Virus record (IMG/VR): IMGVR_UViG_3300035181_000357
Coordinates: 1-64,000 of that record
Reading direction: 5' to 3' (one strand)
Length of the DNA: 64,000 nt
Part shown: positions 1 through 64,000 of the stretch, one piece after another
Layout of the letters: every line of letters begins with the position of its first letter
Position numbering within the stretch: position 1 is the first letter of the stretch
Position numbers and translations under genes: made by a program
Notes under the pieces: model-generated
What the model saw: only the letters and a program-made list of their open reading frames with translations
Database searches by the model: none
Told to the model about the DNA's origin: nothing

Positions 1-2224
1 CTGTTCTTGAATTGAATGAATCTACCTTTGTTCCAGTTAGATAGGTGCTATTGTCATAACTAATTGTAGTTCCACTAGCCTTTACAAACCCAGTTCCGTT
101 TAAGGCCGCTTGTCTACTTGTATCTACAGGATGAACATGGTCTTGTCTTGCGGTTAAAGTAGAAGTTCCTACTGCTACTGTTCCATCCATTAAGGGAGCT
201 ACAGAAGCTAAACCAGTAATGGCATTAAATGAAACAGCTAAAACATTGCCAGTAGTATCTAATGTCATACCATTAGCGGCATCAATAGTAGCATCAGTGT
301 AATTTGCTAACCCATTACTCTGGAATAATTTTATTTTAGAACCGGAACCAATTGCTAAACCTCCTTCAGTATTACCAGTTTTAAGTAGTGATAATACTGG
401 AGCATTATTAGTTGCAACCCCACCATAAATACGAACATAGTTTTGTTGAGACCCTACATTAGTTCCAACATTAATACTTCCTGTTGAACTAGCTGCTGTA
501 GAAACAGTAAAATTGGTTCCAGATAAATACGCCAACGCTAATGTTTGAGCTTGATTAGTCCATTGAAATCCACCAGCATCTACACCACAGATAAATCTAG
601 TTATATTATTAGCATCGGAAGATAAGCTAAAGAGGTTAACTGTTGTTCCACCGCTTGTCTTACCTTGAAAATAAGTGGAGTTTGTTGCTAGAATTATATT
701 GCCGGAAAAACTACCATATCCACCACAAACAATTGGAATATAACCTGAGGTAGTTAAGGAGTTAGAATTCAAAGTCATTAATGTGTAAGGAGTTACTATA
801 GCATCGGCAGTTACAGAAGCGGATAGACCATAGAATGTAAAAGAGCCGCTCTTCATTGATAAATAAGTGTGGCCATAACTAGCATGAGTATTTAATGTTC
901 TAACTTGGTCAGAAACGGTATCAGCAGGATTTACATAAATATTATTACCAATAATAGTAGAAGCGGCTGAATATGTTTGACCAACAAAGCTATACAAAGT
1001 ACCATTAAGTGTTAATTTTATACCCCCATTAATATTACCACTAATATCAAATACTCCAGCTTGCGCTTGATTTAAATGATAGTGACCATTAGTAGCATCA
1101 CCACCTAATAGACCACTTAAACCTTCATGGTTAGTAATAGAGGCTTGACTAATTGAAGTCTTAGATCCAGTTACTGCTTCAATGCGACAAGAACCAGTAG
1201 CACCACTATATGCAGCACCAGTTCCTGTTCTTAGTGTAATCTGGTAAAGAGGAACGATTTCTTGAAAAGGTAAATTTCCAAGAGACAGATTTGCATAAGT
1301 TTCAGCCTGAGCTAAAGCTAATGATGTAAATATGTTTTGGCCTGGAATAATGATGTATTGGAATAAAGGATCCAATGAAGTTGTAGCAAATACGAAATAA
1401 TTAATATAACGTGATGCTATACCTTCTGTTAACTGCCAAGTTGCTCCAGTATATTGATTGTATTGTGGGAATGTAGTTCCAACTCCAAATGGAATAGTAT
1501 TTGTTTTAGTCCAGGTCCAGGTTCCTGTTGCGCCCGTTCTATTAAAAATAGTGTATGGACCATTATCAGCTAATACTGATGTATCAAAGATAATATCTTC
1601 ATCTGCTACCTTACCAGTAGCGATAGAATACGTATTAAATGCGTTAGTTGCGTTACCACCAGCGCCAGCTAAGTCGTAACCAGAAATAGCAAATCCGCTT
1701 AATGCCTCAGTTCCATTTACATTATGTAGGTAATAATGTGTCGACGGATCCATGGTATCACCATGGCGTTCTTCAAAGCAGAACCCATCAGCTAGGGTTG
1801 AATCCCAATAAACATATGCTACTTGAGCAGTTGTCAGAATGTTCCAAGGTGTGGAAGACTGCTGGAAAGTACCTGTATTATCAAAATAAATGAAATACCC
1901 ACCAGTTACATTAGGTAATGTAGTAGTCTGTGTAGTCTTAGTATAAACTACACCATTTACAGTGAATGTAAAATTAGATCCTGTAGGAGCTAGAGTAACT
2001 ACTCGAGTCGTTGAGTTAAATGTTAGAGTAGTACTTGTCCTATCAGGGAATCCTGTCTTTAGAGCTGTTTGATTTGTTAGAGCTAGGGTGCCAGTTAAAC
2101 TAGGTAGCGTATAAACTTGATCAGCTGTTAGAGTTGAGGGATCGAATAGTCCACCAAATCCTCCTCCTGTCTTTCGGACAGTTAAGGATGTAGAGATTTC
2201 CGTTGGATTTTTAATACGATACAT
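1..2224 (-). CDS. Tail fibre / long structural protein, runs off the window edge (C-terminus missing)
   Basis: Not in the ORF track because it has no stop in the window. Manual translation from ATG at 2224 (MYRIKNPTEIST...) stays open to base 1. It is G/T/S/N-rich, with HEGLSGLLGG..GHYHL and TARQDHVHP motifs typical of phage fibre proteins. Confidence 0.75.
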   Translation of the reverse strand, partial: MYRIKNPTEISTSLTVRKTGGGFGGLFDPSTLTADQVYTLPSLTGTLALTNQTALKTGFPDRTSTTLTFNSTTRVVTLAPTGSNFTFTVNGVVYTKTTQTTTLPNVTGGYFIYFDNTGTFQQSSTPWNILTTAQVAYVYWDSTLADGFCFEERHGDTMDPSTHYYLHNVNGTEALSGFAISGYDLAGAGGNATNAFNTYSIATGKVADEDIIFDTSVLADNGPYTIFNRTGATGTWTWTKTNTIPFGVGTTFPQYNQYTGATWQLTEGIASRYINYFVFATTSLDPLFQYIIIPGQNIFTSLALAQAETYANLSLGNLPFQEIVPLYQITLRTGTGAAYSGATGSCRIEAVTGSKTSISQASITNHEGLSGLLGGDATNGHYHLNQAQAGVFDISGNINGGIKLTLNGTLYSFVGQTYSAASTIIGNNIYVNPADTVSDQVRTLNTHASYGHTYLSMKSGSFTFYGLSASVTADAIVTPYTLMTLNSNSLTTSGYIPIVCGGYGSFSGNIILATNSTYFQGKTSGGTTVNLFSLSSDANNITRFICGVDAGGFQWTNQAQTLALAYLSGTNFTVSTAASSTGSINVGTNVGSQQNYVRIYGGVATNNAPVLSLLKTGNTEGGLAIGSGSKIKLFQSNGLANYTDATIDAANGMTLDTTGNVLAVSFNAITGLASVAPLMDGTVAVGTSTLTARQDHVHPVDTSRQAALNGTGFVKASGTTISYDNSTYLTGTKVDSFNSRT

Positions 2225-2562
2225 TACTTACCTCTGGCCTTTCTAAGTATCCAGGCCTTTTTCATATTTTCTATATATTCTTCAGTGAATTTCTTTGATT
2301 TACCTTTGGTTGCTCCCCTAACAGGTTCACATTTCTCTAAAACATGAAATTCCCAATCAGATTCATTATATTTATTCCAAGAATTCTGTAATTCAGGATT
2401 GTGTCTATAACTTCTCAACCGTCTTATATGTGTTAAGATTCTTCCCCTAATATCTACTGAGCTTCCTATATACCATTTATCATTCTGAGTATTTTTAATT
2501 CCATATACACCAGATATTTTAGGTATATGTGTAATTGTATCTATGTGGTATAATAGGGCCAT
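2224..2562 (-). CDS. GIY-YIG homing endonuclease, internally truncated
   Basis: ISGVYGIKN...KWYIGSS.DI.GR...H...L....HN..LQ.SWNKY....WEF.VLE is the I-TevI/Seg-type catalytic N-terminus. It jumps straight to a short basic tail. Confidence 0.8.
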   Translation of the reverse strand: MALLYHIDTITHIPKISGVYGIKNTQNDKWYIGSSVDIRGRILTHIRRLRSYRHNPELQNSWNKYNESDWEFHVLEKCEPVRGATKGKSKKFTEEYIENMKKAWILRKARGK

Positions 2563-2589
2563 GTCGTTTCCTAAATCGTCTGGCTAGGA

Positions 2590-2609
2590 CGGGATACCGA
2601 AGTATCCCG
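2590..2609 (-). promoter_or_regulatory. Stable cUUCGg hairpin upstream of the GIY-YIG gene
   Basis: CGGGATAC-TTCG-GTATCCCG, perfect 8-bp stem, no U-tract. Confidence 0.55.
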
Positions 2610-2627
2610 ACTTAGGGAAGCTCTAAA

Positions 2628-5393
2628 TTATAATAAGAAGGCTTTTACTCTAAAGTACATTGTTACTGCTGTTCCAGTTGCTGTAGAAGCGGCTAGCAAT
2701 CTCATAGATCCAGCACTAACATCAGATGTGAATGTTACACCATGAGTACCGATTGAATCATCTTCTATAACCATCAACTGGGTTGTTGATGCAGAAGTCT
2801 GGAGAACCGTTAAATATCCTACTGTATAATTTCCAGCGCCTCTTGATAATTGATACTCTATTCTAACACTTCTGTACGTTGCTACTGCCCAAGAACATCC
2901 AGTGACTAAAGCTGCTGCCTGGTTATCAGCAATCGTAGCTGTGTTGTTCTGTAGGCCTAGGTCATTTATAAGTATGTTATTGACTTTAGAGATCGTTGTC
3001 GCAAAGCTGTTAGCTGCTGTAGTCACATCTCCTGTCATTGCTACTGTTTGGATCACAGTACCAGAGAAAGTAAATGTAGCACCTAACGTCAGAGCCTGGG
3101 CAACCGCAGTTCCACCAGTAGAGTTACCTACTATCGATACAGTAGGTACAGATTGGAGATCTGTGTAAAGAACAGTAGAATAGGCTGGGGCATTTGCAAC
3201 TGTACCAGTACCAGTAGAAGTTAGGAACTGTTTAGCATTGGTAGTGTTACCAGCTAATCTTGTAGGTACGCCACCAGTACCACCATAAGTGATATCACCA
3301 ATAGCAGCCATTGGGGTATTTAGATTGGCATTCCACTTACTAACGCCATTGGCAATCAAAGTACATGAACCATATGGTGCTGTGATATTGATTGAAGTCA
3401 AAGCACTATTTACAGTATCAGTACCATTACGTGCAATCGTGATAAACACGGTTGGTGTAATAGAACCAGACATATCTACGATGGTAACACGCTGGCCTGT
3501 GGTAGTAGCAGGTGGGAGAGTGATAGTACGAGTAGCTGTTAAAGAAGTGATATATACAATAATATCGTTCCTTAAAGTCACAGTATAGTTTGCATCAGCA
3601 ACAGCTACAGGAATTTCCTCATATACGAGGATAGTCCATTTACCAGCTCCGTTGCTTTCTAGGCAAGTAGCACCATAAGCAGATGATATAACATTAGTGG
3701 TCTGACCTTCGATAGTATCAGTACCAGCTCTTGTAATCGTGATAGTATTAGTCGATGTTACAGATCCAGATTCGTCAAATATCCAGAGGATCTGACCAGC
3801 AGTCGTTGCGGCTGGGAGCGTGATGGTTCTAGCTGCTGTGATAGAGGTAACAGCTACATATGCATCCTGAGTAGTAGCGATCGTGTAAGCAGTATCTACT
3901 ACCGTCAAACGATTCTTAGTAGCAGGAGTGTAACCAAGGTCTGACCAGGTGTAGGCTAATAACGTCTTAGCCTGGGCTACAGTCATATCTGTTGGATTTG
4001 TCACACCAGCTGTATTGTTACCTTTGAAGGTATTGGCTGGGGCGGTTGCTAACTTTGCATTCGTTACAGCATTAGCTGCAATAGTTAATACAACCGAGTT
4101 AGCAGGTGAGGTTACATCACCACCAGTAAATGCTACTGTTTGGAGTGCAGAACCAGAGAATGTTAATGCTGCACCGAGTGTGATATTGGTGGCATTAGCT
4201 GATCCGGCAGTTGGATTACCTACTAAGCTTGAAGCTGCGACAGTTTGGAATTTACCATAAGTAACCGCGTTATTTAATATAGTAGCAATACCAGTAGCAC
4301 CAACGGTAAAATCACCTGAAAACCAGGTGTTATCTATACTTACTGTGGTCGTAGTTAATTTAACACCGTTATTGAAGGTATAAGAAGCAGCTACTGAATA
4401 CTGTACCCACTGAGTTCCATTATATGCCCACTGCTGATCCGCATTTGAACCAGATCTGATAAAGATCAGGTCTCCATCTACTGCCACACCTGTCCCAGAC
4501 TGGCCTTCTAATGGAGTCGTAGGAGTTGAGCCACCACCAACCCAGGTTACATTTCCTGTGATACCTGCTACTACGAATACCTTATTATTGTATGAGGCCA
4601 TCGCACCAGTTAAATTGGTATATAGTACTCTATCACCGATGGCATAAGTATATGACTGAGCAGCGTTAGTTAATGCTGTTGGGAGAGCCGTGGTATAATT
4701 TACAGTATCAATTATTGCTACAGGAGGTCTGACGCTGATCCCTACCTTAGCTGCATTAACCTGCCCCACAGTAGCGAGAGCCTGCACATTAGTAGAAGTA
4801 TTAGTTACTAGGGGAGGATATGCTAGAGTCTGACCATCTAGGCCAGGATCTTTCTTAACCAGATTTGCATACTCTGCATTAGTTAGAAGACCACCAACAG
4901 ATGTTGCAGCATTAGAAGCTAATGGGATATTGAAAGTATGGGTATTGACATTGTTGTTGACACTCACCCATGTTGGGCCAGTATTTGTACCAGATACTAC
5001 TGTAGCAGCGAACGTCTGAGCATTGTAAGTAGCAGTTGAAATGCCATTTAATGAACTTAAACTGGCTGTTCCAGCTGGAATCCAAGATAAAGTAGTACCA
5101 CCATTATTAGATAGAACATATCCGCTGTTACCAGTTGTAGTAGGTAACATAGCTAGGAGAGATGTATTATCTTCTAAAGCCAGGGTACCAGATCTGTTTA
5201 CAAACGAGAAGGTTTTATCAGAAGTGGTTATGTTCGCAGCACTGACGATTGCTTTAAAAGCTGAAGCTACAGCCCCAGTACCACCTTGTAAACTTATAGT
5301 ACCATCAGGATTATAGGCGAAGGATCTTACTAACGTTCCGTTATTGGCTACGACGGACCATGATGAGTTTAGACTAAGAATCTGTTTAGCCAT
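2628..5393 (-). CDS. Tail fibre-like virion protein with internal duplicated modules
   Basis: 921 aa, T/A/G-rich. Two copies of a TITLPxATT.GQ...D.SGS......GTD.......YG...L..NG..KW module and two copies of a VGN.T.G.A.A...TLGA..TFSG...QTVA.TG.DVT module. Confidence 0.75.
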   Translation of the reverse strand: MAKQILSLNSSWSVVANNGTLVRSFAYNPDGTISLQGGTGAVASAFKAIVSAANITTSDKTFSFVNRSGTLALEDNTSLLAMLPTTTGNSGYVLSNNGGTTLSWIPAGTASLSSLNGISTATYNAQTFAATVVSGTNTGPTWVSVNNNVNTHTFNIPLASNAATSVGGLLTNAEYANLVKKDPGLDGQTLAYPPLVTNTSTNVQALATVGQVNAAKVGISVRPPVAIIDTVNYTTALPTALTNAAQSYTYAIGDRVLYTNLTGAMASYNNKVFVVAGITGNVTWVGGGSTPTTPLEGQSGTGVAVDGDLIFIRSGSNADQQWAYNGTQWVQYSVAASYTFNNGVKLTTTTVSIDNTWFSGDFTVGATGIATILNNAVTYGKFQTVAASSLVGNPTAGSANATNITLGAALTFSGSALQTVAFTGGDVTSPANSVVLTIAANAVTNAKLATAPANTFKGNNTAGVTNPTDMTVAQAKTLLAYTWSDLGYTPATKNRLTVVDTAYTIATTQDAYVAVTSITAARTITLPAATTAGQILWIFDESGSVTSTNTITITRAGTDTIEGQTTNVISSAYGATCLESNGAGKWTILVYEEIPVAVADANYTVTLRNDIIVYITSLTATRTITLPPATTTGQRVTIVDMSGSITPTVFITIARNGTDTVNSALTSINITAPYGSCTLIANGVSKWNANLNTPMAAIGDITYGGTGGVPTRLAGNTTNAKQFLTSTGTGTVANAPAYSTVLYTDLQSVPTVSIVGNSTGGTAVAQALTLGATFTFSGTVIQTVAMTGDVTTAANSFATTISKVNNILINDLGLQNNTATIADNQAAALVTGCSWAVATYRSVRIEYQLSRGAGNYTVGYLTVLQTSASTTQLMVIEDDSIGTHGVTFTSDVSAGSMRLLAASTATGTAVTMYFRVKAFLL

Positions 5394-5398
5394 TTTTA

Positions 5399-5419
5399 CA
5401 TTCTCCTACTAAGAGAATG
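5399..5419 (-). promoter_or_regulatory. Hairpin sequestering the AGGAG ribosome-binding site of the 921-aa gene
   Basis: Minus strand CATTCTC-TTAGTAG-GAGAATG, 5 nt before the ATG. Confidence 0.45.
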
Positions 5420-5425
5420 AAAGTC

Positions 5426-6106
5426 CTAGACTGGCAATGAGATTCTAAATAGCTGAATTATTCTAGAAAATGCCCCAGAGTTATCCGTGGTCACACGTAG
5501 ACTGAGATTCCCAACAGAAATAATGGAATCGAAGGATGTTCCACAGGCAACGCCTATTGCACATCCAACAGTCTGGAATATGTTTACGTTTGTACCATCG
5601 TGAATTAGATAAATTTGACCTGTCTCATATCCAGAATTATCAGAATTTCTAATAGAATAAGTATATTGGACTGCTCTATAAACTGCTATTGCCAACGAAT
5701 CGATAATAATATTTGGAGAATTGGTGTTCACTGTTGCAGAAAAATTACTGGTGAAGATTGGAGCTTCTACTGATCCTGTAAATTCTGTAGTTCGATCTGC
5801 ATTTATTCTGGCTATGTCAGCATTAGAAGAATCACGAACAACAAATACAGTATTTAAAGTATCATAGCCTTTAAAACTAACAGGACCAAGCGCATTAGTA
5901 ATGGTGATGTTGGTACCACCATTATATGCTCCCTGTAGACTTCCACTAGTTCCAGAACCACCGACGACCAACGATGGATCGATCTTCCCATCGACCCCTG
6001 TGATTACTACTTTACCAGCATCCGCTATTCCAGTACTAACGTCAACAGTAAATATCTGTCCAAACGTAGCTGGGTTATTGGGATTCCTGGTAAGAAGAGT
6101 ATACAA
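5426..6106 (-). CDS. Virion structural protein
   Basis: C-terminal YRAVQYTYSI...ETGQIYLIHDG...F...I..GNLSL domain resembles the C-terminal YRSVRIEYQL domain of the neighbouring 921-aa protein. Confidence 0.55.
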   Translation of the reverse strand: MYTLLTRNPNNPATFGQIFTVDVSTGIADAGKVVITGVDGKIDPSLVVGGSGTSGSLQGAYNGGTNITITNALGPVSFKGYDTLNTVFVVRDSSNADIARINADRTTEFTGSVEAPIFTSNFSATVNTNSPNIIIDSLAIAVYRAVQYTYSIRNSDNSGYETGQIYLIHDGTNVNIFQTVGCAIGVACGTSFDSIISVGNLSLRVTTDNSGAFSRIIQLFRISLPV

Positions 6107-6136
6107 CGGTTCCTCACTTAATTAGATACGAGAAAC

Positions 6137-6646
6137 TTATTCTCTTCGTCTCATTCTTTCCAGGACTATCTCAGCAATGGACACAGATACGAATTCATCA
6201 ATGTTCCTACCGAAATTTCCGAGGGTCTTAATCAGAGAGCTCGATACCTCGACATACTTGGGACTTGGTGTGATATAGATAGTGCTTACGAATGGATTTA
6301 AGTGATGGTTTATATTTTCGATAGAGCGTTCGTAATTGAAATCTTCAGAAGATCTCAATCCCCTCAACATTACCCATATCTCTCTAGATGCGGCATAATC
6401 TACACAAAGATCACCATCTGTTAGCACATCTATGGTTATCCTACTTAGATCATCTGGACTAAATTTACTATCTAGAGATCTGTAGATTAAATCCATTCTT
6501 TCATGTTTTTCAAACAGATATTTTTTACCAGGATTATCAGCAATAAGAATAGTCAGGTGCTTAAATAGTATAAGACCTTGTCTTATAGTATCTATATGTC
6601 CTAGATGAACTGGATCAAACGACCCAGCATATAATCCCTTCTCCAT
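6137..6646 (-). CDS. coaD: Phosphopantetheine adenylyltransferase
   Basis: LYAGSFDPVHLGH (HxGH), NPGKKYLF...ER, RGLRSSEDFNYE and VSSSLIK match the PPAT signature set; 169 aa is the typical length. Confidence 0.88.
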   Translation of the reverse strand: MEKGLYAGSFDPVHLGHIDTIRQGLILFKHLTILIADNPGKKYLFEKHERMDLIYRSLDSKFSPDDLSRITIDVLTDGDLCVDYAASREIWVMLRGLRSSEDFNYERSIENINHHLNPFVSTIYITPSPKYVEVSSSLIKTLGNFGRNIDEFVSVSIAEIVLERMRRRE

Positions 6647-7628
6647 ACAACGCCTCTTCTATCAAGCTAAAGATAGTCCTACTAGTATGGAGTCTGAATC
6701 CTGCAGCACGATCATGGCCTCCACCACCTTTGAATGTACTAGCTATATATCCTGCACTAATTTTATCATTAGAACGTAAGCTAACAGATAAACCTATCTC
6801 GGTCTTACCATCTAATGTAATGTTCCTAAGTTCCCAACCTACGATCAAGTCCATGCCATCTAGACGCAACATCTCGGCCAGATCACTGATACTCGAGTCT
6901 CCATTATAGAAGGCCACATTGAAACCATTTATAGTTTTTAGTATACAGTTCTTTTTACGATTTAATGTTCTTAACTGATCTGTCTTGAACATGATAGAAG
7001 CCAGCTGTCTGTCATGTGGGGTTGGAATCCCATAGTATGAATTACCAAGCAGATTTAGATATAGAGATTGAGATCTAGACTCCTCGAATCTGGGATCATC
7101 AGATAGGAAACAATCAGCAATCCCTGCTAGCTCAGCTGCAGAAGTATCATCGCTAGAAATCCACGAAAACTGTAGTGCGACTTCATAAGCAAGAACAGCC
7201 CCAGACTCACCCTTACTATTAAGTCCGAACAGAATCTGGTTGGGATATTTTTCAATATAAGGAGCCAGATCAGCCAATCTACTGACATGGTGATCCAAAA
7301 TCTTCGCACCAGCTTTTAAGAAATCCTCTAACTGATCTGCTGGAGGACATGTATCCACAAACAGAGAATTCTCTGTAACGGATATTTTCTTATATGCTGT
7401 AACAGGATATAAGAAATCTGCATTATCCATGTTCTCGAACGGGACATACTTAAGTAGAAGATTTCTACCCATGATACCATCAGGACAGTAACTGTGAAAA
7501 TATAGTCTCTTAGTCTTCTCAATATTCTCTGAGAAATCCGACAACATGTCATCATTAATTATCTCTAACTGGTCTAATCTTAACATATCATCCTCAGATA
7601 ATAAGTACGGGACCGAAATCCCGTACAC
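6615..7628 (-). CDS. DHH/DHHA1 phosphoesterase (NrnA-like)
   Basis: HSYCPDG, FVD, ILDHH, and C-terminal SLRS...GGGGHDRAAGF. Confidence 0.85.
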   Translation of the reverse strand: MYGISVPYLLSEDDMLRLDQLEIINDDMLSDFSENIEKTKRLYFHSYCPDGIMGRNLLLKYVPFENMDNADFLYPVTAYKKISVTENSLFVDTCPPADQLEDFLKAGAKILDHHVSRLADLAPYIEKYPNQILFGLNSKGESGAVLAYEVALQFSWISSDDTSAAELAGIADCFLSDDPRFEESRSQSLYLNLLGNSYYGIPTPHDRQLASIMFKTDQLRTLNRKKNCILKTINGFNVAFYNGDSSISDLAEMLRLDGMDLIVGWELRNITLDGKTEIGLSVSLRSNDKISAGYIASTFKGGGGHDRAAGFRLHTSRTIFSLIEEALYGEGIICWVV

Positions 7629-7641
7629 ATAATCCTTCTAT

Positions 7642-7806
7642 TTATTTAGATATCGTACATTCCTTACATTCACAATATTCACATTTGACACAGTAGAAAT
7701 AGTCACCCTCTTTATCATGAACTAAAGGAGCATCTATAGTAACTTCCTGACCTTTGTATCTGGCATGAATTTCACAACCGTTAGGGCAAACTCGATCACT
7801 GTCCAC
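7642..7806 (-). CDS. Small Cys-rich protein (54 aa, GTG start)
   Basis: Manual translation MDSDRVCPNGCEIH...YCVKCEYCECKEC fills the intergenic gap; it is below the ORF-track length cutoff. Confidence 0.45.
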   Translation of the reverse strand: MDSDRVCPNGCEIHARYKGQEVTIDAPLVHDKEGDYFYCVKCEYCECKECTISK

Positions 7807-8551
7807 TTAAGATCTCGTTAATGAAGTCTTTAGCTTCCTGCCAAGTCAACACAGCACTAGCAGCAGCGACTTCATCATAATCCATATCTAATTTGCTGGC
7901 AATGTATCGGATAGCAGCTTCAGGACCGTTCTTGACTTCGATGAAGAACTTACTGAGATTCCCTTCTGCGAAGGATACGAATTGGTTACTCTTATTAGAA
8001 TCTTCGATTCTTTCAAGCATCTCTAGATTGGATTGTTTGTCATCTTCATTCCAGGAATTACCAGCTTCATCAAGCACACGTACAATTCTGGAATTAGGGG
8101 ATGAAGTCTTAGTGTTACCTGCTGTCAGGAATTCTGAGACAGCCTCAGACTCAGTGGCCAAACTAACTCGACCGAGTGAGCCAAACTTGATACGACCTAG
8201 GGAACGTAAGTGGAGATCAAGAGTAACTACTTCTGTCCCGACTTGCAATGCACATTCCTCATTGTCTAGAAGCAGACCACCAGATAGAAGGTAGTAGAGC
8301 TGGTCTGAGCTAACCTGAATACTAACAGCCACAGACTTAACATCTGGAGAAGCAATCTCTTCGTCGTCCTCGGCATAGTCTTTAAGGTGCTCAGCATAGA
8401 TATCAGCGACTTCTTTGTTGTGCTTAGAGTCTAAGATTCCAACGATATAGTAAGTTGGGAGCTCATCACTATCTTTCAGATGCTGGAAAAGATTCCAGCT
8501 AATCTCTAGTGCCTCAGCTTGTTTCTCGGTAATTGGTGTAAATTGATACAT
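7796..8551 (-). CDS. Hypothetical acidic protein
   Basis: 251-aa ORF in the operon with an upstream GAGG RBS; no recognised motif. Confidence 0.6.
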   Translation of the reverse strand: MYQFTPITEKQAEALEISWNLFQHLKDSDELPTYYIVGILDSKHNKEVADIYAEHLKDYAEDDEEIASPDVKSVAVSIQVSSDQLYYLLSGGLLLDNEECALQVGTEVVTLDLHLRSLGRIKFGSLGRVSLATESEAVSEFLTAGNTKTSSPNSRIVRVLDEAGNSWNEDDKQSNLEMLERIEDSNKSNQFVSFAEGNLSKFFIEVKNGPEAAIRYIASKLDMDYDEVAAASAVLTWQEAKDFINEILSGQ

Positions 8552-8589
8552 ATGTATGCCTCACTATTAACTGAATCTAGAAGTCTAGC

Positions 8590-8913
8590 TCAGATATGAT
8601 GGATTACCCCTTGCGAATCTGGTTTAGACCACATTCGCTTTTTATTTATCTCCATTTTACGGAGTACTTCATACTCCATATCGAAGCCCATCTGACCAGC
8701 TAAGTTCAGTGCGACGATTACAATATCGGCTAATTCTTCCTTCGCCTTGTCCAAGTCTTGTACTTCCCACTCTACTTTAAGCTCATTTAGCTCTTTTTCG
8801 AGGTGAAGCATCTGCCCATCAGGTGTACGATCTGGGATCTTGGCATCTGCCCAGGTCTTTATACCATCTTGAATATTTTTCAATCTTCTCTTACTTTTGA
8901 ACAAAGAAATCAT
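8590..8913 (-). CDS. MazG-like / DUF550-type dNTP pyrophosphohydrolase
   Basis: HLEKELNEL...EELADIVIV (ExxE..ExxD) and KMEINKKRMW...G.IHH C-terminus. Confidence 0.75.
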   Translation of the reverse strand: MISLFKSKRRLKNIQDGIKTWADAKIPDRTPDGQMLHLEKELNELKVEWEVQDLDKAKEELADIVIVALNLAGQMGFDMEYEVLRKMEINKKRMWSKPDSQGVIHHI

Positions 8914-9091
8914 TCCTTATCTCCCCAAACATGTCTAGTAGGTTTCTAGCTAATAGGATCTCACCATCATTAACACCTTCGTCATAAGCAGACGAATTAT
9001 CTGTGTACTGCTCAGCCAAGAAATATGGATCATCACAGGCTGCAGTTTCAGCTGCTTTAGTCTTAAGGTAGTCTAGTAATCGTTCATTCAT
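8891..9091 (-). CDS. Hypothetical protein
   Basis: 66 aa, overlaps both neighbours in operon fashion. Confidence 0.55.
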   Translation of the reverse strand: MNERLLDYLKTKAAETAACDDPYFLAEQYTDNSSAYDEGVNDGEILLARNLLDMFGEIRNDFFVQK

Positions 9092-9932
9092 AATCTGATC
9101 CTAAGAGCCATCGAGTAAACTTGTAATCCTTAGGAACATCTTCGATAGGATTGATTCCATATGCTTGAAGGAATCCACATTCTGCAGCACAACTTATTCT
9201 CGGAACTACCAGATCTGCATACATAGACTCATCCCCGGTTCCTACGATATTTCTGACTAGATCAAAGTGACGCTCATACACATGAAAGCTATCTGCTGTA
9301 TGATAGTATGTACCCAACCCTAACTCAGGGTAAACTTCTTTGAGATAAACAAATACCATCTCGTGGATAAAACTGAAACATGGTGCGTCATTTCCCATAC
9401 CAAACACAGCATCCTGTGATCGCATGTGCACACTCATGTTGACTCTGTTGTCTCTAATCCTGAAATTGAGACTATAAGTACATGGAACATCCTTTGCTTC
9501 ATCAATAAAATGTTCTGGCTCAGAGCCTAGGATAATAATACTGGCTCTACGACTATCTCTGTCTTTTATCAATTCCCTGACGACTCGTGTCATACCACCT
9601 TTGGTGAAGACATAGTGTCCGTAGTTGGAGTTAATATATGGGAGACCTCTAGAGTCTAGAACCTTAACATCTCCCCATATCTTTGCATGATCACAGATAG
9701 ACATATCATATCTGTCACCACGAAGATACCATAGGAATTCTTTCTTAATGTAATTGATATTTAATTTTCTATCTTTGAAATTGGTGAATCGAACGTATGG
9801 TTCTAACTCATAACTAAAATGTTCACACTCTAAGACAGGAAGGCCTCGAGGAGTTGACATCTTCCCTTTATCGATAAGCCTGGTATACACTTTATAGAAC
9901 TCGTTCCAGCTAACATATGAATCTAATGTCAT
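9084..9932 (-). CDS. Thymidylate-synthase-family enzyme, probable dCMP hydroxymethylase/methylase
   Basis: EFLWYLRG, NSNYG, DSRRA, DVPCT (catalytic Cys), MRSQDAVFGMGND, HVYERHF. Asp sits at the ThyA Asn177 position, as in T4 gp42 (MRSNDVVFGFRND). Confidence 0.8.
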   Translation of the reverse strand: MTLDSYVSWNEFYKVYTRLIDKGKMSTPRGLPVLECEHFSYELEPYVRFTNFKDRKLNINYIKKEFLWYLRGDRYDMSICDHAKIWGDVKVLDSRGLPYINSNYGHYVFTKGGMTRVVRELIKDRDSRRASIIILGSEPEHFIDEAKDVPCTYSLNFRIRDNRVNMSVHMRSQDAVFGMGNDAPCFSFIHEMVFVYLKEVYPELGLGTYYHTADSFHVYERHFDLVRNIVGTGDESMYADLVVPRISCAAECGFLQAYGINPIEDVPKDYKFTRWLLGSDYE

Positions 9933-10165
9933 TCTCTAGTCCTCAACCTAGTCAAAAGCGCAACATCCTCTAACCTGATACCCTCTGTAACATGCGCGAT
10001 CACAGACTCTATAGTAGCACTAGGTACTTTATTTCTTTTATAATTCTCTCTAATAATACCTAATAAAGTTGGAATAATCTCGTCTCTGTTATTAGACACT
10101 AGAGTATTCCAACTTCCATCTGTTTTATCTATTAGAGCTGACTTAACTTGTTCAGAAGTTATCAC
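9929..10165 (-). CDS. Hypothetical protein
   Basis: 78 aa, ATGA-type overlap with the downstream gene. Confidence 0.55.
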   Translation of the reverse strand: MITSEQVKSALIDKTDGSWNTLVSNNRDEIIPTLLGIIRENYKRNKVPSATIESVIAHVTEGIRLEDVALLTRLRTRE

Positions 10166-10622
10166 ACTGCTCTCTAATCTTTAGTACGAAGGTATCCCAA
10201 TCAGTTACTACTTCTTGACCATAATACTTAGCAGTGACATCAATATTACCTTTCCTGAAATACTTATCTGTACAGTATATCAAGACAGGAGCATTAGAAC
10301 CTAGACCCAATCCTAATTCCAGTAACGTGATTGGAGACTGGCTCCCATCTGCAAAATAGTATACAATCAGATCTGCATCTTCTTGTCCCTTTAGTTCCCA
10401 CTCAACCTGCTGTCTGAACTGTGGATCGTCAATACTCTGCTTCCAGCTACTATCCCAGTCATCTCGTCTTGGGTTAAGTAATAGAACATTCTCATCACTC
10501 AATTCTGAAGATAGCTTAGTCTGCCAATCTTCAGCGGATCCCATGTCGATAGAACCAGCTAAGAAGATGGTGAATTGAGCATCATTGTTATATGTTCCTG
10601 GTGCTTTTACTATCTTGGCCAT
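10152..10622 (-). CDS. Nucleoside 2-deoxyribosyltransferase-like / nucleotide N-glycosidase
   Basis: IFLAGSID...WQ...LLNPRRDDWD...QVEWEL.....AD.I..YF...SQSPITLLELG. Confidence 0.8.
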   Translation of the reverse strand: MAKIVKAPGTYNNDAQFTIFLAGSIDMGSAEDWQTKLSSELSDENVLLLNPRRDDWDSSWKQSIDDPQFRQQVEWELKGQEDADLIVYYFADGSQSPITLLELGLGLGSNAPVLIYCTDKYFRKGNIDVTAKYYGQEVVTDWDTFVLKIREQCDNF

Positions 10623-11530
10623 TACAGTTCTCCTATATCGATACTCTTAGACATTGCTCTCTGAAAATCATCCATTATAGAATCAGGCATAGAGTCGTTC
10701 CCGATAATTGTTAAGGAATTTAACCTGGGATAAACATTTAATACCTCTGGATACGCATATGCGAAGACAGTTAATTTTCTAGCCAACAGCGAGCGGCCCA
10801 AAATATCCCCACCAGACTTTGAGAAGAACTTGGTATGGATCTTGGGAACCGCGATCCAGCCATCTGAGTTCTCCATCTGCATGGGGACAGTAAACTCGGT
10901 AGGCCACAGAAGTTGAAGAAGTTTGTGATGCGGTTGATGAAGTTTCATGTATTTCTCAACTTCAAACCGAAGCATAGACATATTCTGACTATCTGCGAGT
11001 GCAGGAGTCTGGTTCTTTGCAGATAGTCTCCAACTGATGTTGTTCGAGAACTTACCTGCAATACGTTCAATAGCTACTAGGTTAACAGCTTTGTTGTACG
11101 TCTCTGACCAAGGTGATTCACTCTTATCAATCTTCCCCTTAACCAATGGATCTGGAGATCCTAGTTTAACAGCATCAGCAGCCGTCTCCATGATGTCTCG
11201 TCGAAGACTATCTAGATCAAATTGGAACTGGGGAGCAGCCTGTAGATTTAGTATACACTGTGATGCAATGTTATAGTCTAGAAGATCTGTATTAGCCAAC
11301 TGTTTAGACAACAGGATCCCATCATATGTAACAGGTCTCTCTCGCTTAACTGATTCAAAGATATCAGAGAAGATAGTCCATACGAACTGTCTAGCATGGT
11401 CAGTCCGATCGAAAGCAATAGGAAGTTTACTCGACCAGTAATCAGCCATAGTTTCTTCAGTGGCCATAACAATTCCTACGACTTCACAGAATTGCTTTAA
11501 GATAACGTCATTAAGATTTTTAGAGCTCAC
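10622..11530 (-). CDS. Hypothetical protein
   Basis: 302-aa coupled ORF, no recognised motif. Confidence 0.6.
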   Translation of the reverse strand: MSSKNLNDVILKQFCEVVGIVMATEETMADYWSSKLPIAFDRTDHARQFVWTIFSDIFESVKRERPVTYDGILLSKQLANTDLLDYNIASQCILNLQAAPQFQFDLDSLRRDIMETAADAVKLGSPDPLVKGKIDKSESPWSETYNKAVNLVAIERIAGKFSNNISWRLSAKNQTPALADSQNMSMLRFEVEKYMKLHQPHHKLLQLLWPTEFTVPMQMENSDGWIAVPKIHTKFFSKSGGDILGRSLLARKLTVFAYAYPEVLNVYPRLNSLTIIGNDSMPDSIMDDFQRAMSKSIDIGEL

Positions 11531-12509
11531 AATAATCCTTTACCAGGTCTTTAACCGTTTTATCATCACAGATGGCATCTAGAATTTCTAGAGGATCATC
11601 TGACTCAACTTCTGATACTTGCTCTTCCATGTCATCTAGGAACATCTTCATCTCTTCAGATTTAGCTACTTTCTTCATAGATGAATCAGCTATCTGAAAA
11701 CATGCCTCTAATGGAACTGTTGGTACTATCTTCTCTACTACCTTAATCCCTTCTGCAGAAAAAGAGATTACTGGAACCACGATGTCACGATCGACTTCAT
11801 CGATTGACAAGCTGGCACGAGACAAGGATCCATAATGTAGGTGATGAGTCTTCCCGACTTTCTTTGGTTCAACTCGTGAATGGTCGTGTCCCCATAACAC
11901 TACATCAAACCCGTATGGTTCTAAAGTATTGTATCCAATAGTTCTTTCACCAAAGAAATCACCATCTTCACCAGGACGTCCTACCTGGTGGATCACAGCT
12001 ACACGGTAGCAATCATCATACTTGTCAATCTCTGGTTTAGAGGCTTTTAGTGCCTCTAACGTAGTCTCAGTGTCTCTGTAATCAAACCCAATTACCATAA
12101 CCCTGACACCCTCGTCCTGACACCTGAATACTGTAGGTTCAGTTATTGGGCGATAGACATGTGATGCAATCAGGACACCTAGGGGTGAGTTGTCTAGCGT
12201 TGATATGTTATGATTAAAATCGTGATTTCCAACAATCCCATAAATATTTCCCCCAGGAAAAGAAGAAAAAACCTCTATAGCCTGATTGATCATACTTGGA
12301 GGATTGGCTAGAGATTGCCACCTCTTAACATGAAACACATCCCCGCCACATATCGCAGCACCTTTAACTTTATGGGTGAGGGCACTGGCAAACCTTATCT
12401 TGCCCAGGATGGTCTGTTCATAATTATCTCGTCGTCTTCCAGGAGGAGTAGCGGATAGATGAATATCGGTAATGAAGGTTAGATTTATTTTATGATGATT
12501 TAGTATCAT
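11520..12509 (-). CDS. SbcD/Mre11/gp47-like metallophosphoesterase nuclease
   Basis: TDIH, GGDVF, GNHD, H, GHDH and YGSL calcineurin-like motifs. Confidence 0.85.
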   Translation of the reverse strand: MILNHHKINLTFITDIHLSATPPGRRRDNYEQTILGKIRFASALTHKVKGAAICGGDVFHVKRWQSLANPPSMINQAIEVFSSFPGGNIYGIVGNHDFNHNISTLDNSPLGVLIASHVYRPITEPTVFRCQDEGVRVMVIGFDYRDTETTLEALKASKPEIDKYDDCYRVAVIHQVGRPGEDGDFFGERTIGYNTLEPYGFDVVLWGHDHSRVEPKKVGKTHHLHYGSLSRASLSIDEVDRDIVVPVISFSAEGIKVVEKIVPTVPLEACFQIADSSMKKVAKSEEMKMFLDDMEEQVSEVESDDPLEILDAICDDKTVKDLVKDYCEL

Positions 12510-12525
12510 AACTTCCGGAACAAAA

Positions 12526-12605
12526 GAGAAGAGAAGAGAAGAGAAGAGAAGAGAAGAGAAGAGAAGAGAAGAGAAGAGAAGAGAAGAGAAGAGAAGAGAA
12601 GAGAA
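12526..12605. repeat. Perfect (GAGAA)16 pentanucleotide tandem repeat, intergenic
   Basis: 16 units counted directly, between the dCMP deaminase stop and the SbcD start. Confidence 0.95.
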
Positions 12606-12615
12606 GAAATCTTGA

Positions 12616-13206
12616 TTAATCGATAACTCTTATGAATTTCATACCAGAATTCCTAGATATCCAGGATAATGCTGGTCTATCATACTCGGGTTGAGGTCTA
12701 TCTGTTTTATATATGACTGTATTAACATTCCGAACTACACATTGTTTAGCACAATCTAAACAGGGGACAGCTGAGCAGAATAACACATACCCATCTTTGT
12801 CATTCAGATTAGATACCCTTGAAAATGCATCTATTTCTGCATGTATAGTCAGTCTACAGGTTCTTTCAGGTTGACATCCTATATCATTACATGAGAGTTC
12901 GTTGTCTTTTGAATATGGATAACGATTATATCCATATTCAGATTCTCTACTTTGGATAGAATAGATACATGACCCTATCTTAGCTCTACAGCATGGGGAG
13001 AAAGAACTTGTGATCTCTATATCCTTGAATATTTTAGATGTAAATTCATCTAGTTCAGCCAAGCCACCTAGCCCGAGAAGACCTGTTAAATAACTAGCCA
13101 TATCAAATTCTGGTTCCACTGGATACCAGATTATATTGTCACTATAGTCTAACTTTAGTTTAGACTCAGTTAAAGGATCACCGAATTCTTCTTGGACGAA
13201 TCGCAT
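12616..13206 (-). CDS. dCMP deaminase-like protein
   Basis: SPC....IG, GYN, HAE, PCLDC Zn-deaminase motifs, after a ~65-aa N-terminal extension. Confidence 0.8.
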   Translation of the reverse strand: MRFVQEEFGDPLTESKLKLDYSDNIIWYPVEPEFDMASYLTGLLGLGGLAELDEFTSKIFKDIEITSSFSPCCRAKIGSCIYSIQSRESEYGYNRYPYSKDNELSCNDIGCQPERTCRLTIHAEIDAFSRVSNLNDKDGYVLFCSAVPCLDCAKQCVVRNVNTVIYKTDRPQPEYDRPALSWISRNSGMKFIRVID

Positions 13207-13484
13207 TAGAGCTCCTTGAACTTAGATACCAAGGTCTCGGCCTTTTCAAGCGTCTCTTCTATCTCAGCCAGTACTTTTTCAGATTCAGCTTGAAGCTTCT
13301 CCTGCAGTTCCTTTATCTCCTGAACAGATAGTTCTTCTACATCATATCCAAGATCAGAAAGTTCTTTCATAGCTCTCTTCTTATTCTGCTCTTCGACAGC
13401 AATCTTACCTACGATCGCTTCTTTGCTTTTAGTGAGAGTCACTACTCTCTTCTCAACGGCTGCAATTCTCTCTTGAGTATCCAT
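13206..13484 (-). CDS. Small coiled-coil protein
   Basis: 92 aa, heptad-rich and E/K/L-rich; directly follows SbcC-N. Confidence 0.6.
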   Translation of the reverse strand: MDTQERIAAVEKRVVTLTKSKEAIVGKIAVEEQNKKRAMKELSDLGYDVEELSVQEIKELQEKLQAESEKVLAEIEETLEKAETLVSKFKEL

Positions 13485-14660
13485 TTAAACCTCTACTTTA
13501 AACATGTAACCACACTTAGGGCATTCTACTTTTGACGCTTGTTCTATCTGTTCTTGCTTACGGAGATCCTTTAAATCTCCTGATGTAGATTCTAAATCTG
13601 ATGATACTGTATCTAAGTCATTTTTGAGCAGCTTCAATAACCTGATATATCCGATGTAGTTGGGAAGTAACAGACACGCCGTATCTAGGTCTAGCAATTT
13701 CTTCTTATCTTTATTCAAGGAATCAGTGTCTAGAGCCTTAGTATCCAGGGTCACACTCTTTTTATTATATACATCTAAGAGGTATACAATAGAAGATAGT
13801 CTGGATTGTTTGTTTACAAGCTCCACTAGTTCCTTGAATGTTTCTAAACTTTTAGAAGATAAAGAATACGCGTACCTTGAATATCTATATGTGGATAGTA
13901 GACTAGATACCTTAGAGTTATTGGCTACAGGAGTCAAATCAAAATCTAGAACATCTATCTCAGATTTAGTCTCTACTAACTTATCTAGTTTATCAGATGT
14001 GATTAAAAATGTATCGACACAATCTACTGTGTCTAACAGTTCATTGTTCCTAGAATCCAATTTCTTTAAAGTTTTGGAAACAGGTTTAGCTTGTTCCAAG
14101 AACATACTTAGTTTATGTGCTTTAGCCTCTGCATCAGTTATCATCTTAGCCGTTACTTTAGCCTCTACATCTAGTTCTTTTATCTTCGTACCGATCCTTT
14201 TCTTACCTTGATCTAATTTCTCTGTTGAAGAAAATGCACCCAACACAGTGTTCAAATCAGCTGGTGAACTACAAAGAAGGAATTGATTATCAAACTGACC
14301 ACCAAAGATGGGATCAAGCTCGACATTCCCAATATGGATAGAAGAGTACCCCATCTTAGCAACAGCTTCTGGGATATTCCCTGCGAGCTTCCCATACTCT
14401 ACACCGTTCACGGTATAAGTAGTAGCAGCCTTCGTAGTTCTTTTAGCAACGACAGTGTTCTTATCAAAAGAGATAGAAACAGCTAATTCTGTCTCACCTA
14501 TCTTGATCTTGTTAGCACCGATATCATTCCTAAATGTTCCACGAATCATTCGAAATACAGAAGACTTACCAATATCTGAGGGACCCACTATAGCAGTGAA
14601 TCCCTCGATATCAAGAAATGCATCTGACCAAGATTGAAAGTTAGATGCTTGTACTCGCAT
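13485..14660 (-). CDS. SbcC/Rad50/gp46-like ATPase, N-terminal half only
   Basis: NFQS, Walker A GPSDIGKS, Q-loop GQFD, coiled coil, ends in CPKC zinc hook. No signature motif or Walker B. Confidence 0.85.
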   Translation of the reverse strand: MRVQASNFQSWSDAFLDIEGFTAIVGPSDIGKSSVFRMIRGTFRNDIGANKIKIGETELAVSISFDKNTVVAKRTTKAATTYTVNGVEYGKLAGNIPEAVAKMGYSSIHIGNVELDPIFGGQFDNQFLLCSSPADLNTVLGAFSSTEKLDQGKKRIGTKIKELDVEAKVTAKMITDAEAKAHKLSMFLEQAKPVSKTLKKLDSRNNELLDTVDCVDTFLITSDKLDKLVETKSEIDVLDFDLTPVANNSKVSSLLSTYRYSRYAYSLSSKSLETFKELVELVNKQSRLSSIVYLLDVYNKKSVTLDTKALDTDSLNKDKKKLLDLDTACLLLPNYIGYIRLLKLLKNDLDTVSSDLESTSGDLKDLRKQEQIEQASKVECPKCGYMFKVEV

Positions 14661-15913
14661 TAGAACTCGTCTTCATCGTCTAAAATATCAGCGGATCCAT
14701 CGAATTCAGCGATATCTACACCATCTTCTTTGTGACCAGCCACTAACATCTCACCCTCGGTCAATACCGTATCAAAGGCTCCAGAATTATCAGAACGAAT
14801 GACTTCAACGAGCTGAGCTTTCAATCTGGTTAAGACCTCGAGATTTTCATCATAGACTAGATCTCTTACAGCCTGTTCCTTGTTGTCGTAGGTAGCGATG
14901 ATGTCTTCGTCGATCCCGACGAGCCACTTCTGACCCTTGTTCCTAATAAGACCATAACTACGAGCAAGCTCACGAACAGACATCCAATCATCAAGGCCAC
15001 GACCAGTTCTAAGATAGATAGAGTATTCTCTGTAGCTACCCATCGTAACCTTGTTCTTAAGAACTCGAACCTTGACCTTGGTAGCTTTGACACTCTTTGA
15101 GCTATTACTGTCAGACTCTGCTTCCATCAAGAAAGGATCGTCCACAGCACCCTTTAAAGCCTTCTGAGCATTGACTTCGATCATCAAAGATGGGACGTAG
15201 CGAACACTGTTTCCACCAGGTAGAACATATGGTAGATTGGTGTAAGATGGGTACTTTTGAGCCATAGCAGCCTCTTGACTACCATCGATACGAGCACGAA
15301 TCTGATTAACCATCAAGAATGAACAATCATGCTGCATTGCATATGGTAAAAGAATATCGAAGAAACGAACCATCATACGAGCGTGTTCTCCGACGCTTGC
15401 CTTGAAAGCTTGACCACTGCGGATGTCCTTCTTGTCTCGCTTCTGCTTCATCTTTGGAATGGAGTCGAATACGAACAGCTTACATCCGGCTTCAATGTAC
15501 TCCACAGCCTTCTGAATACAGTCCTCAATATCCGAGATCTTGAATACAGCGAGACCTGGACCAGTATTAACACCGACATTCTTAAGGTATTCGAAGGTGA
15601 CAGTTCCTTCAAAGTCGAAGATTACTGCAGGTAATCCAGTTTCTTTCTGGTAATTCTTCACCAAGTGATAACAGATAGTTGATTTACCGCCATGTTCTTT
15701 ACCATGAATATGGATTACACGACCACCAAAGGGGATACCTTGTAATCTTAGAACTTCATCCCAGACAATCGAATTGGTTGGGACCTTATGTTCTTGGTAA
15801 TTCTCGTCGATTAGGAACGAATTCGCATCATCTTTATACGATGCAGATAAAGAGGCAAACCTTGTCATCACATCACCACTAAGATCTTCTGATTTTGTTT
15901 TCTTTCTTGCCAT
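14660..15913 (-). CDS. recA: RecA/UvsX recombinase
   Basis: GIPFGGRVIHIHGKEHGGKS, FDSIP, NQIR, GGNSVRY..S, KNKV. Confidence 0.9.
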   Translation of the reverse strand: MARKKTKSEDLSGDVMTRFASLSASYKDDANSFLIDENYQEHKVPTNSIVWDEVLRLQGIPFGGRVIHIHGKEHGGKSTICYHLVKNYQKETGLPAVIFDFEGTVTFEYLKNVGVNTGPGLAVFKISDIEDCIQKAVEYIEAGCKLFVFDSIPKMKQKRDKKDIRSGQAFKASVGEHARMMVRFFDILLPYAMQHDCSFLMVNQIRARIDGSQEAAMAQKYPSYTNLPYVLPGGNSVRYVPSLMIEVNAQKALKGAVDDPFLMEAESDSNSSKSVKATKVKVRVLKNKVTMGSYREYSIYLRTGRGLDDWMSVRELARSYGLIRNKGQKWLVGIDEDIIATYDNKEQAVRDLVYDENLEVLTRLKAQLVEVIRSDNSGAFDTVLTEGEMLVAGHKEDGVDIAEFDGSADILDDEDEF

Positions 15914-15925
15914 GCTATCTCCCAG

Positions 15926-16735
15926 TTACACTGTGTATGATACTTTGAGAAGACGCTTCTTAGGTGGAATCCTAGCATCTTTAACCACAACCGAATATTC
16001 TGATCTAGTATAATCAAACCAATATATGGGATTATGAAATAATCCTTTAGTAGTGGTTTTCATATTTCGACCCTTGCCTTTCAATACTTCTTTATCTTCG
16101 CATAGAATCTTCACTATATTCTGAGGGACGCTTTCAATCTTCTCCTGAAGAATCAAGGCTGCATATATACCCATCTGGGTTAATAACACTCCATCACAAG
16201 AATCACTATCAAGACCTGGATATTCTATTAAGGGTATGAAGGAGAATGCTCTTTCTATATTTTCTTTTTTGTTCCCTGCTCCTCTTTGGATTAGACCCAT
16301 AGCTGATCTAAGTGTTGAGGCATTGACGCTCAATGTCCACACTTTATACTTATGTAGAATTGAAGTTTCTGAAAACAGGACAGAGGTAACTACCCTGTTT
16401 AGTGATGTTAAAAAATCATTCATTGGAGTTGGAGTTTCCATTGATAGAATAATTATCGGAGTTACCTGGATAGTCTCAATGGCAGATTCTATCTCTTTTA
16501 GTATAGATATACCTATCAATGTGCTCCGTACCCAGATCGGATCTGAAGATTTCTCAGGTTTGAATGAACCTATCTTAATGATCTCTGGTACATCTTCTCC
16601 CCTACGCATTAGAGATATAGAATAACCAGTCCTAGATAAACTAAGATCCATCCCAACAATCAGAAAATCTCCGTGTATAGGATTCGGATAGAGAATGGAC
16701 ACCTTTGAATTTTTACTTTGTTTAGACTCCTTCAT
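15926..16735 (-). CDS. RuvC-like Holliday junction resolvase
   Basis: IVGMDLSLSRTG, SMETP and DSDSCDG acidic RNase H-fold triad. Confidence 0.75.
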   Translation of the reverse strand: MKESKQSKNSKVSILYPNPIHGDFLIVGMDLSLSRTGYSISLMRRGEDVPEIIKIGSFKPEKSSDPIWVRSTLIGISILKEIESAIETIQVTPIIILSMETPTPMNDFLTSLNRVVTSVLFSETSILHKYKVWTLSVNASTLRSAMGLIQRGAGNKKENIERAFSFIPLIEYPGLDSDSCDGVLLTQMGIYAALILQEKIESVPQNIVKILCEDKEVLKGKGRNMKTTTKGLFHNPIYWFDYTRSEYSVVVKDARIPPKKRLLKVSYTV

Positions 16736-17027
16736 AAACTGCTAGAACTCTCTTGATATCTGCTGGGTGTTCAGGATGCTCAGGAAGATCAGAGGTATCC
16801 TTACAAATTACGATATACCCTTCTTCGAGATCCTGTCCTTTGAATACCTTGTATCCATCGAATTCACCAATATGTGGTGTTCCCAAATCTGTAGGATTGA
16901 AGCCTGAATCAGCTGCTAATACTTCCAGTTCTTCAGAATTGGCTACGATTGAACTATTCTCTAGATTTGCACCACCATGTTCTTGTTGAAACCTAGCTAC
17001 ACTATTCTTAAACCACGTCATATCCAT
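16722..17027 (-). CDS. Hypothetical protein
   Basis: 101 aa with an AGGAG RBS. Confidence 0.6.
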   Translation of the reverse strand: MDMTWFKNSVARFQQEHGGANLENSSIVANSEELEVLAADSGFNPTDLGTPHIGEFDGYKVFKGQDLEEGYIVICKDTSDLPEHPEHPADIKRVLAVYEGV

Positions 17028-17028
17028 A

Positions 17029-17076
17029 GTATTCTCCTATGAGAATACCCAGACCCTGATCGCAGAGTCTGGGTAT
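17029..17076 (-). promoter_or_regulatory. Two overlapping hairpins, one occluding the RBS of the 16722..17027 gene
   Basis: 14-bp stem including a G.U pair (17045-17076) overlaps by 4 nt with GTATTCTC-ATAG-GAGAATAC (17029-17048). Confidence 0.5.
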
Positions 17077-17089
17077 AATTTCTTGCATC

Positions 17090-17920
17090 TTAGATGTCTT
17101 CAATCTCGTCGATATCAGACTCGTCGTCATCACCCTTGTTAGCAGCGGTGAGGTAGCCATTCAGCTCAGCCTTGGTGATCTTCTTAGGAAGACGCTTGCT
17201 CAACTTAACACCATCAAGATGAGATACTAACTCTTCCTTGACAGCAGAAACGAGCTCAGGATTTGACAGATACTTGGCCTTTGAACTGATCCTAGTGTAG
17301 TCATACCCAATACCAGAATTTGGCTGGAACATCAAGATATCGATACCATATACAGTTCCATCTTCCTCAGCAAGTCTGCTGATCTTGGCATACTGCGTTC
17401 TGGAAAGCTTGATGTATTTGATCTTGAACTCAACAGGCTGATCCTTGCGAAGCTTACCATCCTTGAGACTGGCGTTCGTATAATGAAGAACCAGTGCCAC
17501 GATGTCTAAACCTGGATCTCCGAGAGCTACACAGCACTTGGCCTTTGGAGCCTTCTTGTCAGAATGATCGGTTAAGCAGCGGAAACTACCCTTGCCCTCG
17601 ACATAGTGACTATATGCTCTCTTTGGCTTGACTTCAGAAAGAATAGTGAATCTTGCGAACTGCTCTTTCTCCTTGACTTCCAGACGTTCCAGGAAGCCAG
17701 TATTCTTCATTAACTCTTCGTCACCGAAGTCAACATCATCTTCGTCATCGATAGCTGGCTTTGATGATTTCTTAGGCTTAGGACTCTCATCCTCGTCATC
17801 GTCGATGACGACTTTCTTCTTCTTGACGACTACTTCCTCTTCATCCTCGTCACGGACTTGTTTCTTCTTAGGCTTCGGAGTGATTTCCTCATCCTCTAAG
17901 TCTTCATCATATTGTGCCAT
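17090..17920 (-). CDS. Single-stranded DNA-binding protein (gp32-like), probable start MAQYDED
   Basis: Central H..C...CC putative Zn site, aromatic beta-strands and acidic C-tail DDDESDIDEIEDI. AAGGAG RBS precedes ATG 17920. Confidence 0.6.
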   Translation of the reverse strand: MAQYDEDLEDEEITPKPKKKQVRDEDEEEVVVKKKKVVIDDDEDESPKPKKSSKPAIDDEDDVDFGDEELMKNTGFLERLEVKEKEQFARFTILSEVKPKRAYSHYVEGKGSFRCLTDHSDKKAPKAKCCVALGDPGLDIVALVLHYTNASLKDGKLRKDQPVEFKIKYIKLSRTQYAKISRLAEEDGTVYGIDILMFQPNSGIGYDYTRISSKAKYLSNPELVSAVKEELVSHLDGVKLSKRLPKKITKAELNGYLTAANKGDDDESDIDEIEDI

Positions 17921-18028
17921 CGTTGGCTCCTTTTGTTGGCTGGTTCTCAATTCTGAGAACGATGTCGGTATAAGCTTGATACTCTTCTTTAACATCGTTC
18001 TCAGACCTTTTCATAAATCCAGTCTAGA

Positions 18029-18352
18029 TTAAGCCTGGACCTTTTCTAGTTCACGAAGCTGTGAGCTAGCTAGGAACTTGATCTTACGCTTTGGCTGGCC
18101 CATCTTCTGCTCGCCAGTCTTAGGAACCTTAACCATCTTAGCTGGCTTGTGGGTTACACGGAACTGACCGAATCCATGGATCTTGAACTTGAAACCATCG
18201 GTAGCAACGTTAGCAGCTAGGATGTCATGGACGGCAGAGAGTACGGCTTCTACGGTTTCAGTAGCGGCCTTGGCGGTAGGAAGGTTTAGCTTTTCCTTTA
18301 CGAGAGCCTCTAGCTCTTTACGGTTAGCTTCTGTCTTTAGTAGTTCAGTCAT
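18029..18352 (-). CDS. HU/IHF-like DNA-binding protein
   Basis: NRKEL...V, IHGFGQFRV..KPAK...PKTGE......KRKIKF. Confidence 0.9.
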   Translation of the reverse strand: MTELLKTEANRKELEALVKEKLNLPTAKAATETVEAVLSAVHDILAANVATDGFKFKIHGFGQFRVTHKPAKMVKVPKTGEQKMGQPKRKIKFLASSQLRELEKVQA

Positions 18353-18392
18353 TTAAGACTCCTTTAAAATGAGGTACGACCTCTGGGTGAAA

Positions 18393-19688
18393 TCAGATGA
18401 TGTCTTCCAAATCATCATCGTTGAATACAGGTTTAGGGCTGATACCCTTTGCTGGCTTTTCCACTTGCTTTAATTTGAATTGTTCTTGAGCCATTGAAAT
18501 TGCAGGAAAATCATCGTCGTCATCAGCAACTGGAATAGCATCCTTTGAAGAACTAGCAGATACCTCGAAATCCTTAGGAGGTGCTGTTACCTTAGTTGCT
18601 TTCTTAAAGAGGATAGGCTCGTCATCATCTTCTTCTACAGGAGGTAGCGATTTTCCTTCTGTCTTTGTTACCTTGTTATCCTCAACCTTTATCTTACCAA
18701 GGAATGGATCATCGACCACAGCAACTACGATTGGAGATACCTCTTGAACCGTTCTCTTGACGATCTTTTTGTGGGCTTCGACCATTGCTACTTGATCTTC
18801 AGAGAAGTCAACGGCTGGAGAGAATTCGGTTTCTTCCTTTTCGAAGACTACATCTTGTTCAGGATCGGCCATTTGATTCTTGAAAGCATCATCAATCACA
18901 TGATTCTGAATAATGATATCTTCTGGATCTTCCTCATCATTAAGAGCCTTATACAATACAGGCTCGTCGTCATCTACCTCTTCTTCAGGTAGAGGTGGCT
19001 GCTTAAAATGTTCCCCATATCTTTCTTGAAGCTTCTGATATTTAGGTAATCTGACAGCTTCATTTCCAAACTCAGAAGGAGGAGCTATGTTAGAGATCGA
19101 GGCATTAACCTGATCCTTAGCCATCTTGTACTTCTCTTGAGCCAGATTCTTGTGTGACTTTAACATACCAAGATGAATCTCAACTGACTGAATCATAGCC
19201 TCAATATCTAGGTCCTGACCCTTCATCAATCGGCTGAATTCTGAGTCTCCGAGAGACTTGATCGCTGAGATAGGAATCTTGATCTCGTTTGATCTAAGAG
19301 CCTGTGATAACGCGATTTGATACCAGGCACTGAATGTAGCACCAACATTTTCAACACTCTTCTGAATACTCTTTAGACGAGACTGAAAGAATACTGCCTT
19401 TACTGATACCTGTTCTAATTGGTCTAGAACTTCTTGTAACGTGTTCGTAACAGACAGAATGTAAGCATATTCAGTACCAGGTGCGATCGTAGAATTTAGA
19501 TCGAAGGACTTAAGATTACCAATATCCTTTCGGAGTAGATTGAAATAGTCTCCGACAGATACTTGACCATCTTCTGTTTGATAATTCAAACTCTCGCAGA
19601 TCTGATTTATCTGATCCAAAATAGGAGCACCAGACAACAGGACTTCAGCAGAAAATAATTGTACATTTATGTTCATACGAACTTCCAT
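18393..19688 (-). CDS. Hypothetical protein (coiled-coil N-half, acidic low-complexity C-half)
   Basis: 431-aa ORF, no family recognised. Confidence 0.6.
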   Translation of the reverse strand: MEVRMNINVQLFSAEVLLSGAPILDQINQICESLNYQTEDGQVSVGDYFNLLRKDIGNLKSFDLNSTIAPGTEYAYILSVTNTLQEVLDQLEQVSVKAVFFQSRLKSIQKSVENVGATFSAWYQIALSQALRSNEIKIPISAIKSLGDSEFSRLMKGQDLDIEAMIQSVEIHLGMLKSHKNLAQEKYKMAKDQVNASISNIAPPSEFGNEAVRLPKYQKLQERYGEHFKQPPLPEEEVDDDEPVLYKALNDEEDPEDIIIQNHVIDDAFKNQMADPEQDVVFEKEETEFSPAVDFSEDQVAMVEAHKKIVKRTVQEVSPIVVAVVDDPFLGKIKVEDNKVTKTEGKSLPPVEEDDDEPILFKKATKVTAPPKDFEVSASSSKDAIPVADDDDDFPAISMAQEQFKLKQVEKPAKGISPKPVFNDDDLEDII

Positions 19689-19984
19689 TTAATTGGATCA
19701 CAATCTGTTAATACATACTGGCTACCAATTCCTTTACTTTCTTTACATGGACCTAGTGCCCATACCACCTTAGTAACTAACTCCACAGGGGTTACAAATT
19801 CTGCTACAGGTACCGTCTTTTCATACACTAGAACGATCTCTCTGGTCTCGAAACCATCGGTAACCAGAGTCCCTGGAACTACCATTCTTTCTTCAAAGAA
19901 ATCTAGAACAGGTCTAAGAGTCTCCTTGCTTGCATATCCACAGAAGACATTGGATACTAAATTATACAATTCCTTAGTTTTCAT
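19673..19984 (-). CDS. Hypothetical protein
   Basis: 103-aa coupled ORF. Confidence 0.55.
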   Translation of the reverse strand: MKTKELYNLVSNVFCGYASKETLRPVLDFFEERMVVPGTLVTDGFETREIVLVYEKTVPVAEFVTPVELVTKVVWALGPCKESKGIGSQYVLTDCDPIKWKFV

Positions 19985-20279
19985 ATTGCTTCTCCTTTAC
20001 ATAAGTTCTAATCTTCTCTATTCTATTTAGAGTTACTTTCATAGCGTGCCCTGTAGTCTCAGCATCAGCACTCTTGTCAGCATATCGAGCAGCTATGACA
20101 AGCTTCCAGGCTTCTGTCAACATATCTAGGCTTTGATCGAACGCTTCTTCAATCTCGAGACCCTTTGTACCCTCAGGACTATCTGAACGGAGATGAATGA
20201 ATCGGCCATTACCAGCACCGTATTCCATGTCTCTAACGTCTAATCCTATAGTGATCGATGTGATCGGTAATTTACTCAT
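19974..20279 (-). CDS. Hypothetical protein
   Basis: 101-aa coupled ORF. Confidence 0.55.
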   Translation of the reverse strand: MSKLPITSITIGLDVRDMEYGAGNGRFIHLRSDSPEGTKGLEIEEAFDQSLDMLTEAWKLVIAARYADKSADAETTGHAMKVTLNRIEKIRTYVKEKQYEN

Positions 20280-20286
20280 ATCCTAC

Positions 20287-21030
20287 CTATTTGTAGTTTG
20301 TAATACGGAGCCACACTGGGTCATCAAAATCAACGAGGTCCCGATTGACTTCTGATACCGATGATCCAAGCTCCAAGACAGTTTCTTGTCTGGTATTAGT
20401 TTTCTGTTCCTTGCGTAAGGCTCTAGTAGAAGATTCTGTAATCCTTATTGGCTTAGTCCCTAGTAGTTTTCTGAACTCACTGGTCATTGATTTCAGATCG
20501 GCTCTATTATTCAATTCAGCTAAGTTGTGGGTACAGAACCATGTCTGCTTACCTAGACTCTTCCTCGTTTTGATAACATACTCATGTTGTTTTCCAGCCG
20601 CTTCATAGAATGGAAAAGCCGAGGCTATAATGATGAGGAGATCGGTACGATATAGCTCTCGTCTCTGCTCATCCTCTTTAGAAAAGGATCTAGACATAAT
20701 CTCATCAGGAGTCATTACCTTCCAAGTCTTAGTCCAGATCTTTCTATGTAGTAAAGCGGTCTTTAAATGTGCATACAAATTCGGAGCGTTCTCAAACTCG
20801 ATAGTTATATCTTTATTTTTCTCCAACGGTTCTAGAAGAGGTGTTGACTTCAGTGATCCATATCTCTTTAACTCACCGAGGTACTTCAAGATCATCTCTT
20901 TGATAACACACTGACAAGGACTATAACTCCCGTCTTCATTTGCTAACGATCTAGATCCACGACATTTTGGACATACCTTTGCAGCTAAAAGAAATACATT
21001 TTCAATGTCTCTCTGGCTACTCGTCGTCAT
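20287..21030 (-). CDS. DnaC/IstB-like helicase loader, degenerate
   Basis: N-terminal CPKC...CQC Zn motif, then a ..DLLII..., R....K.TWFCT/N pattern of DnaC-like AAA+. No intact Walker A. Confidence 0.5.
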   Translation of the reverse strand: MTTSSQRDIENVFLLAAKVCPKCRGSRSLANEDGSYSPCQCVIKEMILKYLGELKRYGSLKSTPLLEPLEKNKDITIEFENAPNLYAHLKTALLHRKIWTKTWKVMTPDEIMSRSFSKEDEQRRELYRTDLLIIIASAFPFYEAAGKQHEYVIKTRKSLGKQTWFCTHNLAELNNRADLKSMTSEFRKLLGTKPIRITESSTRALRKEQKTNTRQETVLELGSSVSEVNRDLVDFDDPVWLRITNYK

Positions 21031-23041
21031 CTAATACCCCACCACCTAGACTTGATACCTTTTGTTGTAAGGCTGAGTATGAATCCGTGTTCCACAGTTC
21101 TTTCTCTTCCACACGCTTCTTGGGTTTCTTAGTCTCGAGAATTGTCTTTCTGACACCAATTTTATTCATAGTCAAATTGGTACCATCAATAAAGTTCTTT
21201 AATTTCAGCGTCTTCACATGAGCCTTCAACATATCTTCGAAATCGTTCTCATCATCAATCTTATCCATACCAGATGTCATATCGAGAAGTTCTGTACCAT
21301 CATCTAGTACACCAGCCGAATATGTCTCACCGAGGATGACTTCAAAGACGCCTTTCTTAGACCTCAGAGTCTCAATGACATACTCATCAATAGTACCTTT
21401 AGCCATTAAGATATGGAGAGTACAAGCGGAATGTGGACTGGCCATACGTAACATTCTTCCTACGAGCTGAAGCATATCTCCCCATGACCAAGGACAATCT
21501 AAGACGATCATGTGAGCAGCTTGTTGAAGATTGATACCTTCTATACCAGCTGCATTGATGAAGATGAGATCATGTTCATCAGACTCCTGGAATAGTCTAC
21601 GATTTATTTCTCTCTTCTTCTCATTCTCAGCACCAGTAATTCTAAGGAAATTTCTATCTGTGAAATGCCCTTCTTTACTGAGCCACTCTAATCTATCGAT
21701 CCAGGATCTGTACTTCGTGAATACAATGACTTTCTGTCCAGATAACTCACCATCAAGCAGATCTAGTAATTCTTCCTCTTTGGACGACAGAGCCTTATTA
21801 TGGAATATCTTTGGATCATCCCTATCTAGTAACGCACTCGAATTCGCTACTAACTGGAAGACAGACATAGCTGTCATCATGTTGTCGATGCTTCTGTCCT
21901 TGACCTCTACTACTTCCCCAGCTACTTTCTTTATACTCGGTGGTAGAACATAGTCGCCATTCGGAATATCCTTTAGGAGCAACTTATATTCTTTGTCACT
22001 GAGATCAAAGGGATGGAATATTGTTGCTAACTTGGGTAGCTTTTCTTTAACTTGTGCCTGGGATCTTCCATAGTAGAATGGACGGATAGCCATCTTGAAA
22101 TCACGGACATTTTTATATCCAACGATGTCCCACTTATATCTGCCTCTACCAATGTGTTTCTTTTTCTGAACACAGAAATTATATTTGAAACTGAACTCTG
22201 TTCCGAACGGACGAATACCAACAGCCCAGGCAATGGAATAGAACTCATCTAGTTTGTTTTTCAATCCTGTGGCTGTCATAACGTGAACACGATGAGCATG
22301 TTTCTGGATATTTTCTACCAACGTTCTAATACTGGTCCCAGCAGATTTAAACTTCTGTCCTTCGTCTAGAATCAGATAGATATGCTCACCATGTGGTGCC
22401 ATCAACTCACATAGTTTTAGGATCTCTTGACTAATTACTTCTTTCTTGTCATCTGGAGCAGGATCGCCATTATCATCAAACTCGCCCTCGATCCTCTTTC
22501 GTTTCCCAATGAGAGATGTGTACTTAGCAATCAACACATCTTTCTTCTTACCATTGAGGAAATGTTCTACCTGTTTTAATCTCGCTTCATTACTCTTTAA
22601 ATCTCTGTATTTATCCTTCATTACCCAGACATTTAAGTCAGAAAATTTCTCGAACTCTGAAGCCCACTGGTACACAGTAGATCTCGTAGTTAGAACTATG
22701 ACCTTAAGATTCTCTACTCTGTCGTAGTGGTAACACGAACTGGCAATGGCACAAATCGTCTTACCTAACCCTACTGCATCTCCAATGATGAGCCTAGGTA
22801 GGATCGCCATATGAGCTATCATCATCGTCTGGTAGTTTCTTGGAGGAATCTGTCCGTATTTGGATCCCATCTTTATGGGGATTGGACCAGATTCAGGATC
22901 ATGCTTTCTGATCCTCTCCAATTTTTCCAGATCTTTATCGGCTATACCCTTATACTGGGTATACCAAGTTACTAGGCCACAGTTTGGATTTGGTACAAAC
23001 CGTTCCTTGAGCTCTCTTATACTGACTTTCTTTTCTGCCAT
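21017..23041 (-). CDS. SNF2-family superfamily 2 helicase
   Basis: GDAVGLGKT, ILDE, MTATGLKN, KVIVFT, GIEGINLQ, QLVGRMLR. Confidence 0.9.
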   Translation of the reverse strand: MAEKKVSIRELKERFVPNPNCGLVTWYTQYKGIADKDLEKLERIRKHDPESGPIPIKMGSKYGQIPPRNYQTMMIAHMAILPRLIIGDAVGLGKTICAIASSCYHYDRVENLKVIVLTTRSTVYQWASEFEKFSDLNVWVMKDKYRDLKSNEARLKQVEHFLNGKKKDVLIAKYTSLIGKRKRIEGEFDDNGDPAPDDKKEVISQEILKLCELMAPHGEHIYLILDEGQKFKSAGTSIRTLVENIQKHAHRVHVMTATGLKNKLDEFYSIAWAVGIRPFGTEFSFKYNFCVQKKKHIGRGRYKWDIVGYKNVRDFKMAIRPFYYGRSQAQVKEKLPKLATIFHPFDLSDKEYKLLLKDIPNGDYVLPPSIKKVAGEVVEVKDRSIDNMMTAMSVFQLVANSSALLDRDDPKIFHNKALSSKEEELLDLLDGELSGQKVIVFTKYRSWIDRLEWLSKEGHFTDRNFLRITGAENEKKREINRRLFQESDEHDLIFINAAGIEGINLQQAAHMIVLDCPWSWGDMLQLVGRMLRMASPHSACTLHILMAKGTIDEYVIETLRSKKGVFEVILGETYSAGVLDDGTELLDMTSGMDKIDDENDFEDMLKAHVKTLKLKNFIDGTNLTMNKIGVRKTILETKKPKKRVEEKELWNTDSYSALQQKVSSLGGGVLDDDE

Positions 23042-23056
23042 CAGTTAACTGATACT

Positions 23057-23323
23057 CTATGATAGTTTGGGAAGGTTCAAAAGTCTTCCATACGGAATCT
23101 GTTCCCATTTCTTTTCAGGATCTTCGATGTGGCACACTTCAATGAGTAATTTGTCATCAAGAGGTAGCCAACCAAATTTGTTATCAAGGAAATAGGGATG
23201 ATTGTCTTCAGTTATCTTTATAGAACTTACAAAGACCCCATTTATTTTTAAGAGATGTCTACTGTGTTGGATCATTTTAGTTATCATATAATTTATGGTT
23301 GGAATCACTGAGATCCCAACCAC
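23057..23323 (-). CDS. Hypothetical protein
   Basis: 88-aa ORF. Confidence 0.45.
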   Translation of the reverse strand: MVGISVIPTINYMITKMIQHSRHLLKINGVFVSSIKITEDNHPYFLDNKFGWLPLDDKLLIEVCHIEDPEKKWEQIPYGRLLNLPKLS

Positions 23324-23489
23324 TAGCGGTTAATTCATATATCATCCCAGTACGTGTAATTTCCACTGGTCTGATTAGTTTACGAGATTTTAGAGATAGA
23401 AGAGTAAGGTCATCCAGCATAGGATGTCCTTCATGGATTCCTTCTGGGTGATAATCTGCAATCTTGCATAACGTTTTGATTGGATCCAT
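23277..23489 (-). CDS. Hypothetical protein (possible winged helix)
   Basis: 70 aa; LKSRKLI...G..YELT..G pattern. Confidence 0.45.
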   Translation of the reverse strand: MDPIKTLCKIADYHPEGIHEGHPMLDDLTLLSLKSRKLIRPVEITRTGMIYELTASGWDLSDSNHKLYDN

Positions 23490-23492
23490 AAA

Positions 23493-23909
23493 TCACTTCT
23501 CTAATGAAGGATCAGGGAATCCGTGAATTGGGCAAGAACCATTAATATAACGACGGCCAGTACCGTATGAATCTTGATTATCCATTTGAGGACAGCGACA
23601 ATTAGGGATCTGGTTCCACCAAGTATGAAAATCACTATTTAGAGGAAACTTCCAAGCCTTCTGGAGTTCGAATTCCAGATTATGAAGAACTTCTGCTAGA
23701 AATCGAAGCTCGGAAACAGCCTTACTCTTTCTGTCTGGCAATCCATCTGGAGCAACTTGAATACTAGCAGCTCGTTCAAACAAAAGATGACGATAGATAT
23801 GAAGTTTTTTAATTTCTTCTACCCGTTTGGCACTGAGTCTCTTGGATTTCACCAGAGCTGGATTTAGCTCCATCAATTCAAGGTCACCATATCGAACAAC
23901 AAGATCCAT
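23493..23909 (-). CDS. Phage protein with Cys/His C-terminal motif
   Basis: ELQKAWKF...FHTWW...CRCP.MDN...G....I...CPIHG; AGGAGG RBS. Confidence 0.65.
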   Translation of the reverse strand: MDLVVRYGDLELMELNPALVKSKRLSAKRVEEIKKLHIYRHLLFERAASIQVAPDGLPDRKSKAVSELRFLAEVLHNLEFELQKAWKFPLNSDFHTWWNQIPNCRCPQMDNQDSYGTGRRYINGSCPIHGFPDPSLEK

Positions 23910-23963
23910 GTATCCTCCTACACATATCTTATTACCCTATAGCTATCTAAATGAACTAATTAA

Positions 23964-23986
23964 AAGGGCCACGTTTAGTGGCCCTT
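23964..23986 (-). terminator. Intrinsic terminator
   Basis: AAGGGCCAC-TAAAC-GTGGCCCTT followed by TTAATT. Confidence 0.65.
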
Positions 23987-24051
23987 GGTCAGATATATCT
24001 GACGTACACTTTATAGTGCCTACTAGTTGATGTGGAATCCAACTATCTTAC

Positions 24052-24942
24052 CTAAGTGAACTCAAGTTCCTTTTTATTTATCCAATATTCATATGGGTCT
24101 TTGAACTTATCTTTCAACATCCATACCCTATGACCATCAGCTTTAAGTCTATTACTGTATTCAGCCCCTACTTCGTCAGAATCTAATATAAATACTAATT
24201 TCAGACCCTCGAGTTGCTTCCAGTGCATGTCAGAAATGAATGCACTACCCAATCCAACCGATTGCATCCCAAGCTGATCACAAGCTACATGATCAAAGAA
24301 CCCTTCTACTACGTAGACAGTCTTGTTGGGATCTATTTTATGAAGACCGAACGTAGCCGATCTACCATGAGAGAATAGCCACTTTGCCCAGAACTTGCTG
24401 ACATGTTCATCCACATATCTGAATACCAGGTTATTTAGATTCCCTTGTCTATCGTAACTAGGCATAACTATCTGCTCTTGAACTAACATATCGGTGGGTT
24501 CACCTAATTGTTCTAACTTGTAGCTAGCGTATTCTAGCTCTTCTTTATAGAATGGGAAATATCTAGATAACGATTTATAATCATGATCTCGGTATCGCCA
24601 TGAACTCATTTGGTATTCATGGATCAGGTCCATTGGAAATGACCTAGCCTTTAGATAGTCCGAGCATATTTCTGACATAGGTTGGCTCAAGATATCGTTA
24701 ACTTCATCTATACATAAATCTGGATGTCTAGGGACATAGTCAGGATACCCGAATTTCGTAGCTATAGACTTGGCATAATCTCTGTTTACGGTATGATGAT
24801 CTAACGCTGCTTTCATCTCACCATGAGGAACTAGTAACTTGGCTAGTTCAATACCCTCTTCTGGTACGAAGTACTCCAGAAATGGTAGAGGATCAATAAC
24901 CAATTTATACCGTAACTTTTTCTTAGGTCCAGGATTCAACAT
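24052..24942 (-). CDS. DnaG-type primase catalytic (TOPRIM) protein 1, no Zn finger
   Basis: VYVVEGFFD...G....V...G.A, ILDSDEVG, KDP.E. Confidence 0.75.
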   Translation of the reverse strand: MLNPGPKKKLRYKLVIDPLPFLEYFVPEEGIELAKLLVPHGEMKAALDHHTVNRDYAKSIATKFGYPDYVPRHPDLCIDEVNDILSQPMSEICSDYLKARSFPMDLIHEYQMSSWRYRDHDYKSLSRYFPFYKEELEYASYKLEQLGEPTDMLVQEQIVMPSYDRQGNLNNLVFRYVDEHVSKFWAKWLFSHGRSATFGLHKIDPNKTVYVVEGFFDHVACDQLGMQSVGLGSAFISDMHWKQLEGLKLVFILDSDEVGAEYSNRLKADGHRVWMLKDKFKDPYEYWINKKELEFT

Positions 24943-24956
24943 ACGTCGTTAATACC

Positions 24957-24990
24957 TATAAAAATAGGCTCCGAAGAGCCTATTTTTATA
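24957..24990. terminator. Bidirectional intrinsic terminator, UUCG loop
   Basis: TATAAAAATAGGCTC-CGAA-GAGCCTATTTTTATA, 15-bp perfect inverted repeat. Confidence 0.85.
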
Positions 24991-25004
24991 CCTACCTAGG
25001 CAGA

Positions 25005-25817
25005 TTAATCGATCAGACCACCACCGTACTGTTCCACGAACATATCGTATAGGAACTCATTTCTAGTTCTCCAAGATGCTAATCTATCTTCTGGAATGTT
25101 TCTCCACCACTGCTTGACAGCGTTGGCACCATAGAGATCGACTAGATCCCCAGGTCCAATGATCTGTCTGCTAGTCTCGGCTGCTGCGGTATCATGGAAC
25201 ATGAAATCATCAAGCTGTCCAAAATGCTGCTTTAACTTAGTTCCAACGGCCTCTTTGAAATCTTCATCAAATCTGGATTTTAATCTGCTTGGTTGATAGC
25301 AGGTTCCGAAGTATTCATCAACCATACTATCAATATCTAGTGACAAGATACAAGAGGTTGGAACCTTAATACCATAATCCTCTAGGAGAGAACCACAGAG
25401 ACAATAAGGAAGGTCTTGAGATTTAGCTAAGTGGGCAAACTTCTTGTACAGGCGAGGAAGCATAGCCTGATATCTCTTCCTCATCTGAACTTGTGTATCT
25501 TCTGGAGGAGCAGCATCGTTCTTCCATGAACGAGTGCCAAACATGGTCTCTAATTCTTCTGTGAGAGTTCCATCACCATATGGTGATGTAGATCCTGGAC
25601 CTTGTACCCAATCACATACTTCTTCGAAGCCAGCCTTTAAAGCTTCTGCTAGGGTTCCAGTATACTTAAATGGTTTTCTAGGCATAGCTTGCTTCTCCAC
25701 AGGAACAGCAACGGAATCATTATCGAAATCATCCTTGAAAGGGGCACGGGCACCTAACCTATACTTATTTAGGGCTACTTTAAATTTATCTAACTTCGAC
25801 ATATTAGGCTCCGCCAC
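25005..25817 (-). CDS. Hypothetical protein
   Basis: 270-aa ORF. Confidence 0.6.
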   Translation of the reverse strand: MAEPNMSKLDKFKVALNKYRLGARAPFKDDFDNDSVAVPVEKQAMPRKPFKYTGTLAEALKAGFEEVCDWVQGPGSTSPYGDGTLTEELETMFGTRSWKNDAAPPEDTQVQMRKRYQAMLPRLYKKFAHLAKSQDLPYCLCGSLLEDYGIKVPTSCILSLDIDSMVDEYFGTCYQPSRLKSRFDEDFKEAVGTKLKQHFGQLDDFMFHDTAAAETSRQIIGPGDLVDLYGANAVKQWWRNIPEDRLASWRTRNEFLYDMFVEQYGGGLID

Positions 25818-26223
25818 CTAGATCATCTGCTTTATCCATTAATCTCTTACCCTTATCGAGTTGAGCCTTCATTACATTTAAAACAACTTGTACGTCGTCT
25901 TCCCACTGGTGTGGATCGGTCATCAATACAGGTTCACCATGCTGTTTTAATACAACCATGACACAGAAAGCAGTATTTCCGAAATGAATAGGAGCACCTG
26001 CTAATCCATATGAACTGTCTTTTCCCATATTTACTAGCTCGATGTCGGCAGACCACTCTTCATCAGAGCCAGAACCAAACATAGCTGGTACATCAGTATA
26101 AGTTCTTAGAGGGATCCCAAGAACCTTAGCGTACTCTTCTGGGGATTCTGGTTTTTCTGATCGGCCGAAACCAGGTAGATCACTAGAATCCAATGCCGTT
26201 TTACGGGTCGTGAGTTTAGACAT
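25804..26223 (-). CDS. Hypothetical protein
   Basis: 139 aa, N-terminal MSKLTTRKTA, AGGAG RBS. Confidence 0.6.
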   Translation of the reverse strand: MSKLTTRKTALDSSDLPGFGRSEKPESPEEYAKVLGIPLRTYTDVPAMFGSGSDEEWSADIELVNMGKDSSYGLAGAPIHFGNTAFCVMVVLKQHGEPVLMTDPHQWEDDVQVVLNVMKAQLDKGKRLMDKADDLGGGA

Positions 26224-26267
26224 TAAAATCTCCTAAAAATATATCACTCAGCTTAGTATTACAAAGT

Positions 26268-27116
26268 TCACGGTTTTATATCGAACTTATACCCAAGACC
26301 AATAACTGAAGTCGTGCCTATGAATCCAGCAGTTAACTCCATTTTATTATTAACTCTGTAGCCACCGAGAATTCCAGCTGTCCATTTCTTGGTATCAAAA
26401 TTGTAACCAGCTACTGGTGATACTGTAAATCTAGGCAACGCTTTATCAAGGCCAAACGCACTCGGTGTGAACATATTTTTAGCAGATTCTAATGGGATCT
26501 CTTCTTTACCGATCAGCACGTTATTCTCATCATAGACTTCTCTAGACATTTTAGCAGCTGATCTGTACCCACCGTCTTCTAACTTCCATTCACCAAAAGA
26601 GGTTGTAAACAGCTCTTTGTTGTTCTTCCATTTGGAACCAGTAAAGGCCAGACCTAGGGGTTTTGATGGATCATAATTGAGATTAAGACTAGTTAGTGCT
26701 GGGGCATTTGGTCGTTCTTGAACCAACTTCACATCTTTTACCACACCAGTTGCATCTCGAGATCCACCAATAATCTTGGTCAAATCCATCATATTTGCAT
26801 TAATCTTACCCACAGTAGTAAACAAACTCTGCAACTGCGCATTGTTTGCATTCATGTACTGAACCATTTGATTGCCTAGAAGCTTAGTAGCTTCTGTTTG
26901 GGCTTCAGAATTCTTCTTCAGTATCTCATTGGTAGATTGATATGCCTCTCCAACTTTCTTGAAGTCAGATTGAAGAGTGGAAGTCATTGCTACTTGTCGC
27001 TTTAACTCATTCTTAGCATCGATATAATCGTTAATGAAGAAGGTGACAGCTAATACAGCTGCCACCCCTAATATGATCTTTATCTGTAGCGCATAAGCTT
27101 TGATTGTTTCTAGCAT
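26268..27116 (-). CDS. Membrane-anchored coiled-coil protein with C-terminal beta strands (spanin-like?)
   Basis: N-terminal TM helix IILGVAAVLAVTFFI, coiled coil, amphipathic beta C-terminus ending LGYKF. Confidence 0.45.
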   Translation of the reverse strand: MLETIKAYALQIKIILGVAAVLAVTFFINDYIDAKNELKRQVAMTSTLQSDFKKVGEAYQSTNEILKKNSEAQTEATKLLGNQMVQYMNANNAQLQSLFTTVGKINANMMDLTKIIGGSRDATGVVKDVKLVQERPNAPALTSLNLNYDPSKPLGLAFTGSKWKNNKELFTTSFGEWKLEDGGYRSAAKMSREVYDENNVLIGKEEIPLESAKNMFTPSAFGLDKALPRFTVSPVAGYNFDTKKWTAGILGGYRVNNKMELTAGFIGTTSVIGLGYKFDIKP

Positions 27117-27121
27117 ATTTC

Positions 27122-28174
27122 CTACTTATTGATTAGCCTTGCGAAATTAAGAGCACCTCTTGCAGTAGCATCGAGGGGATACGTAGCGGAACGAGCTGTC
27201 CCGACACGGAAACGAACATTGAGATTCTTCATAAAGATGTCATTGAACATCTTATCGAAACCAGGAATTAAGCTAGTACCACCAGAATAAATAACTGGTA
27301 CCAGTTCCTTAATCTCAGTACGATTTGCTGGCATTGCAAAGAACTCATTTACAGCATCTACTAACTTAGTTAGAAGTTCCTTGTACATCAAGGAGATAGC
27401 TTCTGCCTGTCTCTCTGACTGGGCATCATGTGATGTATCAGGGTTGATAATTCTGCCAGTAACAACATCTACTCCATGTTCCTTCAACATTGTAATGTGA
27501 GAGGAAAGAGAGTTAGTGGCCTTGGCTGCACCATCATCGATGAAATCACCACCGAAAGGAATGCTGAACATTCTAACAGGTAGAGATTTGTACGTGCATG
27601 CTACGTTAATCATACCAGCACCAAGAGATACACTAAGTGCGGTTAATGGTAGTTCATCCGCGTTCTTTGGAGACATAGTCTCACTGTAGGTTACAGCTAC
27701 GGCCTCGTTAATTGCTCTAGCCTTGAAACCTAATCCGTTGATGAGTTCCTGGAAAAATCTGCTGTGAAAGTTTAGATCGTTCGACTGAATGACTCCGTTC
27801 TCAAAAATTGGACCCGGAATAGAGAAAGCAGCTACTTCTCCTGTTCCTTTGCCTAAGATCTTCTCAAGAATCAGAGATACTACAGCCTTACCATCCTCTT
27901 CCTTAGAACTTATGAAACCCTTAGATAGTGGGCGACGCAGTTCACCACCGAGAGCCCCAGCAAGCTCAACAGCATCTGCACCTACTACATAAAGGTTCTC
28001 TGCACCTTGTACGAAAGAGATTCCGGACATCTCGAGCATAGGTGCTTGCTCCAACGGAAGTGATAAGAAGCAATCTCGTACGCTGCTAATCTCTACCTTT
28101 GCGTCAGTGCTTTGTACTGCGGCCACCATGAACGCAGTTCCAACGTCAACGCCTTGGGGATTTACTTTAGACAT
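27122..28174 (-). CDS. Actin-like ATPase (MreB/ParM/FtsA superfamily), probable start MSKVNPQ
   Basis: Phosphate-1 GVDVGT, connect-1 NEAVAV, phosphate-2 SLGAGMINV, GGDFID, adenosine YSGGTSLIPGF, connect-2 ARG. Confidence 0.85.
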   Translation of the reverse strand: MSKVNPQGVDVGTAFMVAAVQSTDAKVEISSVRDCFLSLPLEQAPMLEMSGISFVQGAENLYVVGADAVELAGALGGELRRPLSKGFISSKEEDGKAVVSLILEKILGKGTGEVAAFSIPGPIFENGVIQSNDLNFHSRFFQELINGLGFKARAINEAVAVTYSETMSPKNADELPLTALSVSLGAGMINVACTYKSLPVRMFSIPFGGDFIDDGAAKATNSLSSHITMLKEHGVDVVTGRIINPDTSHDAQSERQAEAISLMYKELLTKLVDAVNEFFAMPANRTEIKELVPVIYSGGTSLIPGFDKMFNDIFMKNLNVRFRVGTARSATYPLDATARGALNFARLINK

Positions 28175-29276
28175 TCTTTCTCCTTTTAACTTGGATGTCT
28201 TTTCTAGATTTCTTACTACGCCCATCATTACATACTTCTTCTGAAGTTACTGATAGCCAAGGAGCCATCTTAGACAGCTCTTTTATAGAGATTTTATAAG
28301 AATTCCCGTACTTGGTAATGACGTCTTTATATGACTTAATGTCCTTATCTTGCCCATACATAGTCTTAGTAATGTGATATTTAAGGACGCACCAGGCAAT
28401 GACTAGATTCTTAGGTCGTTTGATCTTATCTTCTTTGATAGCTTCAAACAACTTGGCAGCGATCGCTCTCACATCTTTCTCACCAGCGAAGATCATGTTC
28501 TTGACGAAGGCAGTAATCATCTGCTGATTTGTTCTCTTTACCTTAGGTTTGATCTTCTTATCCACATGCTCGAGATCTTTGACAGCATCTTGGAATTCAT
28601 AGTCATCAACAGTCTTAATCTTAATATTTATCACTCGTTCTCCTACCAGATCTTCTATCAACAGAGATTTCAACTCTGGACCATCCTCTAAGATAGGTGA
28701 GTAATAGAATACCCTTAGATCTTTGGGAATAGTGTCTAAATTCAATAAATTCTTAAGTGGGGTCTGAACCATCATTGATGTTGTCTTGAGATCGACTTGT
28801 ACCACAGCTCTAGTTGCTGCTATGCTCTTTACTATACCACAGAAGTCTCGAGTATGACCATCTAAGATTCTGACAAAGGAGCCAGGTACTATCCCGATGT
28901 TCCTATGATCATACGTTTCCTTACATTTAGTAACAAGTCCTTGGATATAACTATCTTCTATGTTTATGAGACGATTTGGATGGGTTCCCTCACCATGGCA
29001 TACCAACCATACTACACCTGTCACAGATCGCAATTTCACAATCTTCTTAGGATCTAGGGAACGGACGAATATATAGCAATCCGTCATGAGTTCGAAGGAT
29101 TCAAGATTCCTATCAGAGACGGGAATAAAGATTTCTGCTGGGTCTTCTCTGAAGATGTTCTTGAGACTTTTCCCAATTCTCTTTATAGTCTCTTCACTAG
29201 TCTTTTCAGAACGAAGCTCAATAACATTCCATATTTTGCCAGTTAATTTAGAGGTATCACCGTATGTTAATATCAT
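28167..29276 (-). CDS. NusG-family transcription factor (NGN + KOW) with C-terminal extension
   Basis: WNVIEL...EIFIP......YIFV.....VTGV NGN domain; PGSFVRILDG..RDFCG.V KOW motif; ~190 extra C-terminal residues. Confidence 0.8.
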   Translation of the reverse strand: MILTYGDTSKLTGKIWNVIELRSEKTSEETIKRIGKSLKNIFREDPAEIFIPVSDRNLESFELMTDCYIFVRSLDPKKIVKLRSVTGVVWLVCHGEGTHPNRLINIEDSYIQGLVTKCKETYDHRNIGIVPGSFVRILDGHTRDFCGIVKSIAATRAVVQVDLKTTSMMVQTPLKNLLNLDTIPKDLRVFYYSPILEDGPELKSLLIEDLVGERVINIKIKTVDDYEFQDAVKDLEHVDKKIKPKVKRTNQQMITAFVKNMIFAGEKDVRAIAAKLFEAIKEDKIKRPKNLVIAWCVLKYHITKTMYGQDKDIKSYKDVITKYGNSYKISIKELSKMAPWLSVTSEEVCNDGRSKKSRKDIQVKRRKNV

Positions 29277-30190
29277 ATATCTCCCAATACTTTAATTCTA
29301 CCCTTAAACATCTGCATGATATCAGAGTTATCTTCGGGTTCGACATTTTTCTGAGGTGAATCCTCTAGCACTACCTGCTTGACCTGAGCCTTTATCTTGG
29401 TCACACATTTAGACAACTCATACAAGAACAGAGGTAGAATATCGACAGATGTCTGGACATTCCACTTTAGGAATAATGTGGTAACTTTCTCAGTTTCAGG
29501 AAAAGAACTCCTGATGGCTTCCCTGATCCTAGTTTCTTCTTTGGATATATACTCATCTTTGTCGAAGAAGCATTTTCCATAGTATGAGAACATATAGTTG
29601 ATAACTGTTTTATCTTCTTGTTCTTCACAGATAGCCATAGCCTCTTCTAGATTTCCGGTAGCCACAGCAGTGAAAGTTTTATATGCGATCTCATCTTCGT
29701 TGTTTTCCAGATTATCGTTCACTGATTCCCTGGATATCTTTCCTATCTTAGACAGAGTAGCTATGAAATTCTTAGCTTGTCTAATATTCCCTCTCGACTT
29801 CCTTACTACGCGATTCAAACCCTCTACAGTAAATCCAATGTTATTCTTAGAACAGAGAGCCATCAAGTACCCAACCATGTCTTTTTGATTTACCTTATTA
29901 AGATGAATCCTACAAGCTCTGGATCTGGTTGTTTCAGGTAATTTATCGTAATCCTGAACTTCCATAAAAGTCGTATGATGCTCAGAACTCAGTTCATTGG
30001 AGATAGTATAGGATATATTTTCTTTATCCAGTACTGAAGCTAGGTAGTTTATTATACTAGTTTTACCAGTACCTGGAGGTCCATCAAGGATTACCAATCT
30101 CGGGAATCTCTTTATATCAGTAAGTAGACCTCTGATGAGTTTCAGAGGTCTATCTTGCCCGATTATCTGGTCTAGACTTAGTAGTTCCAT
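29273..30190 (-). CDS. DnaX/clamp-loader-like AAA+ ATPase
   Basis: LDQIIGQD, GPPGTGKTS, SRA (SRC-like), SRGNIRQA sensor-2. Confidence 0.8.
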   Translation of the reverse strand: MELLSLDQIIGQDRPLKLIRGLLTDIKRFPRLVILDGPPGTGKTSIINYLASVLDKENISYTISNELSSEHHTTFMEVQDYDKLPETTRSRACRIHLNKVNQKDMVGYLMALCSKNNIGFTVEGLNRVVRKSRGNIRQAKNFIATLSKIGKISRESVNDNLENNEDEIAYKTFTAVATGNLEEAMAICEEQEDKTVINYMFSYYGKCFFDKDEYISKEETRIREAIRSSFPETEKVTTLFLKWNVQTSVDILPLFLYELSKCVTKIKAQVKQVVLEDSPQKNVEPEDNSDIMQMFKGRIKVLGDI

Positions 30191-31459
30191 TTACTCTTCT
30201 GATTCCGTTAAGAACGATACAGGCTTCATACCAGTAGTGGTATCATCGGCTTCGATCTCTAGTACACGCTTGATCAGTGATACATATAGATCTTCGAAGA
30301 TCGATAGACAATTTAGGTAAGCTAATGTATACTCACTGTAAGAGTGGCTATCTTCAGAATGACTATCGATAAAATTCTTGGTCAATTCAACATTCTTCAG
30401 AACCTGAGTCAAGCTAGTGCAGATATTAACATTGACTTTCCAAGACTTTGGACCATCTTCGATACCAACTGAGACATCAGAAGCCAAGACATTCCAAGAT
30501 TCGATCTCAGACAGAATCTCCCAACAACTAATGTTATCGGTTGCACCTACAGATGCCTTCAACTTCTCATCACAGATGACAGAAGGGGTCTGTAGGTCAA
30601 CGACATAACTGTCGTCTGAATACTGGCAGTACGTCTTTTTCTTCTTATATAGAAGACCGATTAATGGATAACGCTCCTGTAACTCAGCAAACTTGACATC
30701 GTCAAGATATGAACCCACGAGTTCATCCATCTCTGTGTTGATGATGTTCCCAGCTAGAATCTTCTTGAAGAAGTCGTATTGCCATGGTGTCCCATTAGGT
30801 CCAAAATACAGTGTAGTAGCTTTGAGTTCAATATCGAAAGACGACTTAAAGAAATCATTAAGATACATCAGTGACTTATCGTCCGTCATATCTGTGTAGA
30901 TTCTTCCAGTCTCGAAATCAACGAGCACCACGTTCTGCTTTCTATCAGAAGTAATCTCCTTGTCTAACATATCTTTAACTTCATTCTTGTCATCAGAATA
31001 GAGAAGACGGAAAGGCATATGATACATGTTAGCAGCGATCTGTTCCTTCTGTGATTCCTGATCCTCAAGGTCGATACGTTTACGCTTTACAAACCAGAAA
31101 GCAGCGGCAGTATCGGATAGCATCATAGACTCTAAACCGCCATAGCAAGGACTGAAATCTACCTCGTCACCACCAACATCCAATACTGAATTTCCAACGA
31201 CTCTGTCAACAAGGGCATAGAAGATATCTTCGGCATCCTTGTTTGTTGGGTTGATTGGGTTGATAACATCTAATCTTGCCTGACTGATGGGATTGATCCC
31301 GACCGTCATTTCATTGGCTTCATCCCAAAGTCGCACATTAGCTGCAGCAGCTGAGATACCTAGCCAATCATTAAAATTCTTAAACTTCTCTAAATCGTCT
31401 TCCTTCGTATCTTGAGCTAACTCTAGTCTAGCCCATGAAGATTTCCCGTATAAAGACAT
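30191..31459 (-). CDS. Hypothetical protein, possibly RdgC-like
   Basis: Central DKNEVKD.L...VVLVDFETGRIY......L.DFFKSSF resembles the RdgC core by eye; weak. Confidence 0.35.
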   Translation of the reverse strand: MSLYGKSSWARLELAQDTKEDDLEKFKNFNDWLGISAAAANVRLWDEANEMTVGINPISQARLDVINPINPTNKDAEDIFYALVDRVVGNSVLDVGGDEVDFSPCYGGLESMMLSDTAAAFWFVKRKRIDLEDQESQKEQIAANMYHMPFRLLYSDDKNEVKDMLDKEITSDRKQNVVLVDFETGRIYTDMTDDKSLMYLNDFFKSSFDIELKATTLYFGPNGTPWQYDFFKKILAGNIINTEMDELVGSYLDDVKFAELQERYPLIGLLYKKKKTYCQYSDDSYVVDLQTPSVICDEKLKASVGATDNISCWEILSEIESWNVLASDVSVGIEDGPKSWKVNVNICTSLTQVLKNVELTKNFIDSHSEDSHSYSEYTLAYLNCLSIFEDLYVSLIKRVLEIEADDTTTGMKPVSFLTESEE

Positions 31460-31460
31460 G

Positions 31461-32258
31461 TTACTCCTCTTCCTCTAAAATGGTTATGTTTGTAGCCATC
31501 ACTGACTCGTTCTTATCTATAATACGTCTTAAAGTGTCCCTAAGTATCAATGCGTGTTTCCTATTCTCTAAGGCAAGGCTGGCGTCCTTCCCAGGTGTCT
31601 TCACTATCTCCACAGTCATAGACTTGAAGGTTCTGGCTACGATCGTCATGGCTTCAATACCGACAGGATCCTGGTCGAACATGAGATATAGGGTCTTGAC
31701 TCCAAGCATCTGGAGATAGGCTTCCTGTTTTCTACCGATCTTCTTTGTTAGCGAGCAGAGAACTGGAATATCTGCATTTAGTGCTCTAACAGCTACGAAA
31801 TCGAAAGTACCTTCCACGACTAAAACATATCCTAGTTTCTGGATCCTGGCGAGCATCTCATTACTGTTCCCAAGCCAACTTGGTCCTAGAAAATTATCTC
31901 TATCCCCTGCGATCCAATATTTTGCACCATCTTCACCTAGAGGTTTTGTCTGTGCCTTCATTGCTACATCGTTAAGATCATATTGTGGGAATACGAATCT
32001 TGGACCAGGTTCAAATCCCTTTGGTACATACATAATAGTATGATCTGATACACATTTGGTCAAGTTAGGTTTGATCAAGTCCTCAACCTGTCCCCAATTA
32101 CGTTCTTTAATGATCTTTATGACACTTGCTTGTACCCAACCAGACTTACCCTTCTCTTCTAACCTCTTGTACAAGCCCTTGACTTTCCTGATCAAGAACT
32201 CTACATCATCCCACCACTTTTTACTCATTCTTCCCCATCCAACATTCCTAATACCCAC
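31461..32258 (-). CDS. TOPRIM primase-like protein 2
   Basis: VLVVEGTFDFVAV, LYLMFDQDPVG, PGKDAS. Confidence 0.7.
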   Translation of the reverse strand: MGIRNVGWGRMSKKWWDDVEFLIRKVKGLYKRLEEKGKSGWVQASVIKIIKERNWGQVEDLIKPNLTKCVSDHTIMYVPKGFEPGPRFVFPQYDLNDVAMKAQTKPLGEDGAKYWIAGDRDNFLGPSWLGNSNEMLARIQKLGYVLVVEGTFDFVAVRALNADIPVLCSLTKKIGRKQEAYLQMLGVKTLYLMFDQDPVGIEAMTIVARTFKSMTVEIVKTPGKDASLALENRKHALILRDTLRRIIDKNESVMATNITILEEEE

Positions 32259-32593
32259 AGGAGAACGGCTACGTCGCGATATTCACGAGGTAGGATTTGT
32301 GGATCCTTTATCTCTTCTCTGAAACCTTCGAGCAATTCTTCTTTTGTATATTTAGGTTGGAACAGATCATGATCTTTGCAAGAATCGGGATCTTTAGATT
32401 TACAGAAAGTACATCTATCCTCACCAAAATCTAGGTGTTTCACCATATCAGGATTTACGAAAGATAGTGCACCTTTACAGTTACCGACACATGGTTCAGA
32501 ATTTCTTTTAAGAAACTTCTTCTTGTGTCTGTGGATCAGGTCTCTTAGCCTTTTCTGTATTTCCTGACTTGATTTTATTTTTATCTCTGCCAT
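32225..32593 (-). CDS. Hypothetical Cys-rich protein
   Basis: C..NC ... C.FC....SC motifs. Confidence 0.5.
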   Translation of the reverse strand: MAEIKIKSSQEIQKRLRDLIHRHKKKFLKRNSEPCVGNCKGALSFVNPDMVKHLDFGEDRCTFCKSKDPDSCKDHDLFQPKYTKEELLEGFREEIKDPQILPREYRDVAVLLWVLGMLDGEE

Positions 32594-33230
32594 CTGTGGT
32601 TATTTCCATAATGGATTGTGGATCTATTTCTTTAATCGTAGGACCAGTCGGTCCTTCTGCTACTTGATACACTCTGTCAGCAGCAGAAGCTAATTCAGGT
32701 TGATGTGTTACGGCCAGAATCTTGAACCCATGGTCATTTGTGAGAGTTTGTATCAATTCCGATACCTTTGGTAAATACTCTTTACTGACATTATTAAAAC
32801 TCTCGTCAACTGCCAGGAACTTAGCCATTTTAAATCTTTTAATCATGATTACACGAAGAAGAAACGAGGCTAGATTGACAACCCCACCACCAAATGAATC
32901 GAAAGGATCACCAACGAGATCACCTTTCTTAATCTGGATCTTGTAGGTAGTTCCTTTAGCTCCATCTTTCTTTTCGATGACTAAACTGGTCTTCTTACCG
33001 AAGACTAGACGTATACCACCAGTTACAATGGATTCAATCTTACCGATCCCCTTGGAACTGACTATCTGTGTCATCTTGTCGATAGTTCCCTGGGCCTTGA
33101 CCAGATTTACTTTGGTCTCTAGCAAGGAATCCACCCTCTTTCTGAGAGAATCTATATTACTGTTCTCCGAATCGAGGACACGGGATTGGGAATCTACAAA
33201 ACTACTGAACTCTTGAATGTTTATCATCAA
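32508..33230 (-). CDS. SbcC/Rad50-like ATPase, C-terminal half only
   Basis: Short coiled coil, signature SFGGG, Walker B FLAVDE, H-loop VTHQ. No Walker A. Confidence 0.85.
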   Translation of the reverse strand: MMINIQEFSSFVDSQSRVLDSENSNIDSLRKRVDSLLETKVNLVKAQGTIDKMTQIVSSKGIGKIESIVTGGIRLVFGKKTSLVIEKKDGAKGTTYKIQIKKGDLVGDPFDSFGGGVVNLASFLLRVIMIKRFKMAKFLAVDESFNNVSKEYLPKVSELIQTLTNDHGFKILAVTHQPELASAADRVYQVAEGPTGPTIKEIDPQSIMEITTDGRDKNKIKSGNTEKAKRPDPQTQEEVS

Positions 33231-33245
33231 ATTACATGATACTCA

Positions 33246-36200
33246 TTAAGTTAGTATGCATGAGGTATTCGTGTACACAGCGATGTAACGAATCCCATCA
33301 TAAGCCACATCATTGAATACTGTCATCCAAGAAGGACCAGTAGCATACGTAGTCCAGGAAGTTCCATTAGAAGATCTCTGTAGGATGTTGCTACCAACTC
33401 TGACGAAGTAGGTACCATCAAAGAACACTCTCTTATAGATGTATGGTTGGGCTGCTGCAACTGCTGTCCAGGATCCACCATCTGGTCTTGTCATGGTAGA
33501 AGGTGTCTCTCCATCATAACTCTGACCGATTGCTACGAACTTACCTGCTCCATAGCATATGGTATCAAATCCAGTATTTGCTCCTGCTGGTTGAGAACTA
33601 GTCCAAGTAACACCACCATTAGTAGATGTCGATATGGAATTAGTTGGAGCACCATAACCTGTTGAAACAGCTACAAACTGACTATCCCCATATGCTACAT
33701 CTACCCATGATTTGGCTTCAATGGTTTTAGATGTCCAAGTAACAGCATCTGTAGATGTGACACAAACAGAATTACCTACAGCAACGTAAGTTCCAGCACC
33801 ATAGGTTACAGAATAGTAATCCCCAACAGGTACAGTAGTAGAAGCTACCCAAGTAGTGCCATCTGTGGAGTGATAGATGACATTTGTACCAACAGCGATG
33901 AAGATACCGTTGATGAATCTAACAGTTCTGATGGCCAATGTGGATCCAGTTACTAGGGTCCAGGGGACATCTCCGTTTGAGGAAGTGATGAACTTGTTAG
34001 ATCCCATGGCTACAAACTTAGAAGCACCATATGCTATTGATCCCCATGGTCCGATAGGAGAATGCACTGTGATATTAACCGTTGCAGTCACCTGTGTCCC
34101 AATACTATTGGTAGCTGTTAAAGTATAGGTTGCTGGATTTACAGCTGGGGGATATACATTAACTAATTGATATGCCCCACTTGCTGATAGAGGTTTAGTA
34201 GCACCTAAATAATCTGTTACCACAGCTGATACAGTATTCGTTGTATTATATCTTAGAGTTACAGGTGTGCCATTTGAGTCAAAATCATAAGCATTCTGTG
34301 AAGCATGAGTGTACACAGTCATATTACTAGTACTATACACAGAATCGAACAGCACGATAGTTGGAGCAGCTACCACAGTTACAGTTACAGTTTGTGTAGC
34401 AGATGTAGCGCCAGCAGCAGAACCAGTTAGTGTATATGTCGTAGTAGTCACTGGAGATACACTAGTAGTCCCAGACAGTGCCACAGATCCTACTCCCTGG
34501 TTTATAGAAGCTGTTTCAGTATCAGCTGTTGACCATGATAACGTAGATGACCCACCAACAGAAATAGTGGTTGGATTTCTAGTAAAACTCAAAATAACAG
34601 GAATACCCCAAGATAATCCACTATCTGCGGAGACATAGGCTGTTGTACCATTATATACTGTTATCAATTTAGTTCCAAGAGTAGCGAACTTTGAGAATGA
34701 GGATGAAGCCAAATTTCCAGGAATCTTAGATAATGTAGTACCTACAAAATTTAAGTTCGGTACTACTAAAACCCTCATATCTACATTTGAAGAACCCTCG
34801 AAAACGATTACAAAATCTCCATTGACATATGCTAATGCTGTTGTTGCGCCCCAGGCAGTTAGGCCATGCCCTGCTCGATCGGCATTGTATAAAGAATCTA
34901 TGTTTACCCAAGTATCCCCATCATCAACACTCTTGAAGAGGCCGTCCCACATATTATAAGCTAACCAAGTCCCTGCACCATCAGCAGTTATATAGCTTGA
35001 AACGGAATTCACAGTATATCCGGAAGGTATTAGATATGCTCCTGTGGAATCTATTTTTACCATCCTGTCTCCAAGACATGCTATAGTAGTCCCATTAGCT
35101 GTATGTAAATCACAATAGGCATAGTATCCATTCCCGACATATGTGTTGAACTGATCATTTAGTAAATGCCAAGACGACAGATCTGTCGATACACCTACAA
35201 CATTAACATATTGGGATCCACCGAAGCTAAGGATAGCTATATAGCGTTGTCCATCATAAACCATCTTCCATATATTAGGATATTCTATCACCTTAGGGAT
35301 AATAGTACCAGTTAATGTGTATGCTCCGACATCACCTGTCATGCCACTCTGTGGTAGGACATAATATGTACCAGGGTCTAGAGACATATTTAGAGAGGAC
35401 CCCGAACTTACGGCATTTATTTCAACATATGTGTAGGCTCCATCTGTTCCTACCAATTTATTGAGGGTCATATACCCTGTACCAACCCAGGTACCATTCA
35501 ATGTCATCATGAATGAGACATCTGTTGGTTTTGTTATTCTAAAACTATATATATCACAATTCACATTGTATTCTGGATATATTGGATCTAATACTGTGAT
35601 AGTACCAGATACATTTACATCATTTCCTGTTAAAACAAGAGGAGTAGCCAACCCAAAGGGTGTTGGTAATGGTGGAACAGGAACAGGAGGTACTGTAAAA
35701 GTACCAATATATACAGGGATCTGCTGCCAGTAGCCATTCTTTCTTTGAATTCCATATTCCCCGAATGCTATAGGTGCTGGAGCATTTTCACAGATACCTA
35801 GATGAGTGGCTGGAGACCAACCAGTAAATAGATTATTAACATTTATAAGTGGATTAGTATACGTGTCCTCTATAACCCATGTCAACCCATCAGTTGTAGA
35901 GCATACACCATCACCAGAAGCGAATACAGAAGATCCCTGTCTGGATAGGTAATAGGATTGGATTGGAGTATTCTTAGATGTTGGAACAGGTGGAACGAGA
36001 ATGTTAAACGTATGTGTGGCGTTCGCAGTACTTGTAAACGATCCACCAGGTGCTACATCAAGTGTGAACGGCATTGCAGTAGATACAGGAGCAGATACTC
36101 CGACATCTACTTTCATACTAACACCTGTTGTGTTCATATCTTGAACCGTAACAGTAAGATTAGAATCTACACTAGTTAGTCTAGCTACCATTGGGACAGC

Positions 36201-38480
36201 ACTATCCGTTTGAATTGGTATAGGACCCAGATAGAAGCTAGAATTTACTTTTGTATTTGGAATCGCTGTATAATCATATATTTCTGTAGAGAAATATATT
36301 TCTGAATTTCTAATCAAGCAGTATAATTGGAGATCATTTTTAAAGAACAACCTAGCTTCAGCATACACTCTCATATCATTTCTAAATGTTCCAGGAGCAG
36401 GATAGGTTGGATCTGATGCTCCAATAGTTACAGAAGCTGTTAACATATTACTATACTCAAACGGGACAGATGGAGCACCAACACCGTTAAACTCATATCC
36501 GTCATCTGGATTGTTTAATAAGATAGATCCAGTAAATGTCTGTGTAGCATGATTATATTTTGTCACCGATGATAGTGAATCCCGCATCATAAGTAGTTCT
36601 AAGCTGTCATTTAGATATCTGCTAGCCATAAGTAGGGGTGTATATGACATCCATGTCCCACCCTGTCCTTCTCCCCAATATTCTATGGCTTCAAAATCCA
36701 TTGAATGGTCTAATATATCATATAGTATAGTCCAGGCACTTCCATCCCAATAAAATATAGAGGAATTCTGTGAATAGGTCAACCCATTAGCTAATGCTGT
36801 CAGACAGTATACTTCTGTCGGAGATATTGCAGTTACAGCTTGCATGTTAGCTATAGTTGGGACCATCTCGGACACGTTGGATGATATAGCCCAGATATTT
36901 ATATATCTATTTGGGGATCCCATACTATTTCTTATTGAATATATTCCAGTTGAAGATTTCCTTGTTATACCATCATAGATTGTATTATTATTCAACATAT
37001 CATTATTCTGTACGAGAGTTCCTGTTACGAAATTAATGATGGTGTAAGAACCACCAGATGATTGATGAATATTAGGATAGTTCATGACACTTGTAGAAGA
37101 AGTAGATGGCCCGAGCGATTGAGAAGATACCAAAGTATGGGATGTCGGATCATATATATGATATGTATATCCATTTGCTGCTGTTCCAGTTAGGAGAATA
37201 TCACCATCATATGTATTACCTGGGGAGGTTACTAATGATAATTTCCCAGACCAAGACTCTTGTGGCAGAACATTCATATATTGTATCCATGTACCAGTCC
37301 CAGGAACATAGTGCACTATATGTCTATCAGGACCAGAAGATCCCCCTCCAAATACTAAAGTACCATCTAACAGCGTAGTATATGCTACTCTAGATTCAGA
37401 ATTATACAGAGTACCATGTCCACTGTCAGTGGTAACACCTGTAGTCGGATTGAATATATATGATAATGTGGAAGAAGATAATATCAGAATATTTCCATCT
37501 TGAAGTGCTACGAAATTCAATATCCTACTGTTGTTTATATTCGTATCTAGAGTCCCTGTAGTTACACTGCTTAGATCTCTAGGATATGTTCTAAAAGAAT
37601 AAGGAGTAGTAGAATGGAATCCACTGTCATCTATGATCGCAACTACGTGAGTTGTAGATATAGTTAATCTAACAGTGTATCCGTCAGGGATTGTAAATTG
37701 TCTGCTTAATGCAACCCCACCTGCTACTATCGTAGGAATATTTATATGTACTATCTCAGCATTTGTACCTTGATATTGGAGAAAATATAAGTCATCCAAA
37801 CTATCAGGAGTTTCATACCAGATATTGTAATTGAAATTCTGAATAGATATAGTAGCTGCATCAGAAACAGCTGGTCTGATTACATTAGTGGGTGCTGTTA
37901 TCTCTGTAAGAGTAGTTCCTTGATACATCCTTAATCTATTACAATTGAGTTTTACCTGTTCCACATCCTGAGAATCATTATCAAGATTTAAGTCACTAGT
38001 CTTTAGACCTATGAGATTAGTGTTATAGTTTAAATCTACCAGCCCCATAAATTTACTATTATAAAATACACCTAGGATTGACCAAGGTTCTGTTTCAGAA
38101 TAGTGTAGCATAGTAACCCTAGAATTTGTATATGTTTGAGAGATTACTACATATACATTTCCATCTTTTGTTACTATCTCAGATCGTTTCTTACTATTTT
38201 GTCCATTTAATGACTCTAGACCACTACCAGCAAGGGCAGTTTGACTAGTACTATTTAGAATTGTGGTCCAGGATCCACCAGATATAGGCCTTTTGAGGAC
38301 TAATGCTGTATCACCAAAGAGATACATATGAGTGTCACTCAATTGTAGATTTACTAGTGTCTCAGATCCTCCGAGACTAGAAACATCTTCTATAGCAACT
38401 GAATTTGTATTAGTTGAATTTGTTTTATATATTACTTTAGTGAATTGATCTAGATAATAAATGTTTTCTATAGCTGCCAT
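33246..38480 (-). CDS. Giant tail/receptor-binding protein: beta-propellers, PPC-like and Ig-like domains
   Basis: 1744 aa; repeated YG.G.FVAVG and S.DG.TW blades, DIYSF...LDPGTYYV PPC-like domain, TLSWS...TTTYTLT Ig repeats. Confidence 0.7.
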   Translation of the reverse strand: MAAIENIYYLDQFTKVIYKTNSTNTNSVAIEDVSSLGGSETLVNLQLSDTHMYLFGDTALVLKRPISGGSWTTILNSTSQTALAGSGLESLNGQNSKKRSEIVTKDGNVYVVISQTYTNSRVTMLHYSETEPWSILGVFYNSKFMGLVDLNYNTNLIGLKTSDLNLDNDSQDVEQVKLNCNRLRMYQGTTLTEITAPTNVIRPAVSDAATISIQNFNYNIWYETPDSLDDLYFLQYQGTNAEIVHINIPTIVAGGVALSRQFTIPDGYTVRLTISTTHVVAIIDDSGFHSTTPYSFRTYPRDLSSVTTGTLDTNINNSRILNFVALQDGNILILSSSTLSYIFNPTTGVTTDSGHGTLYNSESRVAYTTLLDGTLVFGGGSSGPDRHIVHYVPGTGTWIQYMNVLPQESWSGKLSLVTSPGNTYDGDILLTGTAANGYTYHIYDPTSHTLVSSQSLGPSTSSTSVMNYPNIHQSSGGSYTIINFVTGTLVQNNDMLNNNTIYDGITRKSSTGIYSIRNSMGSPNRYINIWAISSNVSEMVPTIANMQAVTAISPTEVYCLTALANGLTYSQNSSIFYWDGSAWTILYDILDHSMDFEAIEYWGEGQGGTWMSYTPLLMASRYLNDSLELLMMRDSLSSVTKYNHATQTFTGSILLNNPDDGYEFNGVGAPSVPFEYSNMLTASVTIGASDPTYPAPGTFRNDMRVYAEARLFFKNDLQLYCLIRNSEIYFSTEIYDYTAIPNTKVNSSFYLGPIPIQTDSAVPMVARLTSVDSNLTVTVQDMNTTGVSMKVDVGVSAPVSTAMPFTLDVAPGGSFTSTANATHTFNILVPPVPTSKNTPIQSYYLSRQGSSVFASGDGVCSTTDGLTWVIEDTYTNPLINVNNLFTGWSPATHLGICENAPAPIAFGEYGIQRKNGYWQQIPVYIGTFTVPPVPVPPLPTPFGLATPLVLTGNDVNVSGTITVLDPIYPEYNVNCDIYSFRITKPTDVSFMMTLNGTWVGTGYMTLNKLVGTDGAYTYVEINAVSSGSSLNMSLDPGTYYVLPQSGMTGDVGAYTLTGTIIPKVIEYPNIWKMVYDGQRYIAILSFGGSQYVNVVGVSTDLSSWHLLNDQFNTYVGNGYYAYCDLHTANGTTIACLGDRMVKIDSTGAYLIPSGYTVNSVSSYITADGAGTWLAYNMWDGLFKSVDDGDTWVNIDSLYNADRAGHGLTAWGATTALAYVNGDFVIVFEGSSNVDMRVLVVPNLNFVGTTLSKIPGNLASSSFSKFATLGTKLITVYNGTTAYVSADSGLSWGIPVILSFTRNPTTISVGGSSTLSWSTADTETASINQGVGSVALSGTTSVSPVTTTTYTLTGSAAGATSATQTVTVTVVAAPTIVLFDSVYSTSNMTVYTHASQNAYDFDSNGTPVTLRYNTTNTVSAVVTDYLGATKPLSASGAYQLVNVYPPAVNPATYTLTATNSIGTQVTATVNITVHSPIGPWGSIAYGASKFVAMGSNKFITSSNGDVPWTLVTGSTLAIRTVRFINGIFIAVGTNVIYHSTDGTTWVASTTVPVGDYYSVTYGAGTYVAVGNSVCVTSTDAVTWTSKTIEAKSWVDVAYGDSQFVAVSTGYGAPTNSISTSTNGGVTWTSSQPAGANTGFDTICYGAGKFVAIGQSYDGETPSTMTRPDGGSWTAVAAAQPYIYKRVFFDGTYFVRVGSNILQRSSNGTSWTTYATGPSWMTVFNDVAYDGIRYIAVYTNTSCILT

Positions 38481-38493
38481 CTCTGTTCCTACC

Positions 38494-41400
38494 TTATAGA
38501 ATATTTCCTGGAGACTGGATTAAGATCATCTGTGGTGGAATAGAAGGTAGAATACCAATCTGTACGATATTGCTATATGGTGATATCCCATCCTTGTTTC
38601 CAGATATCATCCTGAACTTATATTGATGATTTATGATATCGAATCCATCTGTTGCAGTTGTCAGAATGATTCCAGAATTTACTCTCTTAAGGAACAGGAA
38701 TGTCCCGGAGTCTGTAGCCATCTCAATATCATAATAATCTACGAGATCACTACGAACTTGAGACCAGGATAAGACGATTATAGAACCAGAAGACAGAGGA
38801 GAATTTAGAACAGGTGCTTGAGGGGTACCGAGATATGTATTATTAGTCTTGAACAGAAGTTCACCAGTGAAGATATTCTGATTGATGGTGTTACCTTTGT
38901 CCCATGCCCCTATTACTCTCTTATTTGATAATTCCAACAGAGTCTCATATGAATTTCCATTGGTATCCAGGGATCCTATTAGGATTCTCCCTGAGTTGAG
39001 ATTCTCCATATCTGCGAATCTTATAAACTGAATGTTATTAGCACCTACAAGAGTTTCTGTTTCTGTAGAGATAAACATATTCTGTCTGACATCTTCTAAA
39101 TTTGTAGTAGATACTTGAAATAGGAATATCCCAAACTCCCCAGATAGCGCGAAGACACGAGCACCTTGAAATGGGAATGTAGCAGATATTCTATTAAATG
39201 TTCCAGATACTAGGGTAGTCAGTAGTAATTCCTGATCTGGATAATCACTGATGTTATTGAACCCAGGAGATGAGTACTTGAATATAGAGAGCCCATCAAC
39301 ATCTGAGATCAATAGATATGTAACATCATCTTCTGTATGAACAGCATCTAAGATATTTCCTCTATAACTGATTCTTCTTCTATAAAATGTAGGTGCACCG
39401 ACACCGTAATCATCCATTACCAGGACAGATTTACTACTTATAAATAATTTTCTAATTAATCCATTAGTATTAGTACCTGACTTGAACAGGAACGCATCTG
39501 ATAGAGATGTTGGAGTTATTGCTGCTGGTTCAGTCCATGAGCTGGAAGTATTTCTTAATGCTATTCTATTAGGATTTGGTCTAGTTTTTGTTAGAGTACT
39601 AGAATCTAGTAACCATCCTCCGATAGCAGGTACGACAATATCCATCTCCGCTATTACAGCAGTATTTATCTCATCAGTTACAGTCAATTGAAATGTTAAA
39701 ATCTCACCAACCGGATTAGTTCTATATAATTTTACTTCCAAATCCTTTAATGTTTTAGATGATGTCTGAACAACTGTGCCAGCAGTTTGTAACCAAGAAT
39801 ATGATAAAACATCTCCATCGACATCTGTCACCGTCGGTACTATTGTATATATGTCATTTCTAGCAGCATTGTGAGTACCGAGAGTTGGCATCGTTATCAC
39901 AGGAGCATGATTTAAAGTTAGATAGAGGGGGACTGTTGCTACTTGTGGTGTGTTAGCTGGAACTCCTGCTGGTACAGTGTCAGTAACTGTAAGTGTCAAC
40001 GTTATAGTACGAGCAGCAGGTCCTATAGCTTTTTCTGCTATCACAGAGATGGTTGGTCCAGATCCAATCACATGGAATTTACCAGTGATATCATCACTAG
40101 TCCATACGAAATCCATAGGGTCTAAATCTGGATCATAGGTTGTAGAAGCATCTACGATATGCTCTATACCTCTTACTAAATTTACAGATGTAGGAGATAT
40201 AGATACTACAGGCGGGAGGTTAAGATGTGATATGTAATAGACATCTCCCGCTTTCGTAGTCCTATTGTATTTATACCCTAAAATATACCAATCTGACAGA
40301 TTATCAGAATAGTCTTTACTTCCTCTTAACCCAGTATACGATGATTGAGAAACATTAGTAACGATTGGAGTTATCCCCATCGTCAGAGGATCTAGAAGAT
40401 ATGTCTGCAGGAATCCAGACTCAGCTACGACTTTATTCGTTATCGGAAATTCTAGAACACTTATAAATATTTCAGATACAGCATTTATTGAAGGGGTTGG
40501 TTCTGCCCATGATACTGTGTTAGTTCCATTAAATGTTTTATAATTCCAGGTAGATAAGGGAGCTACAGATAAATAACCTACGAGTGAAGAAGATGTTAGA
40601 GTTCCTTCTTTAGTCTGAATACTATATGATTGAGTGATTACCAGATCGTCTGTAGCTGTCTTTAATACTGTCAACTTATCATCTGTATATCTAGCTGAAG
40701 TACTCTGTATTGTTTGAATGGATCCTGTGACGAAAGTCCCTGCTCCTGGTGTAGTCTTTATCCTATTAACAAGAATATTTTTATCTTTAAATAGAAGAAC
40801 TCTTGGATGTTCAGTATAGAATATATCTACGGAAGTCGTATCTCCTGGTGTTATTACCATAGATAGACCGCCAATAGTTGTGTCATCCTTTATCACTTGT
40901 CCACCAGATACCCAGGTTCCAGGATCTGTAACAGAAGAGACACTGAAAGTATCTAGGGTAGTACTAGTGATGGTATGGATCCCATTATATGTAGTAGGTG
41001 TGGCACTTTCTACGACAACCTTATCACCCACCACATATGTATGTGGTAGGAGAGTCTTATATGTCGTGACTCCTGCAGACCATAGTGTTCCAGTTCCCAA
41101 TTTAGAATTTAAAATAGCTGAATAGTTTATGGCAGTATCTGTATTATCCAGTGTATAACATAAAATACCTGCTGGTACGGCTGGTGTAACAGATTCCAAA
41201 ACCGATATAGCTGCTTGAAAATTTCCATCTGTCGTGCGAATTAGGTCGTAACCACCATGACTCTTGCTCCCAGTCATAAGAGTGGTTTGAGTCAGAGTAT
41301 CTGTGGCAACGACATACTTGTACTTATGTACATCATATCTTAAGAAATCAAAATAAGCTGTAGATCCTAGGAAATGTAGGTCAGTCCCATCTGTTATTAA

Positions 41401-41610
41401 CACTGGATCGAATTTCTTGGTCCCAGCAGGGAGTGTTATAGTGTGGATGATAGAAAAGGTTTGACCTTGATCGCTAGACTTATATATAACAGCATTTCCA
41501 TCTACTCTAATATTACTTACTACATATATATCTGTTGCAATTTTGACTATAGAAGAATTCCCAGTAAGATCTGGAAACGTAGAACTTACTGGGTCAATCC
41601 TTGTAATCAT
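38494..41610 (-). CDS. Large virion protein with PKD/Ig-like and FN3-like domains
   Basis: VDASTTYDPDLDPMDFVW, DVDGDVLSYSWLQTAG PKD motifs; C-terminal LSW...Y.I...YKFR...N..G.S FN3. Confidence 0.65.
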   Translation of the reverse strand: MITRIDPVSSTFPDLTGNSSIVKIATDIYVVSNIRVDGNAVIYKSSDQGQTFSIIHTITLPAGTKKFDPVLITDGTDLHFLGSTAYFDFLRYDVHKYKYVVATDTLTQTTLMTGSKSHGGYDLIRTTDGNFQAAISVLESVTPAVPAGILCYTLDNTDTAINYSAILNSKLGTGTLWSAGVTTYKTLLPHTYVVGDKVVVESATPTTYNGIHTITSTTLDTFSVSSVTDPGTWVSGGQVIKDDTTIGGLSMVITPGDTTSVDIFYTEHPRVLLFKDKNILVNRIKTTPGAGTFVTGSIQTIQSTSARYTDDKLTVLKTATDDLVITQSYSIQTKEGTLTSSSLVGYLSVAPLSTWNYKTFNGTNTVSWAEPTPSINAVSEIFISVLEFPITNKVVAESGFLQTYLLDPLTMGITPIVTNVSQSSYTGLRGSKDYSDNLSDWYILGYKYNRTTKAGDVYYISHLNLPPVVSISPTSVNLVRGIEHIVDASTTYDPDLDPMDFVWTSDDITGKFHVIGSGPTISVIAEKAIGPAARTITLTLTVTDTVPAGVPANTPQVATVPLYLTLNHAPVITMPTLGTHNAARNDIYTIVPTVTDVDGDVLSYSWLQTAGTVVQTSSKTLKDLEVKLYRTNPVGEILTFQLTVTDEINTAVIAEMDIVVPAIGGWLLDSSTLTKTRPNPNRIALRNTSSSWTEPAAITPTSLSDAFLFKSGTNTNGLIRKLFISSKSVLVMDDYGVGAPTFYRRRISYRGNILDAVHTEDDVTYLLISDVDGLSIFKYSSPGFNNISDYPDQELLLTTLVSGTFNRISATFPFQGARVFALSGEFGIFLFQVSTTNLEDVRQNMFISTETETLVGANNIQFIRFADMENLNSGRILIGSLDTNGNSYETLLELSNKRVIGAWDKGNTINQNIFTGELLFKTNNTYLGTPQAPVLNSPLSSGSIIVLSWSQVRSDLVDYYDIEMATDSGTFLFLKRVNSGIILTTATDGFDIINHQYKFRMISGNKDGISPYSNIVQIGILPSIPPQMILIQSPGNIL

Positions 41611-41612
41611 TC

Positions 41613-43868
41613 TTAAACGCCTTCACCGCTACCTTCTAATCCAACTTCATCAGAATCTTTTTCTTCTAATCGTAAGCCCTTTGCAATCTTGGATTTCAGA
41701 TCAGTAGTATCGAGGAGCTGCTCATTAACACCTCCACCATAAATTGAGTCGAGAAGTTGATTAAACTTAGAGTCGTTGACTGTGAACAAATCCTCTTCCA
41801 GCTTTCTTCTGCAGGTCTCAGGATCAATGTTTAAGAATTCGTAGATAATCTCGATTGGTACAGCACCCTTTGAATAGAGGTTGAACAGCATCTCATATAC
41901 GTCACCAGAATCTCTTAAAGCTAATCTGGAGAAGTTGATCTTAGGATAGATCCAACGAGGTCTGTTGTAATTATCTAGTTCGAAGAATCCCTTCTTCATA
42001 GCGATCGGTTTGAAGAAATCCTTCTCCATCAGATTGGAGATCGTCTCTCTATATAAGACATATGTGGTATTTAAGAGTTCTAAATGAATTCTGTTACCAG
42101 AATAGAATCCTTCACCAGTAAGGAGATCAGGACTGAACCCCAAACCAGTGGATAAGTCGGCATTTGTATGAGTCCACTCAGAGTCTAGTGCTAGAATACG
42201 ACCCTCAGATCCGATCTCATTCCATGTTGCATCGTAGTTAACGACGATTGTGTAATCTGGATCAGATTTAGCCTCGTCAATATGGGCTCGAAGGGCCATA
42301 GTCTCAGTGCTGGATATATCTGGGGCTACCACCAGTGTCTTTGGTGTCATATTTCTACTGACAATGGTTGTCTGAACCTGCCTGAGCTTGTCACGATATA
42401 TTACAGTACGAAGACAACGCTGTAGAATTGAACGTCCATGGTCTTCATATGGAGCTTTCTTTCTAGCGAAATGGATTAAGAAGCTACCCTTTAAAGGATC
42501 TTGATTGAGTGGGATCTTCCCATCTGTTTCCAAGACATCTCTAGTATCTTTATCGATATTAGGATCCTTCATGAATGCTTCCTTCTGGAATTCAGAAGGT
42601 TCATAGAACACGACAGGACCATCACCGAATCTAGCATCTCTTCTGATCTCAACTCTATCAGGTGGGATCATCTGAATTCTGGACCAGCCGCTGTAATCTT
42701 TGTTTACAATGTGGGAAAACAGCTCGTACTCGTGTTCTCTAGCTTCTCGGATTACCTTTAACTCAGATAATAGTTCCTTTTTCTTCTCCAAGAGAACGAG
42801 GAGCTTCTGAAGATCAGCAATTTCTTCTTTATCATCACTTAATTCATCGTCGTCTTCTGGTGTTGGAGAAAGATCTGGATCCTCAGAATCAGGACTGGTC
42901 TGTTGTTGGAGGTTATCTCCTACACCTTGTTCCTGCTCCTGATCTTTCTCTTGCTGAATCTCTAATGGAGATCTCATCTCCTTAGCTGCATCAGCATTAC
43001 TATCTTCTTTGTCTGCCTCGTCACCAGGAAGAGCGATTTTCATCGCAGCTACCTTTGATTTTACTTTAGCGATCTTTGTCTTGAGCTTTAGATGTGCACT
43101 TCTTATCTGTTTTAGGAGATTACTCTCTGTTTCAGTAGAAAGGCCTAGTTTCTTAGCTTCACGTATCCTTGAAGACTTAGCTGGATTGATGAACTGAATG
43201 ATGTCCATGTCATCAATACCATTAGCAGGATGCATATCTCCTTCACCAGAAGATTGATCTCGATCTCCACCCTCTCCACGACCACCTCTAGCTTTGATCT
43301 GCTTAGCAGCCTCTTCGCAGAGTGGCACATCTTCTTCTGAATCTTCTACGTACAAGAAGGCCTCTCCAATCAACCAGTATTCTTTAGTTGCTTGAAGCAA
43401 AGAATCGAATAACTCGGTATCTGATACGAGAGCCTGATAGAAATCATAAATGTAATCGGTGAATGCCTCAGAACTAGATTTTGGCTTCTCCAAAATCATC
43501 TTAGACATAGGCAATTCAGTATGAAGATCGATTGCTCGGGATACGATAGGATCTCTATCATATGAGAGTCTGTAGAACTTTAATTCTTCTTTTCTAGATT
43601 GAGGTAATTCCAGGGAATCTACTGGAAATTCAAAATTATAGTATCCAATATTCTGTGAATCAGCGATGTCAGCAGAACCCAAACCACCATCACCAAAGAG
43701 AATAGCCTGTTTACGAATGCCACCAGTCTTGGAGACTCCTAAAGCTATCGATCCATCTTCATTTTGATAAGTATATGAACCTGCAGAAAATGGTTCAGGT
43801 TTCTTATTTCGAGAAGTTGGTCTAGCAGCAGTTTTTCTCTTCACAGGTTGTTTCTTTGGATCTGCCAT
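41613..43868 (-). CDS. Portal protein with large acidic/coiled insertion
   Basis: DPIVSRAIDLHTELP, EYWLIGEAF, GRSILQRC; helical content and position near terminase and head genes. Confidence 0.72.
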   Translation of the reverse strand: MADPKKQPVKRKTAARPTSRNKKPEPFSAGSYTYQNEDGSIALGVSKTGGIRKQAILFGDGGLGSADIADSQNIGYYNFEFPVDSLELPQSRKEELKFYRLSYDRDPIVSRAIDLHTELPMSKMILEKPKSSSEAFTDYIYDFYQALVSDTELFDSLLQATKEYWLIGEAFLYVEDSEEDVPLCEEAAKQIKARGGRGEGGDRDQSSGEGDMHPANGIDDMDIIQFINPAKSSRIREAKKLGLSTETESNLLKQIRSAHLKLKTKIAKVKSKVAAMKIALPGDEADKEDSNADAAKEMRSPLEIQQEKDQEQEQGVGDNLQQQTSPDSEDPDLSPTPEDDDELSDDKEEIADLQKLLVLLEKKKELLSELKVIREAREHEYELFSHIVNKDYSGWSRIQMIPPDRVEIRRDARFGDGPVVFYEPSEFQKEAFMKDPNIDKDTRDVLETDGKIPLNQDPLKGSFLIHFARKKAPYEDHGRSILQRCLRTVIYRDKLRQVQTTIVSRNMTPKTLVVAPDISSTETMALRAHIDEAKSDPDYTIVVNYDATWNEIGSEGRILALDSEWTHTNADLSTGLGFSPDLLTGEGFYSGNRIHLELLNTTYVLYRETISNLMEKDFFKPIAMKKGFFELDNYNRPRWIYPKINFSRLALRDSGDVYEMLFNLYSKGAVPIEIIYEFLNIDPETCRRKLEEDLFTVNDSKFNQLLDSIYGGGVNEQLLDTTDLKSKIAKGLRLEEKDSDEVGLEGSGEGV

Positions 43869-43921
43869 ATAAATACCTCTATCATAATAGGAAATGACAG
43901 TCTATTAATGTAATGCTGTGA

Positions 43922-44260
43922 TTACTTGACTTCTTTTTCCAGATCAGCTTCTAAAGTAGCTAATTCCCTGATACTCTTCTCGTAATCTGCATCAAGCTTT
44001 GACATCTGCTGTCTGGCTCGAAGGTCCAGATCTAACATTTGTTTGAATAGAGGATCTAGTTCCTGAGGATGTGGTCTCTTAGAAAGAGCTTGAAGCATAG
44101 AAGTTCTATCAGCGATACTCCTCTTAAGATGGACTAGGCCAGATCGTAATGGTATTAAAGCACTTACAATCTGCTGAACTTCCTGGTATCTGGCTACCTT
44201 CTTTTTGAGTTCTCTAGTCTTCTTTTCAGCTTCTCTCTTTAACGCAGCTTCTGTTTTCAT
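43922..44260 (-). CDS. Coiled-coil hypothetical protein
   Basis: 112 aa, heptad-rich. Confidence 0.55.
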   Translation of the reverse strand: MKTEAALKREAEKKTRELKKKVARYQEVQQIVSALIPLRSGLVHLKRSIADRTSMLQALSKRPHPQELDPLFKQMLDLDLRARQQMSKLDADYEKSIRELATLEADLEKEVK

Positions 44261-47200
44261 TTCTTCCTTTTCTTAAACTCATCAGGAATATCTTTCTTAA
44301 AAACCTTATCGATAGCACTTCTCTTACCTTTGTAACCGAACACTACCTTTGAGTTTCCGATCCCCAGATACTTAATAAGTTCTTCGAAATCCTCTGGTCT
44401 TAGATCATCTCGAAGAAATGGAAACCCATCCTCATGATATTCATATTCAACAGGTTCTTCATCTTCTCTTCTTGGGATATGTGCTGGCTCTGCTACTTCT
44501 ATCTCCTCTTCCACCTCATCTGTCTCTACTACGAGTTTCATAACAGGTTTGATGATCGTAACATTAGGATTGCTAAGAGTTCCTAGGCGACCACCTGCTG
44601 GTAACTCTGGTCTATTCTTTGGATCTAATCCCATTCTCTCTTCATATTCAGCTATGGTTTCTAATTTTGAGTCATCTAGTTCCTGGTCTATACCCCAGAA
44701 CTCATCTAGTTGATAACATACGATCAATTTAATCCTGAGGGTTTTAACATCCTTATCCAGGTAGGATTTTAGCACCTGCTGGGCAGATTGGGTACGAGGA
44801 TGTAGGTTCTTCTCTAGATAAGATAAAGCCTTATCCCTCTTGTCCGGATCTTGTAGAGCCTCAAAAATCTTATTAAAGGATTTAGTCCCACCTGGTATAT
44901 ATTCTTCCAGGCCAGAAATTGCTGTCCAGGCCATTGGTTCATGTCCATCATCACCCGTCAGATGTTCTGTGACGTCCCAAGAACGACCATATTCTGTATC
45001 ACACTCAATAGGAACGATCCATTTCATCTTCTCGTGAAGATCACGAAGTCTCATCAACCTAGTCAACCTAGGAATGACGAATGGGACATATTCATTCTTT
45101 ACAGAATAGTCGATTTCATCGTGAACGCTACCGTGTAGCTCATAGACATTCTCTATACCTGGATCAGACTGGGACCAGTGTCGAATCCGATTCAAAGCCA
45201 TACGCATGAAATCACCAGCCAGACCCTGAAGAGGGATATTGATACTAACTCTCTGGATCTTACCGATAAACTTCTTGTAATCCTGCATATTTCTTACACC
45301 AGTAGATTTATCATAATACATGGTGTCTGCAGCTTTACGCAATCTGGCAATAGCACCTGGTGGAACATCTTCACCAGCCTTTTCTTGAGATTCTAGTTCT
45401 TTCAGAGAATTCTTTATCTCCCACCAACGGCGATAGTTCCTAGCATGCTCAGCATTTGGGTAATAAATCTTCTGAGCAGCCATTGCGGATTCAAATTTAA
45501 TGATTCTACCCGTTGCTGTCTTGCAGATCATACTCTCTTTAGCAATCTTCTGCTTATGATATACCCATTCTGCAAACTGTGGGACACCTTCCCAATACTT
45601 ATCAACCATGACTTTACACTCGTCGAAAGTAATTTCTTTGATTACCTTCTTCATCGACTCAAAGATGGTGTAGGCCGTACCACCATACAAAAGAGCGAAG
45701 TTCAAGATCTTGGCGAGCGATCTTAAGAATTTCTTTCTATCCTTTGGTGTCTTAGGATCAGAGAATTCAGGGAATACAGCTCTTGCTGTTAACGAGTGGA
45801 AGTCACCCTCACCTTCAAGGAATTCCTTAACGAAATTATCTTCTTTAGAGATATTAGCAGCCACACGCATTTCAATGTTGGAATAGTCTGTCGTAAAGAA
45901 TGTCCATCCAATCTTAGCAATGAACAAACTTCTAATATTCAGAATTTCTTCTGAATCGACCTTTTCAGACGTCGTATCTGGACCCTGAATGAACTCACAT
46001 GATGTACAAGATGGTACTAGACAGAACAAATCACCAAAGTATTCACCATAATGATTCCCTTTGATCCCTTTAGCTAGTTTCAAGGTCCCATCATCTTCTT
46101 TATTATAACAGGAAGGATGGAGGTCTTTTATATCATATTGGGCTTCTGGAACTGAGTTGATTCGTCGTCCCTGAACCCACTTATTACCTTCCACTCTCTT
46201 AATGGCTTGGATGTTAAGACCGAACCCTCCATCTTTCTCAAACTCACCACCAGTAGCTGACAAACGACCACCAGCTACTACGCACTGTCGAAGGTAGATT
46301 CGTGCCGTATGATCAACAGGATCATATGATAGATTTCCAGGATGAAGAGCAGCATATTCACGATATTCCATCAATTTCTTCAAGAACAGGTCATCTGGAT
46401 GAATCTTTAGCAATTCTTCTAAAGTCTCTGCATCGGTGGATGGTACCTTTGTCTTTTCACTCACTCTGAAAGGTTTAAATCCTTTATGCTTGAACAGAAT
46501 CTTGACTAACTGGATAGGAGAAGATGGATTAAAGACATCCCCGTCTTCACCTTCAATCTTCTTCCATTCTGCAATCTCTTCTAGCTCTTTCTTCAGAACT
46601 TCTAGTTTCCCGCCATGCCACTTGATTGTCTTCTTAAGCTTCTTCACATCAACATGGAAACGCTGACGCTCAATCCAGGTGATTGTGTCAATCAACTCAT
46701 GATCAATCTTATGTGCTAATTTTAATTCTCTGGAACTGTCTCGAAGCTCATCCCATAGGAGCCAAGTGCAGATAGCGTCACCTGCTGCATACCAGAGAGC
46801 GATGTCAGTGGGTACCCAGTTAAATGGAGCATGCTGTGATCGTAACGTAGTTTTTCCAGTTTCTGAGTTATAATAATCTGCCTTGACACTAGTCAAGGTC
46901 TTTAACTCAATCTGATCCATATCCAATCTTGTCTTGGACTGGAACTTCAAACCATCTGCAGCATGTCCTTTATCTCCCATATCTGCCTTGGGATCATCTA
47001 AGTATGCATCTACTTGAACATCTTCAATATATGGGTATTCTCTAATCAGAATGTTCATTAGAAGTTTAAGGACTTCTTTGTCGTATTTAGCATTGTAGAA
47101 GATCAAGAGACACTTATCGAAGAGTTCCTGTAGGATCTGCCTACATTCCTCTCTGTCTATATTGTTCCCATCCTCGTGAGTAATTGGAACATAGATACCT

Positions 47201-47589
47201 TCATACCCATTAGAGCTTAAACAGATACCTGCAATCTCATTCCTAATCTTATAGGAACCATCTGGTTGCATAATGATTCTGTTATCCAGACCAGTGGTCT
47301 CAGTATCCACTGCGATCGCTGGCATTCTTTCACCAGTACGAGCTACCTCATACTTCTCTCCAGACATAACTGATTCTGCCCAGACATGGAGTTCCTTGGC
47401 ACTAGTTATTAGTCTGAACGCCTTCTTATTCATCCATGGGAATTTGATTGAATCGATTCCGGCCTTCTGAATAGCGTCTACGTGTCTGTTGAACACAGAC
47501 CTTAGATCGTTGGGCAATTTTTCTTTCTTGGCTTTCTTGACCAACTTCATATCGTCAATAGATATGTCCTCGGTGACTACTCTAGACAT
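44257..47589 (-). CDS. polA: DNA polymerase family A with 3'-5' exonuclease
   Basis: Exo DTETTG, YNAKYD and YAAGD; motif A DYSNIEMR; motif B KILNFALLYG; motif C HGSVHDEI. Confidence 0.93.
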   Translation of the reverse strand: MSRVVTEDISIDDMKLVKKAKKEKLPNDLRSVFNRHVDAIQKAGIDSIKFPWMNKKAFRLITSAKELHVWAESVMSGEKYEVARTGERMPAIAVDTETTGLDNRIIMQPDGSYKIRNEIAGICLSSNGYEGIYVPITHEDGNNIDREECRQILQELFDKCLLIFYNAKYDKEVLKLLMNILIREYPYIEDVQVDAYLDDPKADMGDKGHAADGLKFQSKTRLDMDQIELKTLTSVKADYYNSETGKTTLRSQHAPFNWVPTDIALWYAAGDAICTWLLWDELRDSSRELKLAHKIDHELIDTITWIERQRFHVDVKKLKKTIKWHGGKLEVLKKELEEIAEWKKIEGEDGDVFNPSSPIQLVKILFKHKGFKPFRVSEKTKVPSTDAETLEELLKIHPDDLFLKKLMEYREYAALHPGNLSYDPVDHTARIYLRQCVVAGGRLSATGGEFEKDGGFGLNIQAIKRVEGNKWVQGRRINSVPEAQYDIKDLHPSCYNKEDDGTLKLAKGIKGNHYGEYFGDLFCLVPSCTSCEFIQGPDTTSEKVDSEEILNIRSLFIAKIGWTFFTTDYSNIEMRVAANISKEDNFVKEFLEGEGDFHSLTARAVFPEFSDPKTPKDRKKFLRSLAKILNFALLYGGTAYTIFESMKKVIKEITFDECKVMVDKYWEGVPQFAEWVYHKQKIAKESMICKTATGRIIKFESAMAAQKIYYPNAEHARNYRRWWEIKNSLKELESQEKAGEDVPPGAIARLRKAADTMYYDKSTGVRNMQDYKKFIGKIQRVSINIPLQGLAGDFMRMALNRIRHWSQSDPGIENVYELHGSVHDEIDYSVKNEYVPFVIPRLTRLMRLRDLHEKMKWIVPIECDTEYGRSWDVTEHLTGDDGHEPMAWTAISGLEEYIPGGTKSFNKIFEALQDPDKRDKALSYLEKNLHPRTQSAQQVLKSYLDKDVKTLRIKLIVCYQLDEFWGIDQELDDSKLETIAEYEERMGLDPKNRPELPAGGRLGTLSNPNVTIIKPVMKLVVETDEVEEEIEVAEPAHIPRREDEEPVEYEYHEDGFPFLRDDLRPEDFEELIKYLGIGNSKVVFGYKGKRSAIDKVFKKDIPDEFKKRKK

Positions 47590-48223
47590 TAAATTCTCCA
47601 GCTCTCAACCTTTGTTCCTTCAATCTCAAGATACTCCGAACCTTACTCAATCCCAGGACTCTTGCACAGGGTAATGGATCGTTAGATTTCTCACCTAGGA
47701 AGTAGAATCGCATAAGTTCCTTTACTAAACCAACCTTGTCTTCAGTCTCTGCAGCGACTAGTTCCGAAACTCGCCTAATATAAAGATCCTTCACATCAGT
47801 GAATTCCAAGAGGATGATATTCTCTTCTTCCACATCCTCTAAGTCGTCTTCCATCTTTGGAAGATTATATTTCTCTTCTAACCATTTAAGGGCTGCAACT
47901 CTTGTGGTGCCCATAAGTCGGGATACTAGTTTAGTATGATCCCAATATTGATCGCCAGGAGGACAACCGTAGCAATACGCGTCGTTAGATCGTTGGTACA
48001 AATGGAAACTTGGATTTGAATCACGTCCGTGAAATGGACATGAAATTGAATCACCTTTCGGAATCTTCCCAGTAACTTCTAGTGCCAGATCTCTGAAATC
48101 AATCAATTCTCTTATACGATCCCATCTCTTCTCAGAGATCTGCTTGTATGAAGAACCTAACAGTAATCTCGCTTCTTCTCTACTAAATTCTACATCCTCA
48201 ATGTCCTTGAAGTCTTCTGACAT
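47582..48223 (-). CDS. Stand-alone CHC2 (DnaG-type) zinc-finger protein
   Basis: CPFH....PSF......YCYGC, no TOPRIM domain. Confidence 0.8.
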   Translation of the reverse strand: MSEDFKDIEDVEFSREEARLLLGSSYKQISEKRWDRIRELIDFRDLALEVTGKIPKGDSISCPFHGRDSNPSFHLYQRSNDAYCYGCPPGDQYWDHTKLVSRLMGTTRVAALKWLEEKYNLPKMEDDLEDVEEENIILLEFTDVKDLYIRRVSELVAAETEDKVGLVKELMRFYFLGEKSNDPLPCARVLGLSKVRSILRLKEQRLRAGEFNV

Positions 48224-48258
48224 TTATTTCCTCTTAAGTCTTAGATACTTTAAAGGCT

Positions 48259-48293
48259 TGGACCCCGAGGTCGTTTAATTTCCTCGAGGTCCA
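48259..48293 (-). terminator. 12-bp RNA hairpin downstream of the sigma-like gene
   Basis: UGGACCUCGAGG / CCUCGGGGUCCA pairs fully (one G.U) only on the minus strand; weak U-tract. Confidence 0.5.
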
Positions 48294-48322
48294 TCTTGTC
48301 TTAATTAGCGTATTCTTTCCGG

Positions 48323-49144
48323 TTATACCTTACTAGTCTTACGTGTGTAGATCTTCCTCTTGTTGGGGATCTTCTGAAGTCCCTTAGAGTACACACTAGC
48401 CAAGATACGGAGTCTCGACTTGAGTCTATTTAGTTCTTCCATCTTGAGTCCGGCAACTTCACAGATCTCAGACATAGAATTATTCTGCATGAACAAGGTA
48501 GCCGTCTTCAGCGTATCTGGCTCGTTCTTCTTAAGGAATTTCACGAATCCTTTAACGAAGTGGGTAGTATCCATAGAATCTGCAAAATTCAAATCGACCA
48601 AGTGGGAACAGTTGTGTTTGGTGAACAGGTCTTCAAGAGTCACTGTTCCTGGAACATAACTTTCTGCTGATTCTGGAGCATCGAAGGAGATCATCAAGGT
48701 ATTGCGTTGAGTAATCGGCTCTCTGGTTCTCTTTCTGATACAAATCATATACTTTCTAGTAAGTAGAAGATTGATGTAGAAGAAGAATTTTCCAGCAGAT
48801 TTGCCACCAATTCTGTCACCCGAGAATGACATGATTCGATCTTTGATTCCCTTGGCCTGGCCATTTTTAGAGACTGTAAGAATATATTCTACCATATCAT
48901 GGGTGAAATCTTCTAACAGTTCGTTCGGACAGCGGTGTCTGATAAGCCAAGTCTTTATATACTTTGGATATCTGTTATTAAACTCTTCGAAATTCATTGG
49001 AACAACAAAGTCATCATCAACAGACACGACTTCCTTGTAACTGAAATCCGATTTCTTCGTTGCTAAATCCAGTTCCTTCTTATCTTCTTCTGTCATCTCT
49101 TCGTCAAGGATAACATCATTTAGGTCTGACAAGCGTTCCTCCAT
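48323..49144 (-). CDS. Sigma70-family (ECF-like) sigma factor
   Basis: LLEDFTHDM...KFFFYI...Y...IRK region-2-like; SMSEICEVAGL...L.RLKSRL region-4 HTH. Confidence 0.6.
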   Translation of the reverse strand: MEERLSDLNDVILDEEMTEEDKKELDLATKKSDFSYKEVVSVDDDFVVPMNFEEFNNRYPKYIKTWLIRHRCPNELLEDFTHDMVEYILTVSKNGQAKGIKDRIMSFSGDRIGGKSAGKFFFYINLLLTRKYMICIRKRTREPITQRNTLMISFDAPESAESYVPGTVTLEDLFTKHNCSHLVDLNFADSMDTTHFVKGFVKFLKKNEPDTLKTATLFMQNNSMSEICEVAGLKMEELNRLKSRLRILASVYSKGLQKIPNKRKIYTRKTSKV

Positions 49145-49171
49145 GGAGTTTGAAGTTGATACTCCTTGCTC

Positions 49172-49180
49172 ATTATATCA
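49172..49180 (-). promoter_or_regulatory. Extended -10 (TGnTATAAT) host-type promoter upstream of the sigma gene
   Basis: Minus strand TGATATAAT followed by an AAGGAG RBS. Confidence 0.55.
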
Positions 49181-49205
49181 GGGAGAATGAAATTCTAAAC
49201 AATCT

Positions 49206-50078
49206 TTATTTAGTTGGTACTCTCTTAAGCTGACTCTTCTGTTTTAGTTCTTCGAGGAGTCTCTTGTTGGCTTCTTCTAGAGTAGATAGTTTTCCCCTTA
49301 CCTCATCTAGTTCAACCTTCTGAGTTGTAGTCACAGTTTTGTTGGTAGAACTTAACCAACTATTTACTAACAACATCATCATTAATGATGCTAAAATCCC
49401 AATGAAATTAGTCTTTATCTGGGACAAGATCAGGTTGGATAGAATGATTATGGGTTCTTTCTTCTCACCAGTAAGGGGATTAAATCCTCGTTCTTTTAAC
49501 AATTCAGCAATAGCTATTTGTAGTGTAGGTAGTAATCTAAGGACTTCATCGTCTTTCATGTTCTTGAAGAACAGAATTATAGGAGAATGAGCTTGTAACG
49601 CAGTATATATAAGATCGATTTTAGCCATCGCTTCTTTTAACGTGACATCTATTTTTCTTCTATCTGCCATAGCTTCGTCTAATGATGCTTTTATTGCGAC
49701 GAGTTGATTATATATCGTTTTATATGTCCCAGCTACCCCAGATAATATACTTCTATTCTTTCTGGTCTCTTCTATCTGAGTCTCGGATTCAGTTGAAAGA
49801 GTTTCTACCAGTCGTTCGAAGCTATCACTAATACTAGAACAGAACTGGATAATTTGGTTTAGTTTCTCATCACCATCTTCCATATTATCAGACGAATTTT
49901 CTGTATAAGCTGAGAGCATACTCTGCAGTTTCTCCAGAGCCTTCTCCATATCGTTAGTGATTGATAGAATGTCTCTTATGTCTAGATATGCGGCTTCTGT
50001 AGAAGCATAGATCTCCTGAAGATCCTCTTTTACTTCTGAATTTGCAGGGAGAAACCTTCTTCTTCTATCGTCGGCCAT
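49206..50078 (-). CDS. Coiled-coil protein with C-terminal TM helix
   Basis: Long heptads, then FIGILASLMMMLLV. Confidence 0.55.
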   Translation of the reverse strand: MADDRRRRFLPANSEVKEDLQEIYASTEAAYLDIRDILSITNDMEKALEKLQSMLSAYTENSSDNMEDGDEKLNQIIQFCSSISDSFERLVETLSTESETQIEETRKNRSILSGVAGTYKTIYNQLVAIKASLDEAMADRRKIDVTLKEAMAKIDLIYTALQAHSPIILFFKNMKDDEVLRLLPTLQIAIAELLKERGFNPLTGEKKEPIIILSNLILSQIKTNFIGILASLMMMLLVNSWLSSTNKTVTTTQKVELDEVRGKLSTLEEANKRLLEELKQKSQLKRVPTK

Positions 50079-50087
50079 TGTCTCTTC

Positions 50088-50612
50088 TTATAGATGTTGG
50101 GGAACTAGAGATCGTCGGCGGATAATATTCTCTTTACTTTCGCTGGACAGAGAATCCATTCTAACTTTTATTAAAGATTCTAATCGCTCATTTGTTATTT
50201 TTATTTTAGCAATCGAATCTTCTAGAATTTTTGAACTCCTCCGAGGATTGACCTCTACTAAGGGGTTTATAACTTCACTTTTAAAAGGCAGTTCTCTATT
50301 AACAGGAAATATAACATCAAACGTTATCTTCTCATTCTTGAAATCTCTGCTGAACTGCCATAAAACATCCCCACCTTCCATGACATACACTTTCTCTTTG
50401 TCATCTAGGAGGGGATCATCATTTACATAAGATAATATCAATTCTTGGTCAGCAATCTTACATCTTGAATTTTTAAACAGAATCTTTGGGACACCACCAT
50501 CGTCGGCGATGACTACGATTGGAAACGGAACAGAATTTATGATCTCGATTAGGGAAGCTATAGGATCCTTGAGCCTCAGAATTTCTGTTGTTCGATGTCG
50601 TAACCTAAGCAT
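50088..50612 (-). CDS. Hypothetical protein with PAS-like N-terminus
   Basis: IINSVPFPIVVIADDG..KILFKN resembles the start of a PAS domain. Confidence 0.35.
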   Translation of the reverse strand: MLRLRHRTTEILRLKDPIASLIEIINSVPFPIVVIADDGGVPKILFKNSRCKIADQELILSYVNDDPLLDDKEKVYVMEGGDVLWQFSRDFKNEKITFDVIFPVNRELPFKSEVINPLVEVNPRRSSKILEDSIAKIKITNERLESLIKVRMDSLSSESKENIIRRRSLVPQHL

Positions 50613-50652
50613 AGTAATAGCCCGTAGATATTCTAATTATAAGGTAGGAAAC

Positions 50653-51108
50653 TTATTTATTACCCTGGAATAGGATTTCTAAAAATGGGAGCTGCGGTAG
50701 GAAAAGAATCCAGCAATAGAAGAGTGTGTTGAAAAACAAAGGGCAAGACATATCCATTCGATATGGGGAATTGTTATCTTTGTATATTTCTGGGACATAT
50801 TCTCCTGGAAACAACTGGGCTTCTAAAGATGACCTCTTTAGGATATATAGACCGACGGTCATCATACCTACTAGAAAGTAGATAGACACTGTCTTCCAAG
50901 ATAATCCGAGATTTAAAAACCATTCTAAGTACAAATGGTCATAATTATAATTAAATATCGAGTATAATACTAAGGCTATCGCGAGTTTAAATGGGGTCTT
51001 AGTCCAGAAGGGTTCTTTATTATTCTCAGACATACCCAACTTGTTATGTCTAGTGATTAGAAATGTAAATGACGAGGCTATAGATATGGCTATAAAAGCG
51101 TTTATCAT
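50653..51108 (-). CDS. Multi-pass membrane protein
   Basis: Three to four hydrophobic segments in 151 aa. Confidence 0.55.
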   Translation of the reverse strand: MINAFIAISIASSFTFLITRHNKLGMSENNKEPFWTKTPFKLAIALVLYSIFNYNYDHLYLEWFLNLGLSWKTVSIYFLVGMMTVGLYILKRSSLEAQLFPGEYVPEIYKDNNSPYRMDMSCPLFFNTLFYCWILFLPQLPFLEILFQGNK

Positions 51109-51135
51109 TGAAATGCTCCTACATCTTATTACGTG

Positions 51136-52992
51136 TTAGAAGCGACGACCAGCCAACCTACCAGGACGACCTGGGACATCCTCTCGAGTCATGGCCTTTA
51201 TTCTCTCAGACATCCTATAATTTGATAATGAAGATACTTCAGGATCGAAGTCAAGCCCATGTAGTAAAGGATCTATATTATTACCAGAAATAATATCATC
51301 CATTTTATTAGGTTCATCTTTCATAAATTGGTTAGCTAGATATGCAACTAACGCTACGACATCACACATGTCATCGTGGGCACCCTTTTCATTGGGAGCC
51401 TGTACTCTAATCTGGTACTTACTGACTATGGTGGCTTCTACAGATTTTATTTCTTTCTCGAAAATAGGAACATCTGGGAACCTGATTGTACCTTGATCGA
51501 TGAATCCCTTAAGTGTATAATACATTTGAGAATTGATACCAGTATTTAAATGTACCAATTCAAAATTCTCAATATCATTCATCTTCAAAAGCTGGGTGAG
51601 CATAGACCCACCATGTTGGTCAGTACAACCCTTATAACAAGGCAGAACAGAATTAAGCCCGATCATCCAGTTGAGGATATCCTCTAAAGGAATCTCTGTA
51701 ACATGTTCATATGGAGCCTCACCAACCATCTTGCGGCCGATATAATCATAGTATAATTGAATCCCAACACCATCAACATATTCAAGATGCCCAATAGCTA
51801 GAGCCGTGGCATCGTGTTTCATACCAAGATCTAGTGCCCAGAAGTACAGCTTTGAAAATTTCTCTTCTTGATATCTAACAGTATTCTCTCGTCCTCTATC
51901 TATAGCTCGTTCAATAGATAGAACAGGTACGTAAGATTCAGCAGAGTCTAGAAACTGTCCACCATACTCAGCTTTCCAGGTTAGGGAAGCAGATATGGCC
52001 TTCTTTCTCAGGTATTCAGAGTTAGAACGAGGGTTCATCTCAGCAGATGAACACATGAGGGTAAAAATTCCAGAATCTGGGCCATGTTTCATAGCCTCGG
52101 CATGAAGATCGTAGGCTTTACCTTCACGCTTCCATGGGCTGGTAATGGTTAAGATCAGAGATTCTAATAATCCTGTCTCAGTACTGGTGAAGTTCATGGT
52201 AGCTGGAGCTGCTGCTTCATATACTTCATCAGAGTTTGAACCCTTCTCATTCCTGAAGTGAGCAAACTCGTCTAGTGCCAAGAAATATGAGCTGGGACCA
52301 CGTACAGCATTCGTGGTACAAGGCCAGGCACCTATCTTAATAGATGGGATAACATCACGTTTGTCTTTATCAGCTTCAGTTACGAACTCCATGCTCTTAG
52401 ATCCCGGAGTCTTTCTAAGGTATGGACTAAAGAATGGACAGGAGTTAATGTCTGATTTAAATTTATCGTATAGACGGTTAGCACCAGAATTATCTTGTGC
52501 CAGGAAAGTGAATTCTATTGGAGAACCTTCAACCAGACCGAAATGTTCATGAGGAGATCGTATAGATAGAAGTTTATATAGTTTGAAATCTGCGATAGCA
52601 GATACTAACTGGGATTTACCACCACGTCGGCCAGCAAAGATAACAGCTTCGTTGAATCCTCGTTCTGGGAGATCTTGCCAATCTTCTACGTTTATTCTAC
52701 CTTCACTATATAGATAATCTAGATATTCTCGTTCAGTAAAGGTGTAGAGAACTTCTTCTGCGAACTTATCTTTTACAATTATGGTCCCCTCTTTATAATC
52801 CAGGGGAACTCCCAAGATGCACTTGTATATAAATCTTTGAACTGGATATAGAGTTACCTTTGGTCCAGAATCCCCTTCTAAAAAATCTATACCATTTAAT
52901 ATATTAGAATTAACAGATATTTCACTATCTACGATTTGACCTAAGATTGATGATCTAGCCTGATGAGAAAATTTATTAATCTTTACTGCCAT
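51136..52992 (-). CDS. Terminase large subunit
   Basis: Walker A AGRRGGKS, Walker B LALDEF, ITSP coupling motif, nuclease WALDLG...DATA and HDD..D. Confidence 0.9.
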   Translation of the reverse strand: MAVKINKFSHQARSSILGQIVDSEISVNSNILNGIDFLEGDSGPKVTLYPVQRFIYKCILGVPLDYKEGTIIVKDKFAEEVLYTFTEREYLDYLYSEGRINVEDWQDLPERGFNEAVIFAGRRGGKSQLVSAIADFKLYKLLSIRSPHEHFGLVEGSPIEFTFLAQDNSGANRLYDKFKSDINSCPFFSPYLRKTPGSKSMEFVTEADKDKRDVIPSIKIGAWPCTTNAVRGPSSYFLALDEFAHFRNEKGSNSDEVYEAAAPATMNFTSTETGLLESLILTITSPWKREGKAYDLHAEAMKHGPDSGIFTLMCSSAEMNPRSNSEYLRKKAISASLTWKAEYGGQFLDSAESYVPVLSIERAIDRGRENTVRYQEEKFSKLYFWALDLGMKHDATALAIGHLEYVDGVGIQLYYDYIGRKMVGEAPYEHVTEIPLEDILNWMIGLNSVLPCYKGCTDQHGGSMLTQLLKMNDIENFELVHLNTGINSQMYYTLKGFIDQGTIRFPDVPIFEKEIKSVEATIVSKYQIRVQAPNEKGAHDDMCDVVALVAYLANQFMKDEPNKMDDIISGNNIDPLLHGLDFDPEVSSLSNYRMSERIKAMTREDVPGRPGRLAGRRF

Positions 52993-53190
52993 TCTCTTCT
53001 CTCCACTTAGCCCATCGTTTTATTTGAATGACATCCGACATCTTTTTCTTAGACTCTTCTGAATGTTTCTTTCCTAGATTGGCATCTCGTAATTTCTGTC
53101 TAGTATCTACAGATGGATTTTTCTTAGATTCTGACATCTTTTTCTAGCTTCCTCGGACCATATTCTAGTTCTATTGAGTGTGGTGTTATT
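52976..53190 (-). pseudogene. Frameshifted NUMOD3-type homing-endonuclease DNA-binding remnant
   Basis: Reads WSEEARK[-1]MSESKK...LGKKHSEESKKKMSD; residual 53-aa ORF 52976..53137; no catalytic domain. Confidence 0.7.
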
Positions 53191-53193
53191 ACT

Positions 53194-53964
53194 TTAGCTG
53201 CCATGGGTCACATCTACTACCTTTATCTGGTCTTTTACTGAATTCCAGTATTTCATCAGACTATCAGAATTTACATCTTTTATACTATCTGGGTGATTCC
53301 ATACCCAAGGTATGATATATAGCTTAGTAGGCCATATCACTCCATCTGAAGTAATAGCTGACGGCATCGTCTCTATCAACTGAATAGTTAGAGAATCTGG
53401 AATGATTTCGTCTTCTATGGCTTTTTTAGCATACCATACTAAGTCATCATAGAACACGGACTTCTTTTCGAACAGACCCTGCAGAATCGAATGAAATTTA
53501 TAATCTTTTATATTCTGATCCAAGGTGTCAATCAACCGTCTTACTAATGCTCTGTTCTTAGCGACCTCTTTACGAAAAGTCAGAGGTGTGGTATTGTGTA
53601 CATCGCTGACTACACCCTCATCCATGTCATAATAGCATAGTATGATATCTGCTATAGAATCTTCATCCATAGTCAAGTCATTAAATGCAGAACCTGGTAT
53701 TTCAAAGATATACAGATTATCATCATCTATAACCTGAGATATCCTGGTTACAGAGTATGACAGAGCCTGCTTAATAGAATTAGCAAAGTATATTCTGCCC
53801 TTTTGAGGCTCCATTTGCCCAGCTTCAAAGGAAATATCCTTAGATTTTAATCCTTCTTTTAGGATATTATCTGCAGCCTCTTTAGTAGTCCCGTGCCACC
53901 AGGTCCTAGATTTTATATTAGGAGTTGGAGATACAGCGATTCTTCTGGTGAAGAGTCTGGACAT
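53194..53964 (-). CDS. ADP-ribosyltransferase-fold protein
   Basis: WWHGT....I..EGL ... GRIYFANS...A..Y ... YIFEI ... DED, the H-Y-(E) ART pattern. Confidence 0.55.
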   Translation of the reverse strand: MSRLFTRRIAVSPTPNIKSRTWWHGTTKEAADNILKEGLKSKDISFEAGQMEPQKGRIYFANSIKQALSYSVTRISQVIDDDNLYIFEIPGSAFNDLTMDEDSIADIILCYYDMDEGVVSDVHNTTPLTFRKEVAKNRALVRRLIDTLDQNIKDYKFHSILQGLFEKKSVFYDDLVWYAKKAIEDEIIPDSLTIQLIETMPSAITSDGVIWPTKLYIIPWVWNHPDSIKDVNSDSLMKYWNSVKDQIKVVDVTHGS

Positions 53965-53969
53965 ACATT

Positions 53970-56588
53970 CTAATCTTTCTTCTTGATGATGTACTTGACC
54001 TTTAAAGTCATAGTCTCTATATCGAGTTTCTCAGCACGAACAAATACTTCATATGTGAATCCAGCATCGCCTTCATCATTCCATACAGCAGCTTGTGCCC
54101 AGGCACCATTCAATGCATCAATCATATCAGTATCATTTAGACCATCAGCGAGGGCCTTGAAGCCAAAACCAGTCTGATCAACGGGGAGTATTCCAGCATT
54201 AGCTAGCAGAAGACCAGTCTCTAGATCGTTGAGTCTGAGAGTCCATTCCATTGGAGTGTCAGTGAATAATGGCTTTTGTGTAACCTGGAATCCAGAAACT
54301 AGAGTGGCAGCAATCTGGCCGCAGATTCTCTTAAGAACATCAGCTAATTTTACTTTGTTCTCTGCTGAAGCAGTCTTCGAAGCCTTTTTAGAAGCCATCA
54401 ATAGCGAACTAGGATTGATATCATCATGTGGGGCATTAAACATGTTGGTGAATCCAGGACCACGGAGGTTGAGTTCCTTACGTAGAGGAGCACCTTGTGG
54501 TTGACTTGGTCCGAGACCCATACCTGCTGGACCCTTTGTAGCATCACCTTCATCGGTCTTCTCTAACTGCATCTGTAACATTTCAGGTGTTGGAGAATGG
54601 GTGAATTCTCTTCCAACTGGTTGAATAGCAAGCTGTTCTGCCATTTCAGGATAGAAACCTTCTAGAACCTGACCAGGAACCATCAACGTGAAAGCTTTCT
54701 TCTCCAGGAATGATTCTTTCTTATCTACAGGAGGATCAGACCATGCTTCAAATCTCCTAAAGTTGTTCTTGTCAGAAAGCCCCTTGGTGAACTTCTCTCT
54801 TGCCTTTTCTGTCGAGAACGTACGTTCTTTGTTTACGACCTGATCCTTTTTATTAAATTCAGACCATTGAACCCCCCAATTACCATCAGCAGAGGCTGTT
54901 ACAGGTTTCTTTTCTTCCTCTTCCTCATGTTGGAACCAATCATCAGCTGACATTGGTAGTTCTTCTCTCAAAATCTCTTCAGAAGAAGCTTCTTTTAACA
55001 GTCCATGCATTTGTGCATACTCGATTGCAGATCCAAGCCAATCATTAGGGTTTAGATATCCGTCTTCGACGAGTTCTCCAACTTCTTCATCAGACCAGGA
55101 AGCAATCTCGGTGTCACCCTTATACAGGGTTACTTGAGCACGATCTCTCTCAAACCAGGTATCAACTCTGTATTCATCAGAGTCAGCAGATTCTACTCTC
55201 TTCAACTCGTCCTTCTGATCTTCGCCTTCAGCGAACTGATCTTCATCAGTTCCTTCTTCTAAGACATCTACTAGCTTCTTGTGTTCTTCTATGAATTCAT
55301 CAGCTGGCATTTCAACCACGATCTTAGCACCATGATCATCAGCAAGAGTTAGAGCTCCAGGAAGACCCTTTACCTGAGCAATCTCATCAGAGGCTGAAGG
55401 CATGTTGGAGTAATAATCCTGGATGATGTGTTGTACATCGAGAGAACCATTCTTGCCACCCGACAGGATCCAATCCTCTAAGGTTAGGAGATCATTCTGC
55501 ATCTTCTCGTAACGAGGTCCTTGACTCTCGTCTCCAGACTTATCCATCTTTCTAAGTTCTACTCTCAGATACTTGGTCACCATCTTTGCATCAGCTTCTA
55601 CATCATCAGATGCTTTCTTTGGATCTGGACCATCAACCATCTCTGGTCCAACAGTTTCCTTAGATCCTGGGGCACCATAATCTGGACGATTACGAAGGCC
55701 AGTTTCAGCAGATATTTTAGTCTTAGTATCTAAGATATCTTCAATCTTACTGAATAGCTTAAGTTCTTCTGGCTCCATGATACTCTCTTCGAGTTCTTCG
55801 ATGTGAGCAGCGGATAATCTGATCTTCTTTCTCTGAACTTCAGCTTTTACCAAGGAAGAAGCGATGAGTCTGAATGTGGTCTTAATTTTAAGATCCTTAA
55901 GTGCATCTTTTCCGATCGACTTGCCTTCTCCTAGACTGACCTTAATGTCCTCAGCTTCCACCTCAGATCCTTTACCAAGTTCTGGGTAAGCGTTGCCATA
56001 ACTAGGAGTCTTAAAGACATGCTGTTGAAGTGGGATAGATTCCACACGGAATGCACCAGTCAAGGCTTTGATCTGTTCGAAAGAGTTTGATAAGGCTGGG
56101 TTATACATGGCACAGAATACCTTGTCTCTAAGGTCTAGGAACAGGGTGTCTTCGTTGAAGTGGATGACCTTAATATCTGAGATATTTGCCCAAGCTGGAT
56201 GGAAGACTACTAAATCACATACTTCACCATTGGAATTGGTGAATAACATTTCTTTAGCCATCTTTAAAGTGTCTTTTGACATATCTTCAGAGGCTAGAAA
56301 CTGTAGTCTGGCTTCAATGGCTTCTTCCTGATTTAAGGAAGAGAATACACCAGAAGCTAGGAGAGCGATTGGGAAGTTTTCTGCTTTCTTACATACAGAG
56401 GCTGGTACTACATAGATATCACCAATAACGATATCTTCTCTATATGATTTTTTGCAGATCTCTAACTTAGCTACATTTCCTTTGTTAGCTTCTTTAGCAC
56501 CCTGAGTCTTGATAGCCTCAGCTACCTGGGCGATCATCTCGTCAGGTGCAGTGAAAGAAAGATATGATCTATATGCCTTAGTTGCCAT
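53970..56588 (-). CDS. Large acidic mosaic head/internal protein
   Basis: 872 aa of discrete segments separated by KKAS, KISA, LKEAS, VTASA, EKKAF and KKASKTASA. Confidence 0.55.
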   Translation of the reverse strand: MATKAYRSYLSFTAPDEMIAQVAEAIKTQGAKEANKGNVAKLEICKKSYREDIVIGDIYVVPASVCKKAENFPIALLASGVFSSLNQEEAIEARLQFLASEDMSKDTLKMAKEMLFTNSNGEVCDLVVFHPAWANISDIKVIHFNEDTLFLDLRDKVFCAMYNPALSNSFEQIKALTGAFRVESIPLQQHVFKTPSYGNAYPELGKGSEVEAEDIKVSLGEGKSIGKDALKDLKIKTTFRLIASSLVKAEVQRKKIRLSAAHIEELEESIMEPEELKLFSKIEDILDTKTKISAETGLRNRPDYGAPGSKETVGPEMVDGPDPKKASDDVEADAKMVTKYLRVELRKMDKSGDESQGPRYEKMQNDLLTLEDWILSGGKNGSLDVQHIIQDYYSNMPSASDEIAQVKGLPGALTLADDHGAKIVVEMPADEFIEEHKKLVDVLEEGTDEDQFAEGEDQKDELKRVESADSDEYRVDTWFERDRAQVTLYKGDTEIASWSDEEVGELVEDGYLNPNDWLGSAIEYAQMHGLLKEASSEEILREELPMSADDWFQHEEEEEKKPVTASADGNWGVQWSEFNKKDQVVNKERTFSTEKAREKFTKGLSDKNNFRRFEAWSDPPVDKKESFLEKKAFTLMVPGQVLEGFYPEMAEQLAIQPVGREFTHSPTPEMLQMQLEKTDEGDATKGPAGMGLGPSQPQGAPLRKELNLRGPGFTNMFNAPHDDINPSSLLMASKKASKTASAENKVKLADVLKRICGQIAATLVSGFQVTQKPLFTDTPMEWTLRLNDLETGLLLANAGILPVDQTGFGFKALADGLNDTDMIDALNGAWAQAAVWNDEGDAGFTYEVFVRAEKLDIETMTLKVKYIIKKKD

Positions 56589-56599
56589 CTTGTCTCCAA

Positions 56600-57088
56600 T
56601 TAATTTGTAATTTCTACTTTTTCTACTTCTCTTCTTAGTTCTGGTTCTCTTATAGCCATCATATCTCTGAATGCTCTAAGAATTTCGTTTGCCTTGTCTT
56701 CAGTATACCCAGATTGAATAATGGACTTTTTCATCATCGTTACTATTTCTCGTACAGCATACTGGAACTTTGGTCCATCGAAGTTTAGGACATCTCGTCT
56801 AGCTAACAGATCGTTATCTTGAAGGGTTTTACTAAGTTCTCTTAAGGCCTTTACCTGTGCTTCTCTTGTCTTCAGGCTGACTTGAGCCAGTGGGCTAGCT
56901 GCAATACCAGAGATCTCTCGGATGACATTAGCCATCTCAACAGCGATCATTCTATTAATGAGTGTTAATGGAACGTTGGGATCATCCACCATTTCCATTA
57001 TTTTACTATAGTTTACTGCTCTAGGATCTTTCAATCCATCGACATAAACTTGATCATTCTCATCAAAGGATATTTCAGAAGTTGCCAT
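56600..57088 (-). CDS. Hypothetical helical protein (terminase small subunit candidate)
   Basis: 162 aa, all helical; context only. Confidence 0.35.
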   Translation of the reverse strand: MATSEISFDENDQVYVDGLKDPRAVNYSKIMEMVDDPNVPLTLINRMIAVEMANVIREISGIAASPLAQVSLKTREAQVKALRELSKTLQDNDLLARRDVLNFDGPKFQYAVREIVTMMKKSIIQSGYTEDKANEILRAFRDMMAIREPELRREVEKVEITN

Positions 57089-57091
57089 ATA

Positions 57092-58414
57092 TTACTCTAT
57101 GTCTCCAACGTTCCCATAGGAACCGAGGTCAATGTCATGACCCTTTAATTCCTTGATCTCAACATCGAAATCTTGAAGCTTAGAAGAGTCTAATCCGACT
57201 TGTGTATTTAAGGTGTTTCCATCATAAGAAGGATCGCCGTTGGCAATCTTATTTGATGATACCTTATCTAGACCAGGGAAAGTAAGAAGAGTTCCACCGG
57301 TTAGACCACAATGCATACCATTACGATATGTGCAAGAAGCACATTTCTTGGCACCGACGATGGCATTCTTAGAAGCCAGTTTACCATGTAGGTACTTACA
57401 ATCAACACGATCAAGATTGATCTTTGACCCGGTCTTCTTTAGGTCATCGATATATCTCTTAGCAGCTACTTTAACCTTTAAGGTTCCGAACTTCTCACGA
57501 GCTTCTACGAAAGCAGCCTCAAAGGATTTCCCACTATCAATATCCTGTCTGAAATTATCAGAAGAGATACTATCTTCAGTGAATGTAACCTTGTCTCCAG
57601 CACTTCTGATAGAATATTGCTCATCTTGAGCTCTTGGAGCCTGGACCTGAACCTCATCCTGAACACCATTATGAATATCAGTCATAGCCTTCTTGCTAAC
57701 CTGCTTACCCAACTGGGCTGCTATTTTATTGACAACTTCCTGCAATTCTTTCTTGCTTGCTACGATAGGAAGTTTATAAAGATTACAACGTCCACCAGCA
57801 CAATGGCTGCATGAGTCACAAGCTGATATCTTCTTAACAGAAGCGGCTTTAACTGAACCTTCTCGCTTAATCTTATTGAAGGTTTCGATACAACCCTTAG
57901 AACCAGAACTCTTCATAAAGTGGTTTGGCTCAATGAAAGAAAGACCAACCAGGCCAGCTCTGTCGTTGAGATAATCGGCTGACATAGTCTTATTGAAGAT
58001 AGCCAACTCTGCGAGTTTATTCATCTTGGATTCGATCTTTTCAGGACTAAATCCTAGGTGAAGGAGGTCATCAATTCTCTTCAATACTTCAGAATCTGTT
58101 AACATCTTCTTCTCTAGACCCTCAATACTGGATCCAGACGCAGCCTTTAAAGCAGAGGCTAAGACAGATGTATCATCGTCGATAGCTTTCTCTGCTCGAC
58201 CTTGCCAGTCCTCATGATTGGGGATATTGGTTGCAGTTCTACCAGTGTTGGTGTGGTGACTCTTTCCACCTAACTCTTGTACCAAGTTATCAGATTTATC
58301 CTGAGATATGGCTTTGAATCCATCGCCACTCTTCTTCTCTTCCTTTGTATTTTCATACGAAGGAGCTACATCGTCAAGGATTTGATCTATAATAGATGCG
58401 TAAAATTTTGTCAT
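57092..58414 (-). CDS. Head-region protein with duplicated Cys4 motifs
   Basis: ACDSCSHCAGGRC and KCASCTYRNGMHC repeats. Confidence 0.55.
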   Translation of the reverse strand: MTKFYASIIDQILDDVAPSYENTKEEKKSGDGFKAISQDKSDNLVQELGGKSHHTNTGRTATNIPNHEDWQGRAEKAIDDDTSVLASALKAASGSSIEGLEKKMLTDSEVLKRIDDLLHLGFSPEKIESKMNKLAELAIFNKTMSADYLNDRAGLVGLSFIEPNHFMKSSGSKGCIETFNKIKREGSVKAASVKKISACDSCSHCAGGRCNLYKLPIVASKKELQEVVNKIAAQLGKQVSKKAMTDIHNGVQDEVQVQAPRAQDEQYSIRSAGDKVTFTEDSISSDNFRQDIDSGKSFEAAFVEAREKFGTLKVKVAAKRYIDDLKKTGSKINLDRVDCKYLHGKLASKNAIVGAKKCASCTYRNGMHCGLTGGTLLTFPGLDKVSSNKIANGDPSYDGNTLNTQVGLDSSKLQDFDVEIKELKGHDIDLGSYGNVGDIE

Positions 58415-58424
58415 TTCATATCCC

Positions 58425-58751
58425 TTAATCGTAAAATTCTAAATCGTCTAAAATATGTTTTAAAGAAGATTCAGGATCTCTTGAATCAGCTGCCATGAGA
58501 GTCTCAGAGTTATCTACTTCATTTGCAGAAGTTAAACGCATGATCTTACCTTCTTTTACTTCCCAGAAATCCTTAGAACTTGGGCACTCATATACATTTC
58601 CTGCTACTCTCATCAATCCTAGTCTCTGGATTACCGTATTGGCTGAAGCCATAATAGGTAAAAGGGCATCATGAGCCTCAGATGCCATATCAGACTGTTT
58701 TGGTATAGACAGGGAATGAATACTGGCTTCCACTCTCTTTTTCATTGACAT
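58425..58751 (-). CDS. Hypothetical head-region protein
   Basis: 108 aa, AGGAG RBS. Confidence 0.6.
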   Translation of the reverse strand: MSMKKRVEASIHSLSIPKQSDMASEAHDALLPIMASANTVIQRLGLMRVAGNVYECPSSKDFWEVKEGKIMRLTSANEVDNSETLMAADSRDPESSLKHILDDLEFYD

Positions 58752-58815
58752 CCTAACTCCTAAATCTACAGATATAAGTCATCATAATAGGTAAGAGAAG
58801 TTATTTACATGTCTG

Positions 58816-59562
58816 TTAATGGTTAGCTCTGGATACCATAATGTGATCGAAAGCTGGATCTTCTACGTCAATGTAGAAGGAACCTAGTAAATCAGGATCT
58901 TCTTTAAACAAGAAACTCATCTTTTCTAGTTTCCGTTTACTGTATCCCTGACCATTAGCACTCGCTTTGTCAATGAGGCCATATATCATTGCACCTAACG
59001 ACAGACTTAGTTCGTCATCCTTATCTAATAGAGCCTTTGAAACCTGCGATAGAACTCTTCGTACATCAGGTCTGTGTACATTGCTCTTCTTGGCTACAAT
59101 GTTAAAACTTCTATACTTTCTATAGTCTTCTATCAGAGTAGAAGTTTTTACACCTTTAAGCACATTCTCTAGTCCATTTGTAGACAGAACAGTACTAATT
59201 AGACCAGAATCAGGATTGGCCCCATATATAATTATGGCCCCAAGCTTCTTGATGGCCATACGAATCTTAAAGCTGCATATTGTTTGAGTGGATCTGTGTA
59301 TCTTTGCCAGGCACCATTGAGGCTTATTGATCATGTAATAACTTAGGAGTAATTCCTGGTCTTCAATCGAGATATTTCTTAAAATCTTTAGAAAATCTGG
59401 AAAATTCTCCTTTATATACATTGAGATATGTTCTTCAATCAAATCATTTTGAGTCTCTAACGAGACTGTTTGATCTTGAAACTTCTCATCACCACTCTCT
59501 TCGTATGCATCTACTGATCGTTTAGAGATTATTGCGTCGAAGTACGGGCTGATTTCGGGCAT
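58816..59562 (-). CDS. Sigma70 region-4-like / tandem HTH regulator
   Basis: LRNISIEDQELL..YY...KPQ..LAK.....Q.......RMAIKKL, plus a second HTH SFNIVAKKSNVHRPDVRR. Confidence 0.6.
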   Translation of the reverse strand: MPEISPYFDAIISKRSVDAYEESGDEKFQDQTVSLETQNDLIEEHISMYIKENFPDFLKILRNISIEDQELLLSYYMINKPQWCLAKIHRSTQTICSFKIRMAIKKLGAIIIYGANPDSGLISTVLSTNGLENVLKGVKTSTLIEDYRKYRSFNIVAKKSNVHRPDVRRVLSQVSKALLDKDDELSLSLGAMIYGLIDKASANGQGYSKRKLEKMSFLFKEDPDLLGSFYIDVEDPAFDHIMVSRANH

Positions 59563-59663
59563 ATAGTTAGTTCCTAACCTGGATAACTACTTTATTCATT
59601 CTAAAACTCCATGTACGCCAACGTTTACACGTTATCATTCACTTTAATTATTACCGATAAATA

Positions 59664-59697
59664 ATAAAAAGTCTCACATTTTAGTGAGACTTTTTAT
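59664..59697. terminator. Bidirectional intrinsic terminator
   Basis: ATAAAAAGTCTCAC-ATTTTA-GTGAGACTTTTTAT. Confidence 0.85.
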
Positions 59698-59714
59698 ATC
59701 CTACTTTTAAAGTT

Positions 59715-62342
59715 TTACTCAGCTACTAATTCAGGAGCTAGTTCAACATCCGATACAAATTCGCTTTCAGAACCTTCTTCAGAATCCTCTAGTTCCACAC
59801 CGAGATTATCGGCTAGATTCTCAACACCCTCAGCGAGATGGTCTAGATTACTATAGATCTCATTTAAGGACAAGCTAACTTCTTCTGGTTCCTCATCGGC
59901 TACACGTCTGAGACCAACAGCAAACTTCTTAGCAATACGCTTCTTAGCAATACGCTTCTTAGCAATACGCTTCTTAGCAATACGCTTCTTAGCTAGTTTG
60001 CCTTCCTTGGCTTCACCTTCTAGAGCCTCTTCCTCTAAGGATTCACCCTCTTCAGGAACAAGATCGTCAGGAGTCAGATTTAGATTCTCAGCAAGAGCAT
60101 CTAGAGCTTCTACCTGTTCCATGAACTTATCACGGAGTTCGGCAATGGCTTCACCTAGAGCTTCTGGCTCTTCCTCAGCAATACGCTTTAAAGTAGCGAA
60201 CTTGGAGGCAGCAGTCTTGGCTTCAGACAAGGCTTCTGCTTTTGCAGCTGCTTCCTTTTTCTTGGCGATAATCTGTGATAATCTTCCCATTGGTTTCTCC
60301 TGTGAACTGGTTACAGCGCTATCTTGCTTTTTAACAGACTTTTCTTCGTCTTCCATCTTGACTAGTTTCTTGGTATAATCGTTGACCAATTTGACCAGCA
60401 GATTGCTCTTATCGATGTTACCTTCTTTAATGAACTTGGTGATGCACTCTCTTAGGTTTACAATGGCCTTCTTGTAATATGAGAATGACTTCTGAGTCTT
60501 AGCTTCGAAATCCTTCCAGATCTCGTCGCTGACTTCATTTGTCAGAGTAGCATCAAAGAGAATAGCTAGATTTGGACCAACTTTCTTACCCATTGTTCTG
60601 GTAAGCCATGGGAAGAATTCAGCCTTGAACTCTTTAAGATCAGAAGAGCTCTCTAACTCAGTGTGGTCGTCAAGAGTTGGCTTGGTATCGAAAATATTAT
60701 AGGTCTCGTCACCAGTTCCAAATTCTGGCTGTACTTCCTGGTTCTTGATCTCAACCTTCTTCTTCTCTTCACCAGTCTCTGGATCGATCTCAACGGTCTT
60801 GTAAACCTTACCATAACCATAGTGTTCTCCGACCCAATCTCTGGCCTTGGATACAGAATAGCTGAACATCTTCTTCAAGAAAGTCGTTACCTGCTTCTCT
60901 AGTGGGTTGTCCTTGTCAGGAGCTCTGTTAGGATCAAACTTTAACAGAGTCTTCAACTGATACAAGTGAGTAATGATCATGTGGTGAGCAGCTTCGTCAC
61001 GCAGATCCTGGTCAGCAATAACCTTCTTGTAGATACTCTCCAAGTATGAACTCCAGTTCATATCCTCATCTACAGGGAGCCCAGCTTCCCTGATAGCAGT
61101 CTTGACATACAAGTCAAAGTCTTTGTTGTAGGAGGTGATCATGAGGTTTGAGAATCTTCTTAAGGTAGAGCCGAGGAGATTTGTTAAACTTGCTAGATGG
61201 GTTTTATTTAAGGTTTCTATTGAGCCGTCAAGATATCTTGCTTGAATTCTGAGATCATCAGTGGTTCGGGCAGCAGCGAGTACGCGGAACGGACGAGAGC
61301 CTGATGGCACCACATAGGACCCAAGCTTAAAGGCCTTCTTTAGACTTGCAATATTGGGTTCCATTGTTTCTAAGAAATTAGAAACTTCTTGGAAGTACTC
61401 TTCTTCATTCTGTGTAGCATTATAATAGGCCGAATCATAATTGTCTAAGTTCTCTTCGAAGTCACCAGCTTGGCCGTATTCTTCATACTTATCAAATGCG
61501 TGTAAGAATTCATATAGTTCAGATAAACCTAATTGGAAATCACTATATTCACTCTCTGTCATATCAAGCCACTGCATTACCTGAGCATCGTCGTTGGCAT
61601 CGATGAAATTCTGCCAGGCTTCACAGTCAGATGTTTCTTCCAAATCCTGAGGTAGATTCTTGACTACCTCTACTGGAATTTCATCCATATCGATATCTAA
61701 TGACATCTGGTGGGATTCTAGATCGAATCCTGGGAATCTCTCCTCGATTTTTCCTACATCATGGGAATTATCATCACAGAAACGGGACCAGGCATTACTC
61801 GTACCACTAATGTCAGTGTTATTCATGACGTCTTCAGCATCATCAAAGGAATGATATTCCTGGCCTGACTCTTCTGCATAATTCTCAAAAGCGGCATTGA
61901 CCAGTACTAATACTTTATTCACTTCTCCGAGAGTGCCCTCTTTAGGTAACTCGTTGAGGAGCATATCCCCTTGCCCATTTCCAGCATAGCCGTTTCCAAC
62001 CCACTGGCCGAATCCACCATTCTGAACCTGATAATGAAGCTTGGCGAGTGCAAACAACATCTTATGGGTATCGGAAGGAAGCTGCTTAAGCATCTCCTGC
62101 ATACTTTTATCACCCATCTGTTGCCAGTTCTTGTGAATCTCGCTGAGGGCCTTCTGAAGATAATCTTCATAGAACCCTGCGAACTTCGCATGAGGATTTA
62201 CAGCCTTAGACGATACAGGCTTCTCACGACCTTCTAGACCACGGTCTACAGAACCATCACTGGTTTCCTTTGCTTTCAGATGCTCGAAAGCTTCCGATGC
62301 AACAACGGTCTTAAATATATCTGCGGATAGTTTGTGACGCAT
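59715..62342 (-). CDS. Multidomain acidic protein: DMP19/DUF4375-like + sigma-like + scaffold-like repeats
   Basis: YQVQNGGFGQWVGNGY...DNYDSAYY; DEAAHHMI...KFDPNR...TTFL; duplicated EEPE..L.E......LA.NL C-terminal helices. Confidence 0.55.
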   Translation of the reverse strand: MRHKLSADIFKTVVASEAFEHLKAKETSDGSVDRGLEGREKPVSSKAVNPHAKFAGFYEDYLQKALSEIHKNWQQMGDKSMQEMLKQLPSDTHKMLFALAKLHYQVQNGGFGQWVGNGYAGNGQGDMLLNELPKEGTLGEVNKVLVLVNAAFENYAEESGQEYHSFDDAEDVMNNTDISGTSNAWSRFCDDNSHDVGKIEERFPGFDLESHQMSLDIDMDEIPVEVVKNLPQDLEETSDCEAWQNFIDANDDAQVMQWLDMTESEYSDFQLGLSELYEFLHAFDKYEEYGQAGDFEENLDNYDSAYYNATQNEEEYFQEVSNFLETMEPNIASLKKAFKLGSYVVPSGSRPFRVLAAARTTDDLRIQARYLDGSIETLNKTHLASLTNLLGSTLRRFSNLMITSYNKDFDLYVKTAIREAGLPVDEDMNWSSYLESIYKKVIADQDLRDEAAHHMIITHLYQLKTLLKFDPNRAPDKDNPLEKQVTTFLKKMFSYSVSKARDWVGEHYGYGKVYKTVEIDPETGEEKKKVEIKNQEVQPEFGTGDETYNIFDTKPTLDDHTELESSSDLKEFKAEFFPWLTRTMGKKVGPNLAILFDATLTNEVSDEIWKDFEAKTQKSFSYYKKAIVNLRECITKFIKEGNIDKSNLLVKLVNDYTKKLVKMEDEEKSVKKQDSAVTSSQEKPMGRLSQIIAKKKEAAAKAEALSEAKTAASKFATLKRIAEEEPEALGEAIAELRDKFMEQVEALDALAENLNLTPDDLVPEEGESLEEEALEGEAKEGKLAKKRIAKKRIAKKRIAKKRIAKKFAVGLRRVADEEPEEVSLSLNEIYSNLDHLAEGVENLADNLGVELEDSEEGSESEFVSDVELAPELVAE
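59926..59993. repeat. Perfect 15-nt coding repeat x4.5 encoding (KKRIA)4
   Basis: TTCTTAGCAATACGC repeated exactly. Confidence 0.95.
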
Positions 62343-62370
62343 ATTATCAGTCCTTGAAGAAGTAAGAGAT

Positions 62371-62568
62371 TTAGTCTAGGATTAGATCGTTTGGATCCCA
62401 AGACTGTTTGTCATCAGAAGATAACACTTCATCTAATACACCTAGAAACTCTTCGTGATCCTTGAAAGCAACATCACTGTGACCTTTGTCAGTAGCAGCA
62501 GTCTTTCCCTGTGCACTAGCATAGAGTCTGTTTAGAATAGTTGCATCTGGTTCTTGAATTTTAGCCAT
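62371..62568 (-). CDS. Small hypothetical head-region protein
   Basis: 65 aa, GGAG RBS, RLYAS/KTAA motifs. Confidence 0.6.
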   Translation of the reverse strand: MAKIQEPDATILNRLYASAQGKTAATDKGHSDVAFKDHEEFLGVLDEVLSSDDKQSWDPNDLILD

Positions 62569-62634
62569 GGTTATTTCTCCGAATAGTTATACCATCAATT
62601 AAAGTTCTGGAAGTCTAAATTGTATTTATTATGA

Positions 62635-63414
62635 CTAATGCGACTTCACAGGAGTTGTTCGTTCTACGACCTTTTCTTCTACCTCTACGGGTTTCTTTAC
62701 TACCTTCTTTTTCTTCTCTGGAACAGGTTTTTCTTCTACAGGCTCTTCCACTTCTTCCACTACTGGTATCTCTTCGATAGGCTCTTCTACAGGAGGGGGT
62801 TGTTCTACTAATTTCTCTTTTACGACAGGCTTGTTAATCTCAACAATTTCGTCGTCATCATCCTCAATAGGTTTGATAGTCGGAACCGTGTCATCATAAC
62901 GCTCTAACGTCTTCTCCACATTCTTATCCTTGAATTTCTCTAACAGCCTCTTTAGAAATGGATTTACTCTATCACTAACGATTTTGAGGTGTTTACAGAT
63001 TACGAACTGGAATCGTCTTGGATCAGTTGGAGCCTGATACTTATCTCGGGGAGTTCCTTCTAATGAGTCTCCTTGACCTAAGTTCCATTGTGCTCCCCAA
63101 TATAAGAAAGCTGGACAGCTACAACTGACTTTAACATCTAGATCTTTGATTGTAGATTTGTCAACAACCTGAGCCGTATCAAATCTGATTAATACAGTGT
63201 GGCCTCTGGGGTCAGAATCTTTCTCTTTGCATTTTACTTTGTATGTTAGTAGCATCTCATCAAGATCTACATTCTTAACAGACATATTACAGTTCTTAGC
63301 CTTAGCTACTGAGAAATCAGAAGTTAGTTGAACCAGATCTTTGATACTAAAAGCCACTTTATACCGGGATTGAGCTACCCAGTCACCGACTTTTGTTGTA
63401 ATCCAGACACTCAT
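62635..63414 (-). CDS. SWIM-type zinc-finger protein
   Basis: VSCSCPAF.YWG......CKH. Confidence 0.75.
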   Translation of the reverse strand: MSVWITTKVGDWVAQSRYKVAFSIKDLVQLTSDFSVAKAKNCNMSVKNVDLDEMLLTYKVKCKEKDSDPRGHTVLIRFDTAQVVDKSTIKDLDVKVSCSCPAFLYWGAQWNLGQGDSLEGTPRDKYQAPTDPRRFQFVICKHLKIVSDRVNPFLKRLLEKFKDKNVEKTLERYDDTVPTIKPIEDDDDEIVEINKPVVKEKLVEQPPPVEEPIEEIPVVEEVEEPVEEKPVPEKKKKVVKKPVEVEEKVVERTTPVKSH

Positions 63415-63431
63415 CTAACCCACCTATTAAA

Positions 63432-63454
63432 TCGGCCTTCATATAGAAGGCCGA
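63432..63454 (-). terminator. Terminator-like hairpin
   Basis: TCGGCCTTC-TATAT-GAAGGCCGA followed by TTT. Confidence 0.6.
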
Positions 63455-63473
63455 AATCCCAAAGCTATCTGAA

Positions 63474-63884
63474 TTACTTCTTCTTTGGGCGACCACCACG
63501 TTTTACGACGGCTTCAGTCTTAGCTTCTTCAGTGGTTTCTGTTTCAACTTCTTCAGTATTTTCGCCAACTTCTTCAACTTCTTCAGTGGTTTCATCTTCA
63601 ACCTCAACGACAGGAACGACGGAATCCACAGCAGGAACGACGACGGTCTCTACAACAACCTCAGGAGTCTTTACAGGCTCTTTAGATGCGGTCTTTAACC
63701 AGCCCTTCTCTTCCATTGAATCAACTGCGACATTTCTAATTTGGAATTGGGTTAGAAGATTATCTTCTCTATATACCACTAGGCTTTCTGTATCGGCATT
63801 GTAGACACAAGTATCTCCAACCTTTGACTGATAGCTGTGGTCCGTGAATGCTACAGAATATGCGAACGTATAAGATTTCATCAT
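63474..63884 (-). CDS. Hypothetical protein with acidic tail ending RGGRPKKK
   Basis: 136 aa, GGAG RBS. Confidence 0.6.
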   Translation of the reverse strand: MMKSYTFAYSVAFTDHSYQSKVGDTCVYNADTESLVVYREDNLLTQFQIRNVAVDSMEEKGWLKTASKEPVKTPEVVVETVVVPAVDSVVPVVEVEDETTEEVEEVGENTEEVETETTEEAKTEAVVKRGGRPKKK

Positions 63885-63944
63885 GGTTACTCCATTTATA
63901 TAATATAATACTCTACACTTATATGTACGTAAGTCATTTAATAT

Positions 63945-63970
63945 AAAAGGCTCTCCGAAGAGAGCCTTTT
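63945..63970. terminator. Bidirectional intrinsic terminator, UUCG loop
   Basis: AAAAGGCTCTC-CGAA-GAGAGCCTTTT. Confidence 0.85.
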
Positions 63971-64000
63971 AAGTTTGCTTAATCAGGGATTAAGGACGAG

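What the first reader, a model, noticed from the sequence alone, without database searches (positions are those of the whole stretch)
48323..62342. Three distinct sigma-like modules, one embedded in a putative virion polyprotein
Seen: a full ECF-like sigma (48323..49144) behind a host-type TGnTATAAT promoter; a region-4/tandem-HTH protein (58816..59562); and a sigma2-like KFDPNR...TTFL plus region-4-like segment inside the 875-aa protein (~60400-61050). Inference: a transcription cascade in which a capsid-delivered sigma-like domain could start early transcription without a virion RNAP.
Basis: inference. Interest (0 to 1): 0.6.

Follow-up and report, generated by a model that had tools for sequence, protein, structure and literature searches.

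The report
Three sigma-like modules in a jumbo phage
A huge bacterial virus with no detectable RNA polymerase of its own carries three very divergent look-alikes of the bacterial promoter-recognition protein sigma; one sits inside a large multi-domain protein encoded among the head genes, which hints at, but does not show, delivery with the virus particle.

Summary
The window is the first 64 kb of a 210.6-kb IMG/VR jumbo-phage contig (about 69% complete). Its only isolated relative is Tunturiibacter phage Tunturi_5.

All three ORFs exist as described.
- **The 875-aa protein (59715-62342):** the central part models as a Tudor-like barrel whose top matches are RNA-polymerase binders (CarD, RapA, UvrD). 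A sigma-2-like and a sigma-4-like domain follow in the right order, at modest Z (5.6-6.8). No HMM significance supports this. A profile alignment puts KFDPNR in register with sigma region 2.1-2.2.
- **P0001 (48323-49144):** probably an ECF-like sigma, on language-model features and a weak in-register profile match.

The TGATATAAT upstream of P0001 is real but no more frequent than chance.

No phage RNA polymerase was detected.

The 875-aa gene lies in a conserved head operon (protease, major capsid protein, three small genes, this gene, terminator). That fits late synthesis and packaging, but no proteomics exist, and "polyprotein" is unsupported.

Verdict: a new variant of known phage sigma-like factors; capsid delivery is untested.

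The parts
48323..49144 (-). P0001, 273 aa: probable divergent ECF-like sigma. Sigma-2-like at about residues 50-144 (48713-48997); HTH/sigma-4-like at about residues 183-257 (48374-48598).
   Evidence: language-model features 0.97 to Sigma70_r2/r4 clusters; hhalign to ECF sigma-2, E 0.011, in register; Tunturi_5 gp3, 28% identity. No Pfam hit.
49172..49199 (-). Promoter-like site: TTTAGA, 16 nt, TG-extended TATAAT, 27 nt upstream of the P0001 start codon.
   Evidence: Not enriched over chance.
58816..59562 (-). P0002, 248 aa: sigma region-4-like domain (residues 49-114 = 59221-59418) plus a second (winged) HTH (residues about 127-205 = 58948-59184) and a conserved C-terminal tail. No sigma-2 domain.
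59664..59697 (-). Terminator-like hairpin (14-bp stem followed by a T-rich tail) 18 nt after the stop codon of the 875-aa gene. It separates that gene from P0002.
59715..62342 (-). P0003, 875-aa multi-domain protein.
   Evidence: The same architecture is found in five relatives on independent contigs, so the fusion is not an assembly artefact.
61857..62081 (-). P0003 residues 88-162: DMP19-like (DNA-mimic family) domain within an acidic N-terminal extension (residues 1-334) specific to the window's clade.
   Evidence: 21.2 bits, below the cut-off of 25. (5 of 18 relatives, best E 1.9e-5). (relative P0151 scores 26.5 bits, with the domain at another position).
61182..61340 (-). P0003 residues 335-387: Tudor/SH3-like beta-barrel. 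Best matches are the RNA-polymerase-binding Tudor domains of CarD, RapA and PcrA/UvrD.
60816..61103 (-). P0003 residues 414-509: sigma-2-like helical domain. It includes the region 2.1/2.2-like stretch with KFDPNR and TTFL, and is preceded by the family's most conserved motif (NKDFDLYVK..I..AGLPVD..MNW).
60414..60671 (-). P0003 residues 558-643: sigma-4-like helical domain, reached through a roughly 50-residue acidic, low-confidence linker (60672-60815).
59763..60269 (-). P0003 residues about 692-860: two copies of a conserved helical repeat joined by a KKRIA basic repeat, then an acidic tail. It is conserved across the family even when the middle of the protein is replaced.
62371..63884 (-). 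Three small genes (136, 259 and 65 aa) between the major capsid protein gene (63996-64901, running off the window) and P0003. They form part of the conserved head operon.
53970..58751 (-). Conserved downstream genes (108, 440, 162 and 872 aa). The C-terminus of the 872-aa product resembles the C-terminus of Tunturi_5 gp350, annotated 'DarB-like'.
   Evidence: No Pfam or PHROG family for any of them.

Best explanation
The window belongs to a jumbo phage of the Tunturi_5 lineage in which no RNA polymerase of its own was detected. I infer that it reprogrammes the host enzyme with three phage-specific members or derivatives of the sigma-70 fold.

- **P0001** is a stand-alone two-domain ECF-like sigma, encoded between the terminase and primase/DNA polymerase genes.
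- **P0002** is a very conserved 'minimal' factor: a sigma region-4 domain plus a second HTH. I infer that it uses the region-4 fold as sigma-4, T4 gp33 and lambda Q do, to hold the beta-flap and/or DNA.
- **P0003** is a composite polymerase-targeting protein. Its order is: DMP19-like DNA-mimic domain, CarD/RapA-like Tudor barrel, sigma-2-like domain, acidic linker, sigma-4-like domain, and a C-terminal double helical repeat.

I infer that P0003 clamps onto host core polymerase at the sites sigma uses (beta-prime clamp helices, beta-flap) plus the beta lobe. It would either supply a new promoter specificity or block host sigma.

It is encoded in the head operon and evolves fast (26-42% identity where the capsid protein keeps 71-87%). 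It is therefore probably made late. It may be packaged and injected to seize the polymerase at the next infection.

**Shown:** the ORFs, the domain order in the predicted models, the family sizes and the conserved gene order.

**Inferred:** polymerase binding, the timing of expression, packaging and the cascade.
For: **Fold**
- P0003: most of the top-ranked matches among 48,161 representative chains are sigma factors. They match either the sigma-2-like part (residues 414-509) or the sigma-4-like part (558-643). Whole-sigma alignments span both parts in order (SigB, sigma-70 residues 383-612, phage gp79).
- The best Tudor matches are CarD bound to RNAP beta, RapA, PcrA and UvrD.

**Sequence**
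- hhalign against diverse sigma profiles places each module on the expected sigma region: P0002 E 8e-4, P0001 E 0.011, P0003 E 0.016.
- The central part of P0003 aligns collinearly with P0001 over 196 columns at E 0.02.
- Weak Pfam Sigma70_r4_2 and antiterminator Q hits occur in 30 and 49 of 55 P0002 relatives.
- Language-model neighbours are phage Sigma70_r2 clusters for P0001 (0.97) and for P0003 residues 395-650 (0.92).

**Context**
- No RNA polymerase signature was found.
- The order head protease, capsid, three genes, P0003, terminator, P0002 is conserved in Tunturi_5 and at least 10 contigs.
- The DMP19 domain recurs in the family at different positions.
- The literature says RNAP-less jumbo phages carry sigma homologues, including minimal single-HTH ones (PMC7824862; PMC13282480).
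Against: - No HMM-level significance links P0001 or P0003 to sigma.
- A profile of the P0003 domain finds a closed family of 158 representatives and never reaches canonical sigmas.
- Foldseek against PDB and BFVD gave nothing significant for P0003.
- hhalign probabilities are low (1-25%).
- No region 2.3/2.4 equivalent is visible after the 2.2-like helix.
- I did not fold P0001 myself.
- The contig is about 69% complete, so a polymerase gene could lie in the missing part.
- No proteomic or transcript data bear on packaging or timing.
Confidence: 0.6

Rival explanations
1. P0003 binds host RNA polymerase through its sigma-like and Tudor-like domains but acts as a competitor or inhibitor. It would occupy the sigma sites on core polymerase to shut off host transcription, with the DNA-mimic domain helping. 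It would not act as a promoter-specificity factor, and it need not be packaged.
For: - No conserved region 2.3/2.4-like segment follows the 2.2-like helix. The next stretch is a variable hairpin and a disordered acidic linker.
- The sigma-4-like part is poorly conserved in sequence.
- An acidic DMP19-like DNA-mimic domain is a recurrent fusion partner.
- The protein evolves fast, as host-interface proteins do.
Against: - The sigma-2, linker, sigma-4 order is kept across 158 representative clusters. A pure blocker would not obviously need that whole layout.
- The gene's place in the head operon argues for late synthesis, when host shut-off is no longer needed, unless the protein is packaged.
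Confidence: 0.2
2. P0003 is an ordinary head or internal structural protein (scaffold-like or internal body). Its resemblance to sigma is a coincidence of short helical bundles, and only P0001 and P0002 are transcription factors.
For: - There is no HMM or Foldseek significance.
- The gene lies in the head operon.
- Phold labelled the Tunturi_5 homologue 'virion structural protein'.
- The complex prediction gave no verdict.
Against: - Two separate domains each pick sigma factors as top matches out of 48,161 chains, in the correct order. Whole-sigma alignments span both.
- The region 2.1/2.2 motif aligns in register.
- Language-model neighbours include five phage Sigma70_r2 clusters.
- The adjacent N-terminal barrel best matches RNA-polymerase-binding Tudor domains.
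- The conserved neighbour P0002 is itself a sigma-4 protein.
Confidence: 0.15
3. P0002 is a Q-type antiterminator or a gp33-like co-activator rather than a sigma-like promoter-recognition module. The 'cascade' then has only one true sigma (P0001).
For: - 49 of 55 relatives hit Pfam Phage_antitermQ over its C-terminal half, and three reach the gathering score (26.4-29.0 bits against 26).
- P0002 has no sigma-2 domain.
- Extreme conservation (44-50% identity across the clade) suits a protein that grips a conserved polymerase surface.
Against: - Only the sigma-4-like half of the Q profile is matched, and the fold matches are to sigma-4 domains.
- The second HTH suggests DNA binding of its own.
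- Iyer and colleagues describe minimal single-HTH sigma factors in RNAP-less jumbo phages (PMC7824862).
Confidence: 0.3

Closest known systems
ECF (group 4) sigma factors and phage-encoded sigma homologues of RNAP-less jumbo phages
   Same: Two-domain sigma-2/sigma-4 layout of about 200-270 aa (P0001). The sigma-2, linker, sigma-4 order is also seen inside P0003. The presumed role is redirecting host core polymerase to phage promoters (PMC7824862, PMC13282480).
   Different: No Pfam sigma model is matched. P0003 carries the module inside an 875-aa protein with a Tudor barrel, a DNA-mimic-like domain and C-terminal repeats. It lacks a recognisable region 2.3/2.4.
T4 gp55/gp33 and the 'minimal single-HTH sigma' of group 2 jumbo phages
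   Same: Sigma functions are split over separate small proteins. A region-4-like module (P0002) could hold the beta-flap as gp33 does.
   Different: P0002 has a second HTH and a conserved C-terminal tail. There is no sequence relation to gp33 or gp55, and a sliding-clamp link was not examined.
Lambda-type antiterminator Q (Pfam PF06530)
   Same: The sigma-4-like HTH half of the Q profile matches most P0002 relatives.
   Different: Only half of the profile is matched, mostly below threshold. There is no evidence for a Q-binding element or a pause-site mechanism.
CarD / Mfd-RID / RapA / PcrA-UvrD Tudor-like RNA-polymerase-interacting domains
   Different: Generic Tudor/SH3 barrels score within 1 Z unit. 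No fusion of such a barrel to a sigma-like module turned up in the papers I searched.
Injected phage takeover proteins: T4 Alt, P1 DarB, N4 and phiKZ virion RNA polymerases, and 'polyvalent proteins' (Iyer et al. 2017, PMC5512222)
   Same: A large multi-domain, fast-evolving protein encoded among virion genes, next to a DarB-like gene in Tunturi_5. The presumed job is at the start of infection.
   Different: No enzyme domain is present and no evidence of packaging exists. The word 'sigma' does not occur in the polyvalent-protein survey.

Membership tests
Sigma-70 family, ECF type (P0001) | Sigma70_r2 and Sigma70_r4 domains recognised by the family HMMs | tested here: not met
   No Pfam or PHROG hit for P0001 or for 8 relatives, even at E 1. 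The whole-genome scan for PF04542 was empty.
Sigma-70 family, ECF type (P0001) | Profile or fold similarity to sigma-2 then sigma-4 in a protein of about 200-270 aa | tested here: inconclusive
   - hhalign places residues 50-144 on ECF sigma-2 at E 0.011, and residues 217-238 on the sigma-4 HTH at E 0.22.
- Language-model features score 0.97 to sigma clusters.
- Neighbours of the Atlas model are mostly sigma clusters, at TM 0.23-0.34.
Sigma-70 family (central part of P0003) | Family HMM match | tested here: not met
   No Sigma70 hit in 18 relatives. The profile against PDB sequences found nothing. The profile against 1.84 billion representatives found a closed family of 158.
Sigma-70 family (central part of P0003) | Sigma-2 fold followed by sigma-4 fold | tested here: inconclusive
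Sigma-70 family (central part of P0003) | Region 2.3/2.4 elements for recognising and melting the -10 element | tested here: not met
   After the 2.2-like helix the alignment is variable, and the model shows a hairpin and a disordered linker.
Sigma-70 family (all three) | Binds core RNA polymerase and directs promoter-specific initiation | not testable with these tools
   The one complex prediction (E. coli beta-prime 215-345 with P0003 394-514) gave no verdict. I could not define any promoter classes.
Sigma region-4 domain (P0002) | Four-helix sigma-4 fold with HTH | tested here: met
Complete sigma factor (P0002) | Sigma-2 domain | tested here: not met
   No sigma-2-like part appears in the model or in the searches. 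The N-terminal 48 residues are low-confidence helices.
Phage antiterminator Q, PF06530 (P0002) | Match to the whole family profile over the gathering score | tested here: inconclusive
   P0002 itself has no hit. 49 of 55 relatives match profile positions about 57-113 of 118 only, and three score 26.4-29.0 bits against the cut-off of 26.
CarD/TRCF-type RNA-polymerase-interacting Tudor domain (P0003 residues 335-387) | Tudor-like barrel closest to the RNAP-binding members | tested here: inconclusive
DMP19-like DNA mimic, PF14300 (P0003 residues 88-162) | Family HMM over the gathering score | tested here: inconclusive
   P0003 scores 21.2 bits against the cut-off of 25. Relative P0151 scores 26.5 bits. 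P0011 carries the family in the precomputed table. 5 of 18 relatives match.
Virion-packaged, injected takeover proteins / polyvalent proteins | Presence in purified virions and entry with the DNA | not testable with these tools
   Only context is available: the head-operon position is conserved. The Tunturi_5 label comes from Phold, without proteomics.

The most novel reading that the evidence does not exclude
The P0003 family (158 representative clusters, all apparently from very large phages) is a virion-packaged sigma-like adaptor. It would be injected with the DNA and fasten onto host core RNA polymerase through a CarD-like Tudor barrel plus sigma-2 and sigma-4 surrogates. Early phage transcription could then start without either a virion RNA polymerase or host sigma. 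That would be a third strategy beside N4/phiKZ-type virion polymerases and T4 Alt-type enzyme injection.
Probability: 0.2. Interest if true: 0.8.

Novelty: new variant of a known kind. Interest (0 to 1): 0.55.

Why it matters
How RNAP-less jumbo phages take over host transcription in the first minutes is poorly known outside T4. This clade is found on contigs from 200 kb to nearly 900 kb and has one cultivated member on Acidobacteriota. It appears to have split and re-fused the sigma fold in three ways.

One of these products combines sigma-like domains with a polymerase-binding Tudor barrel and a DNA-mimic domain, and it is encoded among head genes. If it binds polymerase, it gives a new class of polymerase-hijacking proteins and a testable candidate for an injected sigma-like factor.

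The work also corrects a database label: Tunturi_5 gp346, annotated 'exonuclease', is a sigma-4/HTH protein. It also defines two uncharacterised, widely distributed phage protein families.

Tried and rejected
- **Sequence searches.** Pfam and PHROG scans of the three proteins gave no sigma families. phmmer or profile searches against PDB sequences for P0001, P0003, A1, A3 and A5 found nothing useful.
- **Foldseek.** Searches of the P0003 model against PDB and BFVD gave nothing at E <= 0.001.
- **hhalign against an RpoE-only profile.** It was negative for all three, including P0002, whose sigma-4 fold is clear. I judged that test insensitive and repeated it with diverse sigmas.
- **Complex prediction.** E. 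coli beta-prime 215-345 with P0003 394-514 gave no verdict (median 0.29 against the mark of 0.32). It counts neither for nor against binding.
- **Promoter motifs.** De novo motif search in 107 upstream regions gave only two small motif sets (4-5 sites each) and no promoter classes.
- **Sigma-70-type promoter scan.** 43 sites found against 39 expected.
- **RNA polymerase search.** PF00562, PF00623, PF00940 and a D[FY]DGD-type regex were all negative in the incomplete contig. The PF00940 control rang nowhere, so that search says nothing.
- **More P0001 relatives.** Searches in IMG/VR added only three loci.
- **Rejected label.** 'Exonuclease' for P0002 has no nuclease fold or family behind it.
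Full report
**What the window is.** The window is bases 1-64000 of a single 210,611-bp IMG/VR virus contig with an estimated completeness of 69%. Almost all genes in the window are on the minus strand. PHROG hits identify a large terminase (51136-52992), a primase-like protein (47582-48223), a DNA polymerase (44257-47589) and a portal (41613-43868). The only related record among 50,697 phage genomes is the 308.7-kb jumbo myovirus Tunturiibacter phage Tunturi_5.

Gene order is shared with that phage: tail terminator, sheath, head protease, major capsid protein, small genes, gp345, gp346, gp347-349, gp350, TerL, gp3, primase, DNA polymerase. Tunturi_5 was annotated with Phold and DRAM-v, and the paper contains no virion proteomics (PMC11924767).

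**The three ORFs.** P0001 is 48323-49144 (273 aa), P0002 is 58816-59562 (248 aa) and P0003 is 59715-62342 (875 aa). None matches a sigma family in Pfam or PHROGs. A whole-contig scan with Sigma70_r2 found nothing. A scan with Sigma70_r4_2 found only a weak match in an unrelated HTH_3 protein. Their Tunturi_5 counterparts are:
- gp3, 'RNA polymerase sigma factor' (28% identity);
- gp346, 'exonuclease' (47% identity);
- gp345, 'virion structural protein' (28% over residues 342-583, plus the C-terminal repeats).

**P0002.**
- The family is large and tightly conserved. There are 111 clusters at 42-85% identity, on contigs up to 894 kb.
- An AlphaFold2 model from 55 sequences has mean pLDDT 76.7.
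- The Foldseek top hit is the sigma factor of an RNA-guided transcription complex (prob 0.99, E 0.025).
- 30 of 55 relatives give weak Sigma70_r4_2 hits. 49 of 55 match the C-terminal half of the antiterminator Q profile, three of them just over the gathering score.
- hhalign against a diverse ECF profile aligns residues 59-110 with sigma-4 at E 8e-4.
- There is no sigma-2 domain.

**P0003, architecture.** A word-indexed search found 18 relatives. A full HMMER scan of 1.84 billion representatives with a domain-only profile found a closed family of 158 (146 at E <= 1e-10). In almost all of them the conserved domain (about 350 aa) starts within the first 30 residues of proteins 360-1936 aa long. 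Only the window's clade has about 335 extra N-terminal residues.

Five relatives on independent contigs share the full 875-aa layout, so the fusion is genuine. The N-terminal extension carries a DMP19-like domain. It is sub-threshold here at 21.2 bits. In relative P0151 it scores 26.5 bits at a different position, and 5 of 18 relatives match. The C-terminus holds two copies of a conserved helical repeat, present throughout the family.

**P0003, fold of the conserved domain.** The model of residues 335-690 has mean pLDDT 68, with 70-89 in the cores. Foldseek found nothing significant. The Foldseek-independent aligner split the model into three parts:
- *Residues 414-509* match sigma-2 domains of BldN (6.0), SigH (5.6), AlgU and SigK (5.4).
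- *Residues 558-643* match sigma-4 of SigL (6.8), Taq sigmaA (6.7), CnrH (6.6), SigF and SigW (5.8).

The argument therefore rests on convergence of several observations:
- Two separate domains each select sigma factors from 48,161 chains.
- Their order is correct.
- The N-terminal neighbour domain selects polymerase-binding barrels.
- A shape search of the ESM Atlas returned RapA-like and viral sigma-70 clusters, at TM below 0.3.
- Five of the 30 nearest language-model clusters are phage Sigma70_r2 clusters.
- hhalign aligns residues 430-507 with regions 2.1-2.2 of an RpoS-type profile, putting KFDPNR on KFDPERG, at single-comparison E 0.016.
- The domain aligns collinearly with P0001 over 196 columns at E 0.02.

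Against a working sigma: nothing resembling region 2.3/2.4 follows the 2.2-like helix, and the sigma-4-like part is poorly conserved. The family's most conserved motif (NKDFDLYVK..I..AGLPVD..MNW, residues about 406-430) has no sigma counterpart and remains unexplained.

**P0001.** Only five close relatives and three distant ones were found. The evidence for a sigma is indirect:
- language-model features at 0.97 to several Sigma70_r2/r4 clusters;
- Atlas-model neighbours that are mostly sigma clusters, at TM 0.23-0.34;
- hhalign of residues 50-144 to ECF sigma-2 with the canonical register, at E 0.011;
- weak HTH hits where sigma-4 would lie;
- the Phold label of gp3.

I rate it a probable ECF-like sigma.

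**Promoter and transcription units.** TGATATAAT lies 27 nt upstream of the P0001 start, with TTTAGA 16 nt before it. The pattern is not enriched. It occurs 5 times against 4.1 expected in the window, and once against 0.6 expected in 107 upstream regions. Plain TATAAT is mildly enriched there, at 16 against 8.6 +/- 2.8.

A 14-bp hairpin with a T-rich tail follows P0003 (59697-59664), and another follows the capsid gene (63944-63971). Motif discovery gave no convincing promoter classes, so a 'cascade' is not demonstrated.

**Context bearing on packaging.** The order is head protease, major capsid protein (63996-64901), 136 aa, 259 aa, 65 aa, P0003, P0002, 108 aa, 440 aa, 162 aa, 872 aa. It is kept in Tunturi_5 and in at least 10 distinct IMG/VR contigs. 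The capsid protein stays 71-87% identical, while P0003 falls to 26-42% and P0002 stays at 44-47%.

This placement and the fast evolution fit a late-made host-interface protein. Known injected proteins such as T4 Alt, P1 Dar and virion polymerases are also late gene products (PMC5512222). That is circumstantial. No data show the protein in particles, and nothing indicates a polyprotein.

**RNA polymerase.** No Rpb2_6, Rpb1_2 or T7-type match and no D[FY]DGD-type motif were found in the contig. No Rpb2_6 match was found in complete Tunturi_5. Divergent phage polymerases can escape these models, the contig is incomplete, and the T7-type control rang nowhere.

**Comparison with the literature.** RNAP-less jumbo phages are known to encode sigma homologues, including minimal single-HTH forms and gp33 orthologues (PMC7824862; PMC13282480). 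In the papers I searched I found no description of a sigma-like module fused to a Tudor barrel and a DNA-mimic domain in a head-operon protein. The polyvalent-protein survey does not mention sigma at all.

I therefore class the finding as a new variant of a known kind. One complex prediction (E. coli beta-prime clamp helices with the sigma-2-like part) returned no verdict and is not used as evidence.

**Limits.** P0001 was not folded. All functional statements are inferences.

Noticed in passing
window 12524-12607: A perfect tandem array of 16.8 copies of a 5-nt unit (AAGAG on the plus strand, CTCTT on the gene strand). It lies in the intergenic region just upstream of the minus-strand ORF 11520-12509.
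   Followed up: partly
window 53194-53964 (-): A 256-aa protein between the 872-aa gene and the terminase gives a weak PARP/ADP-ribosyltransferase catalytic-domain hit (E 0.0016, 18.4 bits, below the cut-off). An ART here would recall T4 Alt-type modification of host polymerase.
   Followed up: no
L001 11026-11760 (Tunturi_5 gp346, PP885688.1): This gene is annotated 'exonuclease' in GenBank. It is 47% identical to P0002, whose model is a sigma-4 domain plus a second HTH, so the label is probably a Phold artefact.
   Followed up: yes
G000 upstream of ORFs at 92902-93138(-), 161788-162474(+), 163124-165271(+), 166507-166923(+), 202470-202967(-): A recurrent motif, roughly ACCAAGTAATCTAGT, lies 0-65 nt before the start codons of five genes outside the window. 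It is a candidate phage promoter or operator.
   Followed up: partly
window upstream of 41613-43868 (portal) and 58425-58751; G000 upstream of 96812-97360 and 185751-186002: A second small motif set, roughly CTT.CCTATTATGAT, lies 11-28 nt before start codons. The P0001 'TGATATAAT' site may be a relative of it rather than a host-type promoter.
   Followed up: partly
window 61054-61125 (P0003 residues about 406-430): The most conserved stretch of the whole P0003 family (NKDFDLYVK..I..AGLPVD..MNW, several invariant residues) has no counterpart in sigma factors. Its role is unexplained.
   Followed up: no
window 33246-38480 and 38494-41610 (-): Two very large ORFs (1744 and 1038 aa) lie downstream of the portal. 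The second has a PKD-like domain. Neither has any other family match.
   Followed up: no
G000 165293-166408 (L003 709-1824): A 371-aa protein has a Cro/C1-type HTH_3 domain (E 2.4e-6). It is a further transcription regulator candidate in the same phage.
   Followed up: partly
window 53970-56588 (-): Only the last roughly 240 residues of this 872-aa protein resemble Tunturi_5 gp350, annotated 'DarB-like antirestriction protein' (35% identity). No methyltransferase or helicase family is detectable, so the DarB analogy should not be carried over.
   Followed up: partly

Follow-up and report, generated by a model that had tools for sequence, protein, structure and literature searches.

A K/R-x-A-[S/A/G] motif marks head-module proteins in a lineage of giant phages and is a probable prohead-protease cleavage site

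The DNA analysed here (the window) covers the initial 64 kb of a jumbo-myovirus contig of 210 kb, related to Bacillus phage G and to Tunturi_5, a Tunturiibacter phage. Ten minus-strand genes at 53194-63884 form the downstream part of a head-morphogenesis operon and are flanked by the genes of the major capsid protein (MCP; genome positions 63990-64901, minus strand; phrog_2522, E = 6e-47) and the large terminase subunit (TerL; 51136-52992, minus strand; phrog_2, E = 1.3e-16; 47% identical to the Tunturi_5 TerL), the latter being the downstream limit of the head module. The order on the minus strand is protease, scaffold candidate, decoration candidate, MCP, the ten genes and TerL, and the region is syntenic with Tunturi_5 gp343-350 and five IMG/VR loci. 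A sheath gene was also identified in the genome.

Directly downstream of the MCP gene, a 136-aa protein (63474-63884) contains KTAS64 (63684-63695) and an acidic E/V/T-rich tail. The 259-aa protein (62635-63414), orthologous to the N-terminal part of Tunturi_5 gp336, has a SWIM-like C-x-C...C-x-H motif and an E/P/V/K-rich tail, is devoid of the K/R-x-A-[S/A/G] motif and has no match in Pfam or PHROG. In the 65-aa protein (62371-62568), KTAA22 (62494-62505) precedes a conserved acidic C-terminal peptide; four of five orthologues have KVAA or KTAA in the same column, L007 has RLAA about eight residues upstream, and three have an additional KIAA or KIAS at residues 3-5. Past the gene of the 875-aa protein (59715-62342) lies that of a stand-alone, motif-free 248-aa helix-turn-helix protein (58816-59562), 47% identical to Tunturi_5 gp346. 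Pfam recognises Phage_antitermQ in four of its six orthologues (best E = 1.1e-4) and Sigma70_r4_2 in two (E = 3.9e-3), the window's own copy has no significant Pfam match, and comparison of the profile with PDB sequences gave only a weak helix-turn-helix match. The sigma-like domain that the first-pass annotation had placed in a polyprotein is a separate gene product. The 108-aa protein (58425-58751) has a conserved C-terminal part and an N-terminal part that is variable and site-bearing in relatives, the window's copy carrying RVAG48.

The Cys-rich 440-aa protein (57092-58414) contains seven [KR]-x-A-[ASG] sites, six of them of the strict [KR]-x-A-[AS] form against 0.86 expected (P = 2.7e-4), the genome maximum, tied with the 416-aa scaffold candidate. 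Its sites are either conserved or turning over among orthologues, and Tunturi_5 gp348 has an N-terminal extension holding a run of KTAS and KFAS sites. No enzyme domain was recognisable in it with Pfam or PHROG, and by its sequence it is likely a core or scaffold-type protease substrate. Neither this protein nor the 248-aa protein has a phage G homologue detectable by tblastn. The motif-free 162-aa protein (56600-57088) is conserved, with orthologues in all relatives; its Atlas feature matches to the T5 small terminase, DUF1804 and Mu gp27 (0.80-0.84) lie under the trust level, and a small terminase subunit is possible as a lead only. Because two of its motif-free products, the 162-aa and 248-aa proteins, may function in packaging or regulation, the region is not uniformly "cargo".

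The last two genes before TerL encode an 872-aa protein (53970-56588) and a 256-aa ADP-ribosyltransferase (ART)-fold protein (53194-53964) with the leader MSRLFTRRIA (residues 1-10, 53935-53964) and a conserved signature consisting of His24-Gly-Thr, Tyr59-Phe-Ala and Tyr70. The Pfam PARP match of the latter (E = 1.6e-3, 18.4 bits) is under the cut-off of 26.7. Only five homologues were found; Tyr59 and Tyr70 are invariant in all five, and the four full-length ones all retain His24 and K/R-x-A-[V/F] at residues 8-11. For the AF2 model (pLDDT 66), the best Foldseek matches are DarT1, Tpt1 and PARPs, all at E of at least 0.26, while VIA-align scores Tpt1 at Z = 6.9 and the cholera and pertussis toxins at about 6.0, with nearly all of the top 50 being ART-superfamily proteins. 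The gene holds an equal position ahead of TerL in a 256-kb relative. An ART enzyme had been predicted as a component of a polyprotein, and the ART-fold protein does exist, but as a separate gene. Its putative site has Val or Phe after the Ala, unlike the enriched form of the motif; no enrichment is seen for [KR]-x-A-[hydrophobic] (1.1x).

The first-pass annotation had listed K/R-x-A(S) strings in head-region proteins, and all are present in the genes named: MSRLFTRRIA in the 256-aa protein, MRHKLSA, KTAASKFA, (KKRIA)4 and RRVA in the 875-aa protein, KFYAS in the 440-aa, KRVEAS in the 108-aa, RLYAS and KTAA in the 65-aa and KKASKTASA in the 872-aa protein, and RKTA in the gene at 25804-26223. 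However, KFYAS, KRVEAS, RLYAS and MRHKLSA are of the form K/R-x-x-A and fall outside the supported motif, and (KKRIA)4 represents one event, not four sites, because it is encoded by a perfect tandem repeat (59925-59993, unstranded; 15 bp x 4.6, TRF 100% matches, score 138) that is missing in the closest relative, L007. The enrichment that had been suggested for K/R-x-A is only modest in the loose form (48 occurrences in the region against 32.2 in within-protein shuffles, z = 3.1; 45 against 31.6, z = 2.7, with the repeat collapsed) and is much clearer for the sharpened form [KR]-x-A-[AS], with 15 observed against 4.9 expected in 53194-63884 (z = 4.8). Across the entire head module from the protease to the ART gene the count is 23 against 7.6 (3.0x, P = 5e-6), compared with 1.22x in the remainder of the genome and no excess in the window's genes at 1-50078 minus the portal (13 against 12.5, z = 0.14).

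Lys, Ala and Glu are more frequent in the region than elsewhere in the genome, and one of the listed instances is a DNA tandem repeat, which could make the motif a by-product of Lys/Ala-rich composition or helical low complexity. Such an origin is highly improbable, as the expected counts were derived from each protein's own composition, and permuted, reversed or shifted control patterns of the same composition stay at about 1x against 3-4x for the motif. Unbiased scans place K.AS ahead of all other non-low-complexity patterns in the window genome's head module (12 against 2.2); it ranks first in the head modules of Tunturi_5 (24 against 4.2, P = 3e-11) and L007 (14 against 2.9), and is third in L008 (16 against 3.2), where only a Cys motif and an overlapping KTA are ahead of it. 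The sites also keep their position in relatives at 25-35% sequence identity; conservation in their vicinity is no different from the protein average. Hydrophobic residues are often found two and three positions ahead of the K/R. The control patterns, together with the unbiased scan of protease flanks described below, refute a compositional by-product as far as sequence statistics allow. [KR]-x-A-[S>A>G] is a specific, directional, lineage-wide signal concentrated in head-module proteins, and it marks head-assembly proteins in this giant phage and hundreds of relatives.

The prohead protease, which had been proposed to lie elsewhere in the genome, was found at the start of the module. It matches phrog_18299 (E = 3.5e-14) and neither Pfam Peptidase_S77 nor S78; by Atlas features the family is near Peptidase_S78, S80 and S77. 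E-H-[FY] and S-M-G-C are invariant across 120 homologues, and the motif is found in the first 70 residues of 115 and the last 60 residues of 110 of these but within the core of none, the aligned N-terminal site being mostly KTAS and the C-terminal site mostly KAAS. In a set of 150 diverse representatives sharing no more than 50% identity, the motif reaches 4.0x in the N-terminal flanks and 3.1x in the C-terminal flanks against 0.93x in the cores, and an unbiased scan of 38,099 flank residues places K.AS at the top (154 against 23.8) and R.AS third. The homologues do not count as independent samples, which inflates P values calculated over whole families. In many homologues the protease is fused to a motif-rich C-terminal extension, giving proteins of 450-1000 aa, and the motif fills the scaffold-like extensions of the family.

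Motif presence and conservation would also be expected of an uncut docking signal, a short linear motif binding the capsid interior, scaffold or a chaperone. Cargo-loading peptides of the HK97-fold encapsulins are docking signals of this kind and provide a precedent. This explanation is improbable, since the sites bracket the protease core and never lie inside it, which is an autoprocessing pattern, and since up to 18 copies per protein across linkers fit cutting better. A small residue (Ser, Ala or Gly) following the Ala, as in herpesvirus assemblin sites, also argues for cleavage (PMC4498786).

In the two large proteins the motif occupies conserved domain boundaries. The 872-aa protein, with no match in Pfam or PHROG, consists of a conserved N-terminal part (residues ~1-210), a variable middle and a conserved C-terminal domain (742-872, 53973-54365); its orthologues in Tunturi_5 (gp350), L007 and L008 are alignable solely at both ends. 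KKAS734 and KTAS738 (54366-54389) lie directly ahead of the C-terminal domain, and about 80 of the 92 relatives of the protein, as well as the four lineage orthologues without exception, have K-[T/V/K/R]-A-[A/G/S] at the aligned position. KKAS324 (55608-55619) precedes a helical segment, and KEAS532 (54984-54995) is common to L007 only. The AF2 model has a pLDDT of 36, and its only confident stretches, from 327 and 742, begin right after KKAS324-327 and KTAS738-741. The 92 homologues (484-1518 aa) carry up to 18 sites in one protein, spread through linkers, and 663 in total against 222 expected; some have a GNAT domain, zinc ribbons or DUF7249 in the variable middle, and judged from sequence the family looks modular.

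The 875-aa protein, aligned with L007, L008, L010 and Tunturi_5 gp345, begins with an N-terminal extension of ~337 residues that, of the aligned orthologues, L007 alone shares, a close relative; a conserved core follows, and then two helical repeats in the C-terminal part. K-K-A-F 335-338 (61329-61340) at the junction of extension and core matches, column for column, the N-terminal sites RVAA of L010 and KIAS of Tunturi_5 gp345. Both repeats open with K-F-A-x, and K-F-A-T 714-717 (60192-60203) and K-F-A-V 806-809 (59916-59927) align with KFAS, KHAA and KFAA of relatives; KEAA696 and KTAA709 are further sites. The DNA mimic previously proposed for this region has a counterpart in a borderline DMP19-like domain (PF14300) at residues 87-174 (61821-62084), with 21.2 bits by hmmscan and 25.5 bits in a six-frame search (cut-off 25); the L007 orthologue scores 31 bits, and the PDB DMP19 entry 3VJZ is weakly matched (E = 0.26). 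As neither large protein is significantly enriched by itself (four sites against 1.43 expected, P = 0.057, in the 872-aa protein; two strict sites in the 875-aa protein), the case for both rests on positional conservation in relatives.

Sites near N-termini recur outside the region. The portal protein (41613-43868, minus strand) carries KRKTAA, with KTAA12 at 43824-43835, and each of the five portals in the comparison, phage G gp14 among them, has at least one site within its first 65 residues. The 139-aa protein at 25804-26223 (minus strand) has the leader MSKLTTRKTAL (26191-26223), and the adjoining 265-aa protein (25005-25802) begins MSKLDKFKVAL; of the 12 genome proteins starting M-[SFR]-[KRNS]-[LSA], eight have K/R-x-A at residues 7-11. 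The N-terminal KLAA of the MCP lies within the conserved N-arm and is missing in phage G.

Taken together, the best overall explanation, to which we assign a probability of roughly 0.7, is that the motif is the recognition site of the lineage's prohead serine protease and that its bearers co-assemble in the procapsid interior and are processed there at maturation. The cut would probably fall after the Ala, by analogy with the assemblin sites. The protease would release itself from both its extensions, the 416-aa scaffold candidate and the 440-aa protein would be cut to small pieces, short N-terminal leaders would be trimmed off, and the 872-aa and 875-aa proteins would be split at linkers, with a 131-residue C-terminal domain and a ~337-residue fragment containing the DMP19-like domain among the predicted products. 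Speculatively, a subset of the fragments that stay in the head, perhaps joined by the neighbouring ART-fold protein, might exit alongside the DNA and have a role in the host cell. A less probable, tentative variant keeps the protease site but regards the bearers as assembly proteins (core, scaffold or giant propeptides) whose breakdown and expulsion would precede or accompany DNA packaging, leaving at most small C-terminal remnants in the head. The most motif-rich proteins, the scaffold candidate and the 440-aa protein with its lack of a recognisable enzyme domain, do look like chopped-up assembly proteins rather than cargo. The 872-aa family, conserved only at its ends, with its best-conserved site ahead of a small C-terminal domain and mostly of low confidence in AF2, resembles the long N-terminal propeptide and retained C-terminal product of SPN3US head proteins (PMC10052503). 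However, GNAT, zinc-ribbon and DUF7249 domains in the variable middle of that family, the DMP19-like domain acquired upstream of a site in the 875-aa protein and the ART-fold gene fixed at the module end in this sub-lineage are hard to explain in pure scaffolds. The first-pass observation is partly confirmed and its interpretation partly supported, in that a lineage-specific signal does exist in head-module proteins, lies at N-termini and domain boundaries and is tied to the prohead protease. Since the motif is most likely a cutting site of the capsid-maturation protease, it would predict which proteins enter the capsid.

In T4, short leaders of ~10 residues end in the protease motif (L/I-x-E, cut after Glu), and the prohead protease gp21 removes this capsid-targeting sequence; the scaffold, core and protease itself are processed, and the head-packaged proteins include the ADP-ribosyltransferase Alt, an R-S-E-type ART. 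Short motif-bearing leaders and an ART-fold protein in the head module, known here from sequence alone, are similar, whereas the motif is K/R-x-A, the 256-aa protein has a PARP/Tpt1-like His...Tyr...Tyr signature and the protease matches neither Pfam Peptidase_S77 nor S78. The packaging of Alt has been summarised (PMC5512222). In the jumbo myoviruses phiKZ and SPN3US, gp175 and gp245, respectively, cut many proteins of the head interior, along with the portal and the protease, at a motif of three residues, in some substrates more than once; SPN3US gp245 processes both head and ejection proteins, and its motif served to predict additional substrates (PMC10052503). There, in contrast, cleavage is C-terminal to a Glu-ending motif, and the phages are unrelated to this lineage, whose MCP and TerL lead to Tunturi_5, phage G and cluster-C-type phages but not to phiKZ; nor could a virion RNA polymerase be recognised in the present case. 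The herpesvirus assemblin R and M sites, YLQA-T and VQA-S (PMC4498786), share the Ala followed by Ser/Thr, and assemblin is of the same broad capsid-maturation class and frees itself from a scaffold extension, a fold relationship suggested by feature similarity only; in this lineage, the residue two positions ahead of the Ala is always basic and the sites per substrate are many, not two. Polyvalent proteins of phages and conjugative elements, too, are large, modular and fast-evolving, and their genes lie next to those for portal, terminase and head proteins; packaging, processing and injection are predicted for them, and conflict domains such as ART and GNAT are recurrent in them (Iyer et al. 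2017; PMC5512222). Large modular, fast-evolving proteins beside head genes and ART and GNAT domains are found here as well, but no embedded peptidase or named polyvalent-protein domain was detected, the window's two large proteins hold only the DMP19-like domain as a recognisable one, and processing would be by a separate prohead protease at K-x-A-S linkers. A further counterpart is the head module of Bacillus phage G (gp2-gp27), for which the accessible literature yielded no reported cleavage motif. Its MCP is 37% identical, its homologous gp19 protease has equal flanking sites (KTAA43, KVAS248 and KIAS274), and further sites are present in gp7 (930 aa; six), gp4 (three) and the portal (three).

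The K/R-x-A pattern that the first-pass annotation had pointed out in the head-region proteins is a real, enriched motif in the sharpened form [KR]-x-A-[S/A/G], and it extends across a large clade of huge phages. Every string quoted there is found in the sequence; the sharpened form is strongly raised in the head module, the loose form only mildly. In the ten proteins of the region the loose K/R-x-A occurs 48 times against 32.2 expected (z 3.1; 45 against 31.6, z 2.7, with the tandem repeat collapsed), while the strict form [KR]-x-A-[AS] is found 15 times against 4.9 expected (z 4.8), and 23 times against 7.6 (P 5e-6) from the protease gene through the ART gene. The suggested comparison with other genes gave the corresponding contrast, the strict form standing at 1.22x in the rest of the genome and at 13 against 12.5 in the remaining genes of the window. 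Control patterns made by rearranging or reversing these residues stand at about 1x, and [KR]-x-A-G is raised along with the strict form. When all three-residue gapped patterns were scanned, K.AS came out on top in the head module of this genome, low-complexity patterns aside; it ranks first in the head module of the cultured relative Tunturi_5 (24 against 4.2, P 3e-11) and in the closest relative locus, L007, and third in a further relative, L008, outranked there by a Cys motif and the overlapping KTA alone. Some of the quoted strings do not belong to the motif: KFYAS, KRVEAS, RLYAS and MRHKLSA are K/R-x-x-A and lie outside the supported form, and (KKRIA)4 is not a series of sites, being encoded by a perfect 15-bp x 4.6 tandem DNA repeat at 59925-59993 within the 875-aa gene, which is missing from L007 and so represents a recent in-frame expansion.

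The ten genes at 53194-63884 lie on the minus strand of a record of 210,611 bases, estimated to be 69% complete, whose bases 1-64000 make up the window. They run from the major capsid protein (MCP) gene to the large terminase (TerL) gene on one strand inside a single late operon, so the label "head region" was correct. TerL (51136-52992, minus strand; phrog_2, E 1.3e-16) is downstream of the ten genes, and the MCP (genome 63990-64901; phrog_2522, E 6e-47) just past the end of the window. The genes upstream of the MCP encode a 169-aa decoration-like protein, a 416-aa scaffold candidate (genome 65626-66876) and a 302-aa head-maturation protease; farther out, upstream of the protease, lies the gene of an 1176-aa tail sheath. 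A KLAA near the N-terminus of the MCP was rejected as a site: it sits in the conserved N-arm, and its Lys is absent in phage G. The portal (41613-43868) lies past the primase and the family-A DNA polymerase as seen from the head module. The order is unusual (window 41613-52992): the head module is followed by TerL, four small genes, the zinc-finger protein of primase type and the polymerase before the portal is reached, so that replication genes set the portal apart from the genes for MCP, protease and scaffold. Two further features of the genome are an HNH endonuclease gene (genome 68770-69156; 5770-6156 of L003, a piece of the same genome), flanked on one side by a virion structural gene and on the other by the genes upstream of the protease, and a 1744-aa ORF at window 33246-38480, which has no PHROG hit and adjoins a 1038-aa protein with a PKD-like domain.

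The cultured phage most closely related to this one is Tunturiibacter phage Tunturi_5 (309 kb; MCP 66% and TerL 47% identical), followed by an uncultured 485-kb phage and then by Bacillus phage G (MCP 37% identical). A megablast search of phage records with the region gave no match, and none of the ten proteins has a hit in PHROGs. The gene order is shared with Tunturi_5 gp343-gp350 and with contigs from IMG/VR and Logan, the synteny being kept in seven related loci, and the ART gene holds its position before TerL in a 256-kb relative. A 53-aa ORF at window 52976-53137 overlaps the start of TerL. Its match in L007 is limited to the last 68 residues of a 250-aa ORF located between ART and TerL (16351-17103), and the first 180 residues of that ORF seem either to have been lost from the window or never to have been there.

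The prohead protease, which had been expected elsewhere in the genome, was found there as the 302-aa protein (genome 66950-67858; phrog_18299, E 3.5e-14), upstream of the scaffold candidate and the MCP. It shares homology, the conserved His and Ser and the gene position with the HK97/T4/phiKZ-type prohead serine proteases. In the Atlas feature-similarity search the neighbours of the family are Peptidase_S78, S80 and S77; Pfam S77 and S78 do not match the protein itself, and a PDB sequence search with it gave nothing significant. A 90%-identity collection contains 424 homologues of it at E < 1e-5, and at 50% identity there are 1004 representative clusters. Contigs of 200-465 kb are the source of many of these homologues, and Pfam annotations are absent from all of them. 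Among 120 aligned homologues E-H-[FY] and S-M-G-C are invariant, and the core is preceded by a site that is mostly K-T-A-S and trailed by one that is mostly K-A-A-S. A site falls within the first 70 residues in 115 of the 120 and within the last 60 in 110, with none in any core, and the phage G protease gp19 has an equal arrangement. In 150 representatives the motif stands at 4.0x in the N flanks, 3.1x in the C flanks and 0.93x in the cores, and many C flanks are long scaffold-like extensions. Over 38,099 flank residues K.AS ranks first (154 against 23.8) and R.AS third, and the site logo reads hydrophobic-hydrophobic-[KR]-[T/A/V]-A-[S>A>G]. The protease core (L003 3950-4858 in local coordinates) also holds, right behind the S-M-G-C serine, a C-x-x-C ... 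C-x-H zinc-ribbon-like insert, which gives a weak match to Pfam Zn_ribbon_3 and is kept in phage G gp19.

Autoprocessing and scaffold removal in T4, HK97 and SPN3US show sites that bracket the prohead protease and fill the scaffold (PMC10052503), and the sites of the herpesvirus assemblins, YLQA-T and VQA-S (PMC4498786), have a small residue after Ala, as does the motif of this lineage. Since the sites here bracket the protease, fill the scaffold candidate and have a small residue following the Ala, we read the motif as the cleavage site of this protease. That reading, with the proteins of the ten-gene region as procapsid-internal substrates, is well supported by the sequence evidence, and we would put its probability at roughly 0.7.

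The motif, as found in the protease flanks and the scaffold, is shared by the 440-, 872-, 875-, 65-, 108- and 136-aa proteins. The highest numbers of strict sites in the genome, six each, are found in the Cys-rich 440-aa protein and the scaffold candidate, whose orthologues retain or shift their sites; Tunturi_5 gp348 has an additional run of KTAS and KFAS sites. In most orthologues of the 65-aa protein the site precedes a conserved acidic peptide. The family of the 872-aa protein has 92 members, 484-1518 aa long, which are conserved at both ends and variable in between; K-[T/V/K/R]-A-[A/G/S] stands exactly before the C-terminal domain in about 80 of them. Altogether the family has 663 sites against 222 expected, with a maximum of 18 per protein, and many members open with a leader of the M-S-Q-Q-x-K-x-A type. 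In the 872-aa alignment the stretches around the sites were no less conserved than the protein on average, and a ratio-ranked pattern scan of the family was dominated by conserved Cys motifs and therefore gave no usable ranking. The 872-aa protein itself has no domain hit; its AF2 model, built from a 3-sequence alignment, has a pLDDT of 36, and the sole confident pieces begin directly after KKAS324-327 and KTAS738-741. A search with the model stored in Atlas (pLDDT 0.39) was uninformative. In some homologues the variable middle contains zinc ribbons, a GNAT domain, DUF7249 or a LAGLIDADG insert; in one of them, P0051, the LAGLIDADG domain occupies residues 378-443, which suggests a homing-endonuclease or intein-type insertion into a head-module gene.

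The 875-aa protein has an extension of about 337 residues, common among the aligned orthologues only to L007. More distant orthologues have their N-terminal sites, RVAA and KIAS, in alignment with K-K-A-F, the junction of extension and core, and the extension is therefore an extra module upstream of an old site. Within it, residues 87-174 form a DMP19-like domain (PF14300) with an N-G-G-F motif, scoring 21.2 bits in hmmscan of the whole protein, 25.5 bits in a six-frame search and 31 bits in the L007 orthologue, against a Pfam gathering score of 25 bits. The match to DMP19 in the PDB is weak (E 0.26), and PDB sequence searches with the core and N-terminal profiles gave nothing significant. The supposed DNA mimic is a borderline candidate for the DMP19 family, and membership in the family does not establish mimicry. 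The C-terminal part (window 59916-60257) contains a pair of helical repeats, both about 60 residues long and opening with K-F-A-x-L-[KR]-R-[IV]-A-[ED]-E-E-P-E, which all orthologues keep.

The ART enzyme and the sigma-like domain had both been assigned to polyproteins, but the former is a stand-alone 256-aa gene and the latter a separate 248-aa protein without the motif. The 256-aa protein scores 18.4 bits against Pfam PARP, below the gathering cut-off of 26.7, and a PDB sequence search found nothing significant. With its AF2 model (pLDDT 66) Foldseek gave no significant hit (best E 0.26), and the structure-comparison tool VIA-align reached a maximum Z of 6.9, under its trust level of 8; the top 50 matches of the latter are nearly all of the ART superfamily, including Tpt1/KptA, cholera and pertussis toxins, PARPs and DarT. 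The conserved NAD-binding signature, of the form His...Tyr...Tyr, consists of His24-Gly-Thr, Tyr59-Phe-Ala and Tyr70, spaced by 35 and 11, which we take to be PARP1-like; both tyrosines are invariant in all five homologues, and the His in the four that have an N-terminus. The candidate catalytic acid, Glu88, is Gln in one of the five. We accept a predicted ART fold of the His-Tyr type for the protein, as opposed to an enzyme of the Alt type. In all four full-length homologues the ten N-terminal residues close with K/R-x-A, but the next residue is Val or Phe, which departs from the enriched form.

In Pfam searches with six orthologues of the 248-aa protein, Phage_antitermQ was weakly matched by four (E 1.1e-4) and Sigma70_r4_2 by two (E 3.9e-3), with no hit for the window's own copy; no sigma region 2 was found, and the combination of regions 2 and 4 above the Pfam thresholds, the mark of the Sigma-70 family, is absent. 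A PDB search with its profile gave nothing significant, and the IMG/VR homologues were retrieved only with a two-sequence alignment, a scan with the single sequence giving nothing. The 162- and 259-aa proteins are motif-free as well. The former might be the small terminase subunit, a weak lead; the latter (window 62635-63414) combines a SWIM-like motif, C-x-C...C-x-H, with a long tail rich in E/P/V/K, and in its N-terminal part is orthologous to Tunturi_5 gp336, annotated as a tail protein.

Leaders are also present elsewhere in the genome. Among the twelve proteins that start with M-[SFR]-[KRNS]-[LSA], taking simple ORF starts, eight have K/R-x-A at residues 7-11: the ART, the scaffold candidate, a metallophosphoesterase, three paralogues and the window's 25005-25802 and 25804-26223 proteins. 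The paralogues (genome 159289-160110 and 160103-160984, or L014 4289-5110 and 5103-5984; and 186304-186660, or L015 11304-11660) start with the leader-like MF[KR]..LLK[TS]A[AS].P, which ends in the motif. Pfam and PHROGs searches with the other leader-bearing proteins recognised the metallophosphoesterase alone. Insofar as the simple ORF starts hold, these leaders resemble the T4 capsid-targeting sequence.

A more far-reaching and rather unlikely model would make the K-x-A-S linkers and short N-terminal leaders a general loading-and-release code of the phage G/Tunturi_5 clade. Any domain lying between two sites of the 872/875-type carriers, or behind a leader, would enter the procapsid, be cut loose by the prohead protease and be injected along with the DNA, and the variable middles (GNAT, zinc ribbons, DMP19-like and unknown domains) together with the ART would form an exchangeable arsenal of pre-made anti-defence and host-takeover effectors. 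As to the narrower claim, the cleaved pieces and the ART may be injected effectors, but an equally simple explanation is that most of the material of the region is assembly scaffold, which would be destroyed and not injected. If the motif is indeed the prohead-protease site, the rule [hydrophobic]2-[KR]-x-A-[S/A/G] would make it possible to predict from sequence alone which proteins lie inside the heads of uncultured giant phages in their hundreds, the clade around phage G comprising the 1004 protease clusters on contigs of up to 465 kb. It would also flag fast-changing modular proteins as candidate injected effectors, and it is immediately testable on two cultured phages, G and Tunturi_5. The papers covered by our literature search do not describe the cutting rule and internal proteome of this clade, and none of them gives a cleavage motif for phage G or Tunturi_5. 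That the motif resembles the Ala-Ser sites of herpesvirus assemblins is of evolutionary interest too.

Among known systems, the modular carrier family recalls the polyvalent proteins (PMC5512222), without their embedded peptidases. Polyvalent proteins have at least two recognised effector domains per polypeptide, often with an embedded peptidase, whereas the 872-aa protein has no recognised domain and the 875-aa protein one borderline domain; Pfam and PHROGs searches found no peptidase domain in either. Proteolytic maturation with packaged internal proteins is established in T4 and phiKZ-like phages, and the proteins described here, like the T4 IP-Alt and phiKZ/SPN3US-type substrates, are encoded in a late head-morphogenesis module. 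The logic appears to be shared with T4 and phiKZ/SPN3US, while the protease family and the motif differ.

What the first reader, a model, noticed from the sequence alone, without database searches (positions are those of the whole stretch)
61380..62120. DMP19/DUF4375-like DNA-mimic domain with a large acidic insertion
Seen: LHYQVQNGGFGQWVGNGY and, ~190 aa later, DNYDSAYY bracket a very D/E-rich insert. Known: Neisseria DMP19 is an acidic DNA mimic that binds a transcription factor and HU; phage DNA mimics such as Ocr inhibit restriction-type defences. Inference: a virion-delivered anti-defence or nucleoid-modulating mimic; the phage also encodes its own HU.
Basis: partly seen in the sequence, partly recalled or inferred. 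Interest (0 to 1): 0.6.

Follow-up and report, generated by a model that had tools for sequence, protein, structure and literature searches.

The report
Acidic DMP19-like domain on phage factor
A very acidic DMP19-type "DNA-mimic" domain with a 110-residue insertion really is there, but it is the N-terminal module of an 875-residue jumbo-phage protein whose conserved core looks like an RNA-polymerase-binding, sigma-like factor, so it more likely serves transcription takeover than acts as a free virion-delivered anti-restriction protein.

Summary
The ORF 59715..62342 (-) encodes 875 aa. Residues about 50-340 are a true DMP19-like (PF14300) domain. That leaves an insertion of about 110 aa. AlphaFold2 predicts it as a folded helical subdomain, not a disordered tail. 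Net charge of the domain stays at -41 to -43 (pI about 4.1) in all seven orthologues, although insert identity falls to 17-23%.

The phage does encode HU. Nothing shows virion delivery or anti-restriction. Only one clade carries this domain on its N-terminus. The underlying protein family is conserved in uncultured jumbo phages and in Tunturiibacter phage Tunturi_5.

By fold only, with modest Z and no sequence support, the core resembles:
- a CarD/UvrD-type RNA polymerase-binding Tudor domain;
- a sigma-2-like domain;
- a sigma-4-like HTH domain.

No phage RNA polymerase was found in the 210-kb record.

My best reading is a host-RNAP takeover factor whose polyanionic module masks a DNA-binding surface, like sigma-70 region 1.1. 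A trans-acting decoy remains a serious rival, because standalone forms occur in other phage contigs. This is a new variant of a known kind.

The parts
59715..62342 (-). Whole gene, 875 aa (P0001), stop codon included
   Evidence: A single ORF. Full-length orthologues P0002-P0007 at 39-99% identity share the same architecture.
62196..62342 (-). N-terminal leader, aa 1-49, conserved in orthologues, no predicted fold
   Evidence: 40-70% identity among orthologues. Model residues 1-14, which overlap its end, have pLDDT below 50.
61323..62195 (-). DMP19-like (PF14300) domain including the insert, aa 50-340; pI 4.07, net charge -43
   Evidence: Pfam; PDB profile search, top hits 3vjz/3wur; VIA-align Z 9.7 to 3wur_A; 502 relatives; charge.
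61986..62039 (-). Family motif 1, LHYQVQNGGFGQWVGNGY (aa 102-119)
   Evidence: N, G, G, W and Y are invariant in 50 family members. The motif aligns to DMP19 'LDSQVEEGGFVQLIASGY'.
61473..61847 (-). Acidic helical insertion, about aa 166-290 (boundaries +/- 10 aa); net charge about -29
   Evidence: An HMM of 104 short family members matches aa 60-177 and aa 279-333 only. Motif spacing is 189 aa against a family median of 73. The region is confidently helical in the AlphaFold2 model. Charge is conserved at 17-56% identity.
61422..61448 (-). Family motif 2, LDNYDSAYY (aa 299-307)
   Evidence: The family consensus is LDxLDxxYY, with the Y nearly invariant. It forms a second HMM stretch at aa 279-333, i-E 1.2e-4 in a small search. 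The piece alone does not reach Pfam.
61179..61334 (-). Tudor/SH3-like beta domain, aa about 337-388
   Evidence: VIA-align: CarD RNAP-interacting domain 4kbm_B Z 6.5, 4l5g Z 6.1; PcrA/UvrD Tudor 5dma Z 6.0, 7egs_B Z 5.5.
61050..61130 (-). Most conserved motif of the core family, YNKDFDLYVKxAIRxAGLPVDxxMNWS (aa 405-431)
   Evidence: G, L, P, D and W are invariant, and Y, V and K nearly invariant, in 26 core homologues.
60816..61112 (-). Sigma-2-like helical domain, aa about 411-509 (fold only)
   Evidence: VIA-align: SigK 4nqw Z 5.3 and ShbA 9m84 Z 5.3. Two-domain alignments to SigL 6dv9_F (148 aa, Z 6.4), SigB 8x6g_H and sigma-A 5e18_F. No sequence support.
60417..60653 (-). Sigma-4-like HTH domain, aa about 564-642 (fold only), after a low-confidence linker at aa 510-565
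   Evidence: VIA-align: CnrH 4cxf Z 6.6 (rmsd 2.8, 66 aa), sigma-H 3mzy Z 6.2, SigF 8jzt Z 5.8, SigW 5wuq Z 5.7.
60075..60203 (-). C-terminal repeat 1, KFATLKRIAEEEPEALGEAIAELRDKF...AENLNL (aa 714-756)
   Evidence: Conserved in orthologues and in distant homologues P0008-P0011. It sits on a separate neighbouring gene in L007.
59925..59993 (-). Perfect 15-nt x 4.6 tandem repeat encoding (AKKRI)n, aa 784-806
   Evidence: Tandem Repeats Finder. The 99%-identical P0002 has one unit fewer.
59790..59927 (-). C-terminal repeat 2, KFAVGLRRVADEEPEEV...ADNLGVEL (aa 806-851)
59664..59697 (-). Terminator-like hairpin (14-bp stem, T-rich tail) just after the stop codon
   Evidence: This is a consensus scan only.

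Best explanation
The gene encodes a modular jumbo-phage factor for taking over the host RNA polymerase (RNAP).

Its conserved core (aa 335-670) has three parts in order: a CarD/UvrD-type Tudor domain, a sigma-2-like helical domain and a sigma-4-like HTH domain. I infer that this core docks on the host RNAP, since no phage RNAP is seen.

One clade has added an N-terminal DMP19-family domain, enlarged by a folded helical insert of about 110 aa. Selection keeps the net charge of this domain at about -42. I infer that the module works as a protein DNA mimic held in cis. It would cover a DNA-binding surface until promoter DNA displaces it, as the acidic region 1.1 does in sigma-70. That surface could be the factor's own HTH or sigma-like surfaces, or the RNAP DNA channel.

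Shown: DMP19-family membership, the insertion, the conserved charge, the fusion architecture and its clade restriction. Inferred: RNAP binding, sigma-like action and the cis-masking mechanism.
For: DMP19 membership:
- Pfam matches.
- Reciprocal profile search: 502 hits, and 47 of 50 sampled hit PF14300.
- Both family motifs are present.
- Fold match to 3wur_A at Z 9.7 over 144 of 162 residues.

Insertion and charge:
- Motif spacing is 189 aa against a family median of 73.
- The family HMM matches in two split stretches.
- Net charge is -41 to -43 and pI 4.05-4.17 in seven orthologues, while insert identity drops to 17-23%.

Architecture:
- In the distant homologues P0008-P0031 the core starts at residue 1-31. 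They lack the N-domain.

Sigma/RNAP-like core:
- About a third of the top 50 rows in an all-PDB structural scan are sigma factors.
- Among the 50 rows listed, every alignment that spans both helical domains is to a sigma factor, with sigma-2 and sigma-4 in the right order. These are SigL, SigB, SigH, AlgU, the sigma-factor chain of the phiEco32 gp79-dependent complex (9m7y_F), Thermus sigma-A and the chain in the RNA-guided transcription complex 9n9q_C.
- The best Tudor matches are the RNAP-binding CarD and UvrD/PcrA domains.
- ESM-Atlas nearest clusters are named sigma-70 family, score 0.89.

Context:
- No RNAP genes were found in the 210-kb record.
- Jumbo phages without an RNAP are known to rely on phage-encoded sigma factors (PMC7824862).

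Precedent:
- DMP19 itself blocks an HTH transcription factor by occupying its DNA-binding site (PMC3384305).
Against: - The sigma likeness is by fold only, with Z 5.3-6.6. That is within the range the tool calls common for helical proteins. The core model has a mean pLDDT of only 67.
- Pfam sigma models, PHROGs, a PDB sequence profile search and hhalign against E. coli sigma factors give nothing significant.
- The phage has another candidate sigma, 48323..49144, homologous to Tunturi_5 gp3.
- Standalone DMP19-like proteins, short and long forms, occur in other phage-like contigs. The domain can therefore act on its own.
- The record is only 69% complete, so an RNAP gene could lie outside it.
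- The Tunturi_5 homologue is labelled 'virion structural protein' by Phold.
Confidence: 0.4

Rival explanations
1. The DMP19-like domain is a trans-acting decoy. It binds host DNA-binding proteins such as HU or other nucleoid proteins, restriction-modification enzymes or other defence nucleases, and keeps them off phage DNA. The rest of the protein serves only as a carrier, possibly for packaging into the virion and injection.
For: - DMP19 binds HU and an XRE-family regulator by DNA mimicry (PMC5722371, PMC3384305).
- Standalone relatives exist in phage-like contigs. Two long-form paralogues sit beside a SAM synthetase and a methyltransferase. Short forms sit in arrays of small ORFs typical of early regions.
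- Gene neighbours are homologous to Tunturi_5 gp350, labelled 'DarB-like antirestriction', and one neighbour has a weak ART/PARP hit.
- gp345 is labelled 'virion structural protein' by Phold.
Against: - There is no proteomic or sequence evidence for packaging.
- The labels are automatic fold-based transfers, and PHROG HMMs do not match.
- The fold searches returned no match to the domain of Ocr, ArdA or any other known anti-restriction mimic.
- The stable fusion to a sigma/Tudor-like core in six divergent orthologues argues for a function tied to that core.
Confidence: 0.27
2. The domain shares ancestry and fold with DMP19 but is not a DNA mimic. It is a general polyanionic module. It might act as an intramolecular counter-ion or chaperone for the protein's own basic segments (the (AKKRI)n repeat and Lys-rich linkers), or for basic phage proteins such as the phage HU. 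It might also simply aid solubility.
For: - The property conserved in the insert is bulk charge rather than sequence.
- Short family members are generally acidic, median pI 4.4, with an acidic loop at the same position.
- DNA mimicry has been shown for only one family member.
- The protein carries basic repeats, and the phage encodes HU.
Against: - The insert is predicted as an ordered helical subdomain, not a floppy acidic tail.
- The (AKKRI)n repeat is present only in the two closest sequences. It cannot explain a domain conserved across the whole clade.
Confidence: 0.2
3. The whole protein is a virion component, such as an internal head or ejection protein. The resemblance of its core to sigma and Tudor domains is a coincidence of small common folds.
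For: - The Phold label on Tunturi_5 gp345.
- The gene lies in a conserved block next to the large terminase, and next to tail-fibre genes in Tunturi_5.
- The sigma-like Z-scores are modest.
Against: - No PHROG or Pfam structural family matches.
- The enrichment of sigma factors, and specifically of RNAP-binding Tudor domains, among the top fold matches is hard to get by chance.
Confidence: 0.12

Closest known systems
Neisseria meningitidis DMP19 (NMB0541; PDB 3VJZ, 3WUR; Pfam PF14300 / DUF4375)
   Same: - Same superfamily by profile.
- Same two motifs.
- Same all-alpha fold, Z 9.7 over 144 of 162 residues at 22% identity.
- Similarly acidic: pI 4.07 here, and below 4.5 for DMP19 (PMC3384305).
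   Different: - DMP19 is a free 19-kDa bacterial protein. Here the domain is the N-terminal third of an 875-aa phage protein.
- It carries an extra acidic helical subdomain of about 110 aa between the motifs.
- Partner binding (NHTF, HU) is untested here.
Sigma-70 region 1.1 (the acidic N-terminal domain of primary sigma factors, which occupies the RNAP DNA channel and autoinhibits free sigma; from established knowledge)
   Same: - An acidic, helical module at the N-terminus.
- It lies upstream of sigma-2-like and sigma-4-like domains. This is an analogy of position and charge only.
   Different: - There is no homology, and the fold is different (DMP19-like).
- It is about three times larger.
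- A Tudor domain lies between it and the sigma-like part.
- The sigma identity of the core is itself unproven.
ECF and group-3 sigma factors and phage sigma factors (for example Mtb SigL 6dv9_F, S. aureus SigB 8x6g_H, and chain 9m7y_F of the phiEco32 gp79-dependent open complex)
   Same: - A two-domain helical arrangement, sigma-2 then linker then sigma-4, is aligned in order over 126-155 residues at Z 5.4-6.4.
- Single-domain sigma-4 matches reach Z 6.6.
   Different: - There is no detectable sequence similarity to Sigma70_r2 or Sigma70_r4.
- The protein has an extra Tudor domain, an extra C-terminal twin-repeat domain and the N-terminal DMP19-like domain.
CarD and the UvrD/PcrA C-terminal Tudor domains (RNAP beta-subunit binders)
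   Same: - A small beta-barrel of about 50 aa, Z 5.5-6.5, rmsd 2.5-2.9.
   Different: - The Tudor/SH3 fold is very common. 53BP1, EF-P and chromodomains score almost as well.
- RNAP binding is therefore only a lead.
Phage and plasmid anti-restriction DNA mimics (T7 Ocr, ArdA)
   Same: - A polyanionic helical protein encoded by a mobile element.
   Different: - The fold searches returned no match of the domain to these proteins.
- No functional test was done.
Tunturiibacter phage Tunturi_5 gp345, labelled 'virion structural protein' by Phold
   Same: - It is homologous to the core (28% identity over aa 342-583) and to the C-terminal repeats.
- Gene order is the same for gp344 to gp350 and then the terminase.
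   Different: - gp345 has no DMP19-like domain. Its core starts near residue 21-38.

Membership tests
DMP19-like (Pfam PF14300 / DUF4375) | Significant match to the family HMM | tested here: met
   The match is borderline for the window protein alone: 21.2-23 bits against a cut-off of 25, and 25.5 bits in the six-frame scan. All six orthologous domains match, best E 3.8e-6. The reciprocal search gives 502 hits at E<=1e-3, and 47 of 50 sampled hits match PF14300 down to 1.8e-16.
DMP19-like (Pfam PF14300 / DUF4375) | Conserved motifs QVxNGGFxQ...NGY and LDxxD..YY | tested here: met
   Both are present, at aa 102-119 and aa 299-307. The N, G, G, W and Y columns are invariant in 50 family members.
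DMP19-like (Pfam PF14300 / DUF4375) | All-alpha DMP19 fold | tested here: met
   An AlphaFold2 model (pLDDT 77) against 48,161 PDB representatives gives 3wur_A at Z 9.7, rmsd 4.0, 144 of 162 residues, with the next hit at Z 5.4. Foldseek alone was weak, prob 0.51.
DMP19-like (Pfam PF14300 / DUF4375) | Small free-standing single-domain protein (typical hits are 125-185 aa, with motifs about 73 aa apart) | tested here: not met
   The domain is about 290 aa with motifs 189 aa apart, and it is fused to 535 further residues. This marks it as a variant architecture, not as a non-member.
DNA mimic in the functional sense (DMP19, Ocr, ArdA) | Strongly acidic surface | tested here: met
   pI is 4.05-4.17 and net charge -41 to -43 in seven orthologues. 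This is at sequence level only.
DNA mimic in the functional sense (DMP19, Ocr, ArdA) | Carboxylates spaced like DNA phosphates, and competition with DNA for a DNA-binding protein | not testable with these tools
   This needs a structure with electrostatics, plus pull-down and EMSA experiments.
Sigma-70 family (for the core, aa 335-670) | Match to Sigma70_r2 or Sigma70_r4 sequence models | tested here: not met
   Pfam gave no hit for 26 family members even at E<=10. The six-frame scans of the genome found no match at this gene: none for Sigma70_r2, and only a weak sub-threshold Sigma70_r4 match elsewhere in the record. hhalign against E. coli sigma factors gave probability below 1%.
Sigma-70 family (for the core, aa 335-670) | Sigma-2 and sigma-4 folds in order, joined by a linker | tested here: inconclusive
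   Many sigma factors top the structural scan, but at Z 5.3-6.6 and on a model with pLDDT 67.
Sigma-70 family (for the core, aa 335-670) | Binds RNAP core enzyme and directs promoter-specific initiation | not testable with these tools
   This needs biochemistry. The host is unknown.
   No PHROG or Pfam structural family matches. The only support is an automatic Phold label on Tunturi_5 gp345. Proteomics is not available.

The most novel reading that the evidence does not exclude
A jumbo-phage sigma-like RNAP-takeover factor has recruited an unrelated DNA-mimic fold (DMP19) and expanded it with a new acidic subdomain. The result would be a convergent substitute for sigma-70 region 1.1, a built-in anti-sigma or 'gatekeeper' of the DNA channel. 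In sister phages the same mimic is still a separate gene. This would be a Rosetta-stone case showing that phage DMP19-like proteins are regulators of sigma or other HTH factors rather than anti-restriction proteins.
Probability: 0.2. Interest if true: 0.8.

Novelty: new variant of a known kind. Interest (0 to 1): 0.55.

Why it matters
- DMP19 is one of about a dozen characterised protein DNA mimics, and it is known only as a small Neisseria regulator.
- Here the same fold turns up as hundreds of phage-associated relatives. In one jumbo-phage clade it is an enlarged, charge-conserved module fused to a conserved protein that looks like an RNA polymerase-binding, sigma-like factor.
- If the fusion marks a functional pair, it gives a concrete and testable target for the whole phage DMP19-like family: a sigma-like or HTH factor, or the RNAP cleft.
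- It would also give a handle on how a large, almost wholly uncultured jumbo-phage group without its own RNAP redirects host transcription. Tunturi_5 is the only isolate.

Tried and rejected
- **Word search, N-domain alone:** it found nothing. The exhaustive profile search was needed and found 502 relatives.
- **Foldseek:** the run against the PDB gave only a weak DMP19 row. The run against BFVD viral models gave nothing.
- **ESM Atlas:** it was uninformative for the N-domain. The Atlas fold search of the core gave only TM 0.2-0.3 rows, to RapA and UvrD helicases and to a viral sigma.
- **C-terminal piece alone (aa 280-345 and orthologues):** no PF14300 hit.
- **Sigma test by sequence:**
  - Pfam on 26 core homologues.
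  - PHROGs.
  - PDB sequence profiles. The best hit was FliS at E 0.009, which I judge spurious.
  - hhalign against RpoE, against an alignment of six E. coli sigma factors, and against the two neighbouring phage ORFs. All gave probability below 1%. The alignments were collinear with sigma-2 and sigma-4.
- **Complex prediction, N-domain against core:** 'no answer', score 0.00. This counts neither for nor against binding.
- **Megablast of 24 kb of the window against phage records:** no match.
- **Readings I rejected:** the insert as a disordered low-complexity tail, because the model shows ordered helices. The fusion as a gene-calling artefact, because six divergent orthologues keep it.
Full report
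**What is at the coordinates**

The finding lies inside one long ORF on the minus strand, 59715..62342, which encodes 875 aa (P0001). LHYQVQNGGFGQWVGNGY is aa 102-119 (61986..62039). LDNYDSAYY is aa 299-307 (61422..61448), 189 residues later. Residues 161-300 contain 39 Asp/Glu and 5 Lys/Arg.

The window is the first 64 kb of a 210,611-bp IMG/VR virus record that CheckV estimates to be 69% complete. This fits a jumbo phage of roughly 300 kb. Nearby genes include:
- the large terminase, 51136..52992;
- the portal, 41613..43868;
- a DNA polymerase, 44257..47589;
- a helicase and a UvsX-like recombinase.

**Is it really DMP19-like?**

Yes. Five lines of evidence agree.

1. Pfam PF14300 is the top hit for the protein, at 21-23 bits against a cut-off of 25. 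It scores 25.5 bits in the six-frame scan. It matches all six orthologous N-domains, best E 3.8e-6.
2. A sequence profile of the domain puts DMP19 (3vjz, 3wur) first among PDB chains.
3. An AlphaFold2 model of aa 50-345 has a mean pLDDT of 77. Aligned to 48,161 PDB representatives, it gives DMP19 (3wur_A) as the single outlier: Z 9.7, rmsd 4.0 A, 144 of 162 residues, 22% identity. The next hit is at Z 5.4.
4. An exhaustive profile search of 1.84 billion representatives finds 502 proteins at E<=1e-3, mostly 130-180 aa long. Of 50 sampled hits, 47 match PF14300, down to 1.8e-16.

**The insertion**

In family members the two motifs are a median of 73 aa apart (interquartile range 65-81). In this clade they are 177-189 aa apart.

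I built an HMM from 104 short family members. It matches P0001 in two pieces, aa 60-177 and aa 279-333. This places an insert of about 110 aa at a position where short members already have an acidic loop.

The insert is predicted as ordered helices with good confidence, not as a disordered tail.

Across seven orthologues the N-domain net charge stays at -41 to -43 and the pI at 4.05-4.17. Over the same set, insert identity falls to 17-23%. Charge itself appears to be under selection.

Long-spacer forms also exist as separate proteins: P0032 (308 aa), P0033 (274 aa), P0034 (461 aa) and P0035 (401 aa).

**What the domain is attached to**

Full-length orthologues P0002-P0007 (39-99% identity) keep the whole architecture.

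More distant homologues (P0008-P0031) come from contigs of up to 435 kb. They include the protein of Tunturiibacter phage Tunturi_5, the only cultured relative. They share only the core (aa about 335-670) and the C-terminal twin repeats. In them the core starts at residue 1-31. The DMP19-like domain is therefore a clade-specific N-terminal addition.

Gene order is conserved with Tunturi_5 from gp344 to gp350 and then the terminase gp1. In one phage (L007) the C-terminal repeat domain sits on the next gene.

**What the core looks like**

No Pfam, PHROG or PDB sequence match exists for the core.

An AlphaFold2 model built from 12 sequences has a mean pLDDT of 67. It shows a small beta domain, two helical domains and a disordered linker between them.

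In the all-PDB structural scan the beta domain best matches the RNAP-interacting Tudor domains of CarD and UvrD/PcrA, at Z 5.5-6.5. Generic Tudor domains score nearly as well.

The helical domains match sigma factors:
- Sigma-4 of CnrH (Z 6.6), sigma-H, SigF and SigW.
- Sigma-2 of SigK and ShbA.
- Both domains in the right order, over 126-155 residues, for SigL, SigB, SigH, AlgU, Thermus sigma-A and chain 9m7y_F of the phiEco32 gp79-dependent open complex.

ESM-Atlas feature neighbours are named sigma-70 family at a score of 0.89, which is a lead only.

These Z-scores are modest. hhalign against E. coli sigma factors is not significant, although the alignment is collinear. I therefore treat 'sigma-like, RNAP-associated' as a supported lead, not as a finding.

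The context fits this lead:
- No multisubunit or T7-type RNAP is detectable in the 210-kb record.
- Jumbo phages without an RNAP are known to use phage-encoded sigma factors (PMC7824862).
- ORF 48323..49144 is homologous to Tunturi_5 gp3, which Phold labels a sigma factor.

**Mechanism**

DMP19 is an acidic protein. It blocks the DNA-binding site of an XRE-family HTH regulator and of HU (PMC3384305, PMC5722371).

Here an enlarged, charge-conserved version is fused upstream of a Tudor, sigma-2-like and sigma-4-like core. The simplest reading is a tethered DNA mimic. It would mask the factor's own DNA-binding surfaces or the RNAP channel until promoter DNA displaces it. This is the role the acidic region 1.1 plays in sigma-70, which I cite from established knowledge and only as an analogy.

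- In its favour, standalone short and long forms occur in phage-like contigs. One pair sits beside a SAM synthetase and a methyltransferase. Neighbours here carry DarB-like and ART-like labels.
- Against it, 'virion-delivered' has no support beyond an automatic Phold label on a homologue that lacks the domain.

A predicted-complex test of N-domain against core gave no answer. It counts neither way.

**Verdict**

This is a new architectural variant of a known family: DMP19-like, with an acidic helical insert, fused to a conserved jumbo-phage factor. The DMP19 family appears to be widespread in large phages. That was not described in the papers I could search, where the only mobile-element mention concerned conjugative elements. 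Function remains inferred.

Noticed in passing
window 59925..59993 (-): A perfect 15-nt x 4.6 tandem repeat inside the gene encodes (AKKRI)n. The 99%-identical protein P0002 has one unit fewer, so the copy number varies between near-identical phages. More distant orthologues lack the repeat.
   Followed up: partly
window 62635..63414 (-): This 259-aa protein has, by eye, a SWIM-type CxC...CxH zinc-finger motif and a Pro/Glu-rich acidic tail. It has no Pfam or PHROG hit. It is conserved at 46-64% identity in L005 and L007, just upstream of the gene studied.
   Followed up: partly
window 48323..49144 (-): This 273-aa ORF lies next to the primase and DNA polymerase. It is homologous (28% identity, E 1e-26) to Tunturi_5 gp3, which Phold labels an RNA polymerase sigma factor. 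It has no Pfam or PHROG sigma hit by sequence.
   Followed up: partly
window 53194..53964 (-) and 53970..56588 (-): The 256-aa protein has a weak PARP/ADP-ribosyltransferase hit (E 0.0016). It lies between the large terminase and an 872-aa protein. Both ends of that protein are homologous to Tunturi_5 gp350, labelled 'DarB-like antirestriction' by Phold. This may be a host-takeover cluster.
   Followed up: no
window 18029..18352 (-): A phage-encoded HU/IHF-type protein of 107 aa matches PF00216 at 55.8 bits.
   Followed up: yes
window 57092..58414 (-): This 440-aa protein has two Cys-rich CxxCxxC...C motifs, seen by eye. It is conserved in Tunturi_5 as gp348 (33% identity) and has no family match.
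   Followed up: no
L007 8001..11642: In this 248-kb phage contig the core is a 492-aa protein. The C-terminal twin-repeat domain lies on the adjacent 720-aa gene. The family therefore shows fission or fusion of domains.
   Followed up: partly
contig of P0036 (no DNA) and L020: Long-form DMP19-like genes occur unfused in related jumbo phages. P0036 (338 aa) lies about 6.7 kb upstream of a [66 aa][756 aa] pair that resembles the window's [65 aa][875 aa] pair. P0034 (461 aa) lies next to a primase and a DNA polymerase that is 52% identical to the window's.
   Followed up: partly
window 59664..59697 (-): A 14-bp-stem hairpin with a T-rich tail follows the stop codon directly. This suggests the gene ends a transcription unit. 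It comes from a consensus scan only.
   Followed up: no
window 58816..59562 (-): This 248-aa downstream neighbour is 47% identical to Tunturi_5 gp346, which Phold labels 'exonuclease'. It has no Pfam or PHROG match here. By eye its middle part resembles an HTH.
   Followed up: partly
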